From an uncultured virus (IMG/VR IMGVR_UViG_3300044858_002734) (taxonomy: Duplodnaviria; Heunggongvirae; Uroviricota; Caudoviricetes), in the IMG/VR virus record IMGVR_UViG_3300044858_002734: DNA of 64,000 nt. The stretch is one strand, 5' to 3'. Both the position numbers and the translations under genes were made by a program. The notes under the pieces were generated by a model. The model worked only from the letters and a program-made list of their open reading frames with translations, was not told the DNA's origin and made no database searches. Positions within the stretch are counted from its first letter, which is position 1. Every line of letters begins with the position of its first letter. Shown here piece after piece: positions 1-64,000 of this stretch.

Positions 1-421
1 CGGTATTACTGTCCCCGGTATTACTGTCCCCGGTATTCCTGTCCCCGGTATTACAGTCCCCGGTATTCCTGTCCCCGGTATTACAGTGCCCGGTATTCCT
101 GTGCCCGGTATTACTGTCCCCGGTATTACTGCCCCCGGTATTACTGTGCCCGGTATTACTGTGCCCGGTATTCCTGTGCCCGGTATTACAGTGCCCGGTA
201 TTACTGTACCCGGTATTACTGTTCCCGGTATTACTGTACCCGGTATTACTGTCCCCGGTATTCCTGTGCCCGGTATTACTGTCCCCGGTATTCCTGTGCC
301 CGGTATTACAGTGCCCGGTATTACTGTTCCCGGTATTACTGTACCCGGTATTACTGTCCCCGGTATTCCTGTGCCCGGTATTACAGTGCCCGGTATTACT
401 GTTCCCGGTATTACTGTACCC
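1..421. repeat. 15-bp tandem repeat, about 28 units (CCCGGTATTACTGTN)
   Basis: Directly visible; encodes the xxNTG repeats on the minus strand. Confidence 0.97.
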
Positions 422-700
422 GTCTATTTTAATCTCTTCAAGAAACTTGATTGTTCTGCAGACCCGTTTGATACAGGCACCAACAGTTTCATCCTTCTCA
501 GGGGATACATCTTCACACTCAACCTTAAACACCCTTGTACCAGTGGCGTTATAGTGTTCCCATACGCCAGAGGGCTGTTCACAGAAGTGAAAACCACTAT
601 TACAGAGTCTCAAATCACCAGTATGCGTATAGGTTTTGCCTAACTCGAACTGGAATCCACGACACTGCATATTCGCGTCAGTTGCTTTATACCCGATCAT
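1..700 (-). CDS. Pentapeptide (xxNTG) repeat protein with N-terminal GYK..CRGFQFELGK..GFHFC domain; runs off the left edge
   Basis: Hand translation from ATG 700 (RBS GGAGG upstream): MIGYKATDANMQCRGFQFELGKTY...GFHFCE...IDGYSNTGNSNTGHCNTGHRNTG. Absent from the ORF track because no stop lies inside the window. Confidence 0.85.
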   Translation of the reverse strand, partial: MIGYKATDANMQCRGFQFELGKTYTHTGDLRLCNSGFHFCEQPSGVWEHYNATGTRVFKVECEDVSPEKDETVGACIKRVCRTIKFLEEIKIDGYSNTGNSNTGHCNTGHRNTGDSNTGYSNTGNSNTGHCNTGHRNTGDSNTGHRNTGDSNTGYSNTGNSNTGYSNTGHCNTGHRNTGHSNTGHSNTGGSNTGDSNTGHRNTGHCNTGDRNTGDCNTGDRNTGDSNTGDSNT

Positions 701-966
701 ACATTCCTCCTTCTCACATGAAGTAACACAGAAAGTCTAGCACCAGTAATGATGCAGCGAGTAGAATCACTGCCCCAAGTACTGCTACATACCATGCCCG
801 TTCATCGTCCAAATACAGTTTCACTTGTCACCCCGCAGCATCAGGGAAGCAGTAATTTCTGCATCCACAATGTCATCTGTGAAGTAATCCTGTTCAGCCA
901 CAGGGCAACCATCAACATACAGGCGTACTCTGTACTCCTGTCCTACTTTTTTAATTCGTGTCATTC

Positions 967-1410
967 TCATGGCGCAACCTCCTGTGCCATTGCATACGCC
1001 CCTGCCCAGTAAGCATGTCCTTCAGGGGTATCTGCCCATGTAAACCCACAGCTTATAGCGGAAGCTATATTATCAGTCATAACTGCCATGTTACGGGATA
1101 CAAGACTCCGCAGCAATCTACGGCGCAGATCACCCTGCTTAACGCCCTCAAACCATTCCCTGACTTGTTTCTCTTTAGCAGGGATAGCAGTTACAGAAAT
1201 AATGTCCAGTAAATCCACGCAGTTGTTTGTAAACAGCCCTGTATCAGTATAGTGAAACGTAAGGATGCTGCCACTTTCCATCTGTACCCGGATAACATGA
1301 GGGTAGCGATAATAATTCTTATCAACAATCCGCTCAACGTAAACTCCTCGTTTACCATCTCTGGTAGTAACTTGGTCACCCTCTTTACAGTTATTCAAGT
1401 TGATAATCAT
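967..1410 (-). CDS. Hypothetical two-module protein
   Basis: N-terminus MIINLNNC..TRDG is shared with 2115-2684; C-terminus F.W.DT.EGH.YW is shared with 51865-52612. Confidence 0.75.
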   Translation of the reverse strand: MIINLNNCKEGDQVTTRDGKRGVYVERIVDKNYYRYPHVIRVQMESGSILTFHYTDTGLFTNNCVDLLDIISVTAIPAKEKQVREWFEGVKQGDLRRRLLRSLVSRNMAVMTDNIASAISCGFTWADTPEGHAYWAGAYAMAQEVAP

Positions 1411-1716
1411 AACCTGCACTCCTTTCAGACTTCCACTCTCCACAGCGTTTTACCTGCTGTTCCCCAAGCTAGTACACAGGGCCACCCATGTACTGTTACA
1501 ACCTCAAGACTGTACCCAAACAGCCTTACACTAAACCCACCAATGTCAGCGCGTTTCATAGTTCCCCTATCTCCTTCCAGCGGCAGCTTCTGATCCCAAA
1601 TGACCTGCCACTAAGTAGGTAAATACCTCTACCAAGATACTCACATACAGTCCATGTATCCCAGTTACCCCAGACAACAGTATCAAATACCCTGCTAATT
1701 CGCTTTTGCTGGTTAC

Positions 1717-1914
1717 TCATCCTGCACCTACTAACTCACCGTCCCGGTGCTGTACAATCGGATGTTTCATAATGTCACTGGGACACATATCAGGCGGGAA
1801 CAAGACACAATACCCTGTTTCAGGCCAGAATATCCAGCCGCCTGTCCCGTTATTATACCTGTATGCCTTTGCAGCGGTAACAGTTCCAAACTCTAACAGT
1901 GTTCGCATACTCAC
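1717..1914 (-). CDS. Hypothetical protein
   Basis: ORF in a tightly packed leftward array. Confidence 0.55.
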   Translation of the reverse strand: MSMRTLLEFGTVTAAKAYRYNNGTGGWIFWPETGYCVLFPPDMCPSDIMKHPIVQHRDGELVGAG

Positions 1915-1923
1915 ATCCTTTCA

Positions 1924-2118
1924 TCAGCCGCAAACGCAGCCATCTTTGCGTGTAGCAAACTGCTCGTCAGTAGCTGTAATCTCATAAAACTCATAAGTTT
2001 CACGTTCCCACCACTGGCTTACACACAGGGGAACGTAGTACCAACCACGTAATTCTGTATGCTGAAACGCCTCCCTCACGTTTTGGTTTCGCCAGTAAAC
2101 TATCTTTCGCATACTCAA
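1924..2118 (-). CDS. Hypothetical protein
   Basis: ORF in a tightly packed leftward array. Confidence 0.55.
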   Translation of the reverse strand: MSMRKIVYWRNQNVREAFQHTELRGWYYVPLCVSQWWERETYEFYEITATDEQFATRKDGCVCG

Positions 2119-2684
2119 GCCTCCGGTACGTCACCAATGCAGGAATTAACCTCAGCAGGGTGGCTGTTAATCAGGTTGGCAACCACCCGTATCAGGTCAG
2201 CCCCATGATACCGGAGTGTAGCTGTGCCAATGTCCTCCGCCAGATAACCTATAGACCGGCTATCTGACATCTTAGCCCAGTAACCGTTTTTGTGATCATC
2301 CCTGCCCCAAGGGGAACAGGGCATGTGATGGCAGTCATAACCAGCATCAAGATGGCAGTTACGACAGCAGCTACCCATCTCAGCATCCCTAAACTTCAAC
2401 TGCGTACCATCATCCAGTACACAGGTCTGCTGATCCTTGCTGATACTTGCAACACCCTTATTAAGCAGGGTCACAATATCAGTATCACAGGGCTTTTCCC
2501 CAAGTTGGAACATGCCCTCATCCGTGAATGTCAGTTGCATACTGTCACCATCATTCTCAGTAATCTCAACCCTATGCGGGAATCTGTCATTCGCCTTGCT
2601 CAAACGATCCAGATAAACCCCACTACGCCCATCTCTGGTAATAACCTTATCACCAGCAACACAGTTGTTCAGATTAATCTTCAT
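2115..2684 (-). CDS. Hypothetical protein, paralog of 967-1410 with a Cys-rich C-terminal module
   Basis: MKINLNNCVAGDKVITRDG; CCRNC..C...C motif. Confidence 0.75.
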   Translation of the reverse strand: MKINLNNCVAGDKVITRDGRSGVYLDRLSKANDRFPHRVEITENDGDSMQLTFTDEGMFQLGEKPCDTDIVTLLNKGVASISKDQQTCVLDDGTQLKFRDAEMGSCCRNCHLDAGYDCHHMPCSPWGRDDHKNGYWAKMSDSRSIGYLAEDIGTATLRYHGADLIRVVANLINSHPAEVNSCIGDVPEA

Positions 2685-2689
2685 AGCAG

Positions 2690-2968
2690 TTATCCTTTCT
2701 TTGATAACACTTCGATCTGTGAAAGAATCTCCTCAACCTCATCAGGTGTCAGATACCCGATAACATCACCAGTGATAGGGGTGCTGTAATCAATCACACA
2801 GTCGCTATTGTCGGCACCTGTGAACCGCAGAACAGCAAGTTCCCACAATCCCTCATCCCCACCATAACTGAACTGGTGTTTAATTACAGAAGCCCCATAG
2901 CCATTGCTAAACCTATAGACCTTCCGCAGACCACCACACCTAGACTCTTCAAACACAGGCTTTTTCAT
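2690..2968 (-). CDS. Conserved small phage protein
   Basis: FSNGYGASV..SYGG.EGL.ELAVL pattern, common in phage hypotheticals. Confidence 0.75.
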   Translation of the reverse strand: MKKPVFEESRCGGLRKVYRFSNGYGASVIKHQFSYGGDEGLWELAVLRFTGADNSDCVIDYSTPITGDVIGYLTPDEVEEILSQIEVLSKKG

Positions 2969-3062
2969 ACTTTCTTTCCCTCATCATCATCAATCAGGGG
3001 ACACCCACACAGGCACCACCCTACAAAACCGGAAAGCAGATACCATAACCCAGATACCTTGT

Positions 3063-3275
3063 TCATACTGACCTCACTTTATCATTCGATGTAATCACAT
3101 ACCACCCAGACTCCTTGCAGGCAAACTTGGTAGGGTTCTGAAACCATGCTTCAATATCACCCTCATCCAAATCCCACTGCATCAATTCAAAGCGAACAAG
3201 ATCAGGACTAATCTGTCGCTGTATCTTACCGCCTTCCGCAGGATTCCTGCCCTCAGTCATGTAAAAGTAATTCAT
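3063..3275 (-). CDS. Hypothetical protein
   Basis: ORF with GGAGG RBS. Confidence 0.6.
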   Translation of the reverse strand: MNYFYMTEGRNPAEGGKIQRQISPDLVRFELMQWDLDEGDIEAWFQNPTKFACKESGWYVITSNDKVRSV

Positions 3276-3447
3276 ACAGACCTCCGCTTGACCAAACTAC
3301 CCCAGTTCACCTTAACCAGATTGGTAAGCCCATACCGCCTATTCAGTTCAGTGTCTATCTCATGGACTGAATACGGGCCAGCACCATGTAATGCGTGCTT
3401 TCGCAGGGCTACCAGTTCATGTCGCAGGTAACTGGTTATAGGGATTC

Positions 3448-3642
3448 TCATACTACTCCTATCAGGGCATCCACCAGCACCGTAACAGTTGTTTCAATAC
3501 TGACAATGCGGAGTGTACACCCTACATAGTCAGCCTTATTAGCATCCCAGTAATGCAGGACTTCTTCAAGGGTTTCCCCTTCATAATCCGCATACCAGTT
3601 ACCACTACGACTTTTAACCTGTAATACGTACTTCATACTCAT
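3448..3642 (-). CDS. Hypothetical protein, tandem paralog of 3692-3865
   Basis: MKYVLQ...YWD.N...G...RIV.ETTV. Confidence 0.65.
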   Translation of the reverse strand: MSMKYVLQVKSRSGNWYADYEGETLEEVLHYWDANKADYVGCTLRIVSIETTVTVLVDALIGVV

Positions 3643-3691
3643 CACACTTTCAGGGATATCCCAATTCAGCAGGGATTCCATTTTACAGGGG

Positions 3692-3865
3692 CTACTGTAT
3701 CTCAGCCAACACAGTCGTTTCAACTTTAACAATGCGGACACTCATCCCAATAAACTCCTCTGGGTTACAATCCCAGTACCCATACACCTCATCGTAATTG
3801 TCTGCCTCATGCCCCAGAAACCAGCACTTACAACCACGAAACTTGTACTGCAGTTGATACTTCAT
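3692..3865 (-). CDS. Hypothetical protein, tandem paralog of 3448-3642
   Basis: MKYQLQ...YWDCN...G...RIVKVETTV; AGGAG RBS. Confidence 0.65.
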   Translation of the reverse strand: MKYQLQYKFRGCKCWFLGHEADNYDEVYGYWDCNPEEFIGMSVRIVKVETTVLAEIQ

Positions 3866-4245
3866 AAGCCTACTCCTACGCCCTAACCAGTACCCATCCC
3901 TTACCCTGCACAGGGTAATCACCAGCATCAATAGCCTCCCGATCCCGCCTAGCCTCCAGCCAACGGCTAAATGCCCTAGGCTCAGATACCGGGTCAGGCC
4001 CACCATAACGAGCAGCTAACTCTATCTGCCATGCTTCAGGATAATCCATAACAACCTCCCTACTTTAACCACAGAACCACTAACCATCACATGGAAAACC
4101 TGCACTACCAAATCCTCTATGTGATATTTAATGTCTAGTACATCAGTAGACTATAACTCATAAACAAGTAGTAGTTATACTACTGCGCCAAAATGTCACA
4201 CCAGACCAACTGTGACAAAATGACACACCTCAGCATGACGGCATG

Positions 4246-4277
4246 AAAAACAAGGTAGGTGGTCGTCCCTACCTTGT
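4246..4277 (-). terminator. Rho-independent terminator after 4298-4954
   Basis: ACAAGGTAGG/CCTACCTTGT 10-bp stem followed by a T-run on the minus strand. Confidence 0.75.
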
Positions 4278-4297
4278 CTCAGGGTTATGCTATACCC

Positions 4298-4954
4298 TTA
4301 CACTACCGTGACAACACCCTCCTCACTGATGGTCAAGGTAATGGCCTTGCCACCGACCTTGTCATTCGCCAACAGAAGCCCCTTGATCGCTTCAAGGGTA
4401 GCCGTGCGCTTGCGCACGTTAGCCTGCCGTGTCGCGTCTTCCAACAGGGCCGCCGCATGTGCCGTCAGTTTGGCATTGATAGCGTCAAGCAGGGGCTTGA
4501 TCGCCGGGTTATCCTTCAACACCGCCAAAGCCGCCGCTTGTGCTTTTAAGGCGTCCAATTCCAGGGGGGCAAGGATAAGCGCGGATTTGACCCGCGCATG
4601 GCCAACGCCCGGCACAAACGGATTTGCAGCGAGCCACTCGTCACTTTTCTTCACCCACCCGGTGGTGGTCTTGTCCCAAGCGTGGGCAATCTCGCTCACC
4701 ATGTAAACACACACCTTGCCATTGCCCTTGATCGCAGCGATCTGCTTGTTCACTTGTGCCGGGTTTTCGCATTCATTGAACGCGCCCGTCGCCATACCCG
4801 CATCGAATATTTCCCGGTATGTGCGAACGTCCACCAGCTTCTGCTGCTGGTCAATCTCTACTTTCCCGGTGTTTTCGCTTTCGATGGTGTGCTCAGGTAT
4901 CGTACCTGTTGCCGTGTTGGGGATAAGTTTATCCCCCTTGTTCTGCTTGCTCAT
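4298..4954 (-). CDS. Hypothetical protein, first gene of the leftward (early) arm
   Basis: 218-aa ORF, AAAGGA RBS, own promoter and terminator, higher GC than neighbours. Confidence 0.75.
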   Translation of the reverse strand: MSKQNKGDKLIPNTATGTIPEHTIESENTGKVEIDQQQKLVDVRTYREIFDAGMATGAFNECENPAQVNKQIAAIKGNGKVCVYMVSEIAHAWDKTTTGWVKKSDEWLAANPFVPGVGHARVKSALILAPLELDALKAQAAALAVLKDNPAIKPLLDAINAKLTAHAAALLEDATRQANVRKRTATLEAIKGLLLANDKVGGKAITLTISEEGVVTVV

Positions 4955-5021
4955 GTTGTATCCTTTCGCAGGTTGACCTGCTTGTGTTGCCGCCCGGTGT
5001 GGGCCGCTTGTGCCATAGTAT

Positions 5022-5038
5022 AAGCAAAGCTTGTGCCA
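5022..5038 (-). promoter_or_regulatory. sigma54 (-24/-12) promoter upstream of gene 4954
   Basis: Minus strand TGGCACAAGCTTTGCTT, GG-N10-GC spacing. Confidence 0.7.
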
Positions 5039-5108
5039 ACGTGCGAAAGTATTGGATAAATCGTGAATTGCTTAGCGTTTCCGTGTACCAGGTACGAATA
5101 CGGTAGTT

Positions 5109-5124
5109 TGGCACGATACCTGCT
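5109..5124 (+). promoter_or_regulatory. sigma54-like site
   Basis: TGGCACGATACCTGCT, GG-N10-GC spacing. Confidence 0.55.
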
Positions 5125-5163
5125 TACTGTGACACGTCACACCCTAATATGTCCATAAAGTTA

Positions 5164-5188
5164 TAACTTGTTGATTATCAAGCATTTA
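5164..5188. promoter_or_regulatory. Two back-to-back IHF consensus sites
   Basis: AATCAACAAGTTA (minus, 5164-5176) and TATCAAGCATTTA (plus, 5176-5188) both match WATCAANNNNTTR. Confidence 0.6.
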
Positions 5189-5240
5189 CATTGCGCCATA
5201 ATGTCACACCCTAGCTTGTCACACTGTCACAGTAGCATGT

Positions 5241-5256
5241 AGCAAGTATCGTGCCA
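5241..5256 (-). promoter_or_regulatory. sigma54 (-24/-12) promoter
   Basis: Minus strand TGGCACGATACTTGCT matches TGGCACG-N4-TTGCW exactly. Confidence 0.7.
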
Positions 5257-5506
5257 ACATTACATGCGACTTGTGAACAGTTACATTTATGTCTGTTGAT
5301 AACATGTTTACAAGTGGCGTTTATAGCGTAACTCGTTACATTTCAACATGTTATGATGGATACAATTATGTAATGCGAAATGACGGAATGCTACACTATT
5401 GTACCTGTTAATAAGCTGTTAATAACTTATACGCTGCCTGCGCGCGTGCGTGGAGGCGTCGGTATCCCCAAAAATATAAAAGACAAAATCCCAGATAATT
5501 AGGAAT

Positions 5507-5622
5507 AATGTATAATTTAGTTATACTGGATAGTTTATGGCCTGTGCCTTTCGCCTACTACCTGATACCACCATAATGTAACCATACCGGATAGCTAGTC
5601 AATGTATAATTTAGTTATACTG
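5507..5622. repeat. 22-bp direct repeat AATGTATAATTTAGTTATACTG (5507-5528 and 5601-5622)
   Basis: Two identical copies, each with dyad GTATAA-N5-TTATAC. Confidence 0.85.
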
Positions 5623-6171
5623 TATATATAGTACACTAAACATAGAGTATAGCATGTACTGAAAACAGCAATGATTCATTGAATGCAAACATGACCTGTC
5701 CACATGTACGAAACTAGGTTTTGGATAGATAGTGGAAGTAAAGTATCCGGTGTAATGATTCATTGGGTGAAACCTTACCTGTAGTACATATAGGAAACTG
5801 GTGTGACATTTTGGCACAGTAGTACAAATGTAGAAATAAGTTATAATGTATACTGTGGTTATATGGACATAATGGCCTGATTAATGTCCGGTTAGGGCAC
5901 ATGTAGATAAAATGTATAATCAATTAACTCCGGTTTGGTGTAGGACTGGGGATAGTTGACTGTATATGTTACTACACGGTAGATAATACTGGGATACGGT
6001 GAATATTTACTGGTATAAGGTACTTTATAGGTGGGAATGTAGAATAAAGTAGTGAATATTACCGATATGGTAGTAAAGTAGTGGGATAAGGGCGTAAACG
6101 GGTGATAATACCACTACGGTAACATTTAGGCTGCCGCTGATGGGCATAGGTGGGCGTTTAGGCGTATGGGA

Positions 6172-6930
6172 CTATGGGCTAGATACGCGGAAGAACCTTC
6201 CTGTAACAACCTCCGCATTAATAGGTGGGGTTGCATAGATAGAGTTCTTTACTGGTAGCCAATCATTAAAGTTATATGAATCCCATAAAGTATAAATCGC
6301 TCCTGTAATACTGGGCCAGAAAACTTCCACATGATGGTCAATCACTCTGATGCCAACAGAAAAAGGCAGGACAATTACAGGATTTGTTACAACGCCATCT
6401 GGAATGTCAAACATACCATAATTCAACATATTGGATGCCTGTGCATCTGTCACAATTAATAATTCAACATGAGGAACGCTGTTACTGTATGGTCTGCCCC
6501 ATGGTTTGAAATTCCCTGTCCCAAGACCAAGCTGATTGGGTAGGAATGTCGGCAAACGAGGAATAGCCATCCCGTAAACCAAAGGAACAGGTACACAGTT
6601 TGGATCGCCAAAATACCAAGCATCAAATGTGTTGACTGGACTTCTACCGTTACCAAACCAACACCAGTTGTTACCACCAACCTGCTTCCACTGCCTGTTA
6701 GCCACCAAAGGCCCACCTGTAATATACGATGTATCTGCAGGTAGATAGTAGCCCTCAACAGCCTTGCAAGCCTCAGCGGAGATAGTTATAACAGACCCAT
6801 CATACTTGCGCCATCTATCTTGCCATATAGCAACTGGAACATCCCACGGGCCAGAAACATATAAACACTCAACCCCTGAAGCAACGGAGGCAAAGCATAT
6901 ACTTAACATGATTACTTTAAATATAGGCAT
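6172..6930 (-). CDS. Exported protein with signal peptide and PVC-type C-terminal domain
   Basis: MPIFKVIMLSICFASVASG; C-terminus VFWPSITGAIYTLWDS.NF.DW...ATPPIN...RFFRV. Confidence 0.7.
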   Translation of the reverse strand: MPIFKVIMLSICFASVASGVECLYVSGPWDVPVAIWQDRWRKYDGSVITISAEACKAVEGYYLPADTSYITGGPLVANRQWKQVGGNNWCWFGNGRSPVNTFDAWYFGDPNCVPVPLVYGMAIPRLPTFLPNQLGLGTGNFKPWGRPYSNSVPHVELLIVTDAQASNMLNYGMFDIPDGVVTNPVIVLPFSVGIRVIDHHVEVFWPSITGAIYTLWDSYNFNDWLPVKNSIYATPPINAEVVTGRFFRVSSP

Positions 6931-7479
6931 AACTGCTTTCTGTGTTGGTTGCTGAACTGTAGGAATCAACTATTATTTATATAGTACATACCAAATGTAA
7001 GATTATACTTATAGTCTATATACATGATTCCTGAATAAAGAATGGCATAATTTTGGGCTGATATAAATAAGGGTACTATTATCTGACATCCTTCTTCATA
7101 TCCTATCTCCTTAGGTCTTATTCCTTGGGTCTTGTCCTGTTCTTTCCCATTGGTGGTCTGGATAGTGAGGCCTTAGGTAGCTCACAAAAGGAAAAAGACG
7201 GAAAAGAAAACCCATCAAAAGAAAAGCGAGAAAAAGGAAAAACGGCCCCACGCGTATAATTATAACAAAAGTTAGCATACTTGGCAAGTACATAAAGCGA
7301 TAATTGAAAATAGTTAAATCGTTGATACACAAGGGTTTATGATGTACTCAAAATTTCTCTTGACAAAAACTGCGTAACTTGGTGGTCTGTTGGGTAGGTA
7401 CTTGCCATATAACGGTAAGTGTGTTACTATACCTTCAATGCAAGCCCTGTAATGTGCGGGGTATAACTTAGGAGTCAGT

Positions 7480-7662
7480 ATGTCCATGCTTATTAAGTTT
7501 GCGCTTGTGTGCGCAGTGGCGTGCCTGTGTGGGTGCGCTGGGCAAGGTGTTACAGTCACTGTGCCAAAAACTGGAACTGTTACAGTAGTGGATGGTAAGA
7601 TTACTTCCGGCGAGGTCATTGTTGATGGGGTAGTTGTTTCTGTTGCACCTCCGGTTCAGTAA
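7480..7662 (+). CDS. Small lipoprotein
   Basis: Hydrophobic N-terminus with LCGC lipobox; AGGAG RBS. Confidence 0.65.
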   Translation: MSMLIKFALVCAVACLCGCAGQGVTVTVPKTGTVTVVDGKITSGEVIVDGVVVSVAPPVQ

Positions 7663-7717
7663 GTTGATCTGGATAGGTACGGAGGATTACACCTTCGTAC
7701 CTGTCAACAGGAGCTAT

Positions 7718-8170
7718 ATGGCAAATGAAATAGTAGTATGGGGGCGTGGCCCTTTACGGCGTGCGGTTAGTTTAGACAAGTTGGCTGAATCCTTTGAGGA
7801 GTTCGGCAATGATGGATTGTCCCTGAGAGAAATCAGTGATCGCATGGGTACTGATGCAGGACGGATTACTCGCAAGTACCCTGAATTGAAGTCCGCATAC
7901 CAACGGGGCATAGATGGCCGTACAATAGACGTAGAAGCCATGCTGATGAAAAGGGCATTAGGTTATAAGGGTACTACCAAAAGCGTCACTAGAAGGCTAA
8001 TGGGGGGCGTAGAAGTAGAAGTAGTAGAAAAGGTAGAGGACGTAGACATACTACCGGATGTGGGGGCAATGCGGTTGCTACTTAAAGGACGTACTAAGCG
8101 GTATAGTGGGGATGAGGACATGAAGGTAGGAGTGATTGTCAACTTGACGGCGCAAGATAGTAGGCTATGA
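7718..8170 (+). CDS. terS: Terminase small subunit
   Basis: HTH-like segment, VEA.L.KRALGY and PDVGA motifs; directly upstream of terL; AGGAG RBS. Confidence 0.75.
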   Translation: MANEIVVWGRGPLRRAVSLDKLAESFEEFGNDGLSLREISDRMGTDAGRITRKYPELKSAYQRGIDGRTIDVEAMLMKRALGYKGTTKSVTRRLMGGVEVEVVEKVEDVDILPDVGAMRLLLKGRTKRYSGDEDMKVGVIVNLTAQDSRL

Positions 8171-8260
8171 AAATGTTTGATACATTTATTTTGGGCATTG
8201 CAGGTCTGTTCTTCCTCTTTGGTGTAGTACTGCTTGTAGTTTGCTCACTTTGATACTCTT

Positions 8261-9544
8261 ATGGATAATACAGAAATAGTACAGTTATTCAAAAAGACAG
8301 TAAAGCAGGAAGAGGCTGTAGAGTTACTGGGAAATCCTGCTGTAATAAATGTACTGCTAGCCGGTGGGAGCAGAAGTGGAAAAACCTTTATTCTCTGCTA
8401 TGCCCTGTTTGTACGTGCGCTGAAAGCACCGAATAGCAGACACCTTATACTGCGTTTACGATTTAACCACGCGAAACAGTCTTTAGCTCTGGATACTATT
8501 CCCAAGATGCTGCGCCTGTGTTTCCCGAATGTAGATATCAAACTCAGTAAGGTGGACTGGTATTATACTCTGCCTAATGGGGCTGAGGTATGGATTGGTG
8601 GCTTGGATGATGGTGACCGGATTGAGAAGATTCTGGGACGTGAGTTTAATACTATCTACTTTAATGAAGCCAGCCAGCTAGACTGGAAATCTATTGGCAC
8701 AGTTAAAACTCGTTTAGCCCTTAAACATCCGGCACTAGTAAACAAACTGTACTTTGACTGTAACCCACCTAACAAACGGCATTGGTTATATAAAATCTGG
8801 ATTGAGGGTAAGAATCCTGATAATGAGAACGTACCATTAGTAGACAAAGCCTCATACGGCTATCTGCGGATGAACCCCAGTGACAATACAGCTAACTTAG
8901 CCGATAACTACATATCTACTATATTGGATGGATTAAGCGAACGTGACCGTAAACGGTTCAGGGATGGTGAATTTACTGATGATGCAGAAGGTGCATTGTT
9001 CAAATGGGAAGATTTATGCAAGTATCGGGTAGCAAAAGCACCTGATTTACTCCGTGTTGTTATCGGTATTGACCCTGCAGTGACTAGTAATGATGGTTCT
9101 AACAATACAGGTATAGTAGCGGTAGGCGTTGCCAAACTAGGTAAAGAAGACCACTATTATGTATTGGGCGACTATACTATGTCCGGTACGCCGTTTATGT
9201 GGGCAAAAGCAGCTATAGATGCCTATGATGCAACGGAAGCAGACAAGATAATTGCTGAAATTAACCAAGGCGGTGACCTAGTAGAGCATAACTTACGTAC
9301 CCTGCGACCACTAATACCGTATGAGTCAGTACGTGCTACCCGTGGTAAGGCTATACGTGCTGAACCTGTTGCTACTGTATGCGAAAAAGGTAGATTGCAC
9401 ATGGTAGGCGAGTGGCCTGAACTGGAAAATGAACTAACAAGTTGGGCACCTGCATCCGGCGAGCCGTCACCCGACAGACTAGACGCTATGGTGTGGGCTG
9501 TACGTGCCTGCATGGGTGCAAACAAACGCATCGGTACATGGTGA
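8261..9544 (+). CDS. terL: Terminase large subunit
   Basis: Walker A GGSRSGKT, Walker B YFNEA, DCNP, nuclease IGIDPA and PDRLDA. Confidence 0.95.
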   Translation: MDNTEIVQLFKKTVKQEEAVELLGNPAVINVLLAGGSRSGKTFILCYALFVRALKAPNSRHLILRLRFNHAKQSLALDTIPKMLRLCFPNVDIKLSKVDWYYTLPNGAEVWIGGLDDGDRIEKILGREFNTIYFNEASQLDWKSIGTVKTRLALKHPALVNKLYFDCNPPNKRHWLYKIWIEGKNPDNENVPLVDKASYGYLRMNPSDNTANLADNYISTILDGLSERDRKRFRDGEFTDDAEGALFKWEDLCKYRVAKAPDLLRVVIGIDPAVTSNDGSNNTGIVAVGVAKLGKEDHYYVLGDYTMSGTPFMWAKAAIDAYDATEADKIIAEINQGGDLVEHNLRTLRPLIPYESVRATRGKAIRAEPVATVCEKGRLHMVGEWPELENELTSWAPASGEPSPDRLDAMVWAVRACMGANKRIGTW

Positions 9545-9545
9545 C

Positions 9546-9574
9546 TTGACAGATTACTTAATAATTAGTATAGT
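9546..9574 (+). promoter_or_regulatory. sigma70-type promoter for portal
   Basis: TTGACA-17-TATAGT. Confidence 0.7.
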
Positions 9575-9597
9575 GAATTAACACTTTAAGGATAACT

Positions 9598-11085
9598 ATG
9601 CCCACAAAACGGAAATCAAATAAAGCGGATACTGTAGATGTACCTGTTCAGGTAATGCGGCAGTTACTCTTTGGTAATACTACTGCTGGCATATCTCCGT
9701 CTCGTATGGACTTCATGAATAGGACTGGTACGCATAATCAGTTCTCTGGTACACGCAATATACGTGAAGTTGCAGGTTATCCAGAAACATTAGCCTTCGA
9801 TGACTACCTTACTGCTTATGATAGGCAGGATGTAGCAACCCGTGTTATCGAAACCTATCCTGATTATACATGGATTGATGTGCCGAACATCTATGAGACA
9901 GAGAAACCTAAAGATACCAAGTTTGAAAAGGATATTAAAGCGTTATTTCAGTCGGGTACAGTCGTTTCTACCTTACGTGCGCTAGACATCCTAGCGGGTA
10001 TTGGTGAATTTGGTCTGCTTGTTATAGGTATAGATGATGGGGGCAAGCTAGATTCCCCTACTCTACCTATTAGCAAGTCGCACAAAATCATGTATATGCG
10101 CCCGTATACGGAAGGTGAAGTAGTAATCAAGTCATGGGATACTGATCCTACTAGTGAACGGTACATGATGCCGCTAACTTATCAGATAACTCCTGCTGAA
10201 TATACTGCAAAATCGTCCACATTGCCGATGATTAGCACAAACTTTATCGTGCATCATAGCCGTTGCATCCATTTTGCGGACAATGCACTCAACAGTGTTA
10301 TCTATGGTACGCCCAGATTGAAACGGGTATATGATCGTTTAATGGATATACTGAAAATTGTTGCTGGTTCTGGCGAAATGTTTTGGCGTGGTGCATATCA
10401 AGGGTTCAGTTTTGAAGCTGAAGCTGACGGCGAATTTAGCGACGATGACAAGACCGCCATGAAAGACTCCATTCAGAAGTATTTGATGGGGTTAGACCGC
10501 GCAATGCTGCTTAAAGGTGTTAAAACTAATCCACTCGCTCCCTCCGTATCTAGTCCAAAGGAACATTTAGACGCACAACTGACTATGGTGTCTATTGCCT
10601 CCCGTATTCCTAAGCGGATTTTGACAGGTAGCGAGATGGGTAAGTTAGCTTCTACACAGGATGCGGCTAACTGGGCACAGCAAATTAAAACACGGCGTAC
10701 AAATGTAGCATCTCCTAAGATACTGCGGCCTTTTATCCAGTTTTGTGTCAAGAACCACATTATTGCTGCCCCGGTAGGTGCAGAGGATGCCTTTACAATT
10801 GAATGGCCTGCACTAGAGTTGCCTACTGACAAAGATCAGAGTGAAATCGCCATGAATTTCACTAATGCGCTTGTGCAGTACGCCACAAACAATCTGTATG
10901 TAGTGATTCCGTTCAATCTATATCTGCAGAATGTCTGGAATTATCCTGTTGAACGTGCTAACGAGTTCTCGGCACAGTTTAACACTGCTTCCTTTGAAAA
11001 GTTAAGCAAAGAACTAAAGGAAAAGCCTGCTACATCCGGTGTACAGACACCCAAAAGTACGAAAAATGAGACACCTGAACCATAG
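9598..11085 (+). CDS. Portal protein (DUF1073-like)
   Basis: Follows terL; VHHSRCIHF, GSGEMFW, IPKRILTGSE.G.LAST.D..NW motifs. Confidence 0.9.
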   Translation: MPTKRKSNKADTVDVPVQVMRQLLFGNTTAGISPSRMDFMNRTGTHNQFSGTRNIREVAGYPETLAFDDYLTAYDRQDVATRVIETYPDYTWIDVPNIYETEKPKDTKFEKDIKALFQSGTVVSTLRALDILAGIGEFGLLVIGIDDGGKLDSPTLPISKSHKIMYMRPYTEGEVVIKSWDTDPTSERYMMPLTYQITPAEYTAKSSTLPMISTNFIVHHSRCIHFADNALNSVIYGTPRLKRVYDRLMDILKIVAGSGEMFWRGAYQGFSFEAEADGEFSDDDKTAMKDSIQKYLMGLDRAMLLKGVKTNPLAPSVSSPKEHLDAQLTMVSIASRIPKRILTGSEMGKLASTQDAANWAQQIKTRRTNVASPKILRPFIQFCVKNHIIAAPVGAEDAFTIEWPALELPTDKDQSEIAMNFTNALVQYATNNLYVVIPFNLYLQNVWNYPVERANEFSAQFNTASFEKLSKELKEKPATSGVQTPKSTKNETPEP

Positions 11086-11088
11086 TAC

Positions 11089-11117
11089 TTGACAGAATCC
11101 TTATAATTTAGTAACTT
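11089..11117 (+). promoter_or_regulatory. sigma70-type promoter
   Basis: TTGACA-17-TAACTT. Confidence 0.5.
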
Positions 11118-11134
11118 ATAACAAAAGGACAATT

Positions 11135-12382
11135 ATGGCAGAACTGGTAACTTTAGCAGCAACAAAGGTAGATTCTAGTACACTTCAACTTAGAACATTG
11201 AATGGTCGTACCTATCTCGTTGGCCCCGTAGTAATGGCTAAAGAACAGGTAATGAATGAGTTGCTTTATCCTAAAGATGAACTTTCTAGGGGTTGCCCCG
11301 GTTGGAATGGTAGACCCGCAACTGTAGGACATCCTAAAGTAGATGGCAAACACTGCTCCGCAAATGTCCCTGCTATCTTAGAAGCAAACCAGATTGGGTT
11401 TATCTTTGACTCCAATATGGACAATGACAAGTTACGTGCGCAGTTATGGATTGATGTAACGAAACTTGATATGTTCCCTGAAGTACGAGATGCGATTGCA
11501 AACGGTGTTATGCTAGAAGTGTCAACAGGTTTGATGCTAGATATGACTACGGACGAAGGTATGTTCAACAATGTTAAGTACAAGGGTAAAGCAGTGAACC
11601 ATTTACCTGACCATTTAGCCTTGCTACCCGGTGACGTAGGCGCGTGCAGCATTAAGGATGGTGCAGGTTTCCCTCGTATCAACCGTATGTTTGCAGGCAA
11701 TGAAGTTGCATTTGCTGAACGTAATCGCCTGTTACGTGCAGCATTAACTACATTATACACTGACACATACTTTTACCTAGTTGAACTATTTGATGGTAGT
11801 GTAGTCGTTGAAAATCAGAGTAAACTATTTGCACATACGTATGAGTTAGATAAAGAAACTGGTAAAGTTACATTGGGTGCACCAGTAGAAGTGTTCCAGA
11901 AGATAGACTATCCGCCAATCACACAATTAGGAGTTAATACAATGACAGAAGCAGAGAAGAAAGCGAAGGATGAAGCAGATGCACTAGTCAAGGCTAATGC
12001 AGATGCAGAAGCAGCGGCTGAGATAGCAGCGGATGAAAAGGCCAAAGCTGACGCGGAACTTGCGGCTAATGCTGAGAAGGCAAGAGTAGAGGCAGAGAAT
12101 GCTGAGAAGGCACGTATCGCCGCACTACCGTCACCTGAAGTTAATGAAGCACTAGAGTTTCTCAAGTCTGAAAAGGCTAAGCTAGTTGCTGAAATCCTTG
12201 CTAACAAAACAAATACTTTCACAGAAGTTGAACTAAACGAAATGAAGTTTGGACAACTGCGTAAGATTGCTACACTAGCGACACCAACCCACGCTAATGT
12301 AGATCGTGCTGGTTTGGGTGGCCCCGGTGGTATGTCTGCCAATGGGAGTATTGTTGATGAATCCCCCTACATTGGGGCTTAA
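11135..12382 (+). CDS. Prohead protease/scaffold (DUF2213-like)
   Basis: WNG.P...GHP, EVSTG, PDHLALLP..GACS..DG; Ala/Glu coiled-coil C-terminus. Confidence 0.85.
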   Translation: MAELVTLAATKVDSSTLQLRTLNGRTYLVGPVVMAKEQVMNELLYPKDELSRGCPGWNGRPATVGHPKVDGKHCSANVPAILEANQIGFIFDSNMDNDKLRAQLWIDVTKLDMFPEVRDAIANGVMLEVSTGLMLDMTTDEGMFNNVKYKGKAVNHLPDHLALLPGDVGACSIKDGAGFPRINRMFAGNEVAFAERNRLLRAALTTLYTDTYFYLVELFDGSVVVENQSKLFAHTYELDKETGKVTLGAPVEVFQKIDYPPITQLGVNTMTEAEKKAKDEADALVKANADAEAAAEIAADEKAKADAELAANAEKARVEAENAEKARIAALPSPEVNEALEFLKSEKAKLVAEILANKTNTFTEVELNEMKFGQLRKIATLATPTHANVDRAGLGGPGGMSANGSIVDESPYIGA

Positions 12383-12394
12383 TAAGAGGTAACT

Positions 12395-12877
12395 ATGGCT
12401 GTAACACAAAATTCAGTTATTGTGCGCTCGTTTAATGAGGTGTGGGAGGATGGTACTTTTGCACACACTTCTTCGAGTTCAGAAGTAATTTACCCCGGAT
12501 ACTTGGTTTACCAGTATTCTGGTGGTATTACCACAGGCGACCCTGCCGCTCTTCCTACATATCGCGTAAATGCTGATATCAATTACCCACCCGTAATCGT
12601 ATTTGAAAACGATCTCGCTGGTGAGACGATTGACGACGACATTGCTTCTGGCGATTACATCCGTGTCAAGTTCCTTGCTCCGGGTGAAAAGTATGTTGTA
12701 TATGGACAGGCCACAACCGCAATCGCAGTTGGCGACCTACTCAGTCCTCATACAGACGGTAAGGTTATCGCGCACAGTGGGCCGGGTAACAACGCCCAGA
12801 CCCTCTTCCGTGCGGAAACTGCAGTAGCCGCTGACGCTACTGATACCCGCCTAGTTGTTCGTGTTCTTCGCGTCTAA
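12395..12877 (+). CDS. Capsid decoration/cement protein
   Basis: Lies between protease and MCP; PG.LV and AVGD.L...DG pattern. Confidence 0.65.
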   Translation: MAVTQNSVIVRSFNEVWEDGTFAHTSSSSEVIYPGYLVYQYSGGITTGDPAALPTYRVNADINYPPVIVFENDLAGETIDDDIASGDYIRVKFLAPGEKYVVYGQATTAIAVGDLLSPHTDGKVIAHSGPGNNAQTLFRAETAVAADATDTRLVVRVLRV

Positions 12878-12892
12878 TGAAAGGAGTATATT

Positions 12893-14008
12893 ATGGCTTT
12901 TGCACCATTCATGGTTAATATTGATGAAGCGAACATTCCAGTCATTGGCGAGTTTAACGCTTTTGATGTGAATGCCAAACGCCCCTATCGTGGGGAGAAG
13001 CGTACTGACCTTGCTTACATTACCGAATCTGCTGGTAATGACGCTGAAGGTAAGCCTGCTTACAAGGCTCGTTGCGTTGGTGTTGCCAATGCTTCCACCT
13101 TACTTCGGGATGAGTGGAAGGTTATTGATGACGCTATTGGCGTAGCCCGTCAGAAACGGATGAACTTCGTAAACTGGCTGATCTCAAAGGGTTGCGTAAT
13201 TGACATTCCTAATGGTCTAGGCGTTACACAGTACGAATGGCAGAACATTGGTAGTCTCTCTGGCGCAGACATCAGCATGGACGGCTTAAAGCAGGGTGAT
13301 ACTGATCGTGTTGAATACACATCGGCCACCATGCCCCTGCCGATCATCAGCAAGAACTGGCGTCTAAACCTCCGCTATCTTGAGGAAAGTCGCCGTAAGG
13401 GTATGCCTATGGATACCTACTTCATGGCTGAGACTGCACGTATTGTAGCCCAGTATGTAGAGTCTATGGCAGTTACGGGTGTTGGCAGCTTTAAGTTTGG
13501 TGGCGATACAGTCTACGGGCTGCTTGACTCCCCGAACGTAGAAGCGGTTACTTCCGGTAGCGGCGTGTTCACAGTAGCATGGGATGATGCTACCGCCACA
13601 GGCACAGGTATTCTGGCTGACGTTCGCGCAATGGCACAGAAGCTGAATGACAATCTGCGCTACGGCCCGTTCGCTATGTGGCTACCGCAGAAGTATCAGC
13701 TTGCACTTGCTAAGGATTACTCCACCGAGTATCCCAAGACGATTGCACAGCGGATTCTTGAGACTGGTATCGTTTCTGAAATCCAGTACAGCGATTACTT
13801 CACACAGTCTGGTGGTAAGGATCGCGTGGTCATGATGGAAGCCTCTAAGGAAACTATTGCTATCGTTCGCGGTATGGAGTTCCGCGATTTCGAGTGGCAG
13901 AGCCTTGGCGGGTGGGTCATGGAACACAAGGTTGCCGGTATCTATGCTCCGCTAATTCGCGCCGATGCGGGTAGCAAGTATGGCATCGTCAAGGCTACCT
14001 TGGGTTAA
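12893..14008 (+). CDS. Major capsid protein (HK97 fold, linocin/encapsulin-like)
   Basis: LLRDEW..ID, PLPII.K.W, VYGL...PN, YGPF; size and position. Confidence 0.88.
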   Translation: MAFAPFMVNIDEANIPVIGEFNAFDVNAKRPYRGEKRTDLAYITESAGNDAEGKPAYKARCVGVANASTLLRDEWKVIDDAIGVARQKRMNFVNWLISKGCVIDIPNGLGVTQYEWQNIGSLSGADISMDGLKQGDTDRVEYTSATMPLPIISKNWRLNLRYLEESRRKGMPMDTYFMAETARIVAQYVESMAVTGVGSFKFGGDTVYGLLDSPNVEAVTSGSGVFTVAWDDATATGTGILADVRAMAQKLNDNLRYGPFAMWLPQKYQLALAKDYSTEYPKTIAQRILETGIVSEIQYSDYFTQSGGKDRVVMMEASKETIAIVRGMEFRDFEWQSLGGWVMEHKVAGIYAPLIRADAGSKYGIVKATLG

Positions 14009-14030
14009 GGTTTGATACCAAAGTAGCGTC

Positions 14031-14064
14031 AGGGTATGCCGGTAGTAATATACTGGCATACCCT
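14031..14064 (+). terminator. Hairpin after MCP
   Basis: AGGGTATGCCGGTA/TACTGGCATACCCT stem. Confidence 0.65.
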
Positions 14065-14082
14065 TCATTATATAAGGTACTT

Positions 14083-14721
14083 ATGATTTCCATACTTATG
14101 ACACCTTGTTTTAAGACAGGTGAGTTTCAGGCACAGTACGAAACAATAAGTAAGACGATTGGGTGTGAATTTGAGGTGCTATGCACACTGATTAACGGTG
14201 ATCCTGAACGTGATTGGTTTGAAGCATACTTTAAGGCAAACAATATCAGATACCTAAAAGTACCAGATTTAGGATACACTACTCTGATAAATATACTAGC
14301 AGCACGCGCATTAGGTGACATAATGTTATACATTGCACCTACTACGACTATAGACGAAACTGAACAAGACTGGGGTTTGAAAGTAGTTGCAGCATTAAGT
14401 GATAAGGATAGAATCTGCGGCGCGATACTGTCACTAACACATAATGATTTACATTGCAGTGGATTGGCTATACCGCAACGGACATTTGTTACACTAGGCT
14501 ATTACAATCATCCACTATTTGAAACACAGGTATATGGTACTAGATGGAACGCCTCCGTCTTGACAGAGTTCAAGCGATTGTATAATATAACTTGTGGAGT
14601 CACATATCAGAATGTATCTGACACAGATATGTATAAAGCGGATAGATTACTATTTGACATTACCCGTGCAGCACGAATCACGGTAGCAAGCAGACTAGAA
14701 CAATTTATGGAGGTCACATGA
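14083..14721 (+). CDS. Glycosyltransferase family 2-like protein (degenerate)
   Basis: MISIL..., FEVL, G....N..A..A.GDI and ..TLGY pattern of the GT-A fold; DxD not evident. Confidence 0.55.
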   Translation: MISILMTPCFKTGEFQAQYETISKTIGCEFEVLCTLINGDPERDWFEAYFKANNIRYLKVPDLGYTTLINILAARALGDIMLYIAPTTTIDETEQDWGLKVVAALSDKDRICGAILSLTHNDLHCSGLAIPQRTFVTLGYYNHPLFETQVYGTRWNASVLTEFKRLYNITCGVTYQNVSDTDMYKADRLLFDITRAARITVASRLEQFMEVT

Positions 14722-15116
14722 CAGAAGGAACGCCCCTGATTAGTGACGCGGAACTAAAGAGTATATGTAACGAATTAGACAGTACGGCAGTTACCACTTT
14801 GTTTATAAGTTCAGCACACAGTATTGTATGGGAATACTTTGGCACTTCTACTGCGTATACTGCTGCGAGACTGAAACTAATTGAGTTATACTTAGCTGCT
14901 CACTTTGCTGCTATTACAAATCCAGTAAGTTCGTTTGAAGGTGTAGGTAAGGTACAGCAATCTGTACAATACAAGGTAGGATTAGGATTACAGTATACCA
15001 AGTATGGGCAACAGGCACAGATGTTAAGCGGCGGTACATTACTGGGTAAAAAGATAAGTATTACATGGCTTGGCACGCTTCCTGCTGATACGGAGACCGT
15101 CTATGCAACTAATTAA
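14718..15116 (+). CDS. Head-tail adaptor
   Basis: IELYLAAHF and TKYGQQA motifs. Confidence 0.75.
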   Translation: MTEGTPLISDAELKSICNELDSTAVTTLFISSAHSIVWEYFGTSTAYTAARLKLIELYLAAHFAAITNPVSSFEGVGKVQQSVQYKVGLGLQYTKYGQQAQMLSGGTLLGKKISITWLGTLPADTETVYATN

Positions 15117-15474
15117 GAAGTGCAGAATCCATGACGCAATACTGTGGCGCAGTAAGGGTGACAATGGCCGTGGTACTAGCGTATATGAATTACCTGTACA
15201 AATTAAATGCAGATGGGAAGGGCTTGAATCACAACAGTTTACCGCTGATAGCATAGAGCACAGGTGTAACTCACTTGTACTTGTTGACCGTGATATAAAA
15301 GTAGGCGATATACTAAAGTTAGGACTACTAACTGCAGAAGTTGGTGACACTACTGACCCTACTTCACTGGATGACGTGAGCTTTGTGCGGAAAGTGGAAA
15401 AGACTCCTACACTCCGCAATGCAGATATGACTAACTTTGACAAGGTAGCATGTTACGCTTATCTAGGGCAGTAA
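15103..15474 (+). CDS. Head closure/stopper protein
   Basis: A.LW....D..G...Y..P..I.CRWE; synteny. Confidence 0.65.
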   Translation: MQLIKKCRIHDAILWRSKGDNGRGTSVYELPVQIKCRWEGLESQQFTADSIEHRCNSLVLVDRDIKVGDILKLGLLTAEVGDTTDPTSLDDVSFVRKVEKTPTLRNADMTNFDKVACYAYLGQ

Positions 15475-16158
15475 ATGGCAAACTTACGGCATAGTATATT
15501 TAGAGGGGGTAGATACTCGCACGGTAGTTATGTTAAAGGACTACTGAATCCTGCTAATGGACTAGTTCAGATACATGTCAATTCAATGGGATGGGATAAA
15601 GTATATGCTAGGTTACGCAGTATACCCCCATCTGTACAGATTTCAATATCTGCTGCATCGCGGCGTAACGCAAAGAGTGTAGCAGAAACCGCAAGGGAAA
15701 ACGCACCAGAGGATACAGGCGCATTACGAGAAAGTATACAGGAAGTACCGACTGCAAACCCCTTAATGTGGACGGTAGAAGCAAACACACCGTATGCCTA
15801 TTTTGTAGAAGATGACATACATACGAGTTATACCATTAATGGGCCACCCCCACCCTCTGTATTTGGTGACAGTGAAGGGCAAGGGCCACCACAAGGGGCG
15901 CATTACATGGAAAGGGCCATTGCTGACACGGAAACGGCCAGTAGTGAAGCTATGGAAGCTGCGGTAGCTGTAGGCATAGGTAAGGCTATGACAATGGCAA
16001 CAAGGGGCAAGGGCGCGAACCTAGATTTTAAGACAGGAAGGGCTAAAGGTGCATTTAGTTTCTTGAAGTCTGCTAGTAGTGCGGGATTTGGTGTTCCATC
16101 AGTAAATAATGGTGGTGAAATCACACCTTTAGACATGGCAATAAGAGGTATAGAATGA
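15475..16158 (+). CDS. Neck protein (HK97 gp10-like)
   Basis: APEDTGALRESI, TPYA.FVE, YMERA. Confidence 0.8.
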   Translation: MANLRHSIFRGGRYSHGSYVKGLLNPANGLVQIHVNSMGWDKVYARLRSIPPSVQISISAASRRNAKSVAETARENAPEDTGALRESIQEVPTANPLMWTVEANTPYAYFVEDDIHTSYTINGPPPPSVFGDSEGQGPPQGAHYMERAIADTETASSEAMEAAVAVGIGKAMTMATRGKGANLDFKTGRAKGAFSFLKSASSAGFGVPSVNNGGEITPLDMAIRGIE

Positions 16159-16553
16159 AAAGTTGTGCGGAAGAAATCATGGATTACTGTGCTAGTAAGG
16201 GAATAGGCAAGGTAGGCGAAACCCTGTTTTACCCTCGTGCGCTCGACAAGGCTAAGGAAGCAGTTGTGTTTTCTGACCCTGATGGGGGAAAGTTTGAACG
16301 CAGACTAGACGCTATAGCCTATGAGCATGACTTAGTAGACGTATTTGTACGTACTGATACCCCTAGTCGTGGCTATGAGCTAGTAGACAGGATTCGTGTT
16401 GTTGTTGAGGCTATGAAGGGGTATACTAGTCCTGATAAGACTAAATATGAGTCTGCATTACTTGTATCACCCCCGAAACTGATTTATGGGAAAGCAGACA
16501 TGTATATACACTGTTTCCTTATAAAAGTCATGCGACGCAGTGTGCGTACTTGA
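16155..16553 (+). CDS. Tail terminator
   Basis: Size and synteny before the tail tube. Confidence 0.6.
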   Translation: MKSCAEEIMDYCASKGIGKVGETLFYPRALDKAKEAVVFSDPDGGKFERRLDAIAYEHDLVDVFVRTDTPSRGYELVDRIRVVVEAMKGYTSPDKTKYESALLVSPPKLIYGKADMYIHCFLIKVMRRSVRT

Positions 16554-16578
16554 CGTTCTCACTGAATAATGGTATTCT
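16550..16578 (+). promoter_or_regulatory. sigma70-type promoter for tail tube
   Basis: TTGACG-17-TATTCT. Confidence 0.6.
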
Positions 16579-16606
16579 TAAATAAACCCTAACTAAAGGA
16601 GTTATT

Positions 16607-17047
16607 ATGGCTGATATTGGAAAGAACGCATTTGAACCATCCGGTACTACTATGTCTATCGGTAGCACATGGACTGTTTACGGAATTGAGATTACCCCGC
16701 CTGCTTGGGATGGTGGTGATGCTATTGATATTACTACACTAGGTAATACAGAATTTAAGACTAAGATGGCACAGACATTGAAGGACGTTGGAGAATGTTC
16801 CTTTAGTGCGCACTACGATCCATCCATCTTTGCGTCTGCACCTATCAACACTAACAGTCAGATTGTCATTACAATCCCTAACTGGGGGTCACTGACATTC
16901 TACGGATACCTTCGTAGTCTGACACCTTCTGCTCTTACAGTTGGCGAAGCTGCTAAGATGGATGGCGTTATTGTTGTTACCAATACCGTTATTTCAGGTG
17001 TTGGGTCTGCTCGCACGATCACTGAAACTGCCCCAACTTGGGCCTAA
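16607..17047 (+). CDS. Tail tube protein
   Basis: ITPP...AIDITTL, D.GE.S....YDP, F.GY; AAAGGAG RBS. Confidence 0.8.
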   Translation: MADIGKNAFEPSGTTMSIGSTWTVYGIEITPPAWDGGDAIDITTLGNTEFKTKMAQTLKDVGECSFSAHYDPSIFASAPINTNSQIVITIPNWGSLTFYGYLRSLTPSALTVGEAAKMDGVIVVTNTVISGVGSARTITETAPTWA

Positions 17048-17064
17048 GATAAGAGAAAGACTAT

Positions 17065-17445
17065 ATGATTATTTCTGATGTATCAGCACTAAACAAGTAC
17101 CTGAGCAAGCCAAAGGCTGTAAAGCTGGATGAGGATACCACTGTCCTTGTCAAGCAGTTACGGAACGCGGAACTTGTTGCATTACAGGAAAAGTGCAAGT
17201 CGCTAGAAACTACGGAAAATGGGACGCAGAATACCCAACCGATTGCAGAGTTACTGGCTTCACTACTTGTAGATGAGAAGGGTGCGCTACTTTACACTAC
17301 ACCTGAACAGATTGCTGACCTTGCTAGTAATGTAACATTAGATTTCATTCGTGTATTCTTCCTGCGTGTATGGGAAGCGTATGGGTTCAGTGAGAAGGAG
17401 TTGGCTTCTGCGGAGGCGCAATTTCCACTCCAACCCAATCCTTAA
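17065..17445 (+). CDS. Tail assembly chaperone (G-like)
   Basis: LVDEKG motif; lies between tube and tape measure. Confidence 0.75.
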   Translation: MIISDVSALNKYLSKPKAVKLDEDTTVLVKQLRNAELVALQEKCKSLETTENGTQNTQPIAELLASLLVDEKGALLYTTPEQIADLASNVTLDFIRVFFLRVWEAYGFSEKELASAEAQFPLQPNP

Positions 17446-17761
17446 GTTTAAGTTCAGGTTAGCTATGGCATTGGGGCGTACAGTGGAAGAACTGGATGCC
17501 TCAATGACCACGGATGAGTTTTACCAATGGATAGCGTACTCCACGCTAGAACCTTGGGGTGAAGATCGTGCAGACTGGCGATCAGCACATACTAATGCTT
17601 TACTGAGTAGTTTGTTAGGGTCGGGCAAGAAGCAAATCAAAATCACTGACTACCTGTTAAAGTTTGAGAAACCTAAAGCTAAACCTGATGCAGGACTATC
17701 AGTTAATGAGCGGAATAAGTTAGCATTACAGCGTATGTTTCCTACGAATAAGAAAGGATAA
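17423..17761 (+). CDS. Tail assembly chaperone frameshift extension (T-like)
   Basis: FRLA.ALGRTV.EL..M...EF..W.AY...EPWGE.RAD; overlaps G in the +1 frame. Confidence 0.7.
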   Translation, partial: FHSNPILKFKFRLAMALGRTVEELDASMTTDEFYQWIAYSTLEPWGEDRADWRSAHTNALLSSLLGSGKKQIKITDYLLKFEKPKAKPDAGLSVNERNKLALQRMFPTNKKG

Positions 17762-17763
17762 GC

Positions 17764-20214
17764 ATGACAAGTTATCTTGGTGTTATTCGTACAGTGATGC
17801 TGGCTGATACGTCGCAATTCAATCTTGCTATTCGTAGCGCGTCCAAAGAGATGCGCACTAGTGCAATGCAAATGCGCACGTCTGCGCAATCTCTTGTTGG
17901 CATTGGTGCAGCACTCAATCTAGGTATCACAATACCCACCCTACTTGCTATTCGGGCAATTAGTAAGGTGGGTATTGAATTTGATACCAATATGATGAAG
18001 ATTCGGAACGTCACTGACATGACTTCCGATACACTTACAAAGTTTAGAGACGCCCAAAAAGGTATATCCAGTACCGTTGCTATGTCCCAACTGGATTTAT
18101 CGAAAATCGCATATATTGGCGGTCAAGCACAGTTAAAGACTGTAACGCAACTTACTAATTTCCAAAAAGCCATTGCCAACGCGCAACTTGCTTACCCTAG
18201 CGATGCGCCTATAGAGGCTGTTGCGTCAGGTTTTACCAGTGTCATTAACTCTTTTGGTATTCAGTCTAGTGATTATGAAAAGACAATGGCTGAGATGATT
18301 CAGACCATTAACTTGGGTACGATTTCATGGGAAGAGTATGCTAATACGATTAAGCAGGTAGTAGCAGTATCATCCTCTTTGAGAGACCCTGACGCGTTCC
18401 AGAAACTGAATGTAGCTATGGCTATGGCTACGCAAGGTGGTGTATCCGGTAAGTCAGTAGCCACCGCTATTCGTAATATCTATACCCGTATCTGGAAAGA
18501 AAGTTCACAGTCCAAATCAGGTCTCAACTTTGTTGCAAAGCAGCAAGGGTATAAATCTGCTGCTGATATGTTTGAATCCGGTGCTGGTAAGGATTTAATA
18601 ACATATATCAAGATGGTTACGAATGATGGAAAGAACGCCACTCCTGAAATCGCTACTGCATTAGGAATGATGCAGCGTGAAATCACTGCTTTCCTTAAAC
18701 TTGCCAATGCCAATCCTGTGCAGCTTGCCCAATTCAGAGAACAGATGGCAACTGCGCACCCTGATTTTATAAAGAAGGTAGCGGAGGCACAGAGTAACCC
18801 ACAGACTATAATGGCTAGGATGTCCGCCGCTTTTACTAATCTTAAACTAAGTTTCTGGCAAGTAATTGGCCCCAAGTTATTAAAATTTGTTGAGGCATTA
18901 ACAAGGTTAATTGATACGATAGGTAGACTACCGGATGCAACAAAGAAACTATTGTTTGCCTCCACTATGATGCTATCGGTGGGTTCCGCTTTTCTACTGT
19001 TAACTGGCATATTGAAGTCAGCTATCTTTACCTTATCCCTTTTAAATGCAGGCAGTATAGGCAATGCGGTAACAGGTATACCCAGTAAGAAGAAACTAGC
19101 TGGTATGACTACGACGCAGTTACTACAAGTAGCTGCTGCGCAAACTGGAGTTTACGGTGTTGGTGTACCTAATCCCGCTAAAATGCAAGGCCGTGGCCCC
19201 AATGGACGGTTCCTATCCTATGCGCAAACTGCAGGCAATAACAAAAACCTGAATAGTATGGGTGGGGCAGGCATAGGTGCGTTCTTTGCCAAGCTAGGTA
19301 AATCTTTTAAAGAATTACTTGTATCTGTTGGTCGTGCAGGTATTGCTTTCACTAAGTTTCTAGGTATTGCGGCACTTGTATACCTGTTCTTTAAGGGACT
19401 AGCCGATGCATTATCAGTGACCCTTATCCCCGCATTAGACGGGTGTGGTCTAAATATAAAGGCATTAGGTAAGACCTTCGAGTGGGTAACTTTTATATTT
19501 AGTATTCTTACTAAAACAATAGGTGGTGCATTCGTACTAATTATAAGTACAGTTGAGACTATTTTTGGTGTTATAATAGAGTTGGTAAAGGCTATCTGGC
19601 ATGCGTTTGAATGGGTAGGTAAGAAGGCGTGGAGTTGGGTAACAGGTGAGGAACCTGCAGCTAGGGAAAAGCCGTTTATCTACCCCAATATGCCTGCTAA
19701 AGGTGCAAATGAATCGCAGCAGCAGTATGAGGAACGTGCGATAAAGTATGATGACGCGAAAGCTAAGGCAGAAGCGGAGTGGAATAGAGCAGAACAAATA
19801 CGTTTATCTGGTACTGATTTTACAGGTATAGGCAAAGAACTAAAGTATTTATTTACTGGTGGTGTATTTGAAAAGAATATTCAGGCGTACCTTGATAAAC
19901 TTATGCCCTCTATACCAGAGGTACCTGCTCCGGTGCTGGCAGAACCAGAAACATCAGCAGTACCTACTACACCAGATAGTGCCCTGAATGAGTTATTAAT
20001 CGGGGCGCGGGGGCAAAATGCTGACTTTGCAGAGTATGGCACACAGGCAGGATTTAACGCAACACAGGACGCGCAGAATTCTGTAACTAATGCAATTGAC
20101 CGTTTAAGGGACGAAGTACGTAAACAAAGTAGTGAGTTAGCGGGATTACTTAGAGACGGTAATGATGAGCAAAAGATTACAAATGAAGTAATAATTGACG
20201 CTGTTACGGAGTAA
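17764..20214 (+). CDS. Tape measure protein
   Basis: 816 aa, helical, ADTSQF and T.P....FD..M motifs, hydrophobic C-terminal half. Confidence 0.9.
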   Translation: MTSYLGVIRTVMLADTSQFNLAIRSASKEMRTSAMQMRTSAQSLVGIGAALNLGITIPTLLAIRAISKVGIEFDTNMMKIRNVTDMTSDTLTKFRDAQKGISSTVAMSQLDLSKIAYIGGQAQLKTVTQLTNFQKAIANAQLAYPSDAPIEAVASGFTSVINSFGIQSSDYEKTMAEMIQTINLGTISWEEYANTIKQVVAVSSSLRDPDAFQKLNVAMAMATQGGVSGKSVATAIRNIYTRIWKESSQSKSGLNFVAKQQGYKSAADMFESGAGKDLITYIKMVTNDGKNATPEIATALGMMQREITAFLKLANANPVQLAQFREQMATAHPDFIKKVAEAQSNPQTIMARMSAAFTNLKLSFWQVIGPKLLKFVEALTRLIDTIGRLPDATKKLLFASTMMLSVGSAFLLLTGILKSAIFTLSLLNAGSIGNAVTGIPSKKKLAGMTTTQLLQVAAAQTGVYGVGVPNPAKMQGRGPNGRFLSYAQTAGNNKNLNSMGGAGIGAFFAKLGKSFKELLVSVGRAGIAFTKFLGIAALVYLFFKGLADALSVTLIPALDGCGLNIKALGKTFEWVTFIFSILTKTIGGAFVLIISTVETIFGVIIELVKAIWHAFEWVGKKAWSWVTGEEPAAREKPFIYPNMPAKGANESQQQYEERAIKYDDAKAKAEAEWNRAEQIRLSGTDFTGIGKELKYLFTGGVFEKNIQAYLDKLMPSIPEVPAPVLAEPETSAVPTTPDSALNELLIGARGQNADFAEYGTQAGFNATQDAQNSVTNAIDRLRDEVRKQSSELAGLLRDGNDEQKITNEVIIDAVTE

Positions 20215-20217
20215 ATT

Positions 20218-21384
20218 ATGGGTATTCTATTATGTAGGGAAGTAACTAGTTTAGGTGATTCTTTTGGGTTTGACACACAACTCGTTAAGAAGGTAAACTA
20301 TCGTGCTACACAGGCTACTCGCAAGTTTATTGTTGAGGTTGAGGCAGATAGTTACGCAGATACAGAAACGGTTTTAGCTGCTCTCCCACAAAAAGGTACG
20401 GTACATCCTACTATTTTAGATTGTATTGTAGATAATGTAGTATGTACTGTTACTAGTGACGTACATATATACGAAGCTACTGTAAACTATAAATGGGCAA
20501 TGGCGGAATCCGATGATATAGATAGAGACCTATCCCTGCCTTGGAAACAGCCAGCAGCATTATCCTTTTCCTCAGATACGTCCATGACTCGCGCTATGGA
20601 CATGGCGTATGGTTATTTAGGATGGCAATATTTAAACGTACTTACCCCTACTGTTATACAAGACCTAGGGCTTAGTGGGACTGGTATGGCGACTGGCGCA
20701 TTAGGTACAGGTACAGAAGCAAATGTGCCTTTAGTAATAAAACCACTAAATGAGCAACCTATGAACCTGCCGGAAGAGCCTGTAGGGGGGATTGCTATTA
20801 CTTTAACTGCTAGTATTAAGGGGGAGGATGAGGTACACCCAGAAAAGCATGTATTTACGCAGGTAAAGGATTTAGTAGCCCTCTCCTATAGTATGTATGC
20901 TGTAAAGGAGGCTCCTACCGTGTTTGATATAAATGGGTATGAGATTAAACGCTATAATGGCTATATCAGCAGTGTAAATATTGAAGACCTTTGGTACTAT
21001 AGTAAGGTAAATAACAGAAACTATGCTTACTATAAGATTACAATAACAATTTTAGATAACCCTGAAACATGGATACGTTCAGTACTCAACCTAAGTTATA
21101 ATTACCTAGATGCCGCGCCACCTGCAGCAGGTAAACTAACTAAGATAAGGGTAAAGGATGGAAAGTCAACAACGGAAGAGTTGATAGAAAAACCCATATT
21201 TATAGATTGTGAAACTGGTGCTCCACTTGCAGTTAATACTACAACTGGCTTACCACAAGAAGCAATGAATCGTGAGGCGGCAGTACTTTATCTAACTAAA
21301 CGTATAAATGATTGGGCGGCGTTGAAAACATTTATAGATGAATTGATTTGGACAGCCCCTCCTGTAGGTTCCGCAATAGTATAG
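20218..21384 (+). CDS. Baseplate/tail tip protein
   Basis: Follows TMP; LP.KGT.HP pattern. Confidence 0.55.
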   Translation: MGILLCREVTSLGDSFGFDTQLVKKVNYRATQATRKFIVEVEADSYADTETVLAALPQKGTVHPTILDCIVDNVVCTVTSDVHIYEATVNYKWAMAESDDIDRDLSLPWKQPAALSFSSDTSMTRAMDMAYGYLGWQYLNVLTPTVIQDLGLSGTGMATGALGTGTEANVPLVIKPLNEQPMNLPEEPVGGIAITLTASIKGEDEVHPEKHVFTQVKDLVALSYSMYAVKEAPTVFDINGYEIKRYNGYISSVNIEDLWYYSKVNNRNYAYYKITITILDNPETWIRSVLNLSYNYLDAAPPAAGKLTKIRVKDGKSTTEELIEKPIFIDCETGAPLAVNTTTGLPQEAMNREAAVLYLTKRINDWAALKTFIDELIWTAPPVGSAIV

Positions 21385-21391
21385 GCATATA

Positions 21392-22186
21392 ATGATACTA
21401 AAACGAACGCAGTATACCCAGTTACAAGCCGATATTAAAGCGGCTAGTATCCATCGTGTAGCTACTAGTACTGAATCGCGCAGTACTGCTGCTCCTTATG
21501 TCTATATTGCTAAGGTAACGCTATCTACTTCAAGTTCCGCAACGTCATACGACCAGATATATGTATACCAAGCTGATATTCTATGGACACAGTTCGGTAA
21601 AACGGATTTAGATGTATGGACTACCAATAGTACGATTAAGGCTGGACAAACGGATTTACTGCTATCTAACTATGATTTAGCTGTACATGGTTCAGATGTG
21701 GTATATGTACCTTGTGTGCAACGCGGTATCTACTTTGAGAACATAACAACCGCACCTGCATCATTACTTTGGAATCCGGTAATCACCCAGTATGTAGCAC
21801 CTGTAACTGCAGACCCAAATGCAATACCACCAGTTGTCGGTGTAACTGAAGTACAACCTAGTGTTACTTTTAAAAACTGTATATATCTTAGGTCACCTAT
21901 ATACAAACTGCTTACTGATCCTGTGTTTTCACTGACATCTATTACTGCATCAGGTACATATTACTGTGGTGTTAAAATCAGTGTTATAGACGGTTCTATA
22001 GACAGTACGTTACTGCTATCTGAAACATTAAGTGACGTAGTATATACTACCATAGAGGCTGCAAATGCAGACGCAGATTATATGCGGTTGTTGGTATGCA
22101 AACTCAAGTATGACGCAGACAAGGCGAAGTGGGCACTAGTACTGAAATATGTAAATTCTGTACCAGAAATGGGGATGTACGCATGA
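21392..22186 (+). CDS. Tail protein
   Basis: Synteny; beta-rich. Confidence 0.5.
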   Translation: MILKRTQYTQLQADIKAASIHRVATSTESRSTAAPYVYIAKVTLSTSSSATSYDQIYVYQADILWTQFGKTDLDVWTTNSTIKAGQTDLLLSNYDLAVHGSDVVYVPCVQRGIYFENITTAPASLLWNPVITQYVAPVTADPNAIPPVVGVTEVQPSVTFKNCIYLRSPIYKLLTDPVFSLTSITASGTYYCGVKISVIDGSIDSTLLLSETLSDVVYTTIEAANADADYMRLLVCKLKYDADKAKWALVLKYVNSVPEMGMYA

Positions 22187-24156
22187 CGATCAGGCAGTAC
22201 GCATTAGGTGTAGTTGTATCTGCAGGTGTGACAATCACAGGTGTCCTGTGGTATCAGAACCGTATGCCCTATATAGCTGGTGAGGATATTACTGCTTGTG
22301 TTGCTGCTGCTGTAGAGCGTAAATGGGTCACTGACTGGATTACACCTGCATATACTACAACAGTATTTAGGAAAGCATCAGATTTAGTGTTGGCCGCAGA
22401 CTTAATGCGTAAAGCTATTACCAATGCCAATGTGATATACCTAGACCCTAGAACATGGGATGAGGTAAGTGGTCTTGACATGGCTGTTAGTCATACATGG
22501 AGTGGGTCACCTTACAATACTAACACAGTAGGTACTGCCTTTTTAGAAGCCCCTGTATCTACCTTTATGAAGGGTATTGCTTTATCAGATATGGTTATTC
22601 CGTATACGTATGTGACTAATACTATTGTTACGACAAATCAACCATCAGTAACATATACAAACTTATATATTGTTTCACAGACTAATACTGTAACGCCAAA
22701 TTGGAATGACACTGGTCGCCCCACGGGGACGGTATTCAGATGGGGAAAAGACGAATACGGTGTTGAACAGTATACTGATGATGCTGTGGGTTGGACGCCT
22801 ATTGTTCTTGATCAATGGGATTGGGGATGGTGGAGTACCTTGTATGTGGATACACCCTCTTATTGGGGAACCGCAGATGGATCATTAGTTGGTACTTATC
22901 ATAGGCTAGATGCTGCTGACCCCGGTGAGGTAGTTATTGCTTACCACAATACGGTTACAAATACGCCACTCATTACTACCACTAACTATATTGTAACCAG
23001 ATACGGAGGCACAAACCTTTTACTATACGCACATGGGCAACCTAGTGACATGACACCTGATGTCCCAAGGATTAAACCATTACTGGGTAATACTAACAGT
23101 TGGTGGGAACATAACGGCTTTAGTACACCATATAACATGAATCAGGTAGAAACAAACAGCAGACCACTTTACTTCATAACTACCAATGGACTAAACCAAC
23201 TGCGTAAGTTAGCTACTAATATGGTTCGGACTGTTCAGTTTGACTTCCCTTGTTCAAACAGAGCGGTGACCGCGCAAATTATTGGTTCAGGTATGTGGGA
23301 TGCAATTTACATTGATTACAGTTCAACGTTCGACGATTTTGATGCGTTATGGGTTAATGCAGAGGCAGCAATCAATAGTGGGGTAGGTCTTTCCATCATC
23401 ACGAATACACTAACCACATTGAAAGGTACAACGACTGGGTATGCAGCAAACATGCACATTCGACGAACGGACGAGTTTGGGGTAACGTTTACAAATTACC
23501 AACATCTTGCTGGCCTATCGTTCTCCAATAGGCGGTTTGAGTTTACGGTGCCCTCAATTCCAATAGAGGCATACACAAATGGGTTTATCAGTCGCCAGAG
23601 AGTGTATGTTCAATATGAAGTGACTGGTGAAATGGGCCTTCCATCAAAAGATGCAATGCTCAGGATGGACGGTGGTTGGTGGAACATCCCGGTGACTTAC
23701 TCAAATTTGAAAACAAAAACAGACGAGAACGTAGAAGACCGGTTCGGGTGGGATTATACCTTTGGGGGTACATCTTCCTTTGACGTTCCAGCAAATGAAA
23801 ATGATCCTAACGCAACCTATAATGTGTACTCGCTTGCCACGAATCGGGTGTGGGTGTTGGTTGCTGATGTGGTGTCCCCTACAACTCCGCCCTCATTTAC
23901 TCTCGGGCCCAGCAACTTAGTTTCTGCATCCTATACCTACCCACAACCCAAATATGGGCTTTCCAGTATTGGAGGTTTTTTTACCTACGACGATCACGGT
24001 GTTAGGTTCAAGGGATACGCGGCATCAATCGCACATTCCGCATTAGTAATAGACTGGGATTTTAAAATCTTTGGTGATACAGATTACGTACCAGAAGCAT
24101 ATAAACCAGCATGGACTACAAATAATATCCCCCCTTGGGTAACAAACAGCCCTTGA
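22183..24156 (+). CDS. Tail-module protein with N-terminal signal/anchor, Thr-Asn rich
   Basis: ATGA overlap start; MTIRQYALGVVVSAGVTITGVLWY; 19 TN dipeptides counted. Confidence 0.7.
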   Translation: MTIRQYALGVVVSAGVTITGVLWYQNRMPYIAGEDITACVAAAVERKWVTDWITPAYTTTVFRKASDLVLAADLMRKAITNANVIYLDPRTWDEVSGLDMAVSHTWSGSPYNTNTVGTAFLEAPVSTFMKGIALSDMVIPYTYVTNTIVTTNQPSVTYTNLYIVSQTNTVTPNWNDTGRPTGTVFRWGKDEYGVEQYTDDAVGWTPIVLDQWDWGWWSTLYVDTPSYWGTADGSLVGTYHRLDAADPGEVVIAYHNTVTNTPLITTTNYIVTRYGGTNLLLYAHGQPSDMTPDVPRIKPLLGNTNSWWEHNGFSTPYNMNQVETNSRPLYFITTNGLNQLRKLATNMVRTVQFDFPCSNRAVTAQIIGSGMWDAIYIDYSSTFDDFDALWVNAEAAINSGVGLSIITNTLTTLKGTTTGYAANMHIRRTDEFGVTFTNYQHLAGLSFSNRRFEFTVPSIPIEAYTNGFISRQRVYVQYEVTGEMGLPSKDAMLRMDGGWWNIPVTYSNLKTKTDENVEDRFGWDYTFGGTSSFDVPANENDPNATYNVYSLATNRVWVLVADVVSPTTPPSFTLGPSNLVSASYTYPQPKYGLSSIGGFFTYDDHGVRFKGYAASIAHSALVIDWDFKIFGDTDYVPEAYKPAWTTNNIPPWVTNSP

Positions 24157-24181
24157 CTATTCCCTACCAATAGTATACTAT
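24153..24181 (+). promoter_or_regulatory. sigma70-type promoter
   Basis: TTGACT-17-TACTAT. Confidence 0.6.
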
Positions 24182-24199
24182 ATTTAACAAGGAGCAATT

Positions 24200-24793
24200 A
24201 TGGATGGGCGACTAATTCTTTCCTACTATGACATTGACAGGAACAGGTGGTGTGAATCTGACGGTTCACCCATCCTTGAACGGCATTTCCCGTATTTCAA
24301 CTTGTATGAAACCCCTGTACTAGTCATAAACCTTATTAATAGTGATGCAGACCCAGTAACCATATTGCCTAATTCCACATTCCAGTTTGTTGTAACTGAT
24401 ATGGATTATGACCCTATTGTAGTGCCTATGGCTGGCGGGGTCAATAATGAAGCAGATTATGATGAGGTAGACCCTGATAACGGCATATTCAGCTTTAGAC
24501 TAAATTTTGCAACAGAAGAAGCAGAGGATTTACTGGATGGATATCGCAGACTACCTGTAGTCAGTAACCTGAACATTGTAGCCCCTACTACCAGTTATAA
24601 CATTAATTTAACAGGCGATTCCATACTACATAAAGTCTACAAGGATACTGCAACTGTTATTCCAATCGGCGTTCCGTCACAGTACAGGATTAATCCTAAT
24701 GACGGTGGCACAGATATTTGGGACTACGGCAACTCAACTTGGATGCGCGGCATACTTGAAAACGGTATCCTGTCTTACTATCCTGCACCATAA
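24200..24793 (+). CDS. Baseplate/fibre-anchoring protein (BppU-like)
   Basis: Acidic beta protein directly before the large fibre; AAGGAG RBS. Confidence 0.45.
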   Translation: MDGRLILSYYDIDRNRWCESDGSPILERHFPYFNLYETPVLVINLINSDADPVTILPNSTFQFVVTDMDYDPIVVPMAGGVNNEADYDEVDPDNGIFSFRLNFATEEAEDLLDGYRRLPVVSNLNIVAPTTSYNINLTGDSILHKVYKDTATVIPIGVPSQYRINPNDGGTDIWDYGNSTWMRGILENGILSYYPAP

Positions 24794-24803
24794 AGGAACC
24801 CTT

Positions 24804-27800
24804 ATGCGATACTTATTACTTTCCCTACTGATGGCAGGCCCACTATACGCTGTACCACCTAAGCCTACTAATAGTGTGGTTTCAGAGGCAGTGTCTGTAC
24901 TGTATAATACTAACAGAGTAGCAAGTCTAGGCCCGTCTAATGCGGTCACCCTTATAAATGCTATGATAACTAATAAGACTACAGTTATCAGCAATCAGGT
25001 AACTGTACTTGAAGGCAAAACGAATAACTGGAATACTGCTTATAGTTGGGGCAATCACTTTGGACTATACAGGTTAATTGACTGGGTTCCCAGTTGGAAT
25101 GACGTTACAAATAAACCCACTACTTTTACTCCTGCCCCTCATGATTATACCTCTATCACTAATCCCCCTTGGCTGACAGGACAGACCAACCCCGTCTACG
25201 TCGCCCAGTCCGGCACGGCGCAAGTGGCACGCACCGCAGAGCACTACAGCGGGAGTTCCATCGTCATCACCAACATGATCGACTCTGGCGCAGGCCGCTA
25301 TGACGTGCTATCCATGACGGCCACCACAATCGAGATCAGCAACTACGACGCAGGCGTGGTGACAGAAAAAAGCCGCTCGACCAAAAACCTGCTAAAGTTT
25401 CAAGACGCCGCTGGTGATGGAATCGAATATGGCTCTTACGGCTTGAAATTCATTGATTGGGACGTTGGGGAAATCACTCTTGGTTTTCCATCCGAATCCG
25501 GCACGATTGAGACACAGGAGCGAGTGGCTAGTCTGCTCGATGGCAAGGTCTCTACCAACGACGCCGCCTACCTCGCCGCCTGGCAGAACCCGGCTTCCAG
25601 CACTAACTGGGCATGGTCAAGCGACGGCACGCAGATCACGCTGACAAGCTACAGCGGCCCGGCTGACGTTGTGGTTCCAGACACGCTGGACAATCTCCCG
25701 GTGAATATCCTGTCGTATACGGTTTTTCAAAACGATAACACGATCACAAGTATAGACTGCGGAAACATTACCACTGTTGGAGAGGCTGCTTTTCAGAACT
25801 GTACTTCACTAACAAACGTTTTATTTCGCAAAGCAGTAACGTTTATTGGAACAGGAGGTGCTACGTTTGACGCGTGCAGAGCCTTGCTGTGTGTCAAATT
25901 TCAAAGTGAAGTAACCTTAGTACGGTCCATGTTTTTTAACTGTAGCGCGCTGAAAGAAGTAATGTTTGGCGGTGGGGTTGCGCCAGAAGAAAAAGAGAAC
26001 TTTTATTACGTTGAAGACGACGACATCGCTCCGGTCACGAACTATGTCACCAGCAGCACCGCCACCGGATGGGGCGCGACGTGGTGCGGAAGGCCCGTCG
26101 TGCGGTTGCCATTGTACACAGACGCGCTTACGCTTGGCGGCACGAACCTGACGACGCTGCTCGCGGGCAAGCTGAACACCAACGGAACAGCGGCTAATTC
26201 GACTCTACTGGCTGGCTACACCATCGAAGATGTCATGGCAGTCGGTGCGACTTACTATTTCACAACCAATATCGTATCATACGGCGTTGTTAGCGGAAGA
26301 TCGGCATCACTGACTCCACCGCTTGTTGCACAGACGTTGACCTACGCAGGCCCTGTTACAAACGGCCAAGTATTCGGTCAATACCTAATCCCATCAAATG
26401 AAGTTCCCGCTATCATTCAGCGTGGCGTGTATACGTTCAACTTCTTCGGCGGTCACTCGTCTAAACCTGCCAAAAATCCGACTATCCGAGGCAAGCTGTC
26501 AATGATAAACTCTGGAACAGGAGTCACTGCATACGAATATGCTTCGGTAGCGAATGTGGTTATCCCTTATGGTGAAGAGCCGTTCCACATAACTGTCAAT
26601 GTGACGAATGACGTTGCTAAAGACTCGTTCGCCGTTTTACTGACCACATACATGCTGGATGATGACGGATACGACGGAGATTTCATATCCGACTTTGGAC
26701 CCCCAACATATGCAGGATTTACCTTCCCTAAAGTGAATGGATTGTATGTTCTAAAATCAGAGTTTGACGCTACATCGAGAGGAGCTACAAATTCGACGAT
26801 AAATGGCACGGCAGCGATTTTTAACCCTGCCACTCGTACGTTTTCTCATACGGTTACTGCGGCTGACGTTGGCGCGGTCACGAACGGCCAAACGAACGTC
26901 GTGCTTGGCCTCGCGTCAGGCACTACCGTCGCAACGGCAACGGCGGGAAGCGAGCCTGCCACACTCGATCAAGTGCTGTCCCTTTTGGAACCCTCAAGCA
27001 CGCTGTATCTGTCTCCGTCAAACTGCACGGTGTGCCCGCAGAACACAACGACAAACCGTACACTATCCGCAACACCATCCGCGACAGCTTGGACAATCGT
27101 CTATTCAGGCGCGGTGACGAACGGGCAATACCTTTTCTCTTTTGTCGCACCGTCAAACGAAGTGGCAACCGTTCTAGCCGGAAACCAGACGGCCAGCATA
27201 TACATGACTTATGCAGGTGGAGGCGGGTCTACGCTGTCTTGTAAAATGGAGGGCTACGTTTACGACCCGGCGACCAGCAACAGCACGGAATACGCAGAGA
27301 CAGCGACATCGTTCAGTGTTGCGAAATCTGGAACGCTTCCGACAACCCCGACGACCCCGATTGCTGTCATCCCATATTCGACAAACCTGACCGGCAATCT
27401 GCGCTATCAAATCAGGATCAAAGCGACGACGGCAAACAACGTCACATCCGTTACGATGTGGGGCGGCGGAAGCTCTATCAGCCATGTGGCATTCCCGGTT
27501 TCGGATTCGGTTACGCTTGGGGCGCGAGGGGCAACCGGGATCAAAGACTCGCTCGGAAACGCCGGAACGTATGACTCGACAGCCCGAACACTGACCATGC
27601 CAGCATTGACCCCGGCAGGCATCGCGGCGGCGGGGGGCGTGACGAACGTCATTATCTCCACGCCGATCTCCACACTGACCACCGGCGAGGTCGTTATGGT
27701 CACGCCGTCGCAATCCAAGCGCGTCTACCAGGTTAAGGCCAGCGTACCGATCACGCTGACCAATGACCTGTCTCAACTCGGCGCGAACTGCACAACGAAC

Positions 27801-28430
27801 TACGAATGGGAAACGTGGATCAATTACACCGCCACCAACGCCCTCTCGACCGTTTGGGATAGCCGCATCGCGTGGCAGCAGCAGACGCCCGATTTGACGG
27901 TTACTGGACTCTACAAGTTTGCGTTCTCGACGGCGTGCGGCACCATCATTCAGGCGCGGCAGACGTATCCGACTGTGTATTCGTGGCGCGGCGGGATGAT
28001 TGGCAATGATTCGGGTGTGAAAAAGCCGTATATTTATGGTCTTGTATCCACTGCCACACCTGCGTCCACATCGACCAATTATTACGCGATGGAAACGTCA
28101 CCCGCTGTCCCAGAAATTACAAGATTTAGTTGTTATGGCGGGGTCGCAACGAACAACATTGTAATTAGCTCGGCAATAGGGTTTTTTTACGCCGTACCAA
28201 CCGCGTCATCCACTGTGATACGGGCACCAACTACCGTGGTTGGTGCGATTGGTTCGCCGATCACGCTACAGATATATCATCCGGCGTCAACAGGCGCAAA
28301 CAATGTTGATTATATTGGCGTTACGATGCAATCGGCGTCAACGGCCGCTGCCTTGAATCTCTACAATCTCCGGAGGCGTCCCGCCAACGAGCTCGAAATC
28401 AACGCCTACAACGCAGGATGGAGACCGTAA
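24804..28430 (+). CDS. Large mosaic tail fibre/adhesin with signal peptide and BspA-type LRR module
   Basis: AAAGGA RBS; MRYLLLSLLMAGPLYA; PSWNDVTNKPTTF.PAPH fibre motif; ITTVGEAAFQNCTSLTNV LRRs; internal duplication. Confidence 0.8.
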   Translation: MRYLLLSLLMAGPLYAVPPKPTNSVVSEAVSVLYNTNRVASLGPSNAVTLINAMITNKTTVISNQVTVLEGKTNNWNTAYSWGNHFGLYRLIDWVPSWNDVTNKPTTFTPAPHDYTSITNPPWLTGQTNPVYVAQSGTAQVARTAEHYSGSSIVITNMIDSGAGRYDVLSMTATTIEISNYDAGVVTEKSRSTKNLLKFQDAAGDGIEYGSYGLKFIDWDVGEITLGFPSESGTIETQERVASLLDGKVSTNDAAYLAAWQNPASSTNWAWSSDGTQITLTSYSGPADVVVPDTLDNLPVNILSYTVFQNDNTITSIDCGNITTVGEAAFQNCTSLTNVLFRKAVTFIGTGGATFDACRALLCVKFQSEVTLVRSMFFNCSALKEVMFGGGVAPEEKENFYYVEDDDIAPVTNYVTSSTATGWGATWCGRPVVRLPLYTDALTLGGTNLTTLLAGKLNTNGTAANSTLLAGYTIEDVMAVGATYYFTTNIVSYGVVSGRSASLTPPLVAQTLTYAGPVTNGQVFGQYLIPSNEVPAIIQRGVYTFNFFGGHSSKPAKNPTIRGKLSMINSGTGVTAYEYASVANVVIPYGEEPFHITVNVTNDVAKDSFAVLLTTYMLDDDGYDGDFISDFGPPTYAGFTFPKVNGLYVLKSEFDATSRGATNSTINGTAAIFNPATRTFSHTVTAADVGAVTNGQTNVVLGLASGTTVATATAGSEPATLDQVLSLLEPSSTLYLSPSNCTVCPQNTTTNRTLSATPSATAWTIVYSGAVTNGQYLFSFVAPSNEVATVLAGNQTASIYMTYAGGGGSTLSCKMEGYVYDPATSNSTEYAETATSFSVAKSGTLPTTPTTPIAVIPYSTNLTGNLRYQIRIKATTANNVTSVTMWGGGSSISHVAFPVSDSVTLGARGATGIKDSLGNAGTYDSTARTLTMPALTPAGIAAAGGVTNVIISTPISTLTTGEVVMVTPSQSKRVYQVKASVPITLTNDLSQLGANCTTNYEWETWINYTATNALSTVWDSRIAWQQQTPDLTVTGLYKFAFSTACGTIIQARQTYPTVYSWRGGMIGNDSGVKKPYIYGLVSTATPASTSTNYYAMETSPAVPEITRFSCYGGVATNNIVISSAIGFFYAVPTASSTVIRAPTTVVGAIGSPITLQIYHPASTGANNVDYIGVTMQSASTAAALNLYNLRRRPANELEINAYNAGWRP

Positions 28431-28431
28431 A

Positions 28432-28890
28432 ATGTACTATCAGATCACAAACGGGCAGGCAGTCCCCGCCACAATCGCAAACGCCAGCAACCCGCAACTG
28501 TTCATCGCCGCGCAATCGCAGGCATGGCGTCACGAGCGCGGCATCTACGCGCAACTCATCGAGGGCGACGTTGCAGAGCCGACAGCCGCGCCAGAGCAGG
28601 ACGCGATTATAGTTCCGCGTGCCGTGCCAGCCGCGCCCGTAATGGAGCCTGTTGACGCACGGCTGACGGAACTGCAGGGCGAATACAAAACCGCCACCGC
28701 TGCCCTGTGCGGCGTGTTAGGACTCGCTACTGTGCCGGTGTTATCGCTTGACCAGATACGGCAGGGAGCGGCACAGTTGCCGAGCGGTGAGGCCATGATT
28801 CAGGTGCTTGCGATTGTGACGGAGTTGTCGAATCTTGAAATGAAACTGTGCCTGATTGACGGTGCTGACGCGCTGGAAAGGATCGTGTGA
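28432..28890 (+). CDS. Probable fibre-associated/chaperone protein
   Basis: Abuts the fibre gene; same high-GC composition. Confidence 0.5.
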   Translation: MYYQITNGQAVPATIANASNPQLFIAAQSQAWRHERGIYAQLIEGDVAEPTAAPEQDAIIVPRAVPAAPVMEPVDARLTELQGEYKTATAALCGVLGLATVPVLSLDQIRQGAAQLPSGEAMIQVLAIVTELSNLEMKLCLIDGADALERIV

Positions 28891-28891
28891 T

Positions 28892-29275
28892 ATGTCACCG
28901 AGGAAAATGCCCTCTCGCGATTTACGCCTGCTTACCATGACAACCATGATATGCAGTATAATGTTTGCAGTATCACTTGCCTGTGCGGGTGTAACTGATG
29001 AGGCATTATCAGCATCACAGCAGATTGAAAAGATGTCTATTGTAGGTGTACTGGCATTTGGCCTTATGGCATCTATGGGACTGAACATATATCTAGTAAA
29101 GGTACGGGATGGCAAGTTTACTACCTTAGTAGAGACGGCAGTACTTGCTATGCAGACATGCCATGAAAGCCGGGATAAATGGGAGCGTGAACGGGAGCAG
29201 GAACGCCTATGGCAACAGGAACGGGATATCAAGCTAGGTGTGCATGAGATAAGGCATGAGGATAGAAGGGCATGA
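28892..29275 (+). CDS. Membrane protein (holin-like)
   Basis: Two hydrophobic segments and a charged C-terminus. Confidence 0.45.
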   Translation: MSPRKMPSRDLRLLTMTTMICSIMFAVSLACAGVTDEALSASQQIEKMSIVGVLAFGLMASMGLNIYLVKVRDGKFTTLVETAVLAMQTCHESRDKWEREREQERLWQQERDIKLGVHEIRHEDRRA

Positions 29276-29325
29276 ATATGACTGGTGCCATTGGCAAGGG
29301 TTCGTATCAAAGAAAGGGAACAGGA

Positions 29326-29589
29326 ATGAAAACATTAATTATACTTAGTATGATGACACTTACAGGATGTATTGGTACTTCCGTATCAGCTAATGGGAAA
29401 GATGCAAGGGGAAACCCTTGGGAAGCTAAGGTAAGTCGTATAGCGATAGGGCAGAAAAATGATATACCTAAACTAGAAGTACCCGGTATGTTTACTATGC
29501 AAGGGTATAGTACTGATGGTGGGGCTGAAATGATGAAGCTAATGATTTCAGCAGCTATGGAACTAGGTAAGAAATCGGTTACTCCATGA
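29326..29589 (+). CDS. Lipoprotein (possible spanin component)
   Basis: MKTLIILSMMTLTGC lipobox. Confidence 0.6.
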   Translation: MKTLIILSMMTLTGCIGTSVSANGKDARGNPWEAKVSRIAIGQKNDIPKLEVPGMFTMQGYSTDGGAEMMKLMISAAMELGKKSVTP

Positions 29590-30122
29590 AATACGGTGTT
29601 GACTTTTTCGTACTAGACCCAATCACAGGCGAGAAACTGCCCCTTGTGCTATCTGCTAAGGGCAAGCGACCTGTTATCTTACAGCCTGAAACACATGCTT
29701 TTGCCTACCCTGATAATGGTAGTAGAGGGTTTTGGCTTAAGCGTGATTTTACCATTGTATGCTGCTTCCGTGGCAAGTGGTACAAGATGACTGTCAAAAA
29801 GGGGTTTGACTTTGACGGAGCCAGTATCCCGCAATGGGCATGGTCTGTTGTAGGTGATCCACTATCACTTACCATCTTAATAGCAGCCCTATTCCATGAC
29901 ATCCTGTTTTGTGTAAATGACCCTGAATGGCCGTTATCAGTCACCAACGAGTTATTCCTTGAGATACAACAGGCTATAGGAGCATGTTGGGTAAAGCGCA
30001 ATACAACTACTAAAGCGGTACAGGCTGCAGGTTGGGCAATGTGGAAGAAGGATGAGGCATACAAGGCAAAGTATCGCCCGTTTTTGGATATAGTATTAAT
30101 AGGCGCACCAGTTGGTGTATAA
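29586..30122 (+). CDS. DUF1353-like protein
   Basis: GFDFDGASIP...AALFHD motif. Confidence 0.75.
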   Translation: MKYGVDFFVLDPITGEKLPLVLSAKGKRPVILQPETHAFAYPDNGSRGFWLKRDFTIVCCFRGKWYKMTVKKGFDFDGASIPQWAWSVVGDPLSLTILIAALFHDILFCVNDPEWPLSVTNELFLEIQQAIGACWVKRNTTTKAVQAAGWAMWKKDEAYKAKYRPFLDIVLIGAPVGV

Positions 30123-30220
30123 ATTCTGTCTTTACAGAGGCAGATAAATAGTGTACAGTATGTATATCAACTAGAAGATAGTTGTTTGTTATTGGGTAAA
30201 CTCGGAAAGGGCATAAATCT

Positions 30221-30622
30221 ATGAAGAAACTTTTACTTGTCGCTGGTATGGTTCTTGTTGGTATGGTTGCACAGGCCGCAAACCTTGTTACAGGGCCAGA
30301 TGTTTATAAGACGGTGCAATGCGCTGGCGTTAGCACAATCACTGTTGACCGTGCGCAGGAAGTATGGATTCCTGTAGGTGTTGCTATTGACGTAGGTAAC
30401 GGTACAGAAACCAGCACCAATACACTTTCATTCCTTCCTACAGGCGGGACTACCCTCTTCCGTCTACAGAGCATTGTAATGGTTGGTGGGGCTGAAACTA
30501 ATACATCCCTTAGCGATTATCCTGCCTTAGTATACGGTGACAAGCTGATTCTTGCTCCTGACCGCACTACCACTACTAACACATTCAGCGTCACAATGAT
30601 CAAGCAAGTGATCCCACGGTAA
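30221..30622 (+). CDS. Exported beta-rich protein
   Basis: MKKLLLVAGMVLVGMVAQA signal peptide with A-x-A site. Confidence 0.75.
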   Translation: MKKLLLVAGMVLVGMVAQAANLVTGPDVYKTVQCAGVSTITVDRAQEVWIPVGVAIDVGNGTETSTNTLSFLPTGGTTLFRLQSIVMVGGAETNTSLSDYPALVYGDKLILAPDRTTTTNTFSVTMIKQVIPR

Positions 30623-30743
30623 GGTATGGGTAAGTCAGGTAAAGAAGGTAGAGCTAAAGATTTTCAATGGAAACGGAAAGAGAAAAGTTCTATCTTCCAA
30701 CTACCGAAGTTTAAACATAAGATAAAGAAATAGGAGAATAACT

Positions 30744-31073
30744 ATGGCCGCTTTTGATGTAAATCCTGCTGACAATGACCTACTTGGTGCAAACTATACC
30801 GCCGATAGCACTACGCTTACACTTACTATTGCGGACTTCCCTGACCTAACATCCGTAGAAGCTGCCCCATCTACTGGTGATAGCCGGAAGATTATCTATG
30901 CTCTATGTCAGGGTATCTATGCTAACTACAAAGCACTAACAACTGATCTACCTGCTAAGATGACTATTGCACGTACTACAACTGTATCTGATACCACACA
31001 GACAGCATCTGTTACATTTACGATCCGGTTTCTAACTTCTGAATACACCGCTGAGGTCGCCGCAGAAGCCTAA
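30744..31073 (+). CDS. Small probable virion protein
   Basis: AGGAG RBS; Thr/Ala-rich; last gene of the operon. Confidence 0.6.
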   Translation: MAAFDVNPADNDLLGANYTADSTTLTLTIADFPDLTSVEAAPSTGDSRKIIYALCQGIYANYKALTTDLPAKMTIARTTTVSDTTQTASVTFTIRFLTSEYTAEVAAEA

Positions 31074-31095
31074 TCGAAACACGTTGACCAATAAC

Positions 31096-31134
31096 AAAAC
31101 GCCCCTTACAGTGTTTATCCTGTAAGGGGCTTTT
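31096..31134. terminator. Bidirectional terminator between convergent arms
   Basis: GCCCCTTACAG/CTGTAAGGGGC stem flanked by AAAA and TTTT. Confidence 0.85.
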
Positions 31135-31153
31135 CCGTTTATACTTGTGATGG

Positions 31154-31330
31154 TTACTTGGGATTGACTACAAATACCCGTTCTGTTTTGGGGCAATGGA
31201 CGGGACAATCACGGCTTACGGTAAATAATCCGGTACCCTTCATACCCGAATTATCACTAATAGGGCAGGTACAGCCAAGTTTGATTGCAGCCTTGCTACC
31301 GGGGTCAGGCAACTTCCGTTTTTGTTTCAT
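31154..31330 (-). CDS. Small Cys-rich protein
   Basis: PGS..AI..GC.CP..DN...CP.H. Confidence 0.55.
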   Translation of the reverse strand: MKQKRKLPDPGSKAAIKLGCTCPISDNSGMKGTGLFTVSRDCPVHCPKTERVFVVNPK

Positions 31331-31868
31331 TGTATCCTTCCGCACAAGTTAAATAAGTTTCAGGGGAACACTTAAGGAAATCAGCTAGACTGATGATCAT
31401 ATACTGGTTGTAGTAAATGGTAGAAACAGTATGACTAAAAAGTACCTTATCTAACCGCATACAATTTACCATAGTAGGCATTAGCACAAAAGGTTCCCTA
31501 CCATCACGGCGACATATCAAAAGGAAGTTACGAATACCCGCTTGTTTAAGTTCTTCTTCCACCTGTAACAGGAAGCCCCCTAAGACGGTCTTGGTGGGGT
31601 TTTTGGAATCAATCATATCAAGGATACCCCAACGCTTGTACCCCCTCTTCAATTCGATGACAGTAGCCTTTATTAATGGTGCACCTATAGGATCGGTAGC
31701 AGTAATGTCACCCGCTTGGTACGCTGTCGCTTTCCCCACCTTACGCCTAACCGTTGCCCTTCCGCCTGACATGGACGTGCGCCAGAAAATATCATCCCGT
31801 TCACCATGACTCCACCATAGGGACAGGGTTCTGGAAATATCCCGCTCGAAATCTGCACCTTTAGCCAT
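31305..31868 (-). CDS. Holliday junction resolvase (PD-(D/E)XK, Hjc-like)
   Basis: KGADFER, SGG, GDI, IELKRGY. Confidence 0.8.
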   Translation of the reverse strand: MAKGADFERDISRTLSLWWSHGERDDIFWRTSMSGGRATVRRKVGKATAYQAGDITATDPIGAPLIKATVIELKRGYKRWGILDMIDSKNPTKTVLGGFLLQVEEELKQAGIRNFLLICRRDGREPFVLMPTMVNCMRLDKVLFSHTVSTIYYNQYMIISLADFLKCSPETYLTCAEGYNETKTEVA

Positions 31869-31870
31869 AA

Positions 31871-32467
31871 CTACCTCACTATTGAGTTACCGGATTCGTT
31901 ACTAACCTTAAACACCTTGTCAGCATTACGCGCTAGTTCAGCAATATGCGTTACAAGGATAATCTGAATACCTGTTTGTTCTGATACCTTCTTAACAAAC
32001 TCAATGGCACGATCACGGTATTCCTCTGATATTTGCTTAAAGGGTTCATCAAGTATGATTACCTTACGCAAGTTAGGCTGCAGGCATAGGATAGACACCC
32101 GTAAGGCAAAGCAGATTAAGTCCGCTATACCATGCCCCCTAGATTCAAGAGGGTCATACCGTACCCCACCCTCCTCAATATACATCTCAAGGATTGTAGT
32201 GTTCTTCTGTGGGGTAAAGGATACGCCGAAAGTTATATCCTTGTCATAGAATACGTCTTTAAGGGCTGCTGAACATAGACTAGTTAGCGAGTCCTTGATT
32301 AGACTCTGCATACCATCTGCTGCCTGTTGCAGTAAAACTACTGCTTCTTTAGCTGTAATACTGGTTAGGTCAGCAGCATCTATACTTTTCTCTAGCTCTG
32401 TTACCTGACTGTCTACCTGCGTACTATGTAGAAATAGTACTCGCGCCTTATTGCAGATCTCACTCAT
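31871..32467 (-). CDS. SbcC/Rad50-like ATPase, C-terminal half
   Basis: Signature SRGHG, Walker B ILDEPF, H-loop LVTH; no Walker A. Confidence 0.85.
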   Translation of the reverse strand: MSEICNKARVLFLHSTQVDSQVTELEKSIDAADLTSITAKEAVVLLQQAADGMQSLIKDSLTSLCSAALKDVFYDKDITFGVSFTPQKNTTILEMYIEEGGVRYDPLESRGHGIADLICFALRVSILCLQPNLRKVIILDEPFKQISEEYRDRAIEFVKKVSEQTGIQIILVTHIAELARNADKVFKVSNESGNSIVR

Positions 32468-32571
32468 AGTTAAAACCGTTCTCACTTGCAATACGCAAAA
32501 CATTAGCGGCGGCTGTTCGATCACGCCGCCGCAGGTACACGATGATTTCCCGTATGGTTTTATCTATATCT

Positions 32572-32970
32572 TTAGTGTGTGAGGAAAATGCAAGAGGCTT
32601 TGAAGGCTGCGTTTGTGCAATTTCCGACTGCATAAAGGGTATCTCCTGCTGCAAAGGGGATGGTAGGGTTAAATACGGTAGTGGTTTCTTCTTTGTTAGC
32701 TGTCACTACTGTGGCAAGGGTGTTAGTTACCCGACTATCAGCACTAATCCTGTAGTACACATTAGTAGATGCCTGTACCGTATTGGTAACGCAATCATAC
32801 TGCGTCATATAGGCCAGTAGTCCCTGATTCTGTGGGCCTAAAGTAGCAGTAGCATAGTTATTAACACCATTGGCATTAGCGGATGATGTTAGCTTAACCC
32901 GAAACACGTCAGCATGTGCTAGGGTAGCAGCGGAAACGGCAAAGATGAAAGCAAGTAGTAATTTCTTCAT
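32572..32970 (-). CDS. Exported beta-rich protein, distant paralog of 30221-30622
   Basis: MKKLLLAFIFAVSAATLAHA signal peptide; GAAAGGA RBS. Confidence 0.75.
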   Translation of the reverse strand: MKKLLLAFIFAVSAATLAHADVFRVKLTSSANANGVNNYATATLGPQNQGLLAYMTQYDCVTNTVQASTNVYYRISADSRVTNTLATVVTANKEETTTVFNPTIPFAAGDTLYAVGNCTNAAFKASCIFLTH

Positions 32971-33019
32971 AGTTGTAATCCTTTCAAAAGATAAAGTTAG
33001 TGTAGCATAAAGAACAGGG

Positions 33020-33268
33020 TTAGGCAAGTGCAGCATTAGTCTTGTCTATCAGTAATGTTAGTTCGGCTATCTTAGCTTTCAATTCAGTTTCCATAGTGGT
33101 AATCTGTGTGCGTAGGGCAGTAAGCACGCTTTCTAGTTCGGATGGTTCTACCCCCATAGTTTTAAGCTGCCGCAGTACCTCTTCTCGTGAACCCTGTAGT
33201 ACCGCGATCTTATGGTTAATGTCTGCTACCTTCTTCTTCTGTGCTTCAAATGTCTCAATATCAGTCAT
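33020..33268 (-). CDS. Small coiled-coil protein (possible SbcC middle piece)
   Basis: Heptad pattern throughout. Confidence 0.6.
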   Translation of the reverse strand: MTDIETFEAQKKKVADINHKIAVLQGSREEVLRQLKTMGVEPSELESVLTALRTQITTMETELKAKIAELTLLIDKTNAALA

Positions 33269-33750
33269 CGTGATCTCCTACATGGTGTTAGTTCATGGCA
33301 ACCGTTTCTATATTTACACTCAGGTACTAAATTTGCGGCTAGTGCTTTGTCTACTTGCTCGATAGCAGTTACGATACTACACATTACTTCCCTTGTTGCG
33401 TTATGTGCCTTATAACATAACCGTTTCCGCGCCATATTGATAAGTGCCTGTGCGTTGATCAGCATGAAGTGATTAACGGGACTATTTCTTGTTTCATTCC
33501 CTTCCCCACACCTATCATCCCGTAATGACTTAACAAAGTGTTCTACCCCTACCTTATGCCTTACGAGATGCGTACTTACAAAAGCAGGGATGTCATATAG
33601 TTTAACCCAAAATAGTTGAGTACGTATAGGACTATGTTCACAGTTATACATATCAAAAAGTGATACGGTACTATGTGGCTTGCCCATAGTAACTGCACAT
33701 GCTTCCTGCATGATTGTAGCAGTAGTTAGTTTAGTTATCTCTACTGTCAT
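33265..33750 (-). CDS. thyX: FAD-dependent thymidylate synthase (ThyX-like)
   Basis: EHSPIR, HLVRH, S.R.DR, INAQ.LIN.ARKRLC. Confidence 0.8.
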   Translation of the reverse strand: MTVEITKLTTATIMQEACAVTMGKPHSTVSLFDMYNCEHSPIRTQLFWVKLYDIPAFVSTHLVRHKVGVEHFVKSLRDDRCGEGNETRNSPVNHFMLINAQALINMARKRLCYKAHNATREVMCSIVTAIEQVDKALAANLVPECKYRNGCHELTPCRRSR

Positions 33751-33965
33751 TTCAGTATCTTTCTAGTACGATTGACTAACTCAGTTAGCTCCTTGGGATC
33801 GTCCATAGACCAGCCATCTGTCTTGATAACAGTAAACCCACCATCACCGGGTAACTGAAATTCAATATTAACAGTGATTTCCTCAATGGTACTGGTAGTA
33901 CCTACTGTATTCCCATCCTGTACAAAGGTGACAGATACATTACTGATTTCTGGTTTCTTACTCAT
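33747..33965 (-). CDS. Hypothetical protein
   Basis: ORF with ATGA overlaps on both sides. Confidence 0.65.
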   Translation of the reverse strand: MSKKPEISNVSVTFVQDGNTVGTTSTIEEITVNIEFQLPGDGGFTVIKTDGWSMDDPKELTELVNRTRKILK

Positions 33966-34837
33966 ACTGCCCCTTCTGTTTCAACGATTGCAGCATTTAC
34001 TGCAGTAACTAGTTCTTTAGGTTTGTCTACTAATAGCAAGTCTACACTCTTCTTGAAGTCTAACTGAAAGGATACCTGCTGCTTTAGTTGTGCAGCAAAC
34101 TCTGATACAAATGTATCTTTAGTCTGCTTAATGTACATTTCTGTACGATCAACTGCTTCCGTATTTACCTTTAGCTTAATCCGTTCTACAGTTATGTTAT
34201 CTGTATCAATAAACCAGCAACTAGGTTCATAGTCACGTTCCGTTACGGATGTACGTACAATAGGGCCAGTGTTAATCCATACATGTCTATCATCCCGCCA
34301 GTATTCAAACGCCTTATGGTTATCCCCAGTAATAACTACACTTACATCCGTATACTCCGGTTGATTGAATAGCCATTTTACATCGTAAGTGTTTGCATCA
34401 TAACCATGTACGGGGTCAGTCAGGTACACCATACGGTGTTGCACTAGCATCTGGTGTTGCGAGGGGATAATCGTTTCCCCATAGCTATAACCCTTTATAC
34501 TTGAACACCATAGCGTACTTGAAAGTAACCGCCCCTTAGTCAACACCATAGGACTGGACTTATACTTGTCCATCGAATGATAAGGCAAGTCATGGTTTCC
34601 TGCTACAAACCAAACATCTAGCTCACCTAGTATCTCATTAACATTATGGATTAACTCAAAGCCTATATCCCACTTATCGTACAGGTCACCAGCAATAACG
34701 AGTATGGCGTCCTTTTCTTTTGCTACTGTGACAATTTGGCGCAGTTTACCCAACTGTGTTGCCATAAAGTCAGTATCTTTACGGCATACCGGTGGTTTTT
34801 CACAAAGGTGAACATCCCCTATGGCTACTATACGCAT
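33962..34837 (-). CDS. SbcD/Mre11-like nuclease
   Basis: GDVH, AGDLYD, GNHD, GDNH. Confidence 0.88.
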   Translation of the reverse strand: MRIVAIGDVHLCEKPPVCRKDTDFMATQLGKLRQIVTVAKEKDAILVIAGDLYDKWDIGFELIHNVNEILGELDVWFVAGNHDLPYHSMDKYKSSPMVLTKGRLLSSTLWCSSIKGYSYGETIIPSQHQMLVQHRMVYLTDPVHGYDANTYDVKWLFNQPEYTDVSVVITGDNHKAFEYWRDDRHVWINTGPIVRTSVTERDYEPSCWFIDTDNITVERIKLKVNTEAVDRTEMYIKQTKDTFVSEFAAQLKQQVSFQLDFKKSVDLLLVDKPKELVTAVNAAIVETEGAV

Positions 34838-35946
34838 TTATCACCTATATCCCCACCACAAAGCGGACATACCTTCCATTGACTAAGTACAGTTAGTTCA
34901 GTTGCTAGGATACCTTGCCCCTTAGCAATACGTTCATCAGTGGTAGTTAATTCACTATACTTAGTAACTAAAGCGGTATGTTTCGTTATCAGTACCTGTA
35001 ACTTATCCACTACACTTGTATCTACAGTTATAGGTTCCGGTACAACTTGCTGCAGTTTAGTTAAGCAGGTTTGGAGTTGTCTGGCCCTGTCATAAAGGCA
35101 AACAAGAGTATTATTGTCAAAAGCAGCATGAATGTCATTAGGTATCTCCCTACTTAGCTTAGACGCAATACTCGTTAAGGTTGCAAACTTACTTTGATTA
35201 CCTGACAACCGTGTAACTGCGTCTTGTATATCTGTAGTGCGTACCGTACTTCCCGTAGTAAACGCCTCCACCGATACCAACGTATTAGCGATAGTCCTAT
35301 ATGTTTCAGCATAAGAAACCAGTCTTTCATATCTAGTTTTAAGTGTGGTTATGTCTTGTTCTAGGGTATCAATGGCGGTAACTAGGGATTCGTTTTGTTT
35401 AAATGCGTTTAAAGCCGTCTGCCGTGCCCGTAGTGGGGCTAGTTGGGTTCGCAACGTGTCGGCGTCACGGGTTGCGCGTAAAGCGTTACGGCGTGCCGTT
35501 ACAACCGATTCAGAAGCCAACGCCATATTGCACAAACTATTGATTAGTTTAGACCGTTCGGATTCACTAATACCTAGTAGGAAATATGGACTTGCCTGCT
35601 TTTGTATACTTAACTCTGCATCTATACGTACTGCATCCTTAACTTCATCTGGTACTGACTGTCCAAAGGCTTTAAGTACCTCTCCATTAAGTTTATAGTT
35701 ATTTTTAGTGCCTTTAGCTCTACTAACAATACAGTCATCAAACTGCATTGTAACCTCTGTCTGTGTTGTACCCTGCTTTATGAACTCAGTACCACTGGGT
35801 TTGTTTTCTATAACTAACCGCAATGCCCGTATGATACTGGACTTACCGGAATCGGTTTTTCCTATGATAGCATTTACACCAGATACAAACTCTAGTGTGG
35901 TATCATCATGGGATTGGAAATTAGACAGTTTTAGGGTATTGATCAT
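34828..35946 (-). CDS. SbcC/Rad50-like ATPase, N-terminal half ending at the zinc hook
   Basis: LSNFQSH, Walker A GKTDSGKSS, Q-loop, C-terminal CPLCG. Confidence 0.88.
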   Translation of the reverse strand: MINTLKLSNFQSHDDTTLEFVSGVNAIIGKTDSGKSSIIRALRLVIENKPSGTEFIKQGTTQTEVTMQFDDCIVSRAKGTKNNYKLNGEVLKAFGQSVPDEVKDAVRIDAELSIQKQASPYFLLGISESERSKLINSLCNMALASESVVTARRNALRATRDADTLRTQLAPLRARQTALNAFKQNESLVTAIDTLEQDITTLKTRYERLVSYAETYRTIANTLVSVEAFTTGSTVRTTDIQDAVTRLSGNQSKFATLTSIASKLSREIPNDIHAAFDNNTLVCLYDRARQLQTCLTKLQQVVPEPITVDTSVVDKLQVLITKHTALVTKYSELTTTDERIAKGQGILATELTVLSQWKVCPLCGGDIGDKCV

Positions 35947-36523
35947 AATTTCGGAGTGGTAATACGTAGTTAATGCGTTCTTCGCGTGTACCAGTAATCC
36001 AGTAGAAGTTAGATAGACGGCTACGTGAAAGACCTAACCATTTGCCTGTTTCATACCAAAAGTGATAGTCAATGTCCTTGCGGTACTGCTCATCCGTATC
36101 CCTTAATCCATCAGACTGAATAACGATATGCTCGTTACCTTTTAATGGGAAGTGAAAGACTAAATCAAACTGTGCAAGCAACTCGTATGCCTGTCTACGC
36201 ATGTTACGGAATATCTCTAGTTCAGCTTCCGTATTGTTTGCTATGTTCCTAAGCATCAGATACTTAGTGTAAATCATAGCATCAAAGGCACACCGATCCA
36301 TGATCATGTTAGTATCAGGCAATGTAAGCTGCTGGTTTACCACAAAGTTAAAGATTTCAAGCTGGTTCGCAACAGTTCCTTCTTGGTTAATGGTCAATCC
36401 CTTAGCCCTAATCATGTCACGGTATGACTCGGTAGGTGTAGTAAAGTTAGGATACTTGGCAATGAAGTCACTAATGAACGTGCTTTTGCCAGTGTTCTGT
36501 GCGCCAATGCAGACTATTTTCAT
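35921..36523 (-). CDS. P-loop kinase (AAA_28/dNMP kinase-like)
   Basis: GAQNTGKST, MDRCAFD, DG.R. Confidence 0.75.
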   Translation of the reverse strand: MKIVCIGAQNTGKSTFISDFIAKYPNFTTPTESYRDMIRAKGLTINQEGTVANQLEIFNFVVNQQLTLPDTNMIMDRCAFDAMIYTKYLMLRNIANNTEAELEIFRNMRRQAYELLAQFDLVFHFPLKGNEHIVIQSDGLRDTDEQYRKDIDYHFWYETGKWLGLSRSRLSNFYWITGTREERINYVLPLRNYDQYPKTV

Positions 36524-36837
36524 GGTTTCACTTTCATTGTAGAAGGATGATTCGCCCATGTCCTGTGCGCCCAAGGGGTACATTTACACGTAGCTATCGT
36601 ATGGTGATTATTAGGATCAACACGCCCAATAGCCTGTTCCCCGCATAGCGGACACAGAAATGTATGAGTATTCTTACCTTTTGGTACTTTGGCAGCAGCA
36701 TCAAGTAGTAACATTGTAGTACGGAATATCTCCTTTGATTCGGGGTCAGGTTCTTCCGGCCATTTCCGATCTTTATTTTTAATTTGTAACTGGCGTATAC
36801 GCGCTAATTGTTCTTCTGCTGTTTCTGGTGTATCCAT
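36520..36837 (-). CDS. Hypothetical Zn-binding protein
   Basis: CPLC...H...C.C. Confidence 0.55.
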   Translation of the reverse strand: MDTPETAEEQLARIRQLQIKNKDRKWPEEPDPESKEIFRTTMLLLDAAAKVPKGKNTHTFLCPLCGEQAIGRVDPNNHHTIATCKCTPWAHRTWANHPSTMKVKP

Positions 36838-36858
36838 GTTGTAACTATTCCTGTAACT

Positions 36859-37401
36859 CTAGTTATACTTTGCTAAATCAGCCGCAATGTCATTCCCAGT
36901 GATTTCATTTCCCAAACTCGTCCACCCCAAACGGGTTTTACGCGCAAAAATCTCTAGGTAATCTCCGGGGCTAACCCTTTCCACTAACTCATAGAAGAAC
37001 TCTGGCTTAACGCTATGTCCCCCTTTACGTGGAATATTAAACCAGTTACGGAATGATCTTTCTTTAGCTGGTAACTTGCCCCGTCGCCCAAAAATAAGGT
37101 ACTCTGTACATATCCCATACGCCCCACCTAGTCCACGCCCCATAGGGTCTTTAGCCCATACTAGGGTAGTAGACGGTGTAAATCCCCATCCTCGCATGAT
37201 ACCAAAACTATGTTCTAGGTAATGGTTTATAGTCCATAGATAAATGTGGCAGTTATCTGGTTTAGGTATCTGCAGACTACGGATAGCGTCTAAAGACATC
37301 GTAGGGTACACTAGATCGCGTGAAGGTTGATTAGGCTTGTGTAAGGAGGCAGGGCCAGCCTTCACTTGCCACGGTGGGTCTATTACGATGGTTTGAAACA
37401 T
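36859..37401 (-). CDS. MT-A70 family adenine methyltransferase
   Basis: DPPW, YPTM, HS.KP, LEIFAR. Confidence 0.88.
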   Translation of the reverse strand: MFQTIVIDPPWQVKAGPASLHKPNQPSRDLVYPTMSLDAIRSLQIPKPDNCHIYLWTINHYLEHSFGIMRGWGFTPSTTLVWAKDPMGRGLGGAYGICTEYLIFGRRGKLPAKERSFRNWFNIPRKGGHSVKPEFFYELVERVSPGDYLEIFARKTRLGWTSLGNEITGNDIAADLAKYN

Positions 37402-38098
37402 ATATTGGGAACCTCGGTTGTGATAACTCTGTAATGATTCGTTTCTTGGCTTCTTCAAAGGTAACTGGGTCTTGCTCGATGCCGATGAACTTCCGGTTAT
37501 TGCGAATACAGGCGATTGCGGTAGTGGCCGACCCCATGCAGAAGTCAAGCACCGTATCACCTTCGTTACTATAATCAGTAACTATATTGCACATCATCCC
37601 AACAGGTTTACCGCCAGTATGTACTATTTCAGATGCCTTACCTTCATAGTAACCGGGCAGCGTACCCCATTTATGTTCAAGGGTAGTGCGACTAACTAGT
37701 AACCAATCAGTCCAACTACTAGGCCCATCCCCGCATAACCTTACTGATCTGCCCTTCATAACACAGGGTAGAGGGGCAAACACGTATCGCTTGATTGCCA
37801 GTAATTCTGCTTCCCAATCTCTAGCTAACGTATGATCGGTTAGGATACATACCCATCCTTTAGGAGGCAGTAGTTTACATAGTGCGGATACATGCTCCTT
37901 GCTCCATGCAGTATAAGATAGAGTGTTGCGAAACCCTGCATCATACCCGCTTCTAGCCCCGCTATCATGCCCGTCATGTGTTCTACTGCTAAAGGGTGGG
38001 TCGCTTATTACTGCGGCACATTCAAACTTGCCATAATCAAAGCAACTACAGTTGTATAGCTTAATCCTACCATCTTCACTTTGCCATGTCGGTATCAT
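37331..38098 (-). CDS. N6/N4 DNA methyltransferase
   Basis: SDPPF, H...KP, LDFCMGSATT, FIGIE. Confidence 0.88.
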   Translation of the reverse strand: MIPTWQSEDGRIKLYNCSCFDYGKFECAAVISDPPFSSRTHDGHDSGARSGYDAGFRNTLSYTAWSKEHVSALCKLLPPKGWVCILTDHTLARDWEAELLAIKRYVFAPLPCVMKGRSVRLCGDGPSSWTDWLLVSRTTLEHKWGTLPGYYEGKASEIVHTGGKPVGMMCNIVTDYSNEGDTVLDFCMGSATTAIACIRNNRKFIGIEQDPVTFEEAKKRIITELSQPRFPIYVSNHRNRPTVASEGWPCLLTQA

Positions 38099-38280
38099 TA
38101 GTGCCTTTGCGAAGGTAGCCGATAGTCCATACAAGTGAACCTAGAACAAACTGTACTATCTGAACATTCTTAATCCTACTCGTAGTTATACCACACCAAA
38201 TATTATTACGTGTCCCGTCCTGATCAGTGATATACCATAAAGAATCTGGTTTAGAAGCCCAACGTAATCTCGTTATCATA

Positions 38281-38673
38281 TCATCGTCCTTTATAAGCTA
38301 CCATACACCTGAAATGTGGACAGTCAACTTCTTTAGTGTCTGCTGGCAACCGCGCACAGAATATGCACAGGATGTTAGAGCTAGACCGTGTGCGCTTAAT
38401 ATCTACATTAGCTTGATTATTACGCAAGGCTTTGAAGTTGAAACAGGTATCTGCTTTCAGTAAACTACAATTATTAGCATGTTTACACTTCTGGTTATCA
38501 TTAGGGCATATACCATTACGGAGAAACCGTTGCTTCATTTCCGCTATACTTTGCCTACAAGCATCGTATTCAGGTAGTGGTACTGCTCCTATGTACTCCG
38601 ATGGTATTAATTGTCGTTCCTTGTTAAGAACTACACCATTGTCCTCATCTTCTGGTAAGTCTATATCAAGCAT
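38281..38673 (-). CDS. Cys-rich hypothetical protein
   Basis: ORF with multiple Cys clusters. Confidence 0.55.
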   Translation of the reverse strand: MLDIDLPEDEDNGVVLNKERQLIPSEYIGAVPLPEYDACRQSIAEMKQRFLRNGICPNDNQKCKHANNCSLLKADTCFNFKALRNNQANVDIKRTRSSSNILCIFCARLPADTKEVDCPHFRCMVAYKGR

Positions 38674-38676
38674 AAA

Positions 38677-38931
38677 CTATGTAACTTTCCTATCTGCAGC
38701 AGATTGTAGAAATGTAGCCCACGCAGTTTGATCATGAATAGTGTACCTATCTAAGAAGGCTTGTGGTTGCTCCTCCCAAAAGGCTTGCTTTCGGTCTGAC
38801 ATCCACAGCAGAAAACCACACATACAGCCACCCGGCCATGAGGCAAAATCATAGTCAAACATCTCTGTAGGACTTTTCTCATGCGCTCGTGCATAGGCAA
38901 GGTAGTGTGGATTGGTAAGAGCATTGTCCAT
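38677..38931 (-). CDS. Conserved hypothetical protein
   Basis: NP.Y.AYA.AH..WPGG.M.GF..W. Confidence 0.6.
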   Translation of the reverse strand: MDNALTNPHYLAYARAHEKSPTEMFDYDFASWPGGCMCGFLLWMSDRKQAFWEEQPQAFLDRYTIHDQTAWATFLQSAADRKVT

Positions 38932-38973
38932 AGTTAATTACCATATTCAACGATTTAAGCCTATTAACTGCGG

Positions 38974-39984
38974 TTAATTACCATACTTGGGACTACGGCC
39001 TTGCAGGATTTTATCTACAATGGATGTTTCTATTTCACGCCATGTAGTAGCAACTAAAGCATCTAGGTCTTTCTGCTTCCCTTGCTTCTCGATTTCTGCT
39101 GCAAACTTACGTGTAGCAACCTTAATGTCCCAAGGCTCATAGGCTAGGCTATGCCCTTCCTTCTTAATCACGCCTTGCTCTAGCAGGAAGTCAATGTTAG
39201 CCTGTGTGTTATCAATCCCGTATACATAGTTGATAGGGAAGGTAACAGTACAACGCGCCCCAACAAGACGCGAACGGCGTTGCAGAAACTTAACCTGTAC
39301 CCCAACAGGATGCAAGTCAGCATCCACCTTGATCTGACCAGCAGATGATAACCATACCTCAAGTGAACTCTGGAACCGTACAGCAGACCCACCAGATACA
39401 GTCTTTTTATCAAACGACATAGGATCAATGTTATCCCGTGTCTGTTGAATCAGGAACAGATTACTATTAGTTTCAGCCAACTCCTCAACAATCTGCTGCA
39501 TTAGCAGGCTGCTCATCTTAGCCTGTGCCATACCAAAAGACTTCTTATCCTTATCGTCTACAATGGACTTGATAAAGGTTAAGTCTACTTCTGGGCGCAA
39601 TCCTGTATACGAATCCAGTACATAGATAAAGGGACGCTTTTCCTTCTTAGACTTCAATACGCAGTTATGGAAATGGCGGTAGAACTGTTCAGTAGACTTA
39701 CCATCTGAATAATCAAATGGGGGTTCTAGTGCCTTATCTGCAAACGCCTTACCAAACATCTTAGCGTCATCATAGAAAATACCATGTTCAATGTCATCGT
39801 GGATGTAAAACTTAGCATCCCCATACTTATAGAAACACTCGGCTAGTATGGTACGCCCTAGGAAAGACTTACCTGTATCTGAATCCCCTACAACACGAGT
39901 AAGGATGCCTTCTTGCACGAAACCGCTAGGGTCGCCAGTACAAGCAAGGTTGACTAATGTAATGCCGGAAGGTATCAAATCCAT
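38974..39984 (-). CDS. recA: RecA/UvsX-like recombinase
   Basis: GDSDTGKS, D.EH, VLDS, Q.RD, SGG.A..F. Confidence 0.88.
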   Translation of the reverse strand: MDLIPSGITLVNLACTGDPSGFVQEGILTRVVGDSDTGKSFLGRTILAECFYKYGDAKFYIHDDIEHGIFYDDAKMFGKAFADKALEPPFDYSDGKSTEQFYRHFHNCVLKSKKEKRPFIYVLDSYTGLRPEVDLTFIKSIVDDKDKKSFGMAQAKMSSLLMQQIVEELAETNSNLFLIQQTRDNIDPMSFDKKTVSGGSAVRFQSSLEVWLSSAGQIKVDADLHPVGVQVKFLQRRSRLVGARCTVTFPINYVYGIDNTQANIDFLLEQGVIKKEGHSLAYEPWDIKVATRKFAAEIEKQGKQKDLDALVATTWREIETSIVDKILQGRSPKYGN

Positions 39985-39985
39985 A

Positions 39986-40402
39986 TTATCCTTTTTCTGC
40001 CTGTTGTGTAAAATAAGTTAGCCAACAACCACTAGCATCATTATCAATAGTGTCACAATATGCGGCACAACCCAATGGGTGATCCCAGTTATCATCCGCA
40101 TAAGTATCAGCGGGGCAACTGCCACTTGTTTCTGCAGCCCACTTACTTGCTACTTGTAGGATTTTCTGTAACTTATCGCACTTAGCCGCAATATCTAAAC
40201 AATCCGTTATGCGATCATCACACTGCTGTACCCATGAATCGCGGTCTGCAGTAACATCGGCTAAGGCATTAACTACCTTATCAAATACTGCTAGTCGCTC
40301 TGTTGCATCGTCAGTCCAGCCACGAATCAGGTCAACTTGTAACTGATGAAGTAGGGTATCGGATGTAATACCTAACACTTTAACCGATTCTAGTACCGTC
40401 AT
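39986..40402 (-). CDS. Hypothetical protein
   Basis: ORF in operon. Confidence 0.6.
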   Translation of the reverse strand: MTVLESVKVLGITSDTLLHQLQVDLIRGWTDDATERLAVFDKVVNALADVTADRDSWVQQCDDRITDCLDIAAKCDKLQKILQVASKWAAETSGSCPADTYADDNWDHPLGCAAYCDTIDNDASGCWLTYFTQQAEKG

Positions 40403-40415
40403 AGAACACCTAGAT

Positions 40416-40486
40416 TAGCGGGGGAAGGAATCGAACCTTCACTGACTGGTTATGAGCCAGTCATGCTGCCATTACAATACCCCGCA
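40416..40486 (-). tRNA. tRNA-Met(CAT), possibly initiator
   Basis: Cloverleaf by hand: anticodon arm ACTGG-CTCATAA-CCAGT, T arm GAAGG-TTCGATT-CCTTC, 1:72 T:T mismatch, no encoded CCA. Confidence 0.88.
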
Positions 40487-40491
40487 ATAGT

Positions 40492-41694
40492 TTACCGAAC
40501 AAAGATAGGGTAATATGCAGTAATACCCTTAGTTTTCTCAACTGTCAACATAGCTTGCTGCGGGGGTTCAAACTCATGGTTAAGCCCATTGGGACTCATA
40601 CCAAGTGTAGAACCTACAGCAAGATACCGTTTCAGGTACTCTGACGTATGCAGATGCCCGAACGCCGTCATATCAGCATGTCTAGCTTCATTCCAGATTT
40701 TGATCTGACGGTTAGCAGGGACGGCAATACCGCCTACCCCACCCTTATACCGGATACCTTCATCACCGTGCGTTAAACGCCACGTAAGGCCATTAGGATG
40801 CCTCTTATCCATGCCAAAGGCAAGGTCAATATAGCTATGGATACTTTCAGATACGTTAAAGACTAGTCGTGTTTCCCCAAGGTGCTCATAGTACCGTTCC
40901 ACATACTTGAAAATAAGCCATTCAAGACTATGCTTAGCGCGATTAGACTTACGCTTTTCCTTACCTGTAATACGGCTATGATTACCATCAACCGTGTTTA
41001 CATATACCGTAGTAAACTCACCGTGTTTCAGAATGTAGTCTAGGCTAGAGATAATCAAGTCAGTAACAAACAATGCTTCTTCCAATGGCGAACCAGCATT
41101 ACCTTCAATCTGGTCAGGCCATAGATGCCCACTCATTAGGTCGCCTAGGAAGTTTACCATTGCTACATTAATAGTAGTAAGGGTACGCCGTTCATTAGTC
41201 AACTTAACAAATGCCTTGGTAGCAGTTTCTATGCTGTCGCGGCAGATAATAGGATTGTACTCATTGAGGCCATTGACTTCCTGCTTCCGTACCTGCTCGT
41301 ATGCGTGCCAGTCTGCATAGAACATAGCAGCAAGTGATTCCGATTCATGCTTAGCAGTTGTCGGTTCAATAATAGAAGGTTCAGTAAACTGGGTTTCAAG
41401 TACTGAAATGATTGCATGGTTAGCCTTGTATTCTTCAAAGGATGCCTGAATACTAGTACGCAGTTCCTTTTCCGCTTCGTACTGTCTGCGGTAGTTACCA
41501 GTAACGGGAATAATGGGGGAAGTCGTTACAGGTGCAACCGTACCCGTTACAAAGGATGGGTTAGCGGTTTCACAATCAGGCACAGAAACCATACGACCTA
41601 CAGCATGACGGCTAAGACCAAACTGCTTAGCAACCTTACGGATACTACCACACCCTAGATAAGCCTTACACACTTGTTCAGTTAAAGTACTCAT
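40492..41694 (-). CDS. Calcineurin-like metallophosphoesterase with N-terminal HTH
   Basis: ADWH, GD, GNH, HGD, GHLH. Confidence 0.8.
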   Translation of the reverse strand: MSTLTEQVCKAYLGCGSIRKVAKQFGLSRHAVGRMVSVPDCETANPSFVTGTVAPVTTSPIIPVTGNYRRQYEAEKELRTSIQASFEEYKANHAIISVLETQFTEPSIIEPTTAKHESESLAAMFYADWHAYEQVRKQEVNGLNEYNPIICRDSIETATKAFVKLTNERRTLTTINVAMVNFLGDLMSGHLWPDQIEGNAGSPLEEALFVTDLIISSLDYILKHGEFTTVYVNTVDGNHSRITGKEKRKSNRAKHSLEWLIFKYVERYYEHLGETRLVFNVSESIHSYIDLAFGMDKRHPNGLTWRLTHGDEGIRYKGGVGGIAVPANRQIKIWNEARHADMTAFGHLHTSEYLKRYLAVGSTLGMSPNGLNHEFEPPQQAMLTVEKTKGITAYYPIFVR

Positions 41695-41918
41695 TAACTC
41701 CCTACGCATACAAGTTCAAACATCTGGTCTACGTCCATGTTCAGACTGAACAAGGTACTGCCATGATACACGCATACCGTAACGTCCATATCCGTGTTAC
41801 GGTAGATAGCGATTTCCAACTGCTTATCCGCACCATAAAACTTGATACATCGTACACGCTTATTAGACGGTAGCCGTGTCCAACCCGCAACCCAACCAGT
41901 CTTAGTATTCTTAGTCAT
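41694..41918 (-). CDS. Hypothetical protein
   Basis: ORF with AAAGG RBS. Confidence 0.55.
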   Translation of the reverse strand: MTKNTKTGWVAGWTRLPSNKRVRCIKFYGADKQLEIAIYRNTDMDVTVCVYHGSTLFSLNMDVDQMFELVCVGS

Positions 41919-41940
41919 CTATGCCTTTCAAAATTAAAGA

Positions 41941-41989
41941 GTGCAACCGTAAGGAACAAGGAGGAGGGAGGAAAACCTTACGGCTGCAC
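41941..41989 (-). terminator. Hairpin/terminator with anti-Shine-Dalgarno loop, downstream of SSB
   Basis: 14-bp stem, loop TTTTCCTCCCTCCTCCTTGTT, followed by a T-rich tail. Confidence 0.6.
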
Positions 41990-42004
41990 AGGAGAGCAAC
42001 CGAT

Positions 42005-42928
42005 TTAGAAGTCTAGGTCAGCAGCGTCATCACCGGTAACTGTAGCGGTAGTCTCTGTTACCGTAGTAGTCTTAACTGCCTTTGGCTTAGCCTTTGCAGG
42101 TTCCGCTACAGGCGCAGTTACAGGTGCAGTAACAGGTGCAGGCGCAGGCGCAGTAACAGGCGGGGCTTCAAAGTCCGCAGACCCTTCCGCTTCCGTTGCC
42201 TTGCCAATTACACCATCCATAACCCGCTGAATTTCCTCGGCTGACATATCAGTAAGGAGAGCGTCAAGGTCTTCCGCCTTATCCAAGATTTCTTTTGGAA
42301 TAGCATTAGCCTTTACAAACTTAACTGACCCAAGTTTGACACTCTTACCAATATCACCCTTGTCAAAGCGGCAGGACAGCATTGTGCCACCTACACCAGG
42401 ATTAACAAAGTTTTCAGACCCATCCTTAACATTCTCAGGGTCATTGACTTCCTTAAGCAGAATCTTACCAAAGTAATGCGTAGACACATCCACAATCTTC
42501 ATTGTCTTATCATTGTGGTCATACACATTAAACAGTTCCCGCTCCTTCTTAGATAGTGCTTTCAGAACCTTGTCATCCACACCCTCGGCACGCAGCTTAG
42601 ACACTAGCGCACACACTGGGCAAGGCTTACCAAAGTTACCCATAAGGCAAGGCACGCGGATTTCCTGCCCTGTAGGGCCAACGCGATGCTGCCAGTAACG
42701 CCGCTTGTACCACTGTGCGCCAATCTCCTCGCAATCAGGATTGTTACGGGGGTTAGTTACGACATACGGAACAATACGGATGTTAGTGCGCTGACCGTCA
42801 GGTGGGGTAATGGCAATCTTGAGGGTAGGTGTACCCTTCTTTGCCTTCCACGCCTTGTTATACATCGTTGAACCGCCACCCTCTAGCTGCGCCTTCGCAG
42901 AAGCCTTCATTCGCTCCATGATAGTCAT
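42005..42928 (-). CDS. ssDNA-binding protein (T4 gp32-like)
   Basis: IRIVP, H..G....C......CPVC zinc site, acidic tail DDAADLDF. Confidence 0.8.
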   Translation of the reverse strand: MTIMERMKASAKAQLEGGGSTMYNKAWKAKKGTPTLKIAITPPDGQRTNIRIVPYVVTNPRNNPDCEEIGAQWYKRRYWQHRVGPTGQEIRVPCLMGNFGKPCPVCALVSKLRAEGVDDKVLKALSKKERELFNVYDHNDKTMKIVDVSTHYFGKILLKEVNDPENVKDGSENFVNPGVGGTMLSCRFDKGDIGKSVKLGSVKFVKANAIPKEILDKAEDLDALLTDMSAEEIQRVMDGVIGKATEAEGSADFEAPPVTAPAPAPVTAPVTAPVAEPAKAKPKAVKTTTVTETTATVTGDDAADLDF

Positions 42929-43140
42929 AGTATTAGCCTTTGTTGTTGTTTGTGTTATGTGAGATTATAGTTTATCTGCAGTAATTTCATCAACCTTAAT
43001 TAAAGTATTAAGGATAGCGAGCAATTCACTACATGCAACGTCTAGTTCCTGCTCCGCTTGGGTAGCTTCTGCTTTCTTGGTGGTGTAATTCGTATATGCA
43101 GTTGTATACTTAATTTTCGCTTCTTGTAGTTTTGTCATAT

Positions 43141-43434
43141 TCATCCTTCTGGTAACTGATTTATTTTATTAGTAAACTCAATACACTTACGACGGTAATA
43201 TGGTGTTATGCGCCGCATAGCATCACATAATTTACATGAGCAAAACTCTTTGCCCGTCGCGCCACATGGATGTATATACATCCCCCCATACCCATAAGCA
43301 CGGGTATCACCCCCACCGGCCATACTACATAATCCGTGCATATCTAACCATGTTTCATCACACCGTTTTAATAGCCGCTGGAGAGTAGCTTCGTTTTTTA
43401 CATCCTGTGCCCTTGGTTTCTTTGCGATTGGCAT
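43141..43434 (-). CDS. Hypothetical Cys-containing protein
   Basis: ORF in operon. Confidence 0.5.
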   Translation of the reverse strand: MPIAKKPRAQDVKNEATLQRLLKRCDETWLDMHGLCSMAGGGDTRAYGYGGMYIHPCGATGKEFCSCKLCDAMRRITPYYRRKCIEFTNKINQLPEG

Positions 43435-43442
43435 ATTGCCCC

Positions 43443-43985
43443 TTATAGTTTATCTTCTTTGTTCTTAGTTGAGTATTCCGGCGATGGGGTATTGTTGACT
43501 GCAAAGTCAGTGATACCAGCCATACGTGCTTTCATCAGTGATTCTAGCATTGAACGCTTCTGGTCAATAGCATAGGTAGTCTGTGCTACCATCTTACGCA
43601 TAGCAGCAATACCAAGTTGATCCTTAATAGCTGCCTTGTACTGCGGATGTGAACGGTAAACCGCTTCCACAATCTGCATGTTACGGTGACGGCAGTTTTC
43701 TAGGAACGCCTTTGGGTTATCCTCGAAGGCAATAACGATTTTACTGCGGATAGCCTTAGCGCGTTCATCAGCAAGGAACTCAAGGTGTTCTAGCCGTGCG
43801 ATTAGTGCAGCATACTTAGCAGATACTTCCGGTAACTTGATACACTGGTTGACAATATCACCAGCAATCTGCAAGTCACGCTTAATCTCTGCTTCAAGTG
43901 CTAGAAAGTCCGGATCAGCAACTTCCGTGTATTTGTTTAGTGAGTCAATTTCAGAAATAGTGGGCATTGTAGATGCAAGTGACAT
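43443..43985 (-). CDS. UvsY-like recombination mediator
   Basis: Helical; EA.....P.Y and QKRSML..L pattern; near SSB and RecA. Confidence 0.55.
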   Translation of the reverse strand: MSLASTMPTISEIDSLNKYTEVADPDFLALEAEIKRDLQIAGDIVNQCIKLPEVSAKYAALIARLEHLEFLADERAKAIRSKIVIAFEDNPKAFLENCRHRNMQIVEAVYRSHPQYKAAIKDQLGIAAMRKMVAQTTYAIDQKRSMLESLMKARMAGITDFAVNNTPSPEYSTKNKEDKL

Positions 43986-44028
43986 AATTTGTAACCTTTT
44001 TGGTGTCGTAAGTGATACCCGTCATAAA

Positions 44029-44054
44029 GATAACGATTTTCGGGACGTGACCTT
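44029..44054 (-). promoter_or_regulatory. Phage-specific motif copy 1 (plus strand GATAACGATTTTCG-N6-SACCTT)
   Basis: Three copies with identical spacing, each upstream of a leftward gene. Confidence 0.7.
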
Positions 44055-44393
44055 GCGATTTATTTTGTTTCTTTCATATTATTTCCACACTTCAAAGTAC
44101 GAATATCCTCTTCTATTTGTTCAATACGTCTACATAGATGGTAGACGCAACAGAATAGCATAATAAGTAACATGGGTGTCATACTTACCCTTCACTCTTT
44201 GGTACACCACGATAAGTATGTATAAGTGTTTGAATATCTTTTACACATTCCTTAACACGGTTATCCGCACGGTCATTAGCCCATTGCTGTGTGCAATCTG
44301 CACCACCCGGTCTACCACAGCTTCTGCGCCAACGCCTTGCGATTACTCCAAGGTCATCCAATAAACTACTACATGCTACTGACTCATCCATAC

Positions 44394-45305
44394 TTATCCT
44401 TTCAAATCCATCCATGCACGATAGCAAGACAACACTAACCCTACATTACCTGTATCATAGTAGTTACGTTCAAAATGGGTAGCTACAATGACGGCAGGCG
44501 CACTATCCTTCTTAAGTAATACTGCACGCATATAACCTAGTACCGCACGCCTAACTGCTTCCGGTTCAACAGTTAGTGTAGAAAGTACGTTAGCAATAGT
44601 CATCCATTCAGACTTCTTGATTAGTAATCGGCACAAGTCAATGGCAAAGGTTTCAGCTAAATCGGCGTATCCTGCTACCTTTAGTTGTTCATCTTCCGGT
44701 AGACCGATCACCTTTTCAAGCATGGTTAATGCGCGTCTAGGTGAACCATAAGCAGACTTGGCAATATGTTCAATCACCGCATCTGTAATAGTGATCTGCT
44801 CTTTATCACATACCGACTTAGTAAGAATAGCAATAGCCGCGTCACTAATAGACTCAACCTGAATGATAATCATTCTAGTCTTAAGTGCAGCATTAATTTT
44901 AGAGGCATCTGTAGTTGTAAAGAACAGGTAAGTATGTTCAGGACAATTCTCTGTGGGTTTTAGCAGTGCCTCTTGTGCTTCTTGGGTCAGGCGGTGGCTC
45001 TCTTCAAAGATGTATGCCTGTGTGCCTTGCAGTGGCATGTACTGTAATGCTGCTGCAAAATCACGTACTGCGTCAATGCCTCTGTAATCCGCACTATTCT
45101 GTTCAATAATGTTCTTACAGCCAAACTCCTTAGCCATAATGTATGCCAGTGTGGTTTTACCACATCCTGCTGGCCCTACAAACAGAAAGGTATGCGGACG
45201 AGATTCAACAGGCTTAGCAATGATACTTTTAAGGGTTTCCTTGCTATTATGATTGCCTAGAATCCCGTCTAATGTAGTCTCACGATATTTACGGTATAGT
45301 TCCAT
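44394..45305 (-). CDS. Clamp loader subunit (DnaX/RFC-like AAA+)
   Basis: LYRKYR, GPAGCGKTT, EESH.LT.EAQ.ALLK..E, GSPR.AL. Confidence 0.88.
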   Translation of the reverse strand: MELYRKYRETTLDGILGNHNSKETLKSIIAKPVESRPHTFLFVGPAGCGKTTLAYIMAKEFGCKNIIEQNSADYRGIDAVRDFAAALQYMPLQGTQAYIFEESHRLTQEAQEALLKPTENCPEHTYLFFTTTDASKINAALKTRMIIIQVESISDAAIAILTKSVCDKEQITITDAVIEHIAKSAYGSPRRALTMLEKVIGLPEDEQLKVAGYADLAETFAIDLCRLLIKKSEWMTIANVLSTLTVEPEAVRRAVLGYMRAVLLKKDSAPAVIVATHFERNYYDTGNVGLVLSCYRAWMDLKG

Positions 45306-45307
45306 AG

Positions 45308-45469
45308 TTACTCCTTGCTATCCATGCAACACTTCTTCCACTTCTTGCCACTATTACAAGGGCAAGGGTCATTACGCCCTACCTTATCGTATGCTCGTAG
45401 TAACGGAGCCATGTGACACTTTGCGCGTACCATTTTCATATTCCTGCGTTCTTCTCTGCTAATGTTCAT
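45308..45469 (-). CDS. 53-aa SEC-C metal-binding motif protein
   Basis: Hand translation: ...[25 protein letters not shown]; below the ORF-track length cutoff. Confidence 0.85.
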
Positions 45470-45477
45470 AGTAGTCC

Positions 45478-45819
45478 TTAACGTGATACACTAATTGTTG
45501 CTTCCGGTGTTTCCTCACACGCTGCAAGGTATCTCTCTAGCCACGGTACAAACTGTTCATACGTCCCCCATCCATTGCTTGCGTCATGTATCTTGAACCG
45601 TTTAGGGTCATCTTTCATGTCAGCAATCGCCTTGCGGAGCGGTGCGATTAACTGCCCTGCTGTAGTGATTCCGTTTTCTTCAGGACGCCAAACGATGCCA
45701 TAGATACCCGCTTCGGCTGCCATCTTATTCAGGTTATGTGTAATGTTTGCGGAGAAACCTTCATCTGAACGCCCACAGTGCGGACATTTATTCGGGTGTA
45801 GTGTTACATCTAAACTCAT
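45478..45819 (-). CDS. Conserved phage hypothetical protein
   Basis: NITHNL..MA.EAGIY..WRPEE, NGWG.YE. Confidence 0.75.
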
Positions 45820-46569
45820 TTACAACCTCGCTATATCATTGCTAACTAAATCACGGTCTACAAACCGGACGTACTCATAACCACTTTGCGCCATACTACC
45901 TTTTAGACTAAGGTATTCAATCGTACCACCAATCACATACTCACGCCTATCCCATATCGCTTTAGCATCTAACTTGAAGTCACAAACAACTATATCGCCC
46001 TTATCAGGTGTATTGACAATAAGGCTTTTAATCCAGTCATCCCCTACCACTTCCTTCACTACTCCGGTACATATTTCCCTAAATTCGTACTCTAACCATG
46101 CTTGCTGCAGTAGTGCCACATGACTTTGATAATAAAGGGAAGTCGGGCAGCGAAAGTAAACAGTTTTGTTATGTTTAGCTAACTGGTCTACGTCGCTTTC
46201 CTTGTTTAGTACCGTGATAGCAGGTAACTGTATGCCGTCTAGCCCTTCTATCTCCTTGCCTAGTGTAAAAATCCTAGACAGTAAGTTAGCATTATATGTA
46301 AAAGGATTAACTAAGTCATAGGCATAGAAAGTACCGTTGCTTAGTATACCGTCTACGCCTATCGGCAAGTATTCCTCTAGGTACGCCCTATTAGGTGCTA
46401 CTAATGGCAACCGCTTATCCGTAAGCATCTTGCCACCATTATTGTAACACCGTGTACCACCATGATAGGCAAACGCTAAAGTAGGAAACACAACGGTATT
46501 CAGTGACTTAACACTGATGATAGCCATTGGATGCCTAAGATAGAGTTTAGTTCTAGGCTTCATTAGCAA
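45820..46569 (-). CDS. ATP-dependent DNA ligase-like protein, apparently inactive
   Basis: FPTLAFAYHGGTRC aligns with motif I (KxDGxR) but lacks the Lys; DGIL, FYAYDL, R.P.SLY. Confidence 0.55.
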   Translation of the reverse strand: MLMKPRTKLYLRHPMAIISVKSLNTVVFPTLAFAYHGGTRCYNNGGKMLTDKRLPLVAPNRAYLEEYLPIGVDGILSNGTFYAYDLVNPFTYNANLLSRIFTLGKEIEGLDGIQLPAITVLNKESDVDQLAKHNKTVYFRCPTSLYYQSHVALLQQAWLEYEFREICTGVVKEVVGDDWIKSLIVNTPDKGDIVVCDFKLDAKAIWDRREYVIGGTIEYLSLKGSMAQSGYEYVRFVDRDLVSNDIARL

Positions 46570-46728
46570 ATAGCACTTCGTCTAGCGTCTCTACCTCTTT
46601 GCACAAATCACGCCATAGCTTAGTCTCTAGTGGCGTGATAAGATCAGTACCCTTAGTACGGGATGCCCATTCACGTTCAGCATTAATGGCACGAATAAGC
46701 CTATTGATTTCATACATTTCTTGCATAC

Positions 46729-46995
46729 TTACTCGATTCCTAATGTGGAGCAGATGGTACGGAAGTCTGTTAGTGTAAGGTTATTATCCGGATCAACAGC
46801 AAAGTGCATATAGATTGCATCCGCATCACCAACAAAGGTATGTGTGCCAAGAATGGCTACCAGTTTTTTCTTAATGGTCTGCGGTAATGCCCCTGTTGCA
46901 GGTACAGGTGCTGTAGACGTACTTAGTGGATTCGCCAACCGTTCAACGCGATCCAGTAACGAATTAAACATGTCATTGTTAATAGTTGTATCCAT
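46729..46995 (-). CDS. Hypothetical protein
   Basis: ORF abutting pol. Confidence 0.6.
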   Translation of the reverse strand: MDTTINNDMFNSLLDRVERLANPLSTSTAPVPATGALPQTIKKKLVAILGTHTFVGDADAIYMHFAVDPDNNLTLTDFRTICSTLGIE

Positions 46996-46997
46996 AA

Positions 46998-49529
46998 TTA
47001 TCCTTTATACTCCTTCTTTTCAAACCATGATTTACCGGGTGGCGATACTTCAAACTCCAATTCGATAGGTACGATAATCCAGTCCCATACCTTACGGAGT
47101 CTATTGATACCGTCAATGAACAACTGACTATATGCTGCTACATCGTCAGGATGCACTACACCTACTACGCTATCATGAATCTGCAGGAACAACTTGGCAC
47201 GGATGCCCGATTCCTTTAACTTAGATAGCACGTAACAGCATAACCACAGGTTAATGTGTCCACTGTCCCCCTGAATAGGCGTATTGATAGCTTGATTTCT
47301 TGATAGCGGCCCCGGTCGCCTGTACCCAGTATACAAGTCTACGAAACCAAGTTGCAAATAACTGTCCCATTGCCGTTCCTTCCATCGTTGATAACCGGGA
47401 AACTGCGTATTCCACATGTAATCATCGGTTATCTGCGCTAACCTAGTAAAGTCCTCTACAGTAGTAACACCTAAGTCAGATAGGTGGGTAAGCACAGGCT
47501 TATCATCTAGCAACTTAGGTTCCTGCAAGTGTAACTGCCGCCAGATAAGTGGCCCAGTCAACTTCCAATAACTACCATAGAATGAACCGAAAGTGTAACC
47601 CTTAGTAATGCTCCGTAAATCCTTACTGATTAATGCTTTATCAATGTTATATAGGTGTTCCCCTAGATCACGGTGCATATCTAGTTTAGGGTTAGATACG
47701 TATGCAATCAAATTAGGGTCTTTAGTATGGCAAGCTGCACCAGCTACTTCACAGCCCTTCAAGTCCGCTTCTACAATACACCAATCAGGATTCTGCGGAA
47801 TAAACAAGTCACGGATGTATTTAGCATACTCTTTATCAGTTTTGCTGATGTTTTGCAGGTTAGGCTTAGTACAGGAAGTCCTGAATGTGCGTGTTGAGTT
47901 TAACTGCATCTCGCAATGCAGTAAGCCCTTCTCGTCTAGCTCCCTGTTAATCTGTGCATAGTAGGTACCTATAATCTTGTTAAACTTCTTGACTCTGATA
48001 TATGAGTCTAGTCCTTCAATAGCTAAGTCAGTAAGTGCCTCTTCATCTACCGCCTCTTTCTTCTTATCAGTAAACTTGATAGCAGTATTACCTAGCACAT
48101 TGAACAGGATATGCCGTAACTGTACGTCAGACCCTAGATCAGTTGTATGCAGGAATATGTTATACCATTCCTTATAAATAGGTGTGGTTTTGAATAGCGC
48201 AATCGCCTCTTCCCGTTTAGCTTCAATTTCAGGCAGGTAAACCCCAATTAACGCCTTGTCAATGGCAATGCCGTTGCCTTCCATTACGCTAAAGGCACGC
48301 GCTACCTTAGTAAAGAACTCCACCCCATAATCAAAGCCCCGTCCTAGTGTGTTTCTGCGCGAGCAAAGGGTATCACGTTGTTTAAGGTACAAGTCGTATG
48401 TTAAGTACGAATCAATACCGCAATAAGTATATAACAGTTGCTTATCACATTTACCAATACGGTTGAAGTCGTTAGAGTTTTCTGCCTCTAGGTAATGGTT
48501 TACACCCCTGCTATAATCGTCTACACCAAACTGTAGCAAGGCTTGAAACTTTAGGCCACTGGCACTATTAGGATTAACGCAATGCGCCCCAATACAAGTA
48601 TCCCAAATCCAACCCTTTACAGCAACCTTAGCTAGTTTCCGTGTCCATCTATCTTCCATCTTGAGATTGTGAGCAATCTTCTTAATGGATTCGTCACCTA
48701 ATACCTGTTTCCACTTATCGGCTACTGCATCATTGTACTCAAACACTACTGCGTAGTTATCAATATCAGTACGTACAGATACACATACTATTTCATGCCC
48801 CGCATTATCAGGCTTTAGCCCTGTTGTTTCGTAGTCAAAAGCTATAACACTGCCTTCATGCAGACGGTCTAGGTAAAATAGTGCCTGCTTATCGGTGAGT
48901 ATCTTTACCCTGCCCTTTAGGTTACTGTAATCAGGCCACAGCGTAACTGGTACTGCCTGTGCTAGGTCTTGTTCGATGTAACGCCACAGTACCCCTGATT
49001 CATCACCGGCAGAAGGTGACATTAAGGGGTATGTGCAAATAACACGGGTATGTAATGTCTGATCTGGCGTTACTGTACCACGCCACATTTCAACGGTGCA
49101 TCCCTTGTCAGACCGATTACTATAGATAGCGGAAATTGCTGGTGAACCAAAAAGGATAGTGTAATCGGGTTTCAGTTCCTTAATGGTTTGATAAAGGTTA
49201 TAGGCACAACACTCTGCACCATGTACTAGGTTAGCGTAACTGATAGGTTCTTTTGCAACGGCGCAATGAGCTACAGGAACATAGTAGACGGTGTAACTAG
49301 GTAGTAAATCTAGGATAGGCTTAATGAAGTCCGCATTGACTGGAATCTTCATCATGTTTGCATAGTCAGATACCGCACCCCCAACAAGTAAAACTGTCTG
49401 ATTTCCCTCTTGAAGTTTATACGGCTGGTCGTACTTCGTACCAATATTGCTTAAGGGACACTTCGGGCAATGTGGTTTTGAAGGGACACTAGTTTGTGTT
49501 GCCGCAATATCAAAAAGGAAATCAGACAT
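46998..49529 (-). CDS. polA: Family A DNA polymerase with N-terminal UDG-like domain and 3'-5' exonuclease
   Basis: CPKCPL...WRG...TYP; FDYETTGL, HNLK; PNLQN, EAD...EV, R...K...FG..YG, NTPIQG, QIHDS. Confidence 0.92.
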   Translation of the reverse strand: MSDFLFDIAATQTSVPSKPHCPKCPLSNIGTKYDQPYKLQEGNQTVLLVGGAVSDYANMMKIPVNADFIKPILDLLPSYTVYYVPVAHCAVAKEPISYANLVHGAECCAYNLYQTIKELKPDYTILFGSPAISAIYSNRSDKGCTVEMWRGTVTPDQTLHTRVICTYPLMSPSAGDESGVLWRYIEQDLAQAVPVTLWPDYSNLKGRVKILTDKQALFYLDRLHEGSVIAFDYETTGLKPDNAGHEIVCVSVRTDIDNYAVVFEYNDAVADKWKQVLGDESIKKIAHNLKMEDRWTRKLAKVAVKGWIWDTCIGAHCVNPNSASGLKFQALLQFGVDDYSRGVNHYLEAENSNDFNRIGKCDKQLLYTYCGIDSYLTYDLYLKQRDTLCSRRNTLGRGFDYGVEFFTKVARAFSVMEGNGIAIDKALIGVYLPEIEAKREEAIALFKTTPIYKEWYNIFLHTTDLGSDVQLRHILFNVLGNTAIKFTDKKKEAVDEEALTDLAIEGLDSYIRVKKFNKIIGTYYAQINRELDEKGLLHCEMQLNSTRTFRTSCTKPNLQNISKTDKEYAKYIRDLFIPQNPDWCIVEADLKGCEVAGAACHTKDPNLIAYVSNPKLDMHRDLGEHLYNIDKALISKDLRSITKGYTFGSFYGSYWKLTGPLIWRQLHLQEPKLLDDKPVLTHLSDLGVTTVEDFTRLAQITDDYMWNTQFPGYQRWKERQWDSYLQLGFVDLYTGYRRPGPLSRNQAINTPIQGDSGHINLWLCCYVLSKLKESGIRAKLFLQIHDSVVGVVHPDDVAAYSQLFIDGINRLRKVWDWIIVPIELEFEVSPPGKSWFEKKEYKG

Positions 49530-49534
49530 GGGAA

Positions 49535-49861
49535 TTACCTGCTCTTTGTTGAACCTACCATAGCCCAACTATACATATTAGCTTCTGCTCGTCTACCAGC
49601 TGTATAAGCCGCTTCAATAGCAGCATCAAATTCAGCCTGACTCATAGCATAGAAATCAATGGTATGTATCTCATTGTATTTCATTTTATCTGTAGTAACC
49701 TTAACAAAGCCGCCTGATACTAGCGCATCAGCAGTATCTCTAATCAGGTTTCTTTCTACTTCTTCCCTAAATAATTTGGGGTTTCTATATGACTCTGCAC
49801 AAGCGCATGCAGTTATGTAACTGCCCATAATACGTCTGCCGGGTGGCTGTAACGAAAACAT
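49535..49861 (-). CDS. Hypothetical protein
   Basis: ORF with AAGGA RBS. Confidence 0.6.
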   Translation of the reverse strand: MFSLQPPGRRIMGSYITACACAESYRNPKLFREEVERNLIRDTADALVSGGFVKVTTDKMKYNEIHTIDFYAMSQAEFDAAIEAAYTAGRRAEANMYSWAMVGSTKSR

Positions 49862-49875
49862 AAGTATCCTTAGTA

Positions 49876-49996
49876 TGGTGGGTGATCACGGCGGCGGTTG
49901 CTCAGGCCCATCGCTTACCGACTACCACAGACAGATTACTTTCCAGAGTGACTTCTTGCTCCAGATAACTGCCCATCGTCTGACCGTGATCATCCC
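49876..49996 (-). ncRNA. Unknown structured RNA ending in stem+ACCA
   Basis: GGGATGATCACGG/CCGTGATCACCC closing helix, internal hairpins, 3' ACCA. Confidence 0.6.
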
Positions 49997-50001
49997 ATAG
50001 A

Positions 50002-50220
50002 TTACTTGCTAAAACTAGTACTCTTAAACAGCATACCGGATAGGAACGCAATACCCCAACCCTGTAGATAGGTGATATGCGGTGTGATAACTGCGGACTT
50101 GATCAGAACAGGCACAAGCCAATTCCACATTAGTGACACAATCCAACCAGTTAGTAACGAGAAGCCAGCAACAACAAACAGTCCAGCAAACAAAACAGAT
50201 AATCCAGTAATAATTTTCAT
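50002..50220 (-). CDS. Small membrane protein
   Basis: Hydrophobic; WNWLVP...ITYLQ.WG. Confidence 0.7.
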   Translation of the reverse strand: MKIITGLSVLFAGLFVVAGFSLLTGWIVSLMWNWLVPVLIKSAVITPHITYLQGWGIAFLSGMLFKSTSFSK

Positions 50221-50235
50221 AGTATTCCTTCTAAA

Positions 50236-50425
50236 GTGCCCGGCTATACGGGCGATCAAACAACCACTCTCACTGCGTCCAGTGAGCGATACGGGTAAAC
50301 ATTCCCGTCGCCATTGTGAACATAGGCATTGCTGCCTAGGGGTTCGCGGTTAATTCCAAGTTAAGTGCCCCCGAATTACGCATGTTCGCGGATATTACGT
50401 ACTACCCAGACAGAGGCGCGGGGCA
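50236..50425 (-). ncRNA. Multi-hairpin structured intergenic RNA(s)
   Basis: Four-way junction 50261-50352, hairpin 50238-50253, closed element 50366-50425. Confidence 0.55.
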
Positions 50426-50431
50426 ACAGGG

Positions 50432-51439
50432 TTACGTAACGCGCATAGGCATTACGATGATTTTGCCATCATCACGCGACGACACAATAGGCCCAAGTTC
50501 CTTACTAATATGCAGTGTGTTGTTTACAGCAAACACAAGCACCATAAAGGTAGGATTGACGATTACCGCAACCGTACCGGAAGCAGATACGGGAATAGTC
50601 TCGGTGTAATCCGCACCCTCCTCATTGCTTGCGCTAATAGTACATTCAGTATCCTTAACCTCTAGCTTAATAGCGGATGCGTTAATCAGCATAGCCCGTT
50701 TCAGGTACTCATTAATGTTATCTGGGAACCCTACTTCAATATAGGTATCATCAACAGTAGGGATAACCTGCTTGTAGTTAGGATACACTGCATCAATCAT
50801 ACGACCAGCAAGCAGGATTCCGCTAGCCGTCTTGAAGGCAATATAGTTACTATCAATAACATACTCGGTAATAGTTTCGCTTTTTACCAAGGAGATAAAG
50901 GACGGCATCAGAATAACATCCTTGCCAAACCCTGTTTCCCCTACAGTAACCTGCGACAGTCGTTTACCATCGGTAGCAACCATATCTGCACCGGACATGA
51001 AGATGCCCTGCAGAACCATACGGGTAGTGTCAGTAGATACATAACTTGCGCTAATGCCATAGCAATCCATAAACCGTGCGCTATCGAACGGAAATGGGGC
51101 AAGCTGACTATCATCCATCTTAGCCCAAGGTAGTTCCCCCTCGATCATAGCAAAGCGACCACGGGCCTTGCCAAACTTAATAACCATGTGATTATCCGTA
51201 ATGGTAATGTCCACGGTTTCGGAAGTCATGCTTTTCAGGAAAGCAATGATCTTCTTAGCAGGTACAAGTCCCTTGAAGTCTGTAACGAACGGCACAGAAA
51301 TAAACCGGTCTAGGTCTGTTGCCACAATCCGCTCACCTGTGAACTCAACACAGTTAAGCATTTCCATTGTGGTAGCAGCACCAATAACAGGTGACACGGT
51401 GTTAAGTGCAGTAAGCAGGTTTAGTCGGTTGATAGTCAT
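50432..51439 (-). CDS. dnaN: DNA sliding clamp (beta-clamp-like)
   Basis: ATDL, R..LQGI, VATDGKRL, YPNY.QVIP, VMPMR. Confidence 0.9.
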   Translation of the reverse strand: MTINRLNLLTALNTVSPVIGAATTMEMLNCVEFTGERIVATDLDRFISVPFVTDFKGLVPAKKIIAFLKSMTSETVDITITDNHMVIKFGKARGRFAMIEGELPWAKMDDSQLAPFPFDSARFMDCYGISASYVSTDTTRMVLQGIFMSGADMVATDGKRLSQVTVGETGFGKDVILMPSFISLVKSETITEYVIDSNYIAFKTASGILLAGRMIDAVYPNYKQVIPTVDDTYIEVGFPDNINEYLKRAMLINASAIKLEVKDTECTISASNEEGADYTETIPVSASGTVAVIVNPTFMVLVFAVNNTLHISKELGPIVSSRDDGKIIVMPMRVT

Positions 51440-51441
51440 AA

Positions 51442-51816
51442 TTATTCCTTGATCGTCTTAATCATTGCGTATGGATTGCCAGTCTTTTTGAAAGCCTTGA
51501 TTTCAGGATGCGCTACCGCATACCCTTTAAGCCCCTTGCCATCCCATGAAGTCTTACCCTTGCATGGAATAGCCTGTAAGGTACTAGCTGTAACCGTTTC
51601 ATTAAGTTCTAGTACAGCATCCTTGATTTCGGTCTCAAGTTTAGTACATGCCTCAGTAACCATTGCCGTGTTTGCACGCCAGTCAACAAGTATTGCAAGT
51701 ACTCCTGTGCCATACGAGGCAACAAGCCGTTGTGTCAATGCGTCATTAGCATTGGCAGCTTGTTCCTGTAGTCTACTTAGTTCATCCAACTTGATTTTGA
51801 TATTTTGTGCGTTCAT
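51442..51816 (-). CDS. Hypothetical coiled-coil protein
   Basis: SWD.K.L.GYA.AHPEI. Confidence 0.65.
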   Translation of the reverse strand: MNAQNIKIKLDELSRLQEQAANANDALTQRLVASYGTGVLAILVDWRANTAMVTEACTKLETEIKDAVLELNETVTASTLQAIPCKGKTSWDGKGLKGYAVAHPEIKAFKKTGNPYAMIKTIKE

Positions 51817-51840
51817 TGTGTCCCTTTAGTGTACCCATAA

Positions 51841-51866
51841 GATAACGATTTTCGCCTTGCGACCTT
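51841..51866 (-). promoter_or_regulatory. Phage-specific motif copy 2
   Basis: GATAACGATTTTCG-CCTTGC-GACCTT. Confidence 0.7.
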
Positions 51867-52242
51867 ACCGTTTATTTTGTTTGATTAAAGTTTTATCTAC
51901 AAGTGCTTCTGCCAATCCTTCAACTGACTTATCTTGTATTGCCTCATAGATAGCTGTCTCTAGTCCCTTGATTCTGCGTTTAAGTAGGTATGATGGAATA
52001 GATAATCCATCAATGTTAAATCTACGCCATACAGTATCAAAAGTATCGCCTTCTACAAAGAGCTTGAATAGGGCAGACCAATAGTTATGCCCTTCCTTTG
52101 TATCCTGCCATACAAATGCGGAGTGTAATGCGCTACTATCCGTGTGACCTTTAGAAGTAGCCCAGTAAGGTGCTTGGTACTTAAACAACTTGCGCCGAAG
52201 TCTACGACTCTTAATGCCCTTGAAACATTCTAATATAGTCAT
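51865..52242 (-). CDS. Hypothetical protein (F.W..T.EG..YW family)
   Basis: Paralog of 52244-52612 and of the C-terminus of 967-1410. Confidence 0.7.
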   Translation of the reverse strand: MTILECFKGIKSRRLRRKLFKYQAPYWATSKGHTDSSALHSAFVWQDTKEGHNYWSALFKLFVEGDTFDTVWRRFNIDGLSIPSYLLKRRIKGLETAIYEAIQDKSVEGLAEALVDKTLIKQNKR

Positions 52243-52243
52243 G

Positions 52244-52612
52244 TTACTTTCCCTTTAGTGCCCTTTTCAAATGGACTAACGTGCAATTATCACCGTCTGC
52301 TAGATGCCTGTTTTCACGAATTGTCTTACGAATAGCAGATTCTAGTTGCTTAATACGAGCGTCCTTATCATCTGTCATGAATAAGGAATATGCCTCATCG
52401 AAGGTTTCTACCTTACAGAGCTCTGTGTAGAGTTCCAACCAGTAATTATATCCCTTTTTGGAATGTATCCAACTAAACGCACTATATAAGGCTTTCGCAT
52501 CTGTGTCCGCATACTCGCAACCGCCTACAAATCCCTCATCATAAGCGTCCAACAGGTTTTTACGCAATGTCTTGTTCTTAACTGCCTTGAACCGTTCTTT
52601 GATAGTAGTCAT
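52244..52612 (-). CDS. Hypothetical protein (F.W..T.EG..YW family)
   Basis: Tandem paralog of 51865-52242. Confidence 0.7.
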   Translation of the reverse strand: MTTIKERFKAVKNKTLRKNLLDAYDEGFVGGCEYADTDAKALYSAFSWIHSKKGYNYWLELYTELCKVETFDEAYSLFMTDDKDARIKQLESAIRKTIRENRHLADGDNCTLVHLKRALKGK

Positions 52613-52613
52613 A

Positions 52614-52955
52614 TCATTTCTCCTTAACTGGATTAGTCATCATATGCGGGAATTCAGTCAATAACTTAATTACTGCCTGCTTTGCTTCCACTAATGTTGC
52701 ACATTGGAAGGGAATCTTTACCCATGTAAACCCACAGTTATTGGTTATATTAGATGGATGAGAATAATCTGCTACCATGACTGTTAATGGTGAATGGATA
52801 CCATCTCGTACCATACTAGGGCGATAGGAATGTTCACAGCGAATATACGCCGCAGTTCTACCATCCGCGTAATCAGCGGAAGGCCATGCGCGTTTTTCAA
52901 AACTGCGGTATCGTCCAGTTGGGACTGTACCTACATGCCATTTTAGTTTAAGCAT
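52614..52955 (-). CDS. Hypothetical protein
   Basis: ORF in operon; PTGRYRSF..R.WP. Confidence 0.65.
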   Translation of the reverse strand: MLKLKWHVGTVPTGRYRSFEKRAWPSADYADGRTAAYIRCEHSYRPSMVRDGIHSPLTVMVADYSHPSNITNNCGFTWVKIPFQCATLVEAKQAVIKLLTEFPHMMTNPVKEK

Positions 52956-52956
52956 A

Positions 52957-54528
52957 TCATTTCTCCTTTATCCTACGCCAGAATGAACCACGAACAAACT
53001 TACCCGCCTCATACCCTTGTAACAGCACTACTTCTTTATGTATATCAGGACTTTTACCACGCGCTAATATACATGCGGTACGTGCTATCCTATACCGCTT
53101 TTCCAATGGGGTTTGCGATAGACTAAACACTGCAGTAGCATGGTCTAGCTTACGCTTATCCTCCCCAACTTGAACCGCACCAATACTAGTTACTTCAAAG
53201 CCTGATCGGTTTGATTGCGTAACTGTAAGGATACAGATCGGATACATGTTAGATAGTTTACGTAAATTCATCCATCGTGCATTTTCCTTATGGCGTTGTT
53301 CAATGCTGTTATCCCCTTCTTCTTTCCCCATGATGTCGGCATAGTCAATTACAACTACGTCAGGCATCCATCCCTGATTATCGCGGCAGTGTATTAGTTG
53401 CCGTTCAATCTCCTGTGTTGTCAACGTGTTATTAGGATAAACCTTAATCCGAAACTTGGTTTTGCCATTACGCCGCTTACTAATTTCCTTATGCGCGTTT
53501 AGCCCCTGCCAGCCCTTGTATTGCACGTCATGGGGTTCATAGGTGTAAGTAGGAACCCAATCCTTGCAGTGCTTACAAGAGGCACAAGGGGCATAACCGG
53601 GTGGTATTGTTGCCATCAATGCTTCCGGCGAATCAAAATCCTTTAGGCTATCCTCAACAGGTGTTTGTAGTTTAGTTTTATTTGTACTTACCTTGCAGGT
53701 TTGGTTTTGGTTAAGCAGACAATCTGTAACAGGAAAAGCATAAATACCTGTATGAGTAGGGTCTGATGCTGTATCCTGCGTACTCATGATATGGCCGATA
53801 CGGATAGAATTGTCATTCTTATCCATGTCACCAGCAGCAAACACAAGTACGTTCTTGGATGAATTATAGATTGATGCTGCTAGTGTATATAGACACCATG
53901 TTTTACCCGCCTTGGCAGTAGCAAGGAAAAAGACAAACTTACCCGGTTTGATATGGGATGATACTAGGTCACCAAATGCGCCACCCATCTGAATTAGCGG
54001 TTCTTCATTCAGGCTAGTAGCAACCTGTAGGGTTTCCCCCATATCCAGTACATCTAGTTCCTCACTATCATTAGTTTTGGAAGGTAATGTTTCGTATGCC
54101 TGTTGCGCTAGTTCTACATTATCTGCGTCTAGTGCAGATTCGATGTTATCCTTAGCCTTGCGTAGTGCCCTTTTCTTTAAAAAGTTTACTGTGTTATCAA
54201 TTTCAAAGCTAGGATTGATAACCTTAGCTTCGTCAATGGCAGTAATAAACTCTACCATTGCAGGCAGTACATCATCTGGTAATCTGAATGTACGTTGATT
54301 CTGATTAAGATACTCAATAATATACTGCTTCTTAGGTGCTGTCTTATGGGTCTTGTAGAAGGCAACACAAGCAGCCAGTACCACGTCTGCCCATTGCGTA
54401 GTCAGTAACCCTTTCCAATGGGGTATCTGCACAAAGCGTTTCAGGTAGTCATCATTATAGATAGCATTTTCAATGATGTCCCTTTCGATTACGGCGTCTG
54501 TGCCCGTATCTTTAATGACTATCTCCAT
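52957..54528 (-). CDS. DnaB-like replicative helicase
   Basis: AKAGKT, VVIDYADIM, TQSNR, EDKRK. Confidence 0.85.
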   Translation of the reverse strand: MEIVIKDTGTDAVIERDIIENAIYNDDYLKRFVQIPHWKGLLTTQWADVVLAACVAFYKTHKTAPKKQYIIEYLNQNQRTFRLPDDVLPAMVEFITAIDEAKVINPSFEIDNTVNFLKKRALRKAKDNIESALDADNVELAQQAYETLPSKTNDSEELDVLDMGETLQVATSLNEEPLIQMGGAFGDLVSSHIKPGKFVFFLATAKAGKTWCLYTLAASIYNSSKNVLVFAAGDMDKNDNSIRIGHIMSTQDTASDPTHTGIYAFPVTDCLLNQNQTCKVSTNKTKLQTPVEDSLKDFDSPEALMATIPPGYAPCASCKHCKDWVPTYTYEPHDVQYKGWQGLNAHKEISKRRNGKTKFRIKVYPNNTLTTQEIERQLIHCRDNQGWMPDVVVIDYADIMGKEEGDNSIEQRHKENARWMNLRKLSNMYPICILTVTQSNRSGFEVTSIGAVQVGEDKRKLDHATAVFSLSQTPLEKRYRIARTACILARGKSPDIHKEVVLLQGYEAGKFVRGSFWRRIKEK

Positions 54529-54545
54529 AAGTTAGTCCCTGTTTG

Positions 54546-55247
54546 CTACAGTAAATCGTGTTGCTTAATAGCAGATTTAACTATTGGTGTGGTAAAGGGT
54601 AAGTAGTCCTGTGCAAGCCGTGTTACCGCATCTGCACAGTACCTTTCTTCACGCTCTATACCCACCGCTTTTATGCCCAACTGTTTTGCTGCAACTAATG
54701 TAGTACCTACCCCCATAAATGGGTCTAAAATAGTGTGGACATTAGTAGTGAGGTCAATACACCAAGTCATTAACGGAGTGGGTTTCTGTGTTGGGTGTAG
54801 ACGGGGTTCTTTTTCCCCCATGTTCTCTTGCAGCATTCCCATCCAACGAAATCGGAATTTGCGTACAGCTAACTCTAGATTTGTCCACGCCAACTCGCAA
54901 TCTGCGTATCCATTGTTACCGTTATCTTTATCCCATACTAGCCAACCACGCCTCGGTGGTAATCCCTCAAAGTAGTTACCGCCCCATATAATACTCCACT
55001 TTGCAGCATCCCGTAACATATCTAAAACTGCACGAGATGGAGGTGTCTTATCCCAATCACTTGTACCATAATCACGGGATGGCACAGCCGCTTTACCATG
55101 TTGCTTACCCCCACGTTTGTTTGCTGCAGCATCAATCCCATACGGAGGGTCTGTTAGCAACAGATCAAACTTACCTAGTTGTGGTACTATATCTCGGCAA
55201 TCTCCATGATAGATCGTCACTGACTCGTCCTGATAATAAGGTTTCAT
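54546..55247 (-). CDS. N6/N4 DNA methyltransferase
   Basis: TDPPYG, HPTQKP, LDPFMG.GTT. Confidence 0.92.
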   Translation of the reverse strand: MKPYYQDESVTIYHGDCRDIVPQLGKFDLLLTDPPYGIDAAANKRGGKQHGKAAVPSRDYGTSDWDKTPPSRAVLDMLRDAAKWSIIWGGNYFEGLPPRRGWLVWDKDNGNNGYADCELAWTNLELAVRKFRFRWMGMLQENMGEKEPRLHPTQKPTPLMTWCIDLTTNVHTILDPFMGVGTTLVAAKQLGIKAVGIEREERYCADAVTRLAQDYLPFTTPIVKSAIKQHDLL

Positions 55248-55412
55248 AAATCACTTCTTACTTAGTTCTAGACCAAGGATAACAGGCCACAGAAACACTA
55301 CCATGAAAAAAACGCTAGTGATTTATCTACGGATTTATCTACGGATTCCTTTTCGGCGGTCTTTAGTACGTATCCATACGTAAAGAGCATACCTATAAGC
55401 CATAGTGTCATT

Positions 55413-55625
55413 TCAGACCTCTGTTTCTACTGTTTTACTGCAAGTTCGACATTGACCAACCCTAATTCGACCACCAGCAGTAAATCCAGTGGGTATAATG
55501 TCAGTGTGTTTGCAGAAATACTTTATTTCCCGAATATTTCGTAGTATCTTTGCTACCATCTGCTCCGCGTCAGAGAGAAGGGCATACTCAATAGCAAGTG
55601 CTGCTTTGATTTCATCGTTTGTCAT
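55413..55625 (-). CDS. Hypothetical protein
   Basis: C.H...C..C; AAGGAG RBS. Confidence 0.6.
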   Translation of the reverse strand: MTNDEIKAALAIEYALLSDAEQMVAKILRNIREIKYFCKHTDIIPTGFTAGGRIRVGQCRTCSKTVETEV

Positions 55626-55626
55626 A

Positions 55627-55953
55627 CTACTCCTTAACCGAAATAATCTTAATGCCCATCTTATCAGCTATCTTTTGGCATACGGCACAGGGATTGATAG
55701 GCAGCAAATCACCTGTTTTACCTATACGGCAGATAATGATTGTCTTAATGTTATCCCCATACCTAGCCATTAGCTTGCGTTCCGCATGACTACCTGTGCC
55801 CCGTGCTGGTGTAAGGTGTTCAGTACGAAACCCATTAGTTGCCGACCCTAGCAATTCGCCCTTACGATTAAAGGCCATTGCAGATATTTTGTAGGTAGAA
55901 CACGCTTGCTCTGCCTTACTTTTCAACTTATCAACTATTCGCGGAGAGATCAT
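55627..55953 (-). CDS. Zinc-dependent deaminase (cytidine/dCMP deaminase fold)
   Basis: HAE...PCAVC motif. Confidence 0.8.
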   Translation of the reverse strand: MISPRIVDKLKSKAEQACSTYKISAMAFNRKGELLGSATNGFRTEHLTPARGTGSHAERKLMARYGDNIKTIIICRIGKTGDLLPINPCAVCQKIADKMGIKIISVKE

Positions 55954-56152
55954 AATGTATACCATCCCAGTTCGCGTAAAACATATCCTCATCGGCAGTC
56001 ATCCATCCGGTACAACCCTCGCTGCATCGACAACGGTCACCGTCATCAGCACAAACACCATTAGGAACGGTCTGTTCCGCGTCCGTAAGGATTTCAATAT
56101 CATCCCCATGTTTCTCGCATTGTATCCATGAAACAGGTATCCACTTTTTCAT
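55931..56152 (-). CDS. Hypothetical Cys-rich protein
   Basis: ATGA overlap with the upstream gene. Confidence 0.55.
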   Translation of the reverse strand: MKKWIPVSWIQCEKHGDDIEILTDAEQTVPNGVCADDGDRCRCSEGCTGWMTADEDMFYANWDGIHYDLSANS

Positions 56153-56997
56153 AATACCTCGGCAAAAGGTTTCAATGCTATATCCGGCGACACGGCCAAC
56201 AGCCATGTATCAGGTGTATAGTAAGGTTTCAATCCGTACTTAACCCTGAACCCATTACACTTATCTGGTGTGCATAAGGTATGCAGTAGTTTACGTAAGT
56301 TAGCTAATTCAAGCGTGCTAAATGTTAGCAACTTAGGCATTATCTCAAAGGATACCCCATCACAATACCGTACAAATAATGTAAGCAGTAGTGTTGCACG
56401 ATAATTATCAAATATGTAGTTTAACGTACTTAGATCATTGCTCTTACTTTTTAGTCCGCATACGTCTACCAAGACATCATAGATGATAGCAGGTACTTGA
56501 AACACAGATGATTCAGTATTGACATAGAACGTAACATCATTATATGCAATAATATCACCAAAGTAGTTAGCTATATCACCAACCAGTTTAGTATCCGCGC
56601 ACCGTATAAACTTGTTAATGTTATAGACTAACCTGTCTCGTTCAACCTGCTTTAGTGCCAGTACTTCCCGATTAAGGGTTTGCTGCTGCTGTACGTACTC
56701 ACTCTGCTCCTGATTCTTGACATTAAACTCATGCTCATCCTTAACATCGTTATCAACAATGTTTGCTTCCCATCGTTGCTGGTTAAGCCATGTGGACATC
56801 ATGGGTACAAAGCCGTCAATCCACTGCCTTGTTTTCTTCTGTGCTTCAATAGACTTGATGAGTACTTCTATGCTAGGCAGTTCATGTTTCTTTTCAAGTG
56901 CTACCCAAGAACGGTACGGCAGTACATATCCTGCATGACGGCACTTAGGGTACGCCTGATAGAAGCGCACAAAGTCTAATGGGTATTCTTTACGCAT
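56149..56997 (-). CDS. Replication initiator-like protein (C-terminal-type domain)
   Basis: F..FY.AYPK...W...P...TWLNQ.RWE. Confidence 0.7.
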   Translation of the reverse strand: MRKEYPLDFVRFYQAYPKCRHAGYVLPYRSWVALEKKHELPSIEVLIKSIEAQKKTRQWIDGFVPMMSTWLNQQRWEANIVDNDVKDEHEFNVKNQEQSEYVQQQQTLNREVLALKQVERDRLVYNINKFIRCADTKLVGDIANYFGDIIAYNDVTFYVNTESSVFQVPAIIYDVLVDVCGLKSKSNDLSTLNYIFDNYRATLLLTLFVRYCDGVSFEIMPKLLTFSTLELANLRKLLHTLCTPDKCNGFRVKYGLKPYYTPDTWLLAVSPDIALKPFAEVL

Positions 56998-57005
56998 AAG
57001 TAAAA

Positions 57006-57068
57006 TGGAGGGCAGTGGGGTACTTACGGACTAACACCATCGTGTACTACCGAGTTTCGCCCACGCCC
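57006..57068 (-). ncRNA. Unknown small RNA ending in stem+TCCA
   Basis: GGGCGTGGG/CCCACTGCCC helix then TCCA-TTTT. Confidence 0.5.
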
Positions 57069-57105
57069 ATAAATGTAAACTATTGGTTTACTAAAACGCA
57101 CAGGA

Positions 57106-57444
57106 TTATTTTACAAGACCAGCTAACTTAGCTACCCATATTTCAACTTCACTGTAGCCGCTACTATGCCCTTCATCCCATGCTAGTTCAAATACAGCAT
57201 TTGCTTTAGGGTGACCTGTTAATCCATACTCGGCTAGTACATCAACCTTAAACTTAGCTTCAAGTTCGCGTTGCTTATTATAAAATATAGTTTTCAGCCG
57301 ATTGTACTCTACCATACTGGGTTCCCATGCTGCAAGCGCATCAGCATATTCCCTAACAGTTGCCGCAGTTTCAGTGCCACGCTTTAGGTATGGCTTTTCA
57401 GGCTTGATAGGATAATCTTTATTGCGGTAGTCGTCACTATTCAT
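57106..57444 (-). CDS. Conserved hypothetical protein
   Basis: HPKA....AW..GHSSGY.EV. Confidence 0.7.
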   Translation of the reverse strand: MNSDDYRNKDYPIKPEKPYLKRGTETAATVREYADALAAWEPSMVEYNRLKTIFYNKQRELEAKFKVDVLAEYGLTGHPKANAVFELAWDEGHSSGYSEVEIWVAKLAGLVK

Positions 57445-57551
57445 AATCCCTCACTTTAGCGGGTAGCAATAACCCATAATACATAGGTTCCAAACAAAAT
57501 CCCTGTACTTGTAGAAGGCAGCCACCGCTGCTACTGTAATAGCAGTAATGT

Positions 57552-57749
57552 TCATAGTTTGCCTTTTGGTTTTACATACCGACGATTCCATGCAAAACGG
57601 GCATCCTGCTTTTTATCAAAGTTTCCGGATTGTGCGGTACAGGATAGACACCAAACAAAATACTCTCCATTTAGACCCAAGATACCAGACTTAGTTTCCA
57701 ATACTTCAATATCACTACAACCACAGAAAGGACAATTTCTAAGTTTCAT
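57552..57749 (-). CDS. Lar-like restriction alleviation protein
   Basis: L..CPFCG...V.C..C.A....A..AWNRR. Confidence 0.78.
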   Translation of the reverse strand: MKLRNCPFCGCSDIEVLETKSGILGLNGEYFVWCLSCTAQSGNFDKKQDARFAWNRRYVKPKGKL

Positions 57750-58140
57750 AATCAGTACCTAGCAAACGGTTTAACATAGCCAAGTGAAACAGCAGTTTCC
57801 CACAGTTCGGTATGCTTAGCTAAAGGCATATCCTGTTGCAGGTACGCCAGTAGTTCTACAATAAACTTGCGGATTGCTTCTTCCCTGCAATCACAAGCAT
57901 GATGATGGGTAATACATTCTCTCATTATTTAGCCTTATATTGTTTAAACCATCTACCACCCTTGCCACACAGTCTAAATATACGGCATGAAAGCCAATCT
58001 GTGAATGCACCAGTCCTCTGTTCTTTACATGTTATAATACCCGCTAAACGCTCTCCATTCATCGGGTCAATAAACCGCATATTCTGCGGTGCTTTACATC
58101 TGTACCATCCTGATATTCACAATCTATACAAAGTTTCATA

Positions 58141-58512
58141 TCAATCCCATTCTGTAATTATATCGTATGCTAACGTAAGTGCTTTATAAACACAAGGCTT
58201 GCAAAGTTTAGCACTATAACTTTCATAGTCAGGTTCTTCTCCAACCTGTACGATGGCATCTACATACTTACCGCACTCATCACACTTCAAGTCTGTCCAT
58301 GAGTCATTACCAATGATTGCGGTTACATCTGCAACAGTAGCGGTATCTTTATTTAGTGCGTCTAGTTCATCCGCTATTTCCCGTTTAGTCTTTTCAACAG
58401 TAATGCCATTACGTTCAGAAAATAAAGGGCTGCTAGGTTCAAATGGATGGTACTGCGCTCGCCAACGGGCTGCTACCGTCTTAATTACGTCTCTTTGTGT
58501 GATAAGTTTCAT
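58141..58512 (-). CDS. Hypothetical Zn-finger protein
   Basis: IIGN.SW...CDEC...LC..C. Confidence 0.65.
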   Translation of the reverse strand: MKLITQRDVIKTVAARWRAQYHPFEPSSPLFSERNGITVEKTKREIADELDALNKDTATVADVTAIIGNDSWTDLKCDECGKYVDAIVQVGEEPDYESYSAKLCKPCVYKALTLAYDIITEWD

Positions 58513-58675
58513 ATTTAGTCCTTTACAGGTAACAGTTTCTTCTTGTTGCAAACAAGTACGCCGTCAATACGCCGAATAATCTGATCACGTAATATGTAAC
58601 CACATGCTACCACTACAGGCCGATACCATACACAGGCATCACAACCAAGTTCTTCCGCTTGTTCAGGTGTCATAG

Positions 58676-58957
58676 TTAATCCAAGTTGACAATCAAACGC
58701 CTACGCCCTGCTGCAGTAGTTTCCAGATATACCGGATAACTGCCATCACCGTGCGTAGTGCCAATGGCTACACCACACTCATACACGTTCAGCGGCGTAT
58801 CGCGTGCAGGGTCATCTTTACAAAAGACTTCCTTACATGCTTGATCCCAACTAGCGCAACGGCCATTAATGCTTGCATCCTTGCCAATGAAGTAGCAAGG
58901 ATCACCAACCATAAGCATACCGGAGTCTACATCAACCATACCAATTTTAGTTTTCAT
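58676..58957 (-). CDS. DUF4241-like protein
   Basis: VDSG.L.VGDPCY...GDG.YPVY. Confidence 0.65.
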   Translation of the reverse strand: MKTKIGMVDVDSGMLMVGDPCYFIGKDASINGRCASWDQACKEVFCKDDPARDTPLNVYECGVAIGTTHGDGSYPVYLETTAAGRRRLIVNLD

Positions 58958-59310
58958 GGCGCAACCTCCGGCGTATTAAAGACGGCAACAATATCATCAC
59001 AGTCAGTCAACGTGCCATCCCTTACTGCTTCATGTACTGCTATGATATGCTTCTCAAGTACTGCAATTCGTTCACGCAGCACAGTCAGTTCAGTTTGTTG
59101 TGCCTCGGTTTCCTTTTTCAGGAACTTGTTAAGTGCCCTGCCTACATAACGGGCAGCAATTACGGCTTGATGCTTACTGTACTGCCCAAAGATGCGGAAT
59201 ACAGAATCGGCTATCTCTAACCGTAATTCATAAAAGTTATTAAACGGGACAATCTTGCAGTACTCATTGGACAATCTGTTTGATTTACTTTGAATTTTGA
59301 TTTTCGTCAT
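58954..59310 (-). CDS. Hypothetical protein
   Basis: ORF downstream of motif copy 3. Confidence 0.6.
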   Translation of the reverse strand: MTKIKIQSKSNRLSNEYCKIVPFNNFYELRLEIADSVFRIFGQYSKHQAVIAARYVGRALNKFLKKETEAQQTELTVLRERIAVLEKHIIAVHEAVRDGTLTDCDDIVAVFNTPEVAP

Positions 59311-59337
59311 AATTCACCCTTTCGTGTTGCGACAACG

Positions 59338-59363
59338 GATAACGATTTTCGGCGCGTCACCTT
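59338..59363 (-). promoter_or_regulatory. Phage-specific motif copy 3
   Basis: GATAACGATTTTCG-GCGCGT-CACCTT. Confidence 0.7.
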
Positions 59364-59385
59364 GCAATGCTTTCGTTTTGCGCTA

Positions 59386-59414
59386 TTGACAAAACCGATC
59401 TTGTTTTGTACACT
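59386..59414 (+). promoter_or_regulatory. sigma70-type promoter for the endonuclease (probably leaderless)
   Basis: TTGACA-17-TACACT; ATG 7 nt after the -10 box. Confidence 0.65.
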
Positions 59415-59421
59415 ACAACCT

Positions 59422-60327
59422 ATGAACACATATACAGATTTTCCTAATACTCCTCCTTTTGGCTACGGTTTTATCTACTTCCTACGATCTCCGTCAGGCA
59501 AGGCTTACATTGGGCAAACCTCCGTATCTATTAGCAAACGATTATATATGCACAATAAGAGCAATGGATGTCGTTTCCTATATGCTGCTATCAAAAAGTA
59601 CGGGTTAGAAAACTTCTTTGTTGGTGAAGTTGGTTGTTATCCGTTACAGGATTTAAATGACATGGAAGTTAGATTTATCAAAGAGTTTGATACGCTCGCA
59701 CCTTCCGGTTACAATTTAACAACTGGTGGTAATGCTAATCATAAATGCAGTGCCGAAGCTAGACGGAAAATGTCTGAGGCAAGTAAAGGTAAACCAAAAA
59801 GTGAGGAAGCCAGACAACGTATGCGTAAACCCAAAAGTGCGGAAGCCAGACAACGTATGCGTAAACCTAAAAGTCCTGAAGCTAGAAAACGAATGGCGGA
59901 GGCAAGACGTGGAAAACCCATGAGTGAAAACACTAGAGCGGCATTATTAAAAGCTAATATCGGTAATAAGTTATCGGAAGAAACTAAGCGGAAAATAGCA
60001 GCAACTAAACTAGGTAATCCTCATGGTGTAGGCATAGGCAAACCCATGAGTGCGGCAGCCAGAGCAGGACTATTAAAATTCCATATTGGCAATCATCTTT
60101 CTGCGGAAACTAAACAGAAAATATCAGCCGCAAAAACTGGAATGAAGTACAAAATGACTGATAAGCCACGGAAAAAGTTGAGTGCAGAAACTAAGATGCG
60201 GATGTCTAAACCAAAAAGTGCGGAACATAAACGGAGAATGAAAGAAGGTTGGTTATTACGGCGATTACGGAAACAAGACGCATTACCATTTTTCCCCAAT
60301 GCGGATGTTTTGCCTAAAAGTTCATAA
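59422..60327 (+). CDS. Free-standing GIY-YIG homing endonuclease with NUMOD3-like repeats
   Basis: GFIY...YIGQT, R, E, GYN; repeated SEE(T/A)R.KMS / KPKS. Confidence 0.9.
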   Translation: MNTYTDFPNTPPFGYGFIYFLRSPSGKAYIGQTSVSISKRLYMHNKSNGCRFLYAAIKKYGLENFFVGEVGCYPLQDLNDMEVRFIKEFDTLAPSGYNLTTGGNANHKCSAEARRKMSEASKGKPKSEEARQRMRKPKSAEARQRMRKPKSPEARKRMAEARRGKPMSENTRAALLKANIGNKLSEETKRKIAATKLGNPHGVGIGKPMSAAARAGLLKFHIGNHLSAETKQKISAAKTGMKYKMTDKPRKKLSAETKMRMSKPKSAEHKRRMKEGWLLRRLRKQDALPFFPNADVLPKSS

Positions 60328-60715
60328 AAGTATAGGTTCCCCCCTTTTTAAGAAAAGATGTCCCCTTAACAATCCCCTTAGAAAAGAACTTATAATACTA
60401 ATCCCCCCTCCTAGGTTATAGAAATATGATACAATCTCCCATGTATTTGGTACTGTATCATCTTGAAGTTTATTATTTATATACACATACGCACGTGTAG
60501 GCGCGTATTGGTAATAGGGTGATTTTGATTTAGGCGGTTTTTCATAGGTGATTTTCCGCTTGTGGAGTGTTTGTGGTGGGGATTGGATGAACCTAGATGC
60601 CATTTAAACCGCACCAGATAGGCCAAAATCGGCGTTTTAGCGTGTACCCCTTATCCTTTCAAGGGTCTAGTGCCAAAACGCGCGTTTTGGGGCGTTTCCG
60701 TTCGATTTGACATAA

Positions 60716-60976
60716 TTACCATGATCCACTACTTCCGCCGTCATCCAGTACCGTGCCTTCTGTGTATTTTGCGGCATAAATTGTTTCATCCATCGCAAGA
60801 CGGATTGCAGCACTAACTTGTTCTTCAATGTCTAACTCACCATCAGACATCTGAACTTCCGTAGCATCTGGTCTAATCGCAGTTACATTCGCTGCATCAC
60901 GTTCAATATCTATGCGGATAGACCATCCATCAGTAAGATTCCCACAAGCTGATTCAATTCTTTGCTCTAGCGTCAT
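60716..60976 (-). CDS. Hypothetical protein
   Basis: ORF in leftward array. Confidence 0.6.
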   Translation of the reverse strand: MTLEQRIESACGNLTDGWSIRIDIERDAANVTAIRPDATEVQMSDGELDIEEQVSAAIRLAMDETIYAAKYTEGTVLDDGGSSGSW

Positions 60977-60999
60977 ACAGTCACCTGTTCAGTTTTAAG

Positions 61000-61464
61000 T
61001 TAAAGGTTTTCCAAATCTACAAGCGGCATATCTTCTGGTTTTTTCAGGTACGTTTCATCCGAATGTTGCACACAACTATTATTTGTAGTCATATCTGATA
61101 GTTCCTGCATATCCTTACTGCTGTCTGCATACTTGTCTGTGAGTAGCTTCTTAGTAAGTGCAAATGAGCGTTTCCTGTGTGTTCTGAATGTAGTCATATA
61201 CTGCTTTGTTGCTGTGATTATTACTTCCCATACTTCCTGTCCCTCAACTGGAATATCAGGCTTATAGTCTCCGTCTGAAACTATAAACAATATCTGGTTC
61301 TTTACCAGTCTGCCTACAATTTCAGGTGGCAAGTTCAGTAAGCTATCAAATACAGGCTGCGGTATGATAGACAGTAAGTGCCGCTCATTAAACTTGCTGT
61401 ATACTACACAGCGACGTGCAGTATTGCTAAACGAATAAGGTGTTTTGTTTGCTCTTTTAGGCAT
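61000..61464 (-). CDS. DUF6291-like protein (replication-initiator N-terminal type)
   Basis: L..L..E..GRL pattern, charged tail. Confidence 0.45.
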   Translation of the reverse strand: MPKRANKTPYSFSNTARRCVVYSKFNERHLLSIIPQPVFDSLLNLPPEIVGRLVKNQILFIVSDGDYKPDIPVEGQEVWEVIITATKQYMTTFRTHRKRSFALTKKLLTDKYADSSKDMQELSDMTTNNSCVQHSDETYLKKPEDMPLVDLENL

Positions 61465-61666
61465 TAGTTACCTGCTTACTTGCTTCGGCGAGTATCATTG
61501 CAATAAGGATGCGATCTCTACGTGCAATGTGTTGATTTGCAATACCCAACCAACCTTCAATACTTCCGTGTGTTTCTGCGTTCTGTTGTGCCAGCCCAAG
61601 TGCCCATTCTACATCCTTTTCCGCTTCCTGCAACTTGAACTCCAGATTGGTTATTGTGTTAGGCAT
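61457..61666 (-). CDS. Hypothetical protein
   Basis: ORF in array. Confidence 0.55.
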   Translation of the reverse strand: MPNTITNLEFKLQEAEKDVEWALGLAQQNAETHGSIEGWLGIANQHIARRDRILIAMILAEASKQVTNA

Positions 61667-61669
61667 TAG

Positions 61670-61966
61670 TTATCCCTTGCCCCCTTCCGCTTCGGCGCGT
61701 ATCGCGGAATTGTCGGTGTGAAACTGCTTTCCGGCAACACGATCCCACAGCAGCCAGTAATCGTCTCGCAGCGTCTCGTAGTCAGGAGGATTATCGAGGT
61801 CGTCATGCCGCGAAAGTCCATCCACCTGCCGCTCGGCAAGCTCCTTCGCGGCGGTCATGGCCGCAAGCTCGCGCTCCAGTGTTGCGGCGTGCCTTTTCAT
61901 TCCGTTGTATCCCGCGTCTTCCCTGTCATGCACGGCGTCCGTTCTCGGTGTCTCGCTCATAATCAT
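61670..61966 (-). CDS. Hypothetical protein (S.TPRTDA...LERELAA family)
   Basis: Motif common in phage hypotheticals; GC-rich. Confidence 0.65.
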   Translation of the reverse strand: MIMSETPRTDAVHDREDAGYNGMKRHAATLERELAAMTAAKELAERQVDGLSRHDDLDNPPDYETLRDDYWLLWDRVAGKQFHTDNSAIRAEAEGGKG

Positions 61967-62157
61967 CCCCCTTTTCGGATTTGTCCTATCTGCTCGCGTA
62001 CCCGAAATGCCTTTCTGATACGCTGATACACTTTGTCAATACTTGCTCTCTTCATCCGCAATGGCAGGCGGTAGGTATACTCGACATACCCATCATCAAT
62101 GGATATGAGAAACATACCCATCGGCTCACCATTAGGTTTAATATCTTGTTTACTCAT
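61963..62157 (-). CDS. Hypothetical protein
   Basis: ORF with overlapping start/stop. Confidence 0.55.
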   Translation of the reverse strand: MSKQDIKPNGEPMGMFLISIDDGYVEYTYRLPLRMKRASIDKVYQRIRKAFRVREQIGQIRKGG

Positions 62158-62543
62158 TAGTTTCTCCGTCCTACCATATCACGCAGGTCACATGCAACAG
62201 TCTTGGATTCAAGCACTACATCACGTATAAAACACATACCACAGTTACTGCCTAGCCATTGAATAATTGTAGCAGCTATCGTAGCATCCCTTTGTGTAGC
62301 GTCAGGTATCAAAGTTTCAAGTATATTGTGATCTGAACCTCTTACTGAACCATCATTCTGTTTTTGCCATTGTTTAGCAAAAGCAACTTCCCGTGGATTA
62401 CCAGCAGTTACAGATAATCTGTTTGCTGACAGTCCTACATGTTTTAGCCTTAGTGCATTAGCCGCTAGGTATAGACGTGTATGCTCATCCAGACATTCAT
62501 AGCATGTATCGTAGAAGTTACCGTGTTTACATTGAGTAGCCAT
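62157..62543 (-). CDS. Conserved hypothetical protein
   Basis: NPRE.AFA..W...AAT.IQWLGSN.G..F. Confidence 0.7.
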   Translation of the reverse strand: MATQCKHGNFYDTCYECLDEHTRLYLAANALRLKHVGLSANRLSVTAGNPREVAFAKQWQKQNDGSVRGSDHNILETLIPDATQRDATIAATIIQWLGSNCGMCFIRDVVLESKTVACDLRDMVGRRN

Positions 62544-62992
62544 AATCTGCTCCTTTATGCGTTTGTTAGTCTTTCAATTTCCGCAGCAGTTAGGTGATTT
62601 CGCTTAGTTGTAAGCAAGTAGATTCGTGTACTTTCATACTCGTCCTGTGGCAGTAACGGCCATATCTTTAAGTTATGTGTTTTCATAGAGTTCCTTATTG
62701 ATAATTTCTTCCCATTTATCACAAAGTTCTTTTCGTACCCTTTTCGTTGTTTTCGCTGTAATGGTAGCCACAATTTTCTGTACAATCTGTTTTGCAATAT
62801 CTTTCATAGTTACTTCCTTTTGCTGATTTCGTGTGCCCATGACATTCTGATTTTCTCATCAAGATACTTCCATGTATGCGATGACCAACCTGTCTTGTAC
62901 CCGTGTTGTATTAGGAATCGTTCTTTGTCTTGCCATCCGGTTTCATTCCAGCGGACAGATGGTGAATTGTCGTTCATGTTTTCCTTTCAAAA

Positions 62993-63070
62993 TGGTAGGC
63001 GTTAAGGGATTTGAACCTATGACCAAGATGGTATAAGCATCCTGCGCTAACCAGACTGCGCTAAACGACC
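62993..63070 (-). tRNA. tRNA-Ile(TAT), with stem mismatches
   Basis: D arm GCGC-AGTCTGGTTA-GCGC, anticodon arm GGATG-CTTATAC-CATCT, GGTTCAAATCC, 3' ACCA. Confidence 0.75.
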
Positions 63071-63203
63071 ATTAAATTACCGAATCATATAGCTTAGAAT
63101 TCCAGCGGCCATAGAGTACATAATTTTAAGTACTGCCCCACCAAGACAAATAAGGAAGAAACCTATGAGTGGCCAGACAAAGAATACATTGCCTAGATTA
63201 AAT

Positions 63204-63548
63204 TCAAATAACGGAATCATAGTTACCTCTGTTATGTGCAGATTCTAAATCTTCGGAGTCGCGCCATAATCTACTACCCAATGAACTGACTAGTTTAAAC
63301 TTTTCATCCTGTGTAAGACCATCCAGTTCACTAGCTATTACTTTAATACTAGCGCACGCTTCTGCTAACCAGATTCTAGCTTTATGTGAGTCAACCATAG
63401 TTTTAGTCCTCGGTTTTTCTAAAACATGTTCCCATGTATATTCCGGCAGTTCAGGGTATGGGTACATGGTAATTCGTGTTAAAGTTAAGACATGCCCATT
63501 AGGGTAGATAATCTTAGTGCCAAGTGGATAATTATCTGTACTTTTCAT
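63204..63548 (-). CDS. Hypothetical protein
   Basis: ATGA overlap with primase. Confidence 0.6.
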   Translation of the reverse strand: MKSTDNYPLGTKIIYPNGHVLTLTRITMYPYPELPEYTWEHVLEKPRTKTMVDSHKARIWLAEACASIKVIASELDGLTQDEKFKLVSSLGSRLWRDSEDLESAHNRGNYDSVI

Positions 63549-64000
63549 TTAATCAGTTTCCTTATCTCGTTCGCATCATCCTCATTCATATCACCGGGGT
63601 CATCTGCATTACTGCCCTTGCAAGTTATCACATACGACTTATGCCCTTTAATCATAGCACAGGTTTCTGCTAGACTTCTAGCCCTTTGTTGTGCTTCAAC
63701 TTCGGGGTCATAAAGTATATAACTAACCTTGTAGTTACGACCTATCAACTCAGCTTGTTCTGGTTTCCATCCTGTGCCTAGTGTAGCAAGACAACCACCA
63801 CCAATACGCCAAGCATCAAACACCCCTTCCACAACGACTACTGCATCCTTAGTAGCCCGTTGCATACCATAGACGCATTTCTTGTTATCATATACCTCCT
63901 TGTCGGGCATACATGTTAGGTATCGGTTCTTATCGTGCCCTGTAACATCACGACCAACGTAACTAACATACCGCCCACCATTCCAGATAGGTGCGATTAC
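63545..64000 (-). CDS. DNA primase (TOPRIM), 5' part beyond the window
   Basis: Frame open to 64000; VVVEGVFDA, ATLG, YDP, DPGD. Confidence 0.88.
   Translation of the reverse strand, partial: VIAPIWNGGRYVSYVGRDVTGHDKNRYLTCMPDKEVYDNKKCVYGMQRATKDAVVVVEGVFDAWRIGGGCLATLGTGWKPEQAELIGRNYKVSYILYDPEVEAQQRARSLAETCAMIKGHKSYVITCKGSNADDPGDMNEDDANEIRKLIK

Follow-up and report, generated by a model that had tools for sequence, protein, structure and literature searches.

Gene content of the late operon

The window, meaning the whole stretch of 64,000 nucleotides that was analysed, lies within a complete 79.8-kb phage genome whose structural module follows the order TerS, TerL, portal, MCP (12893-14008), tail completion, major tail protein, chaperones and tape measure. 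The phage is probably a virulent siphovirus. It carries the full replication set and no integrase was found among the 90 phage ORFs scanned, so the fibre-like gene at 24804-28430 is not a lysogenic-conversion gene. The host is likely of Lentisphaerae type, as judged from a single 23-kb contig (L021, Lentisphaeraceae) of one MAG; the family of the tail protein p22183 is present in just 1 of 301 genomes of that MAG's class, and G+C content is 56% in the candidate-host MAG compared with 44% in the phage. The leader-bearing late genes share one transcription unit, located between tail-tip and lysis-type genes, and no strong terminator was found from the tape-measure gene to position 31073. The features of the region are:

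21392..22186, plus strand: 264-aa tail protein, 5' of p22183
22183..24156, plus strand: 657-aa tail-tip or central-fibre-like protein (p22183)
22198..22254, plus strand: hydrophobic N-terminal segment of p22183, residues 6-24
24200..24793, plus strand: leaderless 197-aa protein (p24200), between the two Thr-Asn-rich genes
24804..28430, plus strand: 1208-aa mosaic fibre-like protein
24804..24851, plus strand: predicted Sec (type I) signal peptide of the fibre, residues 1-16
24852..25178, plus strand: fibre residues 17-125, the conserved N-terminal domain of the mature protein, with the G+C content of the phage backbone
25200..28900, plus strand: G+C-rich cassette, comprising the fibre body (starting near residue 130) and the gene 28432-28890
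25713..26006, plus strand: BspA-type leucine-rich repeat (LRR) region of the fibre (Pfam LRR_5), residues 304-401
26187..26879, plus strand: fibre module, residues 462-692, 63% identical to the leaderless 1633-aa protein P0010
28432..28890, plus strand: leaderless 152-aa protein (p28432), directly 3' of the fibre
28892..29275, plus strand: holin-like protein by sequence reading, with a charged C-terminus and two hydrophobic stretches
29326..29589, plus strand: small lipoprotein, lipobox LTGC
29586..30122, plus strand: DUF1353 protein (PF07087, E 1.1e-10; phrog_1158 'tail assembly chaperone', E 6.9e-16)
30221..30622, plus strand: 133-aa protein (p30221), seven-strand β-sandwich behind a 19-residue Sec-type leader (30221-30277)
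31101..31130, no strand assigned: strong bidirectional terminator-like hairpin, 11-bp stem, closing the plus-strand late operon
32572..32970, minus strand: 132-aa protein (p32970), classic leader ending AHA

p22183 is a core tail gene that follows the tape measure and two or three small tail proteins. Its product opens with MTIRQYALGVVVSAGVTITGVLWY, its ATG overlaps the stop codon of 21392-22186, and it has no Pfam, PHROG or PDB match. The gene order of p22183 followed by a leader-bearing fibre is found again in phage L003 and in contig L021, and the fibre family is also represented in the structural modules of phages of other types. p24200, whose nearest Atlas clusters are viral and without a Pfam family, is possibly an adaptor or chaperone. 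A gene related to p28432 follows the fibre homologue in L012 (L012:9660-10109, pairwise BLASTP E 1e-6); no similarity was found between p28432 and the neighbour gene in L005. The holin-like protein is kept in L003 and gave no family match in Pfam or PHROG, and the lipoprotein, whose L003 counterpart has the lipobox TSGC, may be a spanin-like or exclusion lipoprotein. p32970 sits among minus-strand replication-module genes, and no relationship between it and p30221 was found. The fibre contains 12 cysteines, p22183 two, p30221 one and p32970 three.

Leaders, a putative anchor and fibre architecture

An earlier sequence-only reading of this DNA placed signal or hydrophobic N-termini on the proteins at 24804, 22183, 30221 and 32970. 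All four are present at matching coordinates; the fibre, p30221 and p32970 do carry Sec-type leaders, whereas the N-terminus of p22183 is conserved in sequence and anchor-like. Leaders were called with our own rule and by eye. The fibre ORF opens at ATG 24804 with MRYLLLSLLMAGPLYA, 11 nt past the stop of the preceding gene and with an AAGGA Shine-Dalgarno-like site 8 nt 5' of the ATG; such sites also lie 5' of p30221, which opens with MKKLLLVAGMVLVGMVAQA, and of the minus-strand p32970, which opens with MKKLLLAFIFAVSAATLAHA. Each of the three N-termini begins with basic residues, continues into a hydrophobic core and has small residues at -3/-1, and the fibre leader would be cleaved after residue 16, following LYA. 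Leader-like N-termini occur on all 5'-complete fibre homologues from 16 viral loci, and 22 of 29 close database matches pass the leader rule, the seven that fail including two 5'-partial sequences, one mis-called start and two truly leaderless proteins. A leader is visible by eye in all ten members of the p30221 alignment, and the rule is passed by the query and by 8/9 scored homologues, so that the expected conservation of leaders in homologues was confirmed. In the AF2 model of p30221 the leader forms a detached low-confidence helix before a confident β-sandwich; the mature fold matched 69 viral models at E ≤ 0.001, and the top matches are phage proteins of 103-117 aa that include one named 'virion structural protein'.

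Comparison of the fibre with its L003 homologue gave 5/17 identical residues in the leader and 87/112 in the mature part (residues 17-125). With a leader that diverges fast and a mature N-terminus that is conserved, the fibre behaves like a real signal-peptide protein, its leader being kept as a property and not as a sequence. For the fibre, p30221 and p32970, the predicted export is well supported in silico. The hydrophobic segment of p22183 has borderline transmembrane strength (19-residue Kyte-Doolittle mean 1.57), is invariant at Y6, A7, V10, S13, G20, W23 and Y24 in 12/12 homologues and lies within the first 40 codons, which differ from L003 by 15 synonymous and 2 non-synonymous changes. 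This conservation in 12/12 homologues is not that of a typical cleavable leader; the N-terminus looks instead like an anchor, which would be held in the tail or in a membrane, and p22183 is most likely a core tail-tip or central-fibre protein.

The conserved p22183 N-terminus also fits a reading without any export, in which the hydrophobic N-termini serve assembly or docking within the tail tip, or hold assembly back, and the Thr-Asn dipeptides are structural. It is co-conserved with the C-terminal ~90 residues of the upstream 21392 protein in distant phages (L003, L004, L021), and this holds even in a 208-kb phage (tblastn, 27% identity over matched residues). We consider this reading improbable, as the leaders of the fibre and p30221 have a full n-h-c layout with AxA-type sites and, unlike docking peptides, diverge yet keep that layout.

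The fibre consists of a conserved backbone-type N-domain joined to a swapped G+C-rich body. G+C content is 0.43 in the leader and N-domain (backbone ~0.43) and 0.50-0.62 in the body and the downstream gene, and the cassette was likely acquired by module exchange. Residues 17-125 represent a candidate docking domain. LRR_5 is the sole domain match of the window fibre (PF13306, E 1.1e-10, score of 41.9 bits with the cut-off at 27.7), with PDB sequence matches to 4fs7, 4gt6 and 6mlx (TpLRR). BspA-type LRRs are typical of bacterial surface proteins, which the fibre resembles in combining an above-threshold LRR_5 with a secretion leader; however, the LRR makes up only ~8% of the fibre and the remainder is a phage-type mosaic. 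No profile match to known tail-fibre families was found for the window fibre; a member of its family in L016 matches tail-fibre PHROGs.

These properties bear on a further possibility, namely that neither the fibre-like protein nor the small leader proteins belong to the virion, although all are exported. Late in infection they would work in the periplasm or on the cell surface, for example by masking receptors, which would stop superinfection or the sticking of new virions to debris; alternatively, a released adhesin or decoy would be produced. Every sequence test bears the leaders out, the only recognised fibre domain is a surface-protein LRR, the tail-fibre profile match is missing, p22183 could be the sole receptor-binding protein and p32970 is encoded among early replication-module genes. 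Nevertheless, we regard a non-virion role as rather unlikely. A backbone-type N-domain carrying a swapped body is the layout of a part that docks on its own phage, and the fibre keeps its place behind the tail-tip gene in siphovirus-type modules, with relatives in the structural modules of other phage types. In addition, the phage looks virulent and, as a weaker point, the fibre gene has no promoter-terminator frame of its own.

The Thr-Asn excess

Thr-Asn (TN) dipeptides number 29 in the fibre (10.7 expected from composition), 19 in p22183 (5.5), 3 in p30221 (0.7) and 4 in p32970 (1.7), while there are none in MCP and the 20218 protein and one in the 21392 protein (0.8 expected), exactly the counts given before. 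p24200 likewise contains none. The NT counts of the fibre, p22183, p30221 and p32970 are 5, 8, 3 and 2. The TN counts of the fibre and p22183 were each reached by 0/20,000 shuffles, which upholds an excess beyond Thr and Asn composition, and TN ranks first among the over-represented dipeptides of both proteins (z 5.8 and 5.6). For p30221 and p32970 the shuffle fractions are 0.02 and 0.07, so their TN content is not significant alone.

In 13 viral loci, which were gathered by fibre homology and are thus not independent samples, 32 leader-like ORFs contain 394 TN compared with 130.3 expected (ratio 3.02) and 200 leaderless ORFs contain 135 compared with 134.8 (1.00), as the proposed link between leaders and TN had predicted. 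Further leader-bearing ORFs unrelated by BLAST show an excess in 9/14 cases (pooled 56 vs 12.5), and at least eight BLAST-unrelated leader-bearing families do so overall. The per-family TN figures are 10/10 for p22183, 8/9 for p30221 and 0/14 for the leaderless p24200, whose 14 members hold 8 TN against 15.2 expected and pass the leader rule in 0/14 cases. The threefold excess in these phages is confined to leader-bearing or hydrophobic-N-terminus families, though not strictly: the leaderless relatives P0010 and P0015 are likewise TN-rich, and TN is thus not strictly tied to a leader.

Several simple causes were ruled out. A general tail-fibre trait is contradicted by lambda and T4 fibres (pooled 27 vs 26.8 expected, 1.01), a codon effect by the use of all codon pairs, and an N-X-S/T sequon effect by sequons that are not enriched (2 vs 7.8 and 20 vs 16.8 expected). 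The suggestion that TN marks secreted PVC proteins in general failed, as the observed/expected ratio was 0.93 in 400 kb of a Lentisphaeraceae MAG (45 leader-like ORFs). Unlike the window fibre, cellular LRR proteins are not TN-rich (1 vs 2.3 expected for one in the same MAG; ratio 0.95 for 15 distant matches).

Among homologues of ~41% identity, 54% of window TN sites are shared, compared with 0-40% for other dipeptides. The count per protein holds at 15-24 across 57 distinct columns, about half of the sites being fixed in position and the remainder turning over, and flanking residues fit β-strands (V at -1, aromatic or aliphatic at +2, V or T at +3). On these comparisons, selection at the protein level acts on TN as a short motif of these proteins. 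Without export, TN would be a structural habit, for instance at strand ends or turns, of a lineage-specific pool of fibre modules common to these phages, to which the TN-rich leaderless P0010 and P0015, the positionally fixed half of the sites and the β-strand flanks all conform. This is opposed by the excess in at least eight unrelated leader-bearing families, by the lambda and T4 ratio and by leaderless structural proteins of these same phages, which show no excess, including the canonical tail fibre of L015 (2 vs 2.2 expected).

TN could also be a recognition site for periplasmic modification, the idea of the earlier reading, e.g. Thr or Asn glycosylation by host or phage enzymes, so that exported phage proteins would be densely decorated. 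An excess limited to the T-N order (ratios of other dipeptides: SN 1.11, TD 0.77, NT 0.63), its near confinement to leader-bearing or hydrophobic-N-terminus families and a site number held while positions turn over, as expected for density selection, favour this proposal. According to one report, a PVC bacterium heavily O-glycosylates its S-layer, the motif being probably GT/SX (PMC5088730). We nonetheless judge modification at TN decidedly improbable: no glycosyltransferase was found among the 90 phage ORFs and no STT3/PglB in one incomplete candidate host genome, sequons are not enriched, the host-type secretome carries no TN signal, and no published TN motif was found in the literature searched. 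Our best guess is that TN aids folding or stability of β-rich proteins maturing outside the cytoplasm, with modification as the bolder alternative.

Predicted export and a proposed route of virion assembly

Tail fibres and receptor-binding proteins of the canonical kind, such as lambda Stf and J and T4 gp34-37, assemble in the cytoplasm. The window fibre resembles them in gene position, after tape-measure and tail-tip genes and before lysis genes, in its conserved N-terminal part with an exchangeable distal body, in modules common with other phage fibre-like proteins and in the small gene that follows. It differs in its Sec-type leader, its threefold TN excess and its lack of a profile match to known fibre families. 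Sec-exported proteins of tailed phages include spanins, Sec/SAR endolysins, lambda Lom and Bor, and T5 Llp; we know of none that is a fibre or virion part. The leader-bearing window proteins would likewise use host Sec, and a lipoprotein gene and a holin-like gene of the usual type lie next to the fibre. Filamentous phages have Sec-dependent coat proteins and assemble at the membrane, but lack a tail.

Exported phage-fibre-like proteins have been described in Bdellovibrio bacteriovorus, where mosaic adhesive trimer (MAT) fibres carry a signal peptide, a conserved domain right behind it and variable tips, as does the window fibre (PMC10769870). The likeness is one of layout, and MAT fibres are encoded by chromosomal genes of a predator, not in a phage late operon. 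All 21 of them have a signal peptide and are found on the surface of the cell, which speaks for a non-virion role (PMC10769870). The p30221 model matched the Bd2133 fibre tip (8ond) weakly (E 1.4e-3, TM 0.44, below the tool threshold). As a further difference from MAT fibres, no S74 chaperone-protease domain was found in the window with Pfam.

We tentatively favour, at a little under even probability, a reading in which the leader-bearing fibre and the small leader proteins would be exported and the fibre would dock on the tail tip at lysis. Should p24200 or p28432, both leaderless, be a fibre chaperone, cytoplasmic folding would fit better. To our knowledge, no tailed phage adds exported parts to its virion, and no case was found in the literature searched. 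Virion joining after lysis and TN modification are both conjecture. In the favoured scheme, host Sec would move the mosaic LRR fibre and the two small β-proteins across the inner membrane, and these would fold in the periplasm. Lysis would then mix the two compartments, and only at that point would the fibre dock on the tail tip.

Genome setting and late operon

The window covers the first 64 kb of an IMG/VR record of 79,807 bp that is rated complete by CheckV. Its plus strand carries a siphovirus-type late operon between 7.6 and 31.1 kb, and the sole strong terminator-like hairpin (31101-31130) lies at the junction of the plus- and minus-strand blocks. The genes and proteins discussed here are as follows.

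Gene order in the late operon, with one minus-strand gene beyond it
Start of the operon, plus strand: small terminase, large terminase, portal, decoration protein, major capsid protein, tail completion protein, major tail protein
17065-17761, plus strand: overlapping tail chaperone ORFs (phrog_344; Phage_tail_T / phrog_337), arranged as a G/T-type programmed frameshift
Next, plus strand: 816-aa tape-measure protein
20218 and 21392, plus strand: two genes following the tape measure (p20218, p21392)
22183, plus strand: 657-aa tail-tip-like protein (p22183)
24200, plus strand: 197-aa leaderless protein (p24200)
24804-28430, plus strand: 1208-aa protein, from now on the fibre
28432-28890, plus strand: 152-aa protein (p28432)
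28892-29589, plus strand: holin-like two-segment membrane protein and adjoining lipobox lipoprotein
Next, plus strand: DUF1353 gene
30221, plus strand: 133-aa leader-bearing protein (p30221)
30744, plus strand: following gene
32970, minus strand: 132-aa leader-bearing protein (p32970)

The minus strand encodes a replication set consisting of PolA, clamp, clamp loader, primase, helicases, ligase, RecA-like and SbcCD-like proteins and methylases. As this set is full and no integrase was found among the 90 ORFs scanned, the phage is probably virulent. The holin-like gene adjoins its lipoprotein neighbor, yet no endolysin family was recognised anywhere in the 79.8-kb genome.

Several further features were observed outside the late operon. 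The left genome end (86-643) carries an ORF of short PGI(T/P)V-type repeats (Pfam GLTT repeat, E 6.3e-10). A small paralogue family with a common N-C-x-x-G-D motif at the N-terminus is found at 967-1443 and 2115-2684 as well as at 71689-72174, 74074-74298 and 75594-76103 of the whole genome, and a second paralogue set (51865-52612 and 66216-67130) shares an ERF-x-AVKNK-type start. A plus-strand GIY-YIG / NUMOD3 homing-endonuclease-like gene (59290-60327) is located within the minus-strand early block, and tRNA-Met(CAT) and tRNA-Ile(TAT) genes are found at 40415-40487 and 62993-63070.

Sec-type leaders and the p22183 N-terminus

Leaders were called by a simple n-h-c rule together with conservation in homologues. 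A type I leader is defined by a basic n-region, some 8-15 hydrophobic residues (h-region) and a c-region whose -3 and -1 positions are occupied by small residues. The fibre (MR/YLLLSLLMAGP/LYA), p30221 (MKK/...AQA) and p32970 (MKK/...AHA) all pass this rule. The fibre ATG lies 11 nt past the preceding stop codon and is preceded by an AAGGA site. Compared with the fibre relative in viral locus L003, the leader is identical at only 5 of 17 positions and the next 109 residues, representing the mature part, at 87 of 112, and such faster divergence of the leader is what genuine signal peptides show.

The sequence-only reading had proposed these leaders, and they are retained in homologues. All 5'-complete fibre homologues from 16 viral loci have a leader-like start, and 22 of the 29 closest database matches pass the n-h-c rule. 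The seven that fail comprise two 5'-partial sequences, one whose annotated start lies too far downstream, two with longer hydrophobic N-termini and two truly leaderless relatives (P0010 and P0015). By eye, all nine p30221 homologues (28-47% identity) carry leaders that share only 3-9 of 18-19 residues while the n-h-c layout is retained throughout. In the AF2 model of p30221, the leader forms a detached low-confidence helix followed by a confident seven-strand β-sandwich. This sandwich has 69 structural matches at E <= 0.001, many of them 103-117-aa phage proteins, one of which is named 'virion structural protein'. Against PDB, the model gave nothing at E <= 0.001, its weak matches beyond this threshold being jelly-roll or TNF-like, and the p30221 profile matched no PDB sequence. 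p30221 and p32970 are not paralogues, as their match is limited to the first six leader residues. No paired-cysteine pattern is seen in these proteins. Judged from sequence, the fibre, p30221 and p32970 are quite probably exported, which represents the best-supported step of the proposed pathway.

The hydrophobic N-terminus of p22183 behaves differently from a fast-evolving cleavable leader, being conserved in sequence in 12 of 12 homologues and lacking an AxA-type site. Conservation extends to a 208-kb phage contig (L004; 27% identical over matched residues by tblastn) and to a Lentisphaeraceae contig, and is shared with the C-terminus of the upstream protein. With a 19-residue hydropathy mean of 1.57, the segment is borderline for a membrane helix, and we read it as anchor-like, situated in the tail tip or a membrane, and probably not cleaved. 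The public gene call (P0065, 630 aa) begins at Met28 and omits this N-terminus (22183-22263). Synonymous differences dominate the first 40 codons (15 versus 2 non-synonymous), which shows that the upstream 27 codons are translated.

For p22183, structure prediction yielded no usable fold. An AF2 model from 12 sequences reached a mean pLDDT of 56.4 and left the N-terminus unmodelled, a Foldseek search of this model against PDB returned nothing at E <= 0.001, and the p22183 profile matched no PDB sequence; p20218 gave only chance-level PDB sequence matches. A complex prediction combining p24200, p22183 residues 540-657 and, as partner, fibre residues 17-130 returned no answer (score 0.00) and speaks neither for nor against an interaction. 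In L004 (12716-19119), the ORF after the p22183 homologue resembles, by eye, an S8-type peptidase, and one further downstream resembles, again by eye, a UDP-galactopyranose mutase.

Identity and role of the 1208-aa protein

The gene at 24804 is located within the tail module of the late operon, 3' of the tape-measure and tip genes, and the same order is found in L003 and in the Lentisphaeraceae contig. Residues 17-125 are 78% identical to the L003 relative, with divergence beyond (1208 aa versus 805 aa). A G+C step near residue 130 separates a backbone-type N-domain from a G+C-rich body: G+C rises from about 0.43 to 0.50-0.62 across 25200-28900, covering the fibre body and the p28432 gene (28432-28890), and drops back at the holin-like gene. 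By composition, this stretch resembles a fibre-plus-partner cassette swapped in from a higher-G+C donor. One fibre module is common to the leaderless 1633-aa protein P0010 (63% identity), and a p28432 relative is found 3' of the fibre homologue in viral locus L012. Kinship of p28432 with the neighbor gene in locus L005 was rejected, as the two show no similarity. In L003, the place occupied in the window by leaderless p28432, directly 3' of the fibre, is taken by an additional glycine-rich protein of 338 aa whose start is leader-like (14912-15928).

Members of the fibre family also occur in structural modules of other phage types, and the one in locus L016 matches tail-fibre phrog_8147 (E 1.4e-11). 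The window fibre itself has no profile or structural match to known fibre families, matching only LRR_5 and phrog_18805 (unknown function). When pieces of the fibre were scanned permissively against Pfam and PHROG, nothing was returned, so that a suspected tail-fibre repeat was not confirmed. Neither the region nor the fibre had a DNA or protein match among INPHARED phages, and Atlas scores, with a maximum of 0.83, provide a lead only.

Counting against a fibre identity is the single recognised domain, a BspA-type LRR such as bacterial surface proteins carry. Residues 304-401 belong to Pfam LRR_5 (PF13306), scoring 41.9 bits against a cut-off of 27.7, and searches against PDB sequences gave LRR matches only. 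The main rival reading is a secreted, non-virion role, for example receptor masking or a decoy. A moron or lysogenic-conversion gene is not indicated: no strong terminator flanks the fibre gene, in consensus scans that are themselves weak, and no integrase was found among the 90 ORFs. Because the protein is laid out and positioned like a part that must fit its own phage, we favor the reading that, after export, it would dock on the tail tip at lysis.

Thr-Asn excess, possible host and implications

The sequence-only reading had counted 29, 19, 3 and 4 Thr-Asn (TN) dipeptides in the fibre, p22183, p30221 and p32970, none in the capsid protein and p20218 and one in p21392. All of these numbers are correct, the expectations from composition for the first four being 10.7, 5.5, 0.7 and 1.7. 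For both large proteins, the excess goes beyond T and N composition, as none of 20,000 shuffled versions of each gave as high a count. No dipeptide ranks above TN in either protein, and NT, the same pair reversed, does not exceed expectation. The two small proteins alone are not significant, with shuffle fractions of 0.02 (p30221) and 0.07 (p32970).

Observed and expected TN counts by protein set
Leader-like ORFs, 13 non-redundant viral loci: n=32; 394 versus 130.3 expected; ratio 3.02
Other ORFs, same 13 loci: n=200; 135 versus 134.8; ratio 1.00
Lentisphaeraceae MAG (G001), 400 kb: leader-like ORFs, n=45, ratio 0.93; other ORFs, n=245, ratio 0.99
The MAG's own LRR protein: n=1; 1 versus 2.3
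Distant cellular LRR matches: n=15; ratio 0.95
Lambda J and Stf and T4 gp34-37, pooled: 27 versus 26.8; ratio 1.01
Canonical leaderless tail fibre in locus L015: n=1; 2 versus 2.2

The suggested split by signal status holds, with ratios of 3.02 for leader-like and 1.00 for leaderless ORFs in 13 viral loci that were gathered via the fibre family and are thus not independent samples. The excess extends to 9 of 14 further leader-bearing ORFs unrelated by BLAST (pooled 56 versus 12.5) and is absent from the remaining five, lipoproteins among them. At least twice the expected TN count is found in 10 of 10 members of the p22183 family, 8 of 9 of the p30221 family and 0 of 14 of the leaderless p24200 family. 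Two leader-like N-termini outside the late operon, at 70666-71094 of the whole genome (TN 0 versus 0.1 expected) and at 6172-6969 of the window (1 versus 0.8), are not TN-rich.

The signal is specific to Thr followed by Asn (SN 1.11, TD 0.77, NT 0.63), and the residues flanking the pair are strand-like. Within the p22183 family, homologues of about 41% identity share 54% of the window's TN sites, compared with 0-40% for other dipeptides, and TN occupies 57 different columns with 15-24 sites kept per protein, so that both fixed positions and a maintained number are seen. All synonymous TN codon pairs are in use; selection thus acts on the protein, and a codon or DNA effect is rejected. The lambda and T4 fibres rule out a general tail-fibre trait. 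The suggestion that TN marks secreted PVC proteins fails on the 400-kb MAG sample and the MAG's one LRR protein. We favor a role for TN as a folding or stability motif of β-rich proteins maturing outside the cytoplasm.

A bolder, less likely alternative is that TN would represent a modification site. N-X-S/T sequons are not enriched (2 versus 7.8 expected, and 20 versus 16.8), which rejects a sequon effect. The incomplete MAG G001 gave no match to the PF02516 oligosaccharyltransferase, and together with the unenriched sequons this speaks against an N-linked glycosylation target of PglB or NGT type. No glycosyltransferase family was recognised in the phage. O-glycosylation of a planctomycete S-layer is described, with GT/SX as the probable motif (PMC5088730); literature searches yielded no TN or PVC glycosylation motif.

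Among GTDB species genomes, the fibre family is found in one only, the Lentisphaeraceae MAG, where the match lies on a 23-kb contig with the same tail module. The p22183 family is present in 1 of 301 genomes of this MAG's class. G+C is 56% for the MAG and about 44% for the phage. Resting on a single MAG and 1 of 301 class genomes, the PVC host link is plausible but thin.

No account of a tailed phage with Sec-leader fibres was found in the literature, and a paper on Lentisphaerae chronic phages mentions neither signal peptides nor tail fibres (PMC11361711). The nearest published system, likened by description, is that of the Bdellovibrio MAT fibres, which bear signal peptides and are surface-displayed (PMC10769870). 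In the MAT superfamily, the signal peptide is immediately followed by a conserved β-rich domain of about 130 aa, and some members have an S74 chaperone-protease; a Pfam scan gave no Peptidase_S74 match for window proteins.

The most far-reaching proposal, which we consider unlikely as a whole, is a phage lineage with Lentisphaerae-type (PVC) hosts whose particle would be built in two compartments. Head and tail would be assembled in the cytoplasm, while the host-recognition proteins would pass through Sec, mature in the periplasm and bear the dense Thr-Asn motif, on which a modification or quality-control step in the periplasm would act. At lysis, the exported proteins would snap onto the tail tip, with the membrane-anchor-like N-terminus of p22183 serving as a bridge between the compartments.

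Textbook tailed-phage assembly is wholly cytoplasmic. If the fibre does cross the inner membrane first, either host-recognition parts join the particle no earlier than lysis, or phages secrete fibre-like proteins to serve some other end, receptor masking being one example. Each outcome would alter how fibre genes are read in metagenomes, host-range engineering and the expression of receptor-binding proteins. As a mark that is simple to count, the Thr-Asn excess here splits leader-bearing from leaderless proteins (3.0 versus 1.0). Neither a host-type secretome nor model-phage fibres show it, and it therefore offers a testable way into the selective force behind it and a possible means to find more such proteins.

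Follow-up and report, generated by a model that had tools for sequence, protein, structure and literature searches.

The stretch of DNA analysed here in its full length of 64,000 nucleotides (the window) belongs to an uncultured phage whose structural module lies on the plus strand and whose genes for DNA metabolism form a long operon on the minus strand. The public sequencing runs containing the stretch are lake and freshwater metagenomes (at least 20 runs from 15 studies among the matches listed). In the order of the minus-strand operon, the gene for a DnaB-like helicase (52957–54528) is followed by four small ORFs, a beta-clamp-like processivity factor (50432–51439), and an ORF for a 72-aa membrane protein (50002–50220), for which an alternative call gives 85 aa from a TTG start at 50259. 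This ORF stops 5 nt before a structured RNA element of 121 nt (49876–49996, minus strand), in which RNA position i equals 49997 minus the coordinate. Beyond the element lie the Shine-Dalgarno sequence AAGGA (49867–49871) of ORF108 (49535–49861), a conserved protein of 108 aa which accompanies the element, the gene for a family-A DNA polymerase (46998–49529), and, further downstream on the same strand, genes for a clamp loader, an SSB-like protein and an exonuclease, and then a tRNA-Met. The element fills the intercistronic gap between the membrane-protein gene and ORF108, just ahead of the DNA polymerase.

The likely true start of the polymerase is the ATG at 49529, which is positioned 5 nt after the stop of ORF108 and gives a protein of 843 aa, the same length as that of the relative P0008. 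This ATG and the next 18 nt are included in a long-range helix of 19 bp (49528–49510 with 49413–49395). The segment 49385–49545 folds with −53.5 kcal/mol (z −6.4) and has 95% nucleotide identity to a related contig, L001. Within the replication operon, the element lies next to the start codon of the polymerase, itself held in this conserved RNA helix. Only two tRNA genes, both ordinary, were found in the window by ARAGORN (40415–40487 and 62993–63070). Their distances to the element are 9.4 kb and 13 kb, so the element is not part of a tRNA cluster.

The possibility that the element is a tRNA was rejected, as ARAGORN predicts none here, the tRNA covariance model (RF00005) has no match on 49800–50060 and no local match on the element at E≤10, and there is no T-arm. 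A tmRNA was rejected as well, since none was found here by either ARAGORN or Rfam; that this search works is indicated by the tmRNA of another viral locus, L077, which both methods detected. In a scan with the covariance models of Rfam 15 (4227 models, including SRP RNAs, among them the small SRP RNA, 6S RNA, Y RNA, riboswitches and ribozymes), a check proposed in the preliminary description, no family reached its gathering score and none matched 49800–50060 at E≤10. The absence of T-loop, tmRNA and SRP motifs, stated in that description, agrees with these results and with the lack of any T-arm sequence. No description of the element was encountered in Rfam or in a literature search that was too general to show absence from print.

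Fold, strand and parts of the element

The minimum-energy fold of the 121-nt element (−44.6 kcal/mol) consists of helix P1, a long hairpin P2, two small 3' helices, and a free ACCA tail. P1 joins the two ends of the element: GGGAUGAUCACGG (i 1–13; 49984–49996, minus strand) pairs with CCGUGAUCACCC (i 106–117; 49880–49891), a 3' strand given by the minimum-energy fold together with the two-sequence alignment. The helix has 12 pairs in the window, where A4 is bulged, and 13 pairs in L001, where A4 is paired. The single-stranded tail ACCA (49876–49879) is CCCU in L001. After the 5' strand of P1 comes the invariant segment J1/2, UCAGACG (49977–49983), and then P2 (i 21–70; 49927–49976), which is composed of a basal helix, a variable internal loop and an apical helix. 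The basal helix of L001, and that of one contig of metagenome run X12, is longer by an A in its 5' strand and a U in its 3' strand, which resembles the insertion of one pair. The apical stem (i 32–38 with 49–55; 49942–49965) encloses the 10-nt loop CAAGAAGUCA (i 39–48; 49949–49958), which is unchanged in five out of five versions of the stem. The remaining 3' core domain (i 71–105; 49892–49926) is nearly invariant and forms a GUCG/CGAU hairpin and a GGC/GCC helix in the minimum-energy fold.

The element had been described from the window alone as a structured RNA of non-tRNA type on the minus strand, with ends that pair and are followed by ACCA and with a long hairpin inside. The sequence is as described, and each of these features is recovered in the fold. 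A second hairpin (CGGU/ACCG) proposed at that time is possible, but it competes with two other pairings of the 3' core, namely the minimum-energy arrangement given above and GUGGU/ACCGC, suggested by RNAalifold; the three exclude one another. One change from G-U to G-C between the window and L001 favours the GUCG/CGAU hairpin; in a core that is nearly invariant, all three are candidates. The UCAG of J1/2 might also form a pseudoknot with CUGA at i 92–95, and both of these segments are invariant.

Taken as a single sequence the case is weak, because the z-score of the fold is only −2.25 (3 of 200 shuffled sequences fold as well) and similar inverted repeats are frequent. The window contains 52 such pairs with arms of at least 11 nt within 200 nt, and the P1 stem is not among the 25 longest. 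When 45 nt of flanking sequence are added on each side, the same fold is formed, and the Shine-Dalgarno sequence, which starts 8 nt past the end of P1 and is unpaired with the element, as well as the AUG remain outside it in both phages. In this flanked fold of the window, U-1 is able to pair with A118. Pairing of that sort is unusual in tRNA precursors.

Several characteristics assign the structure to RNA of the minus strand. Six pairs of the model are G-U in the window and a larger number in L001, all of which would be A-C mismatches on the other strand, and the sense RNA has z-scores of −2.25 (window) and −2.93 (L001) as compared with −1.48 and −0.13 for the antisense RNA. A plus-strand ORF of 41 aa covering the element (49875–50000) and short ORFs in the sense direction were rejected as coding sequences, none being kept in L001. 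Neither a sigma-70-like promoter nor a terminator-like site coincides with any part of the element, no terminator-like site follows it, and no expression platform was found, the Shine-Dalgarno sequence and AUG being outside the fold in both phages. From the lack of its own promoter and terminator, and from a closed domain that leaves these initiation signals outside, it follows that the element would be co-transcribed with its neighbours, would not be a classical riboswitch, and would leave the ribosome-binding site unmasked. One 2287-nt contig from an RNA library run (X2), possibly representing DNA carry-over, spans the site and is identical over 49600–50300; as an assembled contig it carries no information on RNA ends or on the level of transcription. 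As potential trans targets, sequences complementary to the P2 loop and to the 3' loop were searched for in the window; apart from the element itself, they were matched no more often than by chance. On comparative grounds, the element is an independently folding, strand-specific, non-coding structured RNA domain of approximately 120 nt.

Covariation, conservation and distribution

The only full-length relative found is the copy at 3554–3675 of L001, an IMG/VR contig of 53,120 nt which has the same gene order and whose polymerase and ORF108 are 87% and 67% identical to those of the window at the amino acid level. The full-length alignment (A5) and the pair statistics thus comprise two sequences, the window and L001. 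With a model of 34 pairs (12 in P1, 8 in the P2 base, 7 in the P2 apical stem, and 4 and 3 in the small 3' helices), all 67 cells in which both letters are present are standard pairs, in agreement with the reading as a structured RNA. A search for homologues with an analysis of covariation had been proposed in the preliminary description. The comparison with L001 yields compensatory changes on both sides in four pairs and on one side, via G-U, in seven pairs. In P1 these include two double changes (U-A to C-G and C-G to G-C) and two changes from G-C to G-U. Of 28 columns that differ between the two sequences, 17 are paired, and 11 of the 12 changed pairs are still standard; the twelfth (columns 38–51) is a bulged C opposite a deleted U. 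Sliding the partner columns by 1–3 positions reduces pairing to 33–63%.

As a null model, the same number of random substitutions was placed in the helices, with a transition share of 0.5 or 0.67. For P1 together with the apical stem, chosen as the helices drawn beforehand from the window alone, all pairs survived in 3 (share 0.5) to 44 (share 0.67) of 300,000 trials. All helices together survived 0 and 2 times, and P1 alone kept all its pairs in 0.08–0.7% of 200,000 trials. It is because its conservation in the relative keeps the pairs that the element stands above chance.

Additional variants come from metagenome contigs which are partial, have a depth below 5, and were evaluated from their listed differences, with contig-end differences and seven others falling outside the list; gaps in the cover of X6, X7 and X12 carry no meaning. 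In the X7 contig, A37 is replaced by G, which turns an A-U pair of the apical stem into G-U. In two X12 contigs all listed differences are located in the P2 arm, with the exception, in one of them, of a change of C84 to A in the 3' core, which breaks either candidate pairing and, at a depth of 3.6, is possibly an error. The first X12 version has an apical stem of six pairs, five of which differ on both sides from the window, and in the second, which has six pairs and a bulge, two changes are double and two single. The apical stem is therefore represented by five versions (window, L001, X7 and two from X12), each of 6–7 pairs.

Conservation is distributed unevenly. Between the window and L001, 44 of 46 positions are identical at i 64–109, and identity is 92% over the first 25 nt of the element and 66% in the variable part of P2. 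The corresponding nucleotide identities are 74% for ORF108, 82% for the membrane ORF, 80% for the clamp gene, and 83.5% for the polymerase gene, so that the 3' half and the 5' 25 nt of the element are more conserved than the flanking genes. A near-invariant core, an invariant loop carried on a covarying stem, and an invariant J1/2 point to a specific three-dimensional shape or a partner. The element had also been said to contain CGATGGGC twice, and this feature does not hold in the relative: both copies of the repeated CGAUGGGC are altered in L001.

A covariance model (R1) scored 145.1 bits with the window and 138.7 bits with the copy in L001, and at most 11.9 bits with everything else in the 60 sources scanned. 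With 171 nt as the query, blastn gave no match in 50,697 phage records. A tblastn search with the polymerase retrieved 921 records, all below 60% identity and 21–25% identical among the matches listed; identity to polymerases of cultured phages is at most about 25% among the matches listed. IMG/VR searches with the polymerase protein, an ORF108 profile, an 18-mer and a 16-mer led only to L001 and its duplicates, the remaining 31 of 32 matches to the 16-mer scoring at most 11.9 bits with R1. Among metagenome contigs, none of 89 pattern matches was a relative by the ORF108 profile, and the 18-mer had three matches with unrelated flanks; among genome contigs, none of 23 matches was a relative by the ORF108 profile, and a gapped DNA pattern was matched nowhere. 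When R1 was applied with filters off to ten loci that encode homologues of the membrane protein, nothing credible was detected (best 11.1 bits).

A profile search with the polymerase retrieved 27 viral loci; a scan of 12 of them with ARAGORN gave no tRNA. Two loci are informative with respect to gene content. In L009 (polymerase identity 49%) the element, ORF108 and the membrane ORF are missing, and the clamp gene is followed by a 155-nt gap with unrelated hairpins and then the polymerase; in L010 (42%) the same three are missing and the clamp gene is followed directly by the polymerase. Their common absence from both loci indicates that these three features are gained and lost together. The homologues of ORF108 amount to just seven protein clusters (P0001–P0007; 65–95% identity), and for this reason the clade must be narrow. 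So far, the distribution suggests that the element family is restricted to one narrow clade of freshwater phages, all of them uncultured.

Placement of the element and its release

The most telling feature for the mode of release is placement. The element and the tRNA genes embedded in the same operon occupy a common slot, consisting of a stop codon, 5–8 nt, the RNA, 13–18 nt with a Shine-Dalgarno sequence, and an ATG. For the tRNA-Met the order is stop, 5 nt, tRNA, 13 nt, ATG; for the tRNA-Ile it is stop, 6 nt, tRNA with encoded CCA, 15 nt, ATG; and for a tRNA(CAU) of the relative it is stop, 5 nt, tRNA with encoded CCA, Shine-Dalgarno sequence, ATG. In the window, the stop codon is followed by 5 nt ending in U, the element (GGG...CCC-ACCA), 14 nt with the Shine-Dalgarno sequence, and the ATG. 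In L001 it is followed by 8 nt ending in U, the element (GGG...CCC-CCCU), the Shine-Dalgarno sequence, and the ATG. Host RNase P and 3' nucleases must excise such embedded tRNAs from the polycistronic transcript.

The ends of the element share some characteristics with those of tRNA precursors. Both U-1 and G+1 are kept in the window and in L001, and the coaxial helix of about 12 bp with a paired G+1, ending at the cleavage site, that is expected of minihelix-type substrates of RNase P has a counterpart in both (12 and 13 pairs, with G1-C kept). Such substrates should also have an unpaired 3' RCCA, or at least NCC, after the helix. The corresponding letters are ACCA in the window and CCCU in L001, with just the two Cs in common, and the tail shows no more conservation than the surrounding spacer; the CCA end, which was the main argument of the preliminary description, is not conserved. 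A T-loop sequence is absent; by eye, the letters U..RA, which we take to be those of the T-loop pentanucleotide, can be read in the invariant UCAGA that follows G13.

According to one review, RNase P cleaves hairpin models composed of the acceptor stem, T-stem and T-loop, and it processes RNAs other than tRNAs, including the phage M3 RNA and the C4 antisense RNA (PMC11143913). In a second review, the enzyme is described as measuring the stack of acceptor and T-stem from the elbow, a T-loop or similar loop being needed (PMC4919913). As far as described in the former source, non-tRNA substrates (pre-4.5S RNA, M3, the C4 RNAs of P1 and P7, and the hairpin models) resemble the element in having a long end helix, an unpaired C-rich 3' tail and a U before the G at the candidate cut, and some of them are phage-borne (PMC11143913). 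In contrast, the CCA of the element is not conserved and its cleavage is putative; its comparison with M3, C4 and 4.5S RNA consists of the negative Rfam scan. The earlier proposal that tRNA-processing enzymes excise the element thus stands in part: the tRNA-like slot, U-1 and G+1, and a helix of 12–13 bp speak for it, whereas a conserved CCA and a T-loop are lacking.

We tentatively prefer, at somewhat less than even probability, an explanation in which the element is released from polycistronic RNA in the manner of a tRNA and kept as a stable RNA that binds a partner, the cuts at the same time freeing the ORF108-polymerase message. Excision of this type is ranked first because the element is placed like the embedded tRNAs and because P1 combines a long helix with U-1, G+1 and NCC. 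The element would be made as part of the polycistronic transcript, as suggested by the lack of a promoter and terminator of its own, and would be excised by the host enzymes that also release the operon-embedded tRNAs of the phage. The 12–13 bp helix and the unpaired NCC tail would direct RNase P to a cut between U-1 and G+1, and trimming, followed where necessary by CCA repair, would produce the 3' end. The resulting stable RNA would be protected by the long helix at its ends, and its conserved loop and core might bind a factor in trans; the same cuts would part the ORF108-polymerase message from the upstream message. Against excision are the CCA that is not conserved, the absence of a T-loop and T-arm, the potential of U-1 to pair with A118, and the location outside a tRNA cluster. 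If enzymes of tRNA processing indeed release the element, phages would exploit tRNA maturation for other functional RNAs and for operon punctuation.

The closest concept, by analogy, would be the pair of T4 RNAs known as species 1 and species 2, annotated in NC_000866 as rnaC (139 nt) and rnaD (119 nt). Like the element, these are phage non-tRNA RNAs of about 120–140 nt without a promoter or terminator of their own, rnaD being of nearly the same size. They are made in a tRNA-type transcription unit, and their roles are still obscure after decades. There is no homology, and R1 has no match in L034, which holds both rnaC and rnaD. Moreover, rnaC keeps the T-arm of a tRNA and both T4 RNAs lie in a tRNA cluster, whereas the element has no T-arm and lies in a replication operon, 9–13 kb from tRNAs. 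Judged by its covariation, its invariant loop and core, and the absence of an Rfam relative, the element is an undescribed RNA family and a clean example of the phage stable non-tRNA kind.

Alternative explanations

Nearly as likely as an excised stable RNA, and itself a possible rather than a probable account, is a cis-acting leader of the ORF108-polymerase message. The element would then stay on the mRNA, either as a site for a protein (ORF108, the polymerase or a host factor) that sets the translation of ORF108, or as a 5' stabiliser, and the polymerase would be set via coupling. The element is directly upstream of ORF108, and its invariant loops would suit recognition by a protein. The start codon of the polymerase, locked in the 19-bp helix 5 nt after the ORF108 stop, probably makes polymerase output dependent on translation of ORF108; if the two are coupled in this manner, whatever sets ORF108 translation also sets the output of polymerase. 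Where the element is present (window and L001), ORF108 is present as well, and L009 and L010 lack both; the joint absence of element, ORF108 and membrane ORF in L009 fits the leader equally well. However, this co-occurrence derives from two genomes with the element and two without. The element also neither overlaps nor pairs with the Shine-Dalgarno sequence or AUG in either phage, and a closing helix of 13 bp cannot act as a switch.

The properties of ORF108 itself bear on the same question. The protein has no match in Pfam or PHROG, and no RegA-like domain according to Pfam; the ESM Atlas gave no usable match. Its AlphaFold2 model (mean pLDDT 63) has the order strand-helix-helix-strand-strand-helix-strand. 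A Foldseek comparison of this model with the PDB gave nothing at E≤0.001 and generic ferredoxin-like matches only. These weak matches (E≥0.003, TM approximately 0.45–0.55) include ribosomal proteins S6 and S10 and RRM domains, in line with a leader bound by ORF108, as well as monooxygenases, PII-like proteins and many others that do not bind RNA. The predicted fold is compatible with RNA binding and is not evidence for it.

The operator of the T4 gene 43 polymerase, the RegA sites and the gene 32 pseudoknot are short translational operators which overlap the ribosome-binding site. The element resembles such operators of phage replication genes as a structured RNA in a replication operon, positioned before a cistron that precedes the DNA polymerase. 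It differs from them in being 121 nt long and self-closed, ending 8 nt before the Shine-Dalgarno sequence instead of overlapping it. A leader function would represent a new layer of control for the phage replisome.

It seems unlikely that the element serves processing alone, as a target of RNase P, RNase III or RNase E whose cleavage separates messages and releases a piece that has no role. The slot shared with embedded tRNAs, the long terminal helix and the lack of a promoter or terminator would all be accounted for, but an element of this sort would not require a core conserved at 44 of 46 positions, a 10-nt loop that is kept unchanged while its stem covaries, or a J1/2 without variation. 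The t-elements of plant mitochondria are tRNA-like structures serving as signals for the processing of mRNA ends. In common with them, the element has a tRNA-like terminal helix within a longer transcript between coding regions, and cutting would set the ends of mRNAs. The t-elements keep the shape of acceptor and T-arm and belong to another host kingdom, whereas the element is without a T-arm and its interior is strongly conserved. This conserved interior suggests more than a cutting signal.

Less probable again is a rewired tRNA mimic, in which P1 would correspond to the stack of acceptor and T-stem, UCAGA would take the place of the T-loop with an insertion of 87 nt at the position of the T-loop bulge, and a D-loop-like AGUCGGUAAGCG would form the elbow. 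Released by RNase P and CCA repair, the RNA would act in trans during replication and, as a decoy or sponge, titrate a tRNA-gripping host factor, e.g., a tRNA-cutting defence nuclease. If this were true, the counter-defence RNAs of phages would gain a new class. When the loci of the analysis were examined for such D-loop likeness, none of their tRNA genes contained the 9-mer TAGTCGGTA. As an impression, AGUCGGUAAGCG is close to the D-loop of the tRNA-Ile of the phage.

We consider it about as improbable that the element is a ligand-sensing aptamer or an undescribed self-cleaving ribozyme, i.e., a multi-helix junction within the operon. Self-cleaving ribozymes occur between phage genes, and the position of the element is of this kind. 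Its closing helix, an arm of variable length with a conserved loop, the conserved junction and core, and the possible UCAG/CUGA pseudoknot would also be in keeping with such an architecture. Against it, no Rfam family was matched even at E≤10, an expression platform was not found, and no core motif of a hammerhead, twister or other ribozyme was recognised by eye. Moreover, riboswitch P1 helices are usually far less stable than the 12–13 bp present here.

A DNA-level element (a single-strand initiation or origin structure) or an inverted repeat kept by descent without function, as might be imagined from a position within replication genes and the frequent inverted repeats of the window, is very improbable, given the changes from G-C to G-U and the many G-U pairs that would be A-C mismatches on the other strand, the weak DNA folds (z −1.40 and −1.47 in the window), the survival of pairs under random drift in no more than 44 of 300,000 trials, and a core more conserved than the neighbouring coding sequence.

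Distant homologues of the membrane protein encoded upstream of the element (32–43% amino acid identity) have a tRNA or tmRNA gene no more than 1.5 kb away in three of eight non-redundant viral loci, which provides weak context for excision. The genes concerned are tRNA genes in L070 and L071 and the tmRNA gene in L077, of which L079 is a near-duplicate.

A long-range helix at the polymerase start codon

On the minus strand, the family-A DNA polymerase gene (46998–49529) begins within a segment, window 49385–49545, that was analysed by fold computation and by comparison with the IMG/VR relative that also carries the 121-nt element. The RNA fold contains a 19-bp long-range helix, in which positions 49413–49395 pair with the polymerase ATG (49529) and the first 18 coding bases, and the fold energy of the segment is -53.5 kcal/mol (z -6.4). 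Identity to the relative is 95% across this segment, versus 83.5% for the polymerase gene overall. From the predicted fold, the helix looks like a means of translational coupling to ORF108 or of polymerase autoregulation. The clamp–polymerase gap of L009 (L009:3340–3494; 155 nt), a locus whose polymerase has 49% identity, contains four unrelated hairpins (z -2.5), and an upstream CUCC is predicted to pair with the Shine-Dalgarno GGAG. This pairing would be a different gating of the same gene.

Variation in the neighbouring protein genes

Polymerase relatives of about 30% identity (P0018–P0034) begin with a domain of uracil-DNA glycosylase family 4 (PF03167) at the N-terminus. The polymerase of the window has an N-terminal extension of about 220 aa which contains a CxxC motif, and in which Pfam gave no PF03167 match. 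In ORF108 (49535–49861), a contig from the public sequencing run X12 (depth 3.8) joins window 49666 to 49814, skipping 147 nt, or 49 codons, in frame. At L010, the locus of a polymerase relative at 42% identity, a beta-clamp-like gene (2406–3496) is broken into three reading frames (2406–2564, 2488–2910, and 2996–3496), which could be due to frameshifts or assembly errors.

RNA genes between open reading frames

The minus-strand genes for tRNA-Met (40415–40487) and tRNA-Ile(UAU) (62993–63070), as well as the tRNA(CAU) gene of the relative (L067:1501–1577), lie between ORFs; in all three, only 5–6 nt separate the upstream stop from the tRNA, and 13–15 nt the tRNA from the next ATG. A further tRNA site is located around L068:1503–1574. 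CCA is encoded in half of these tRNA genes, namely tRNA-Ile and the tRNA(CAU) of the relative, and not in either tRNA-Met gene.

The 72-aa membrane protein encoded upstream of the element has distant homologues (32–43% aa identity) in the viral contigs L070, L071, L077, and L079, where the adjoining RNA genes are tRNA-Asp, two tRNA-Lys, or a phage-borne tmRNA (L077:1940–2348; Rfam 88.6 bits; tag end ...YAYAA).

Within the element itself, the segment AGUCGGUAAGCGA (window 49911–49923, minus strand; RNA positions 74–86) is similar, by eye only, to AGUCUGGUUAGCGCA, which makes up the D-loop and the 3' strand of the D-stem in tRNA-Ile of this phage; the tRNA model gave no match at this segment.
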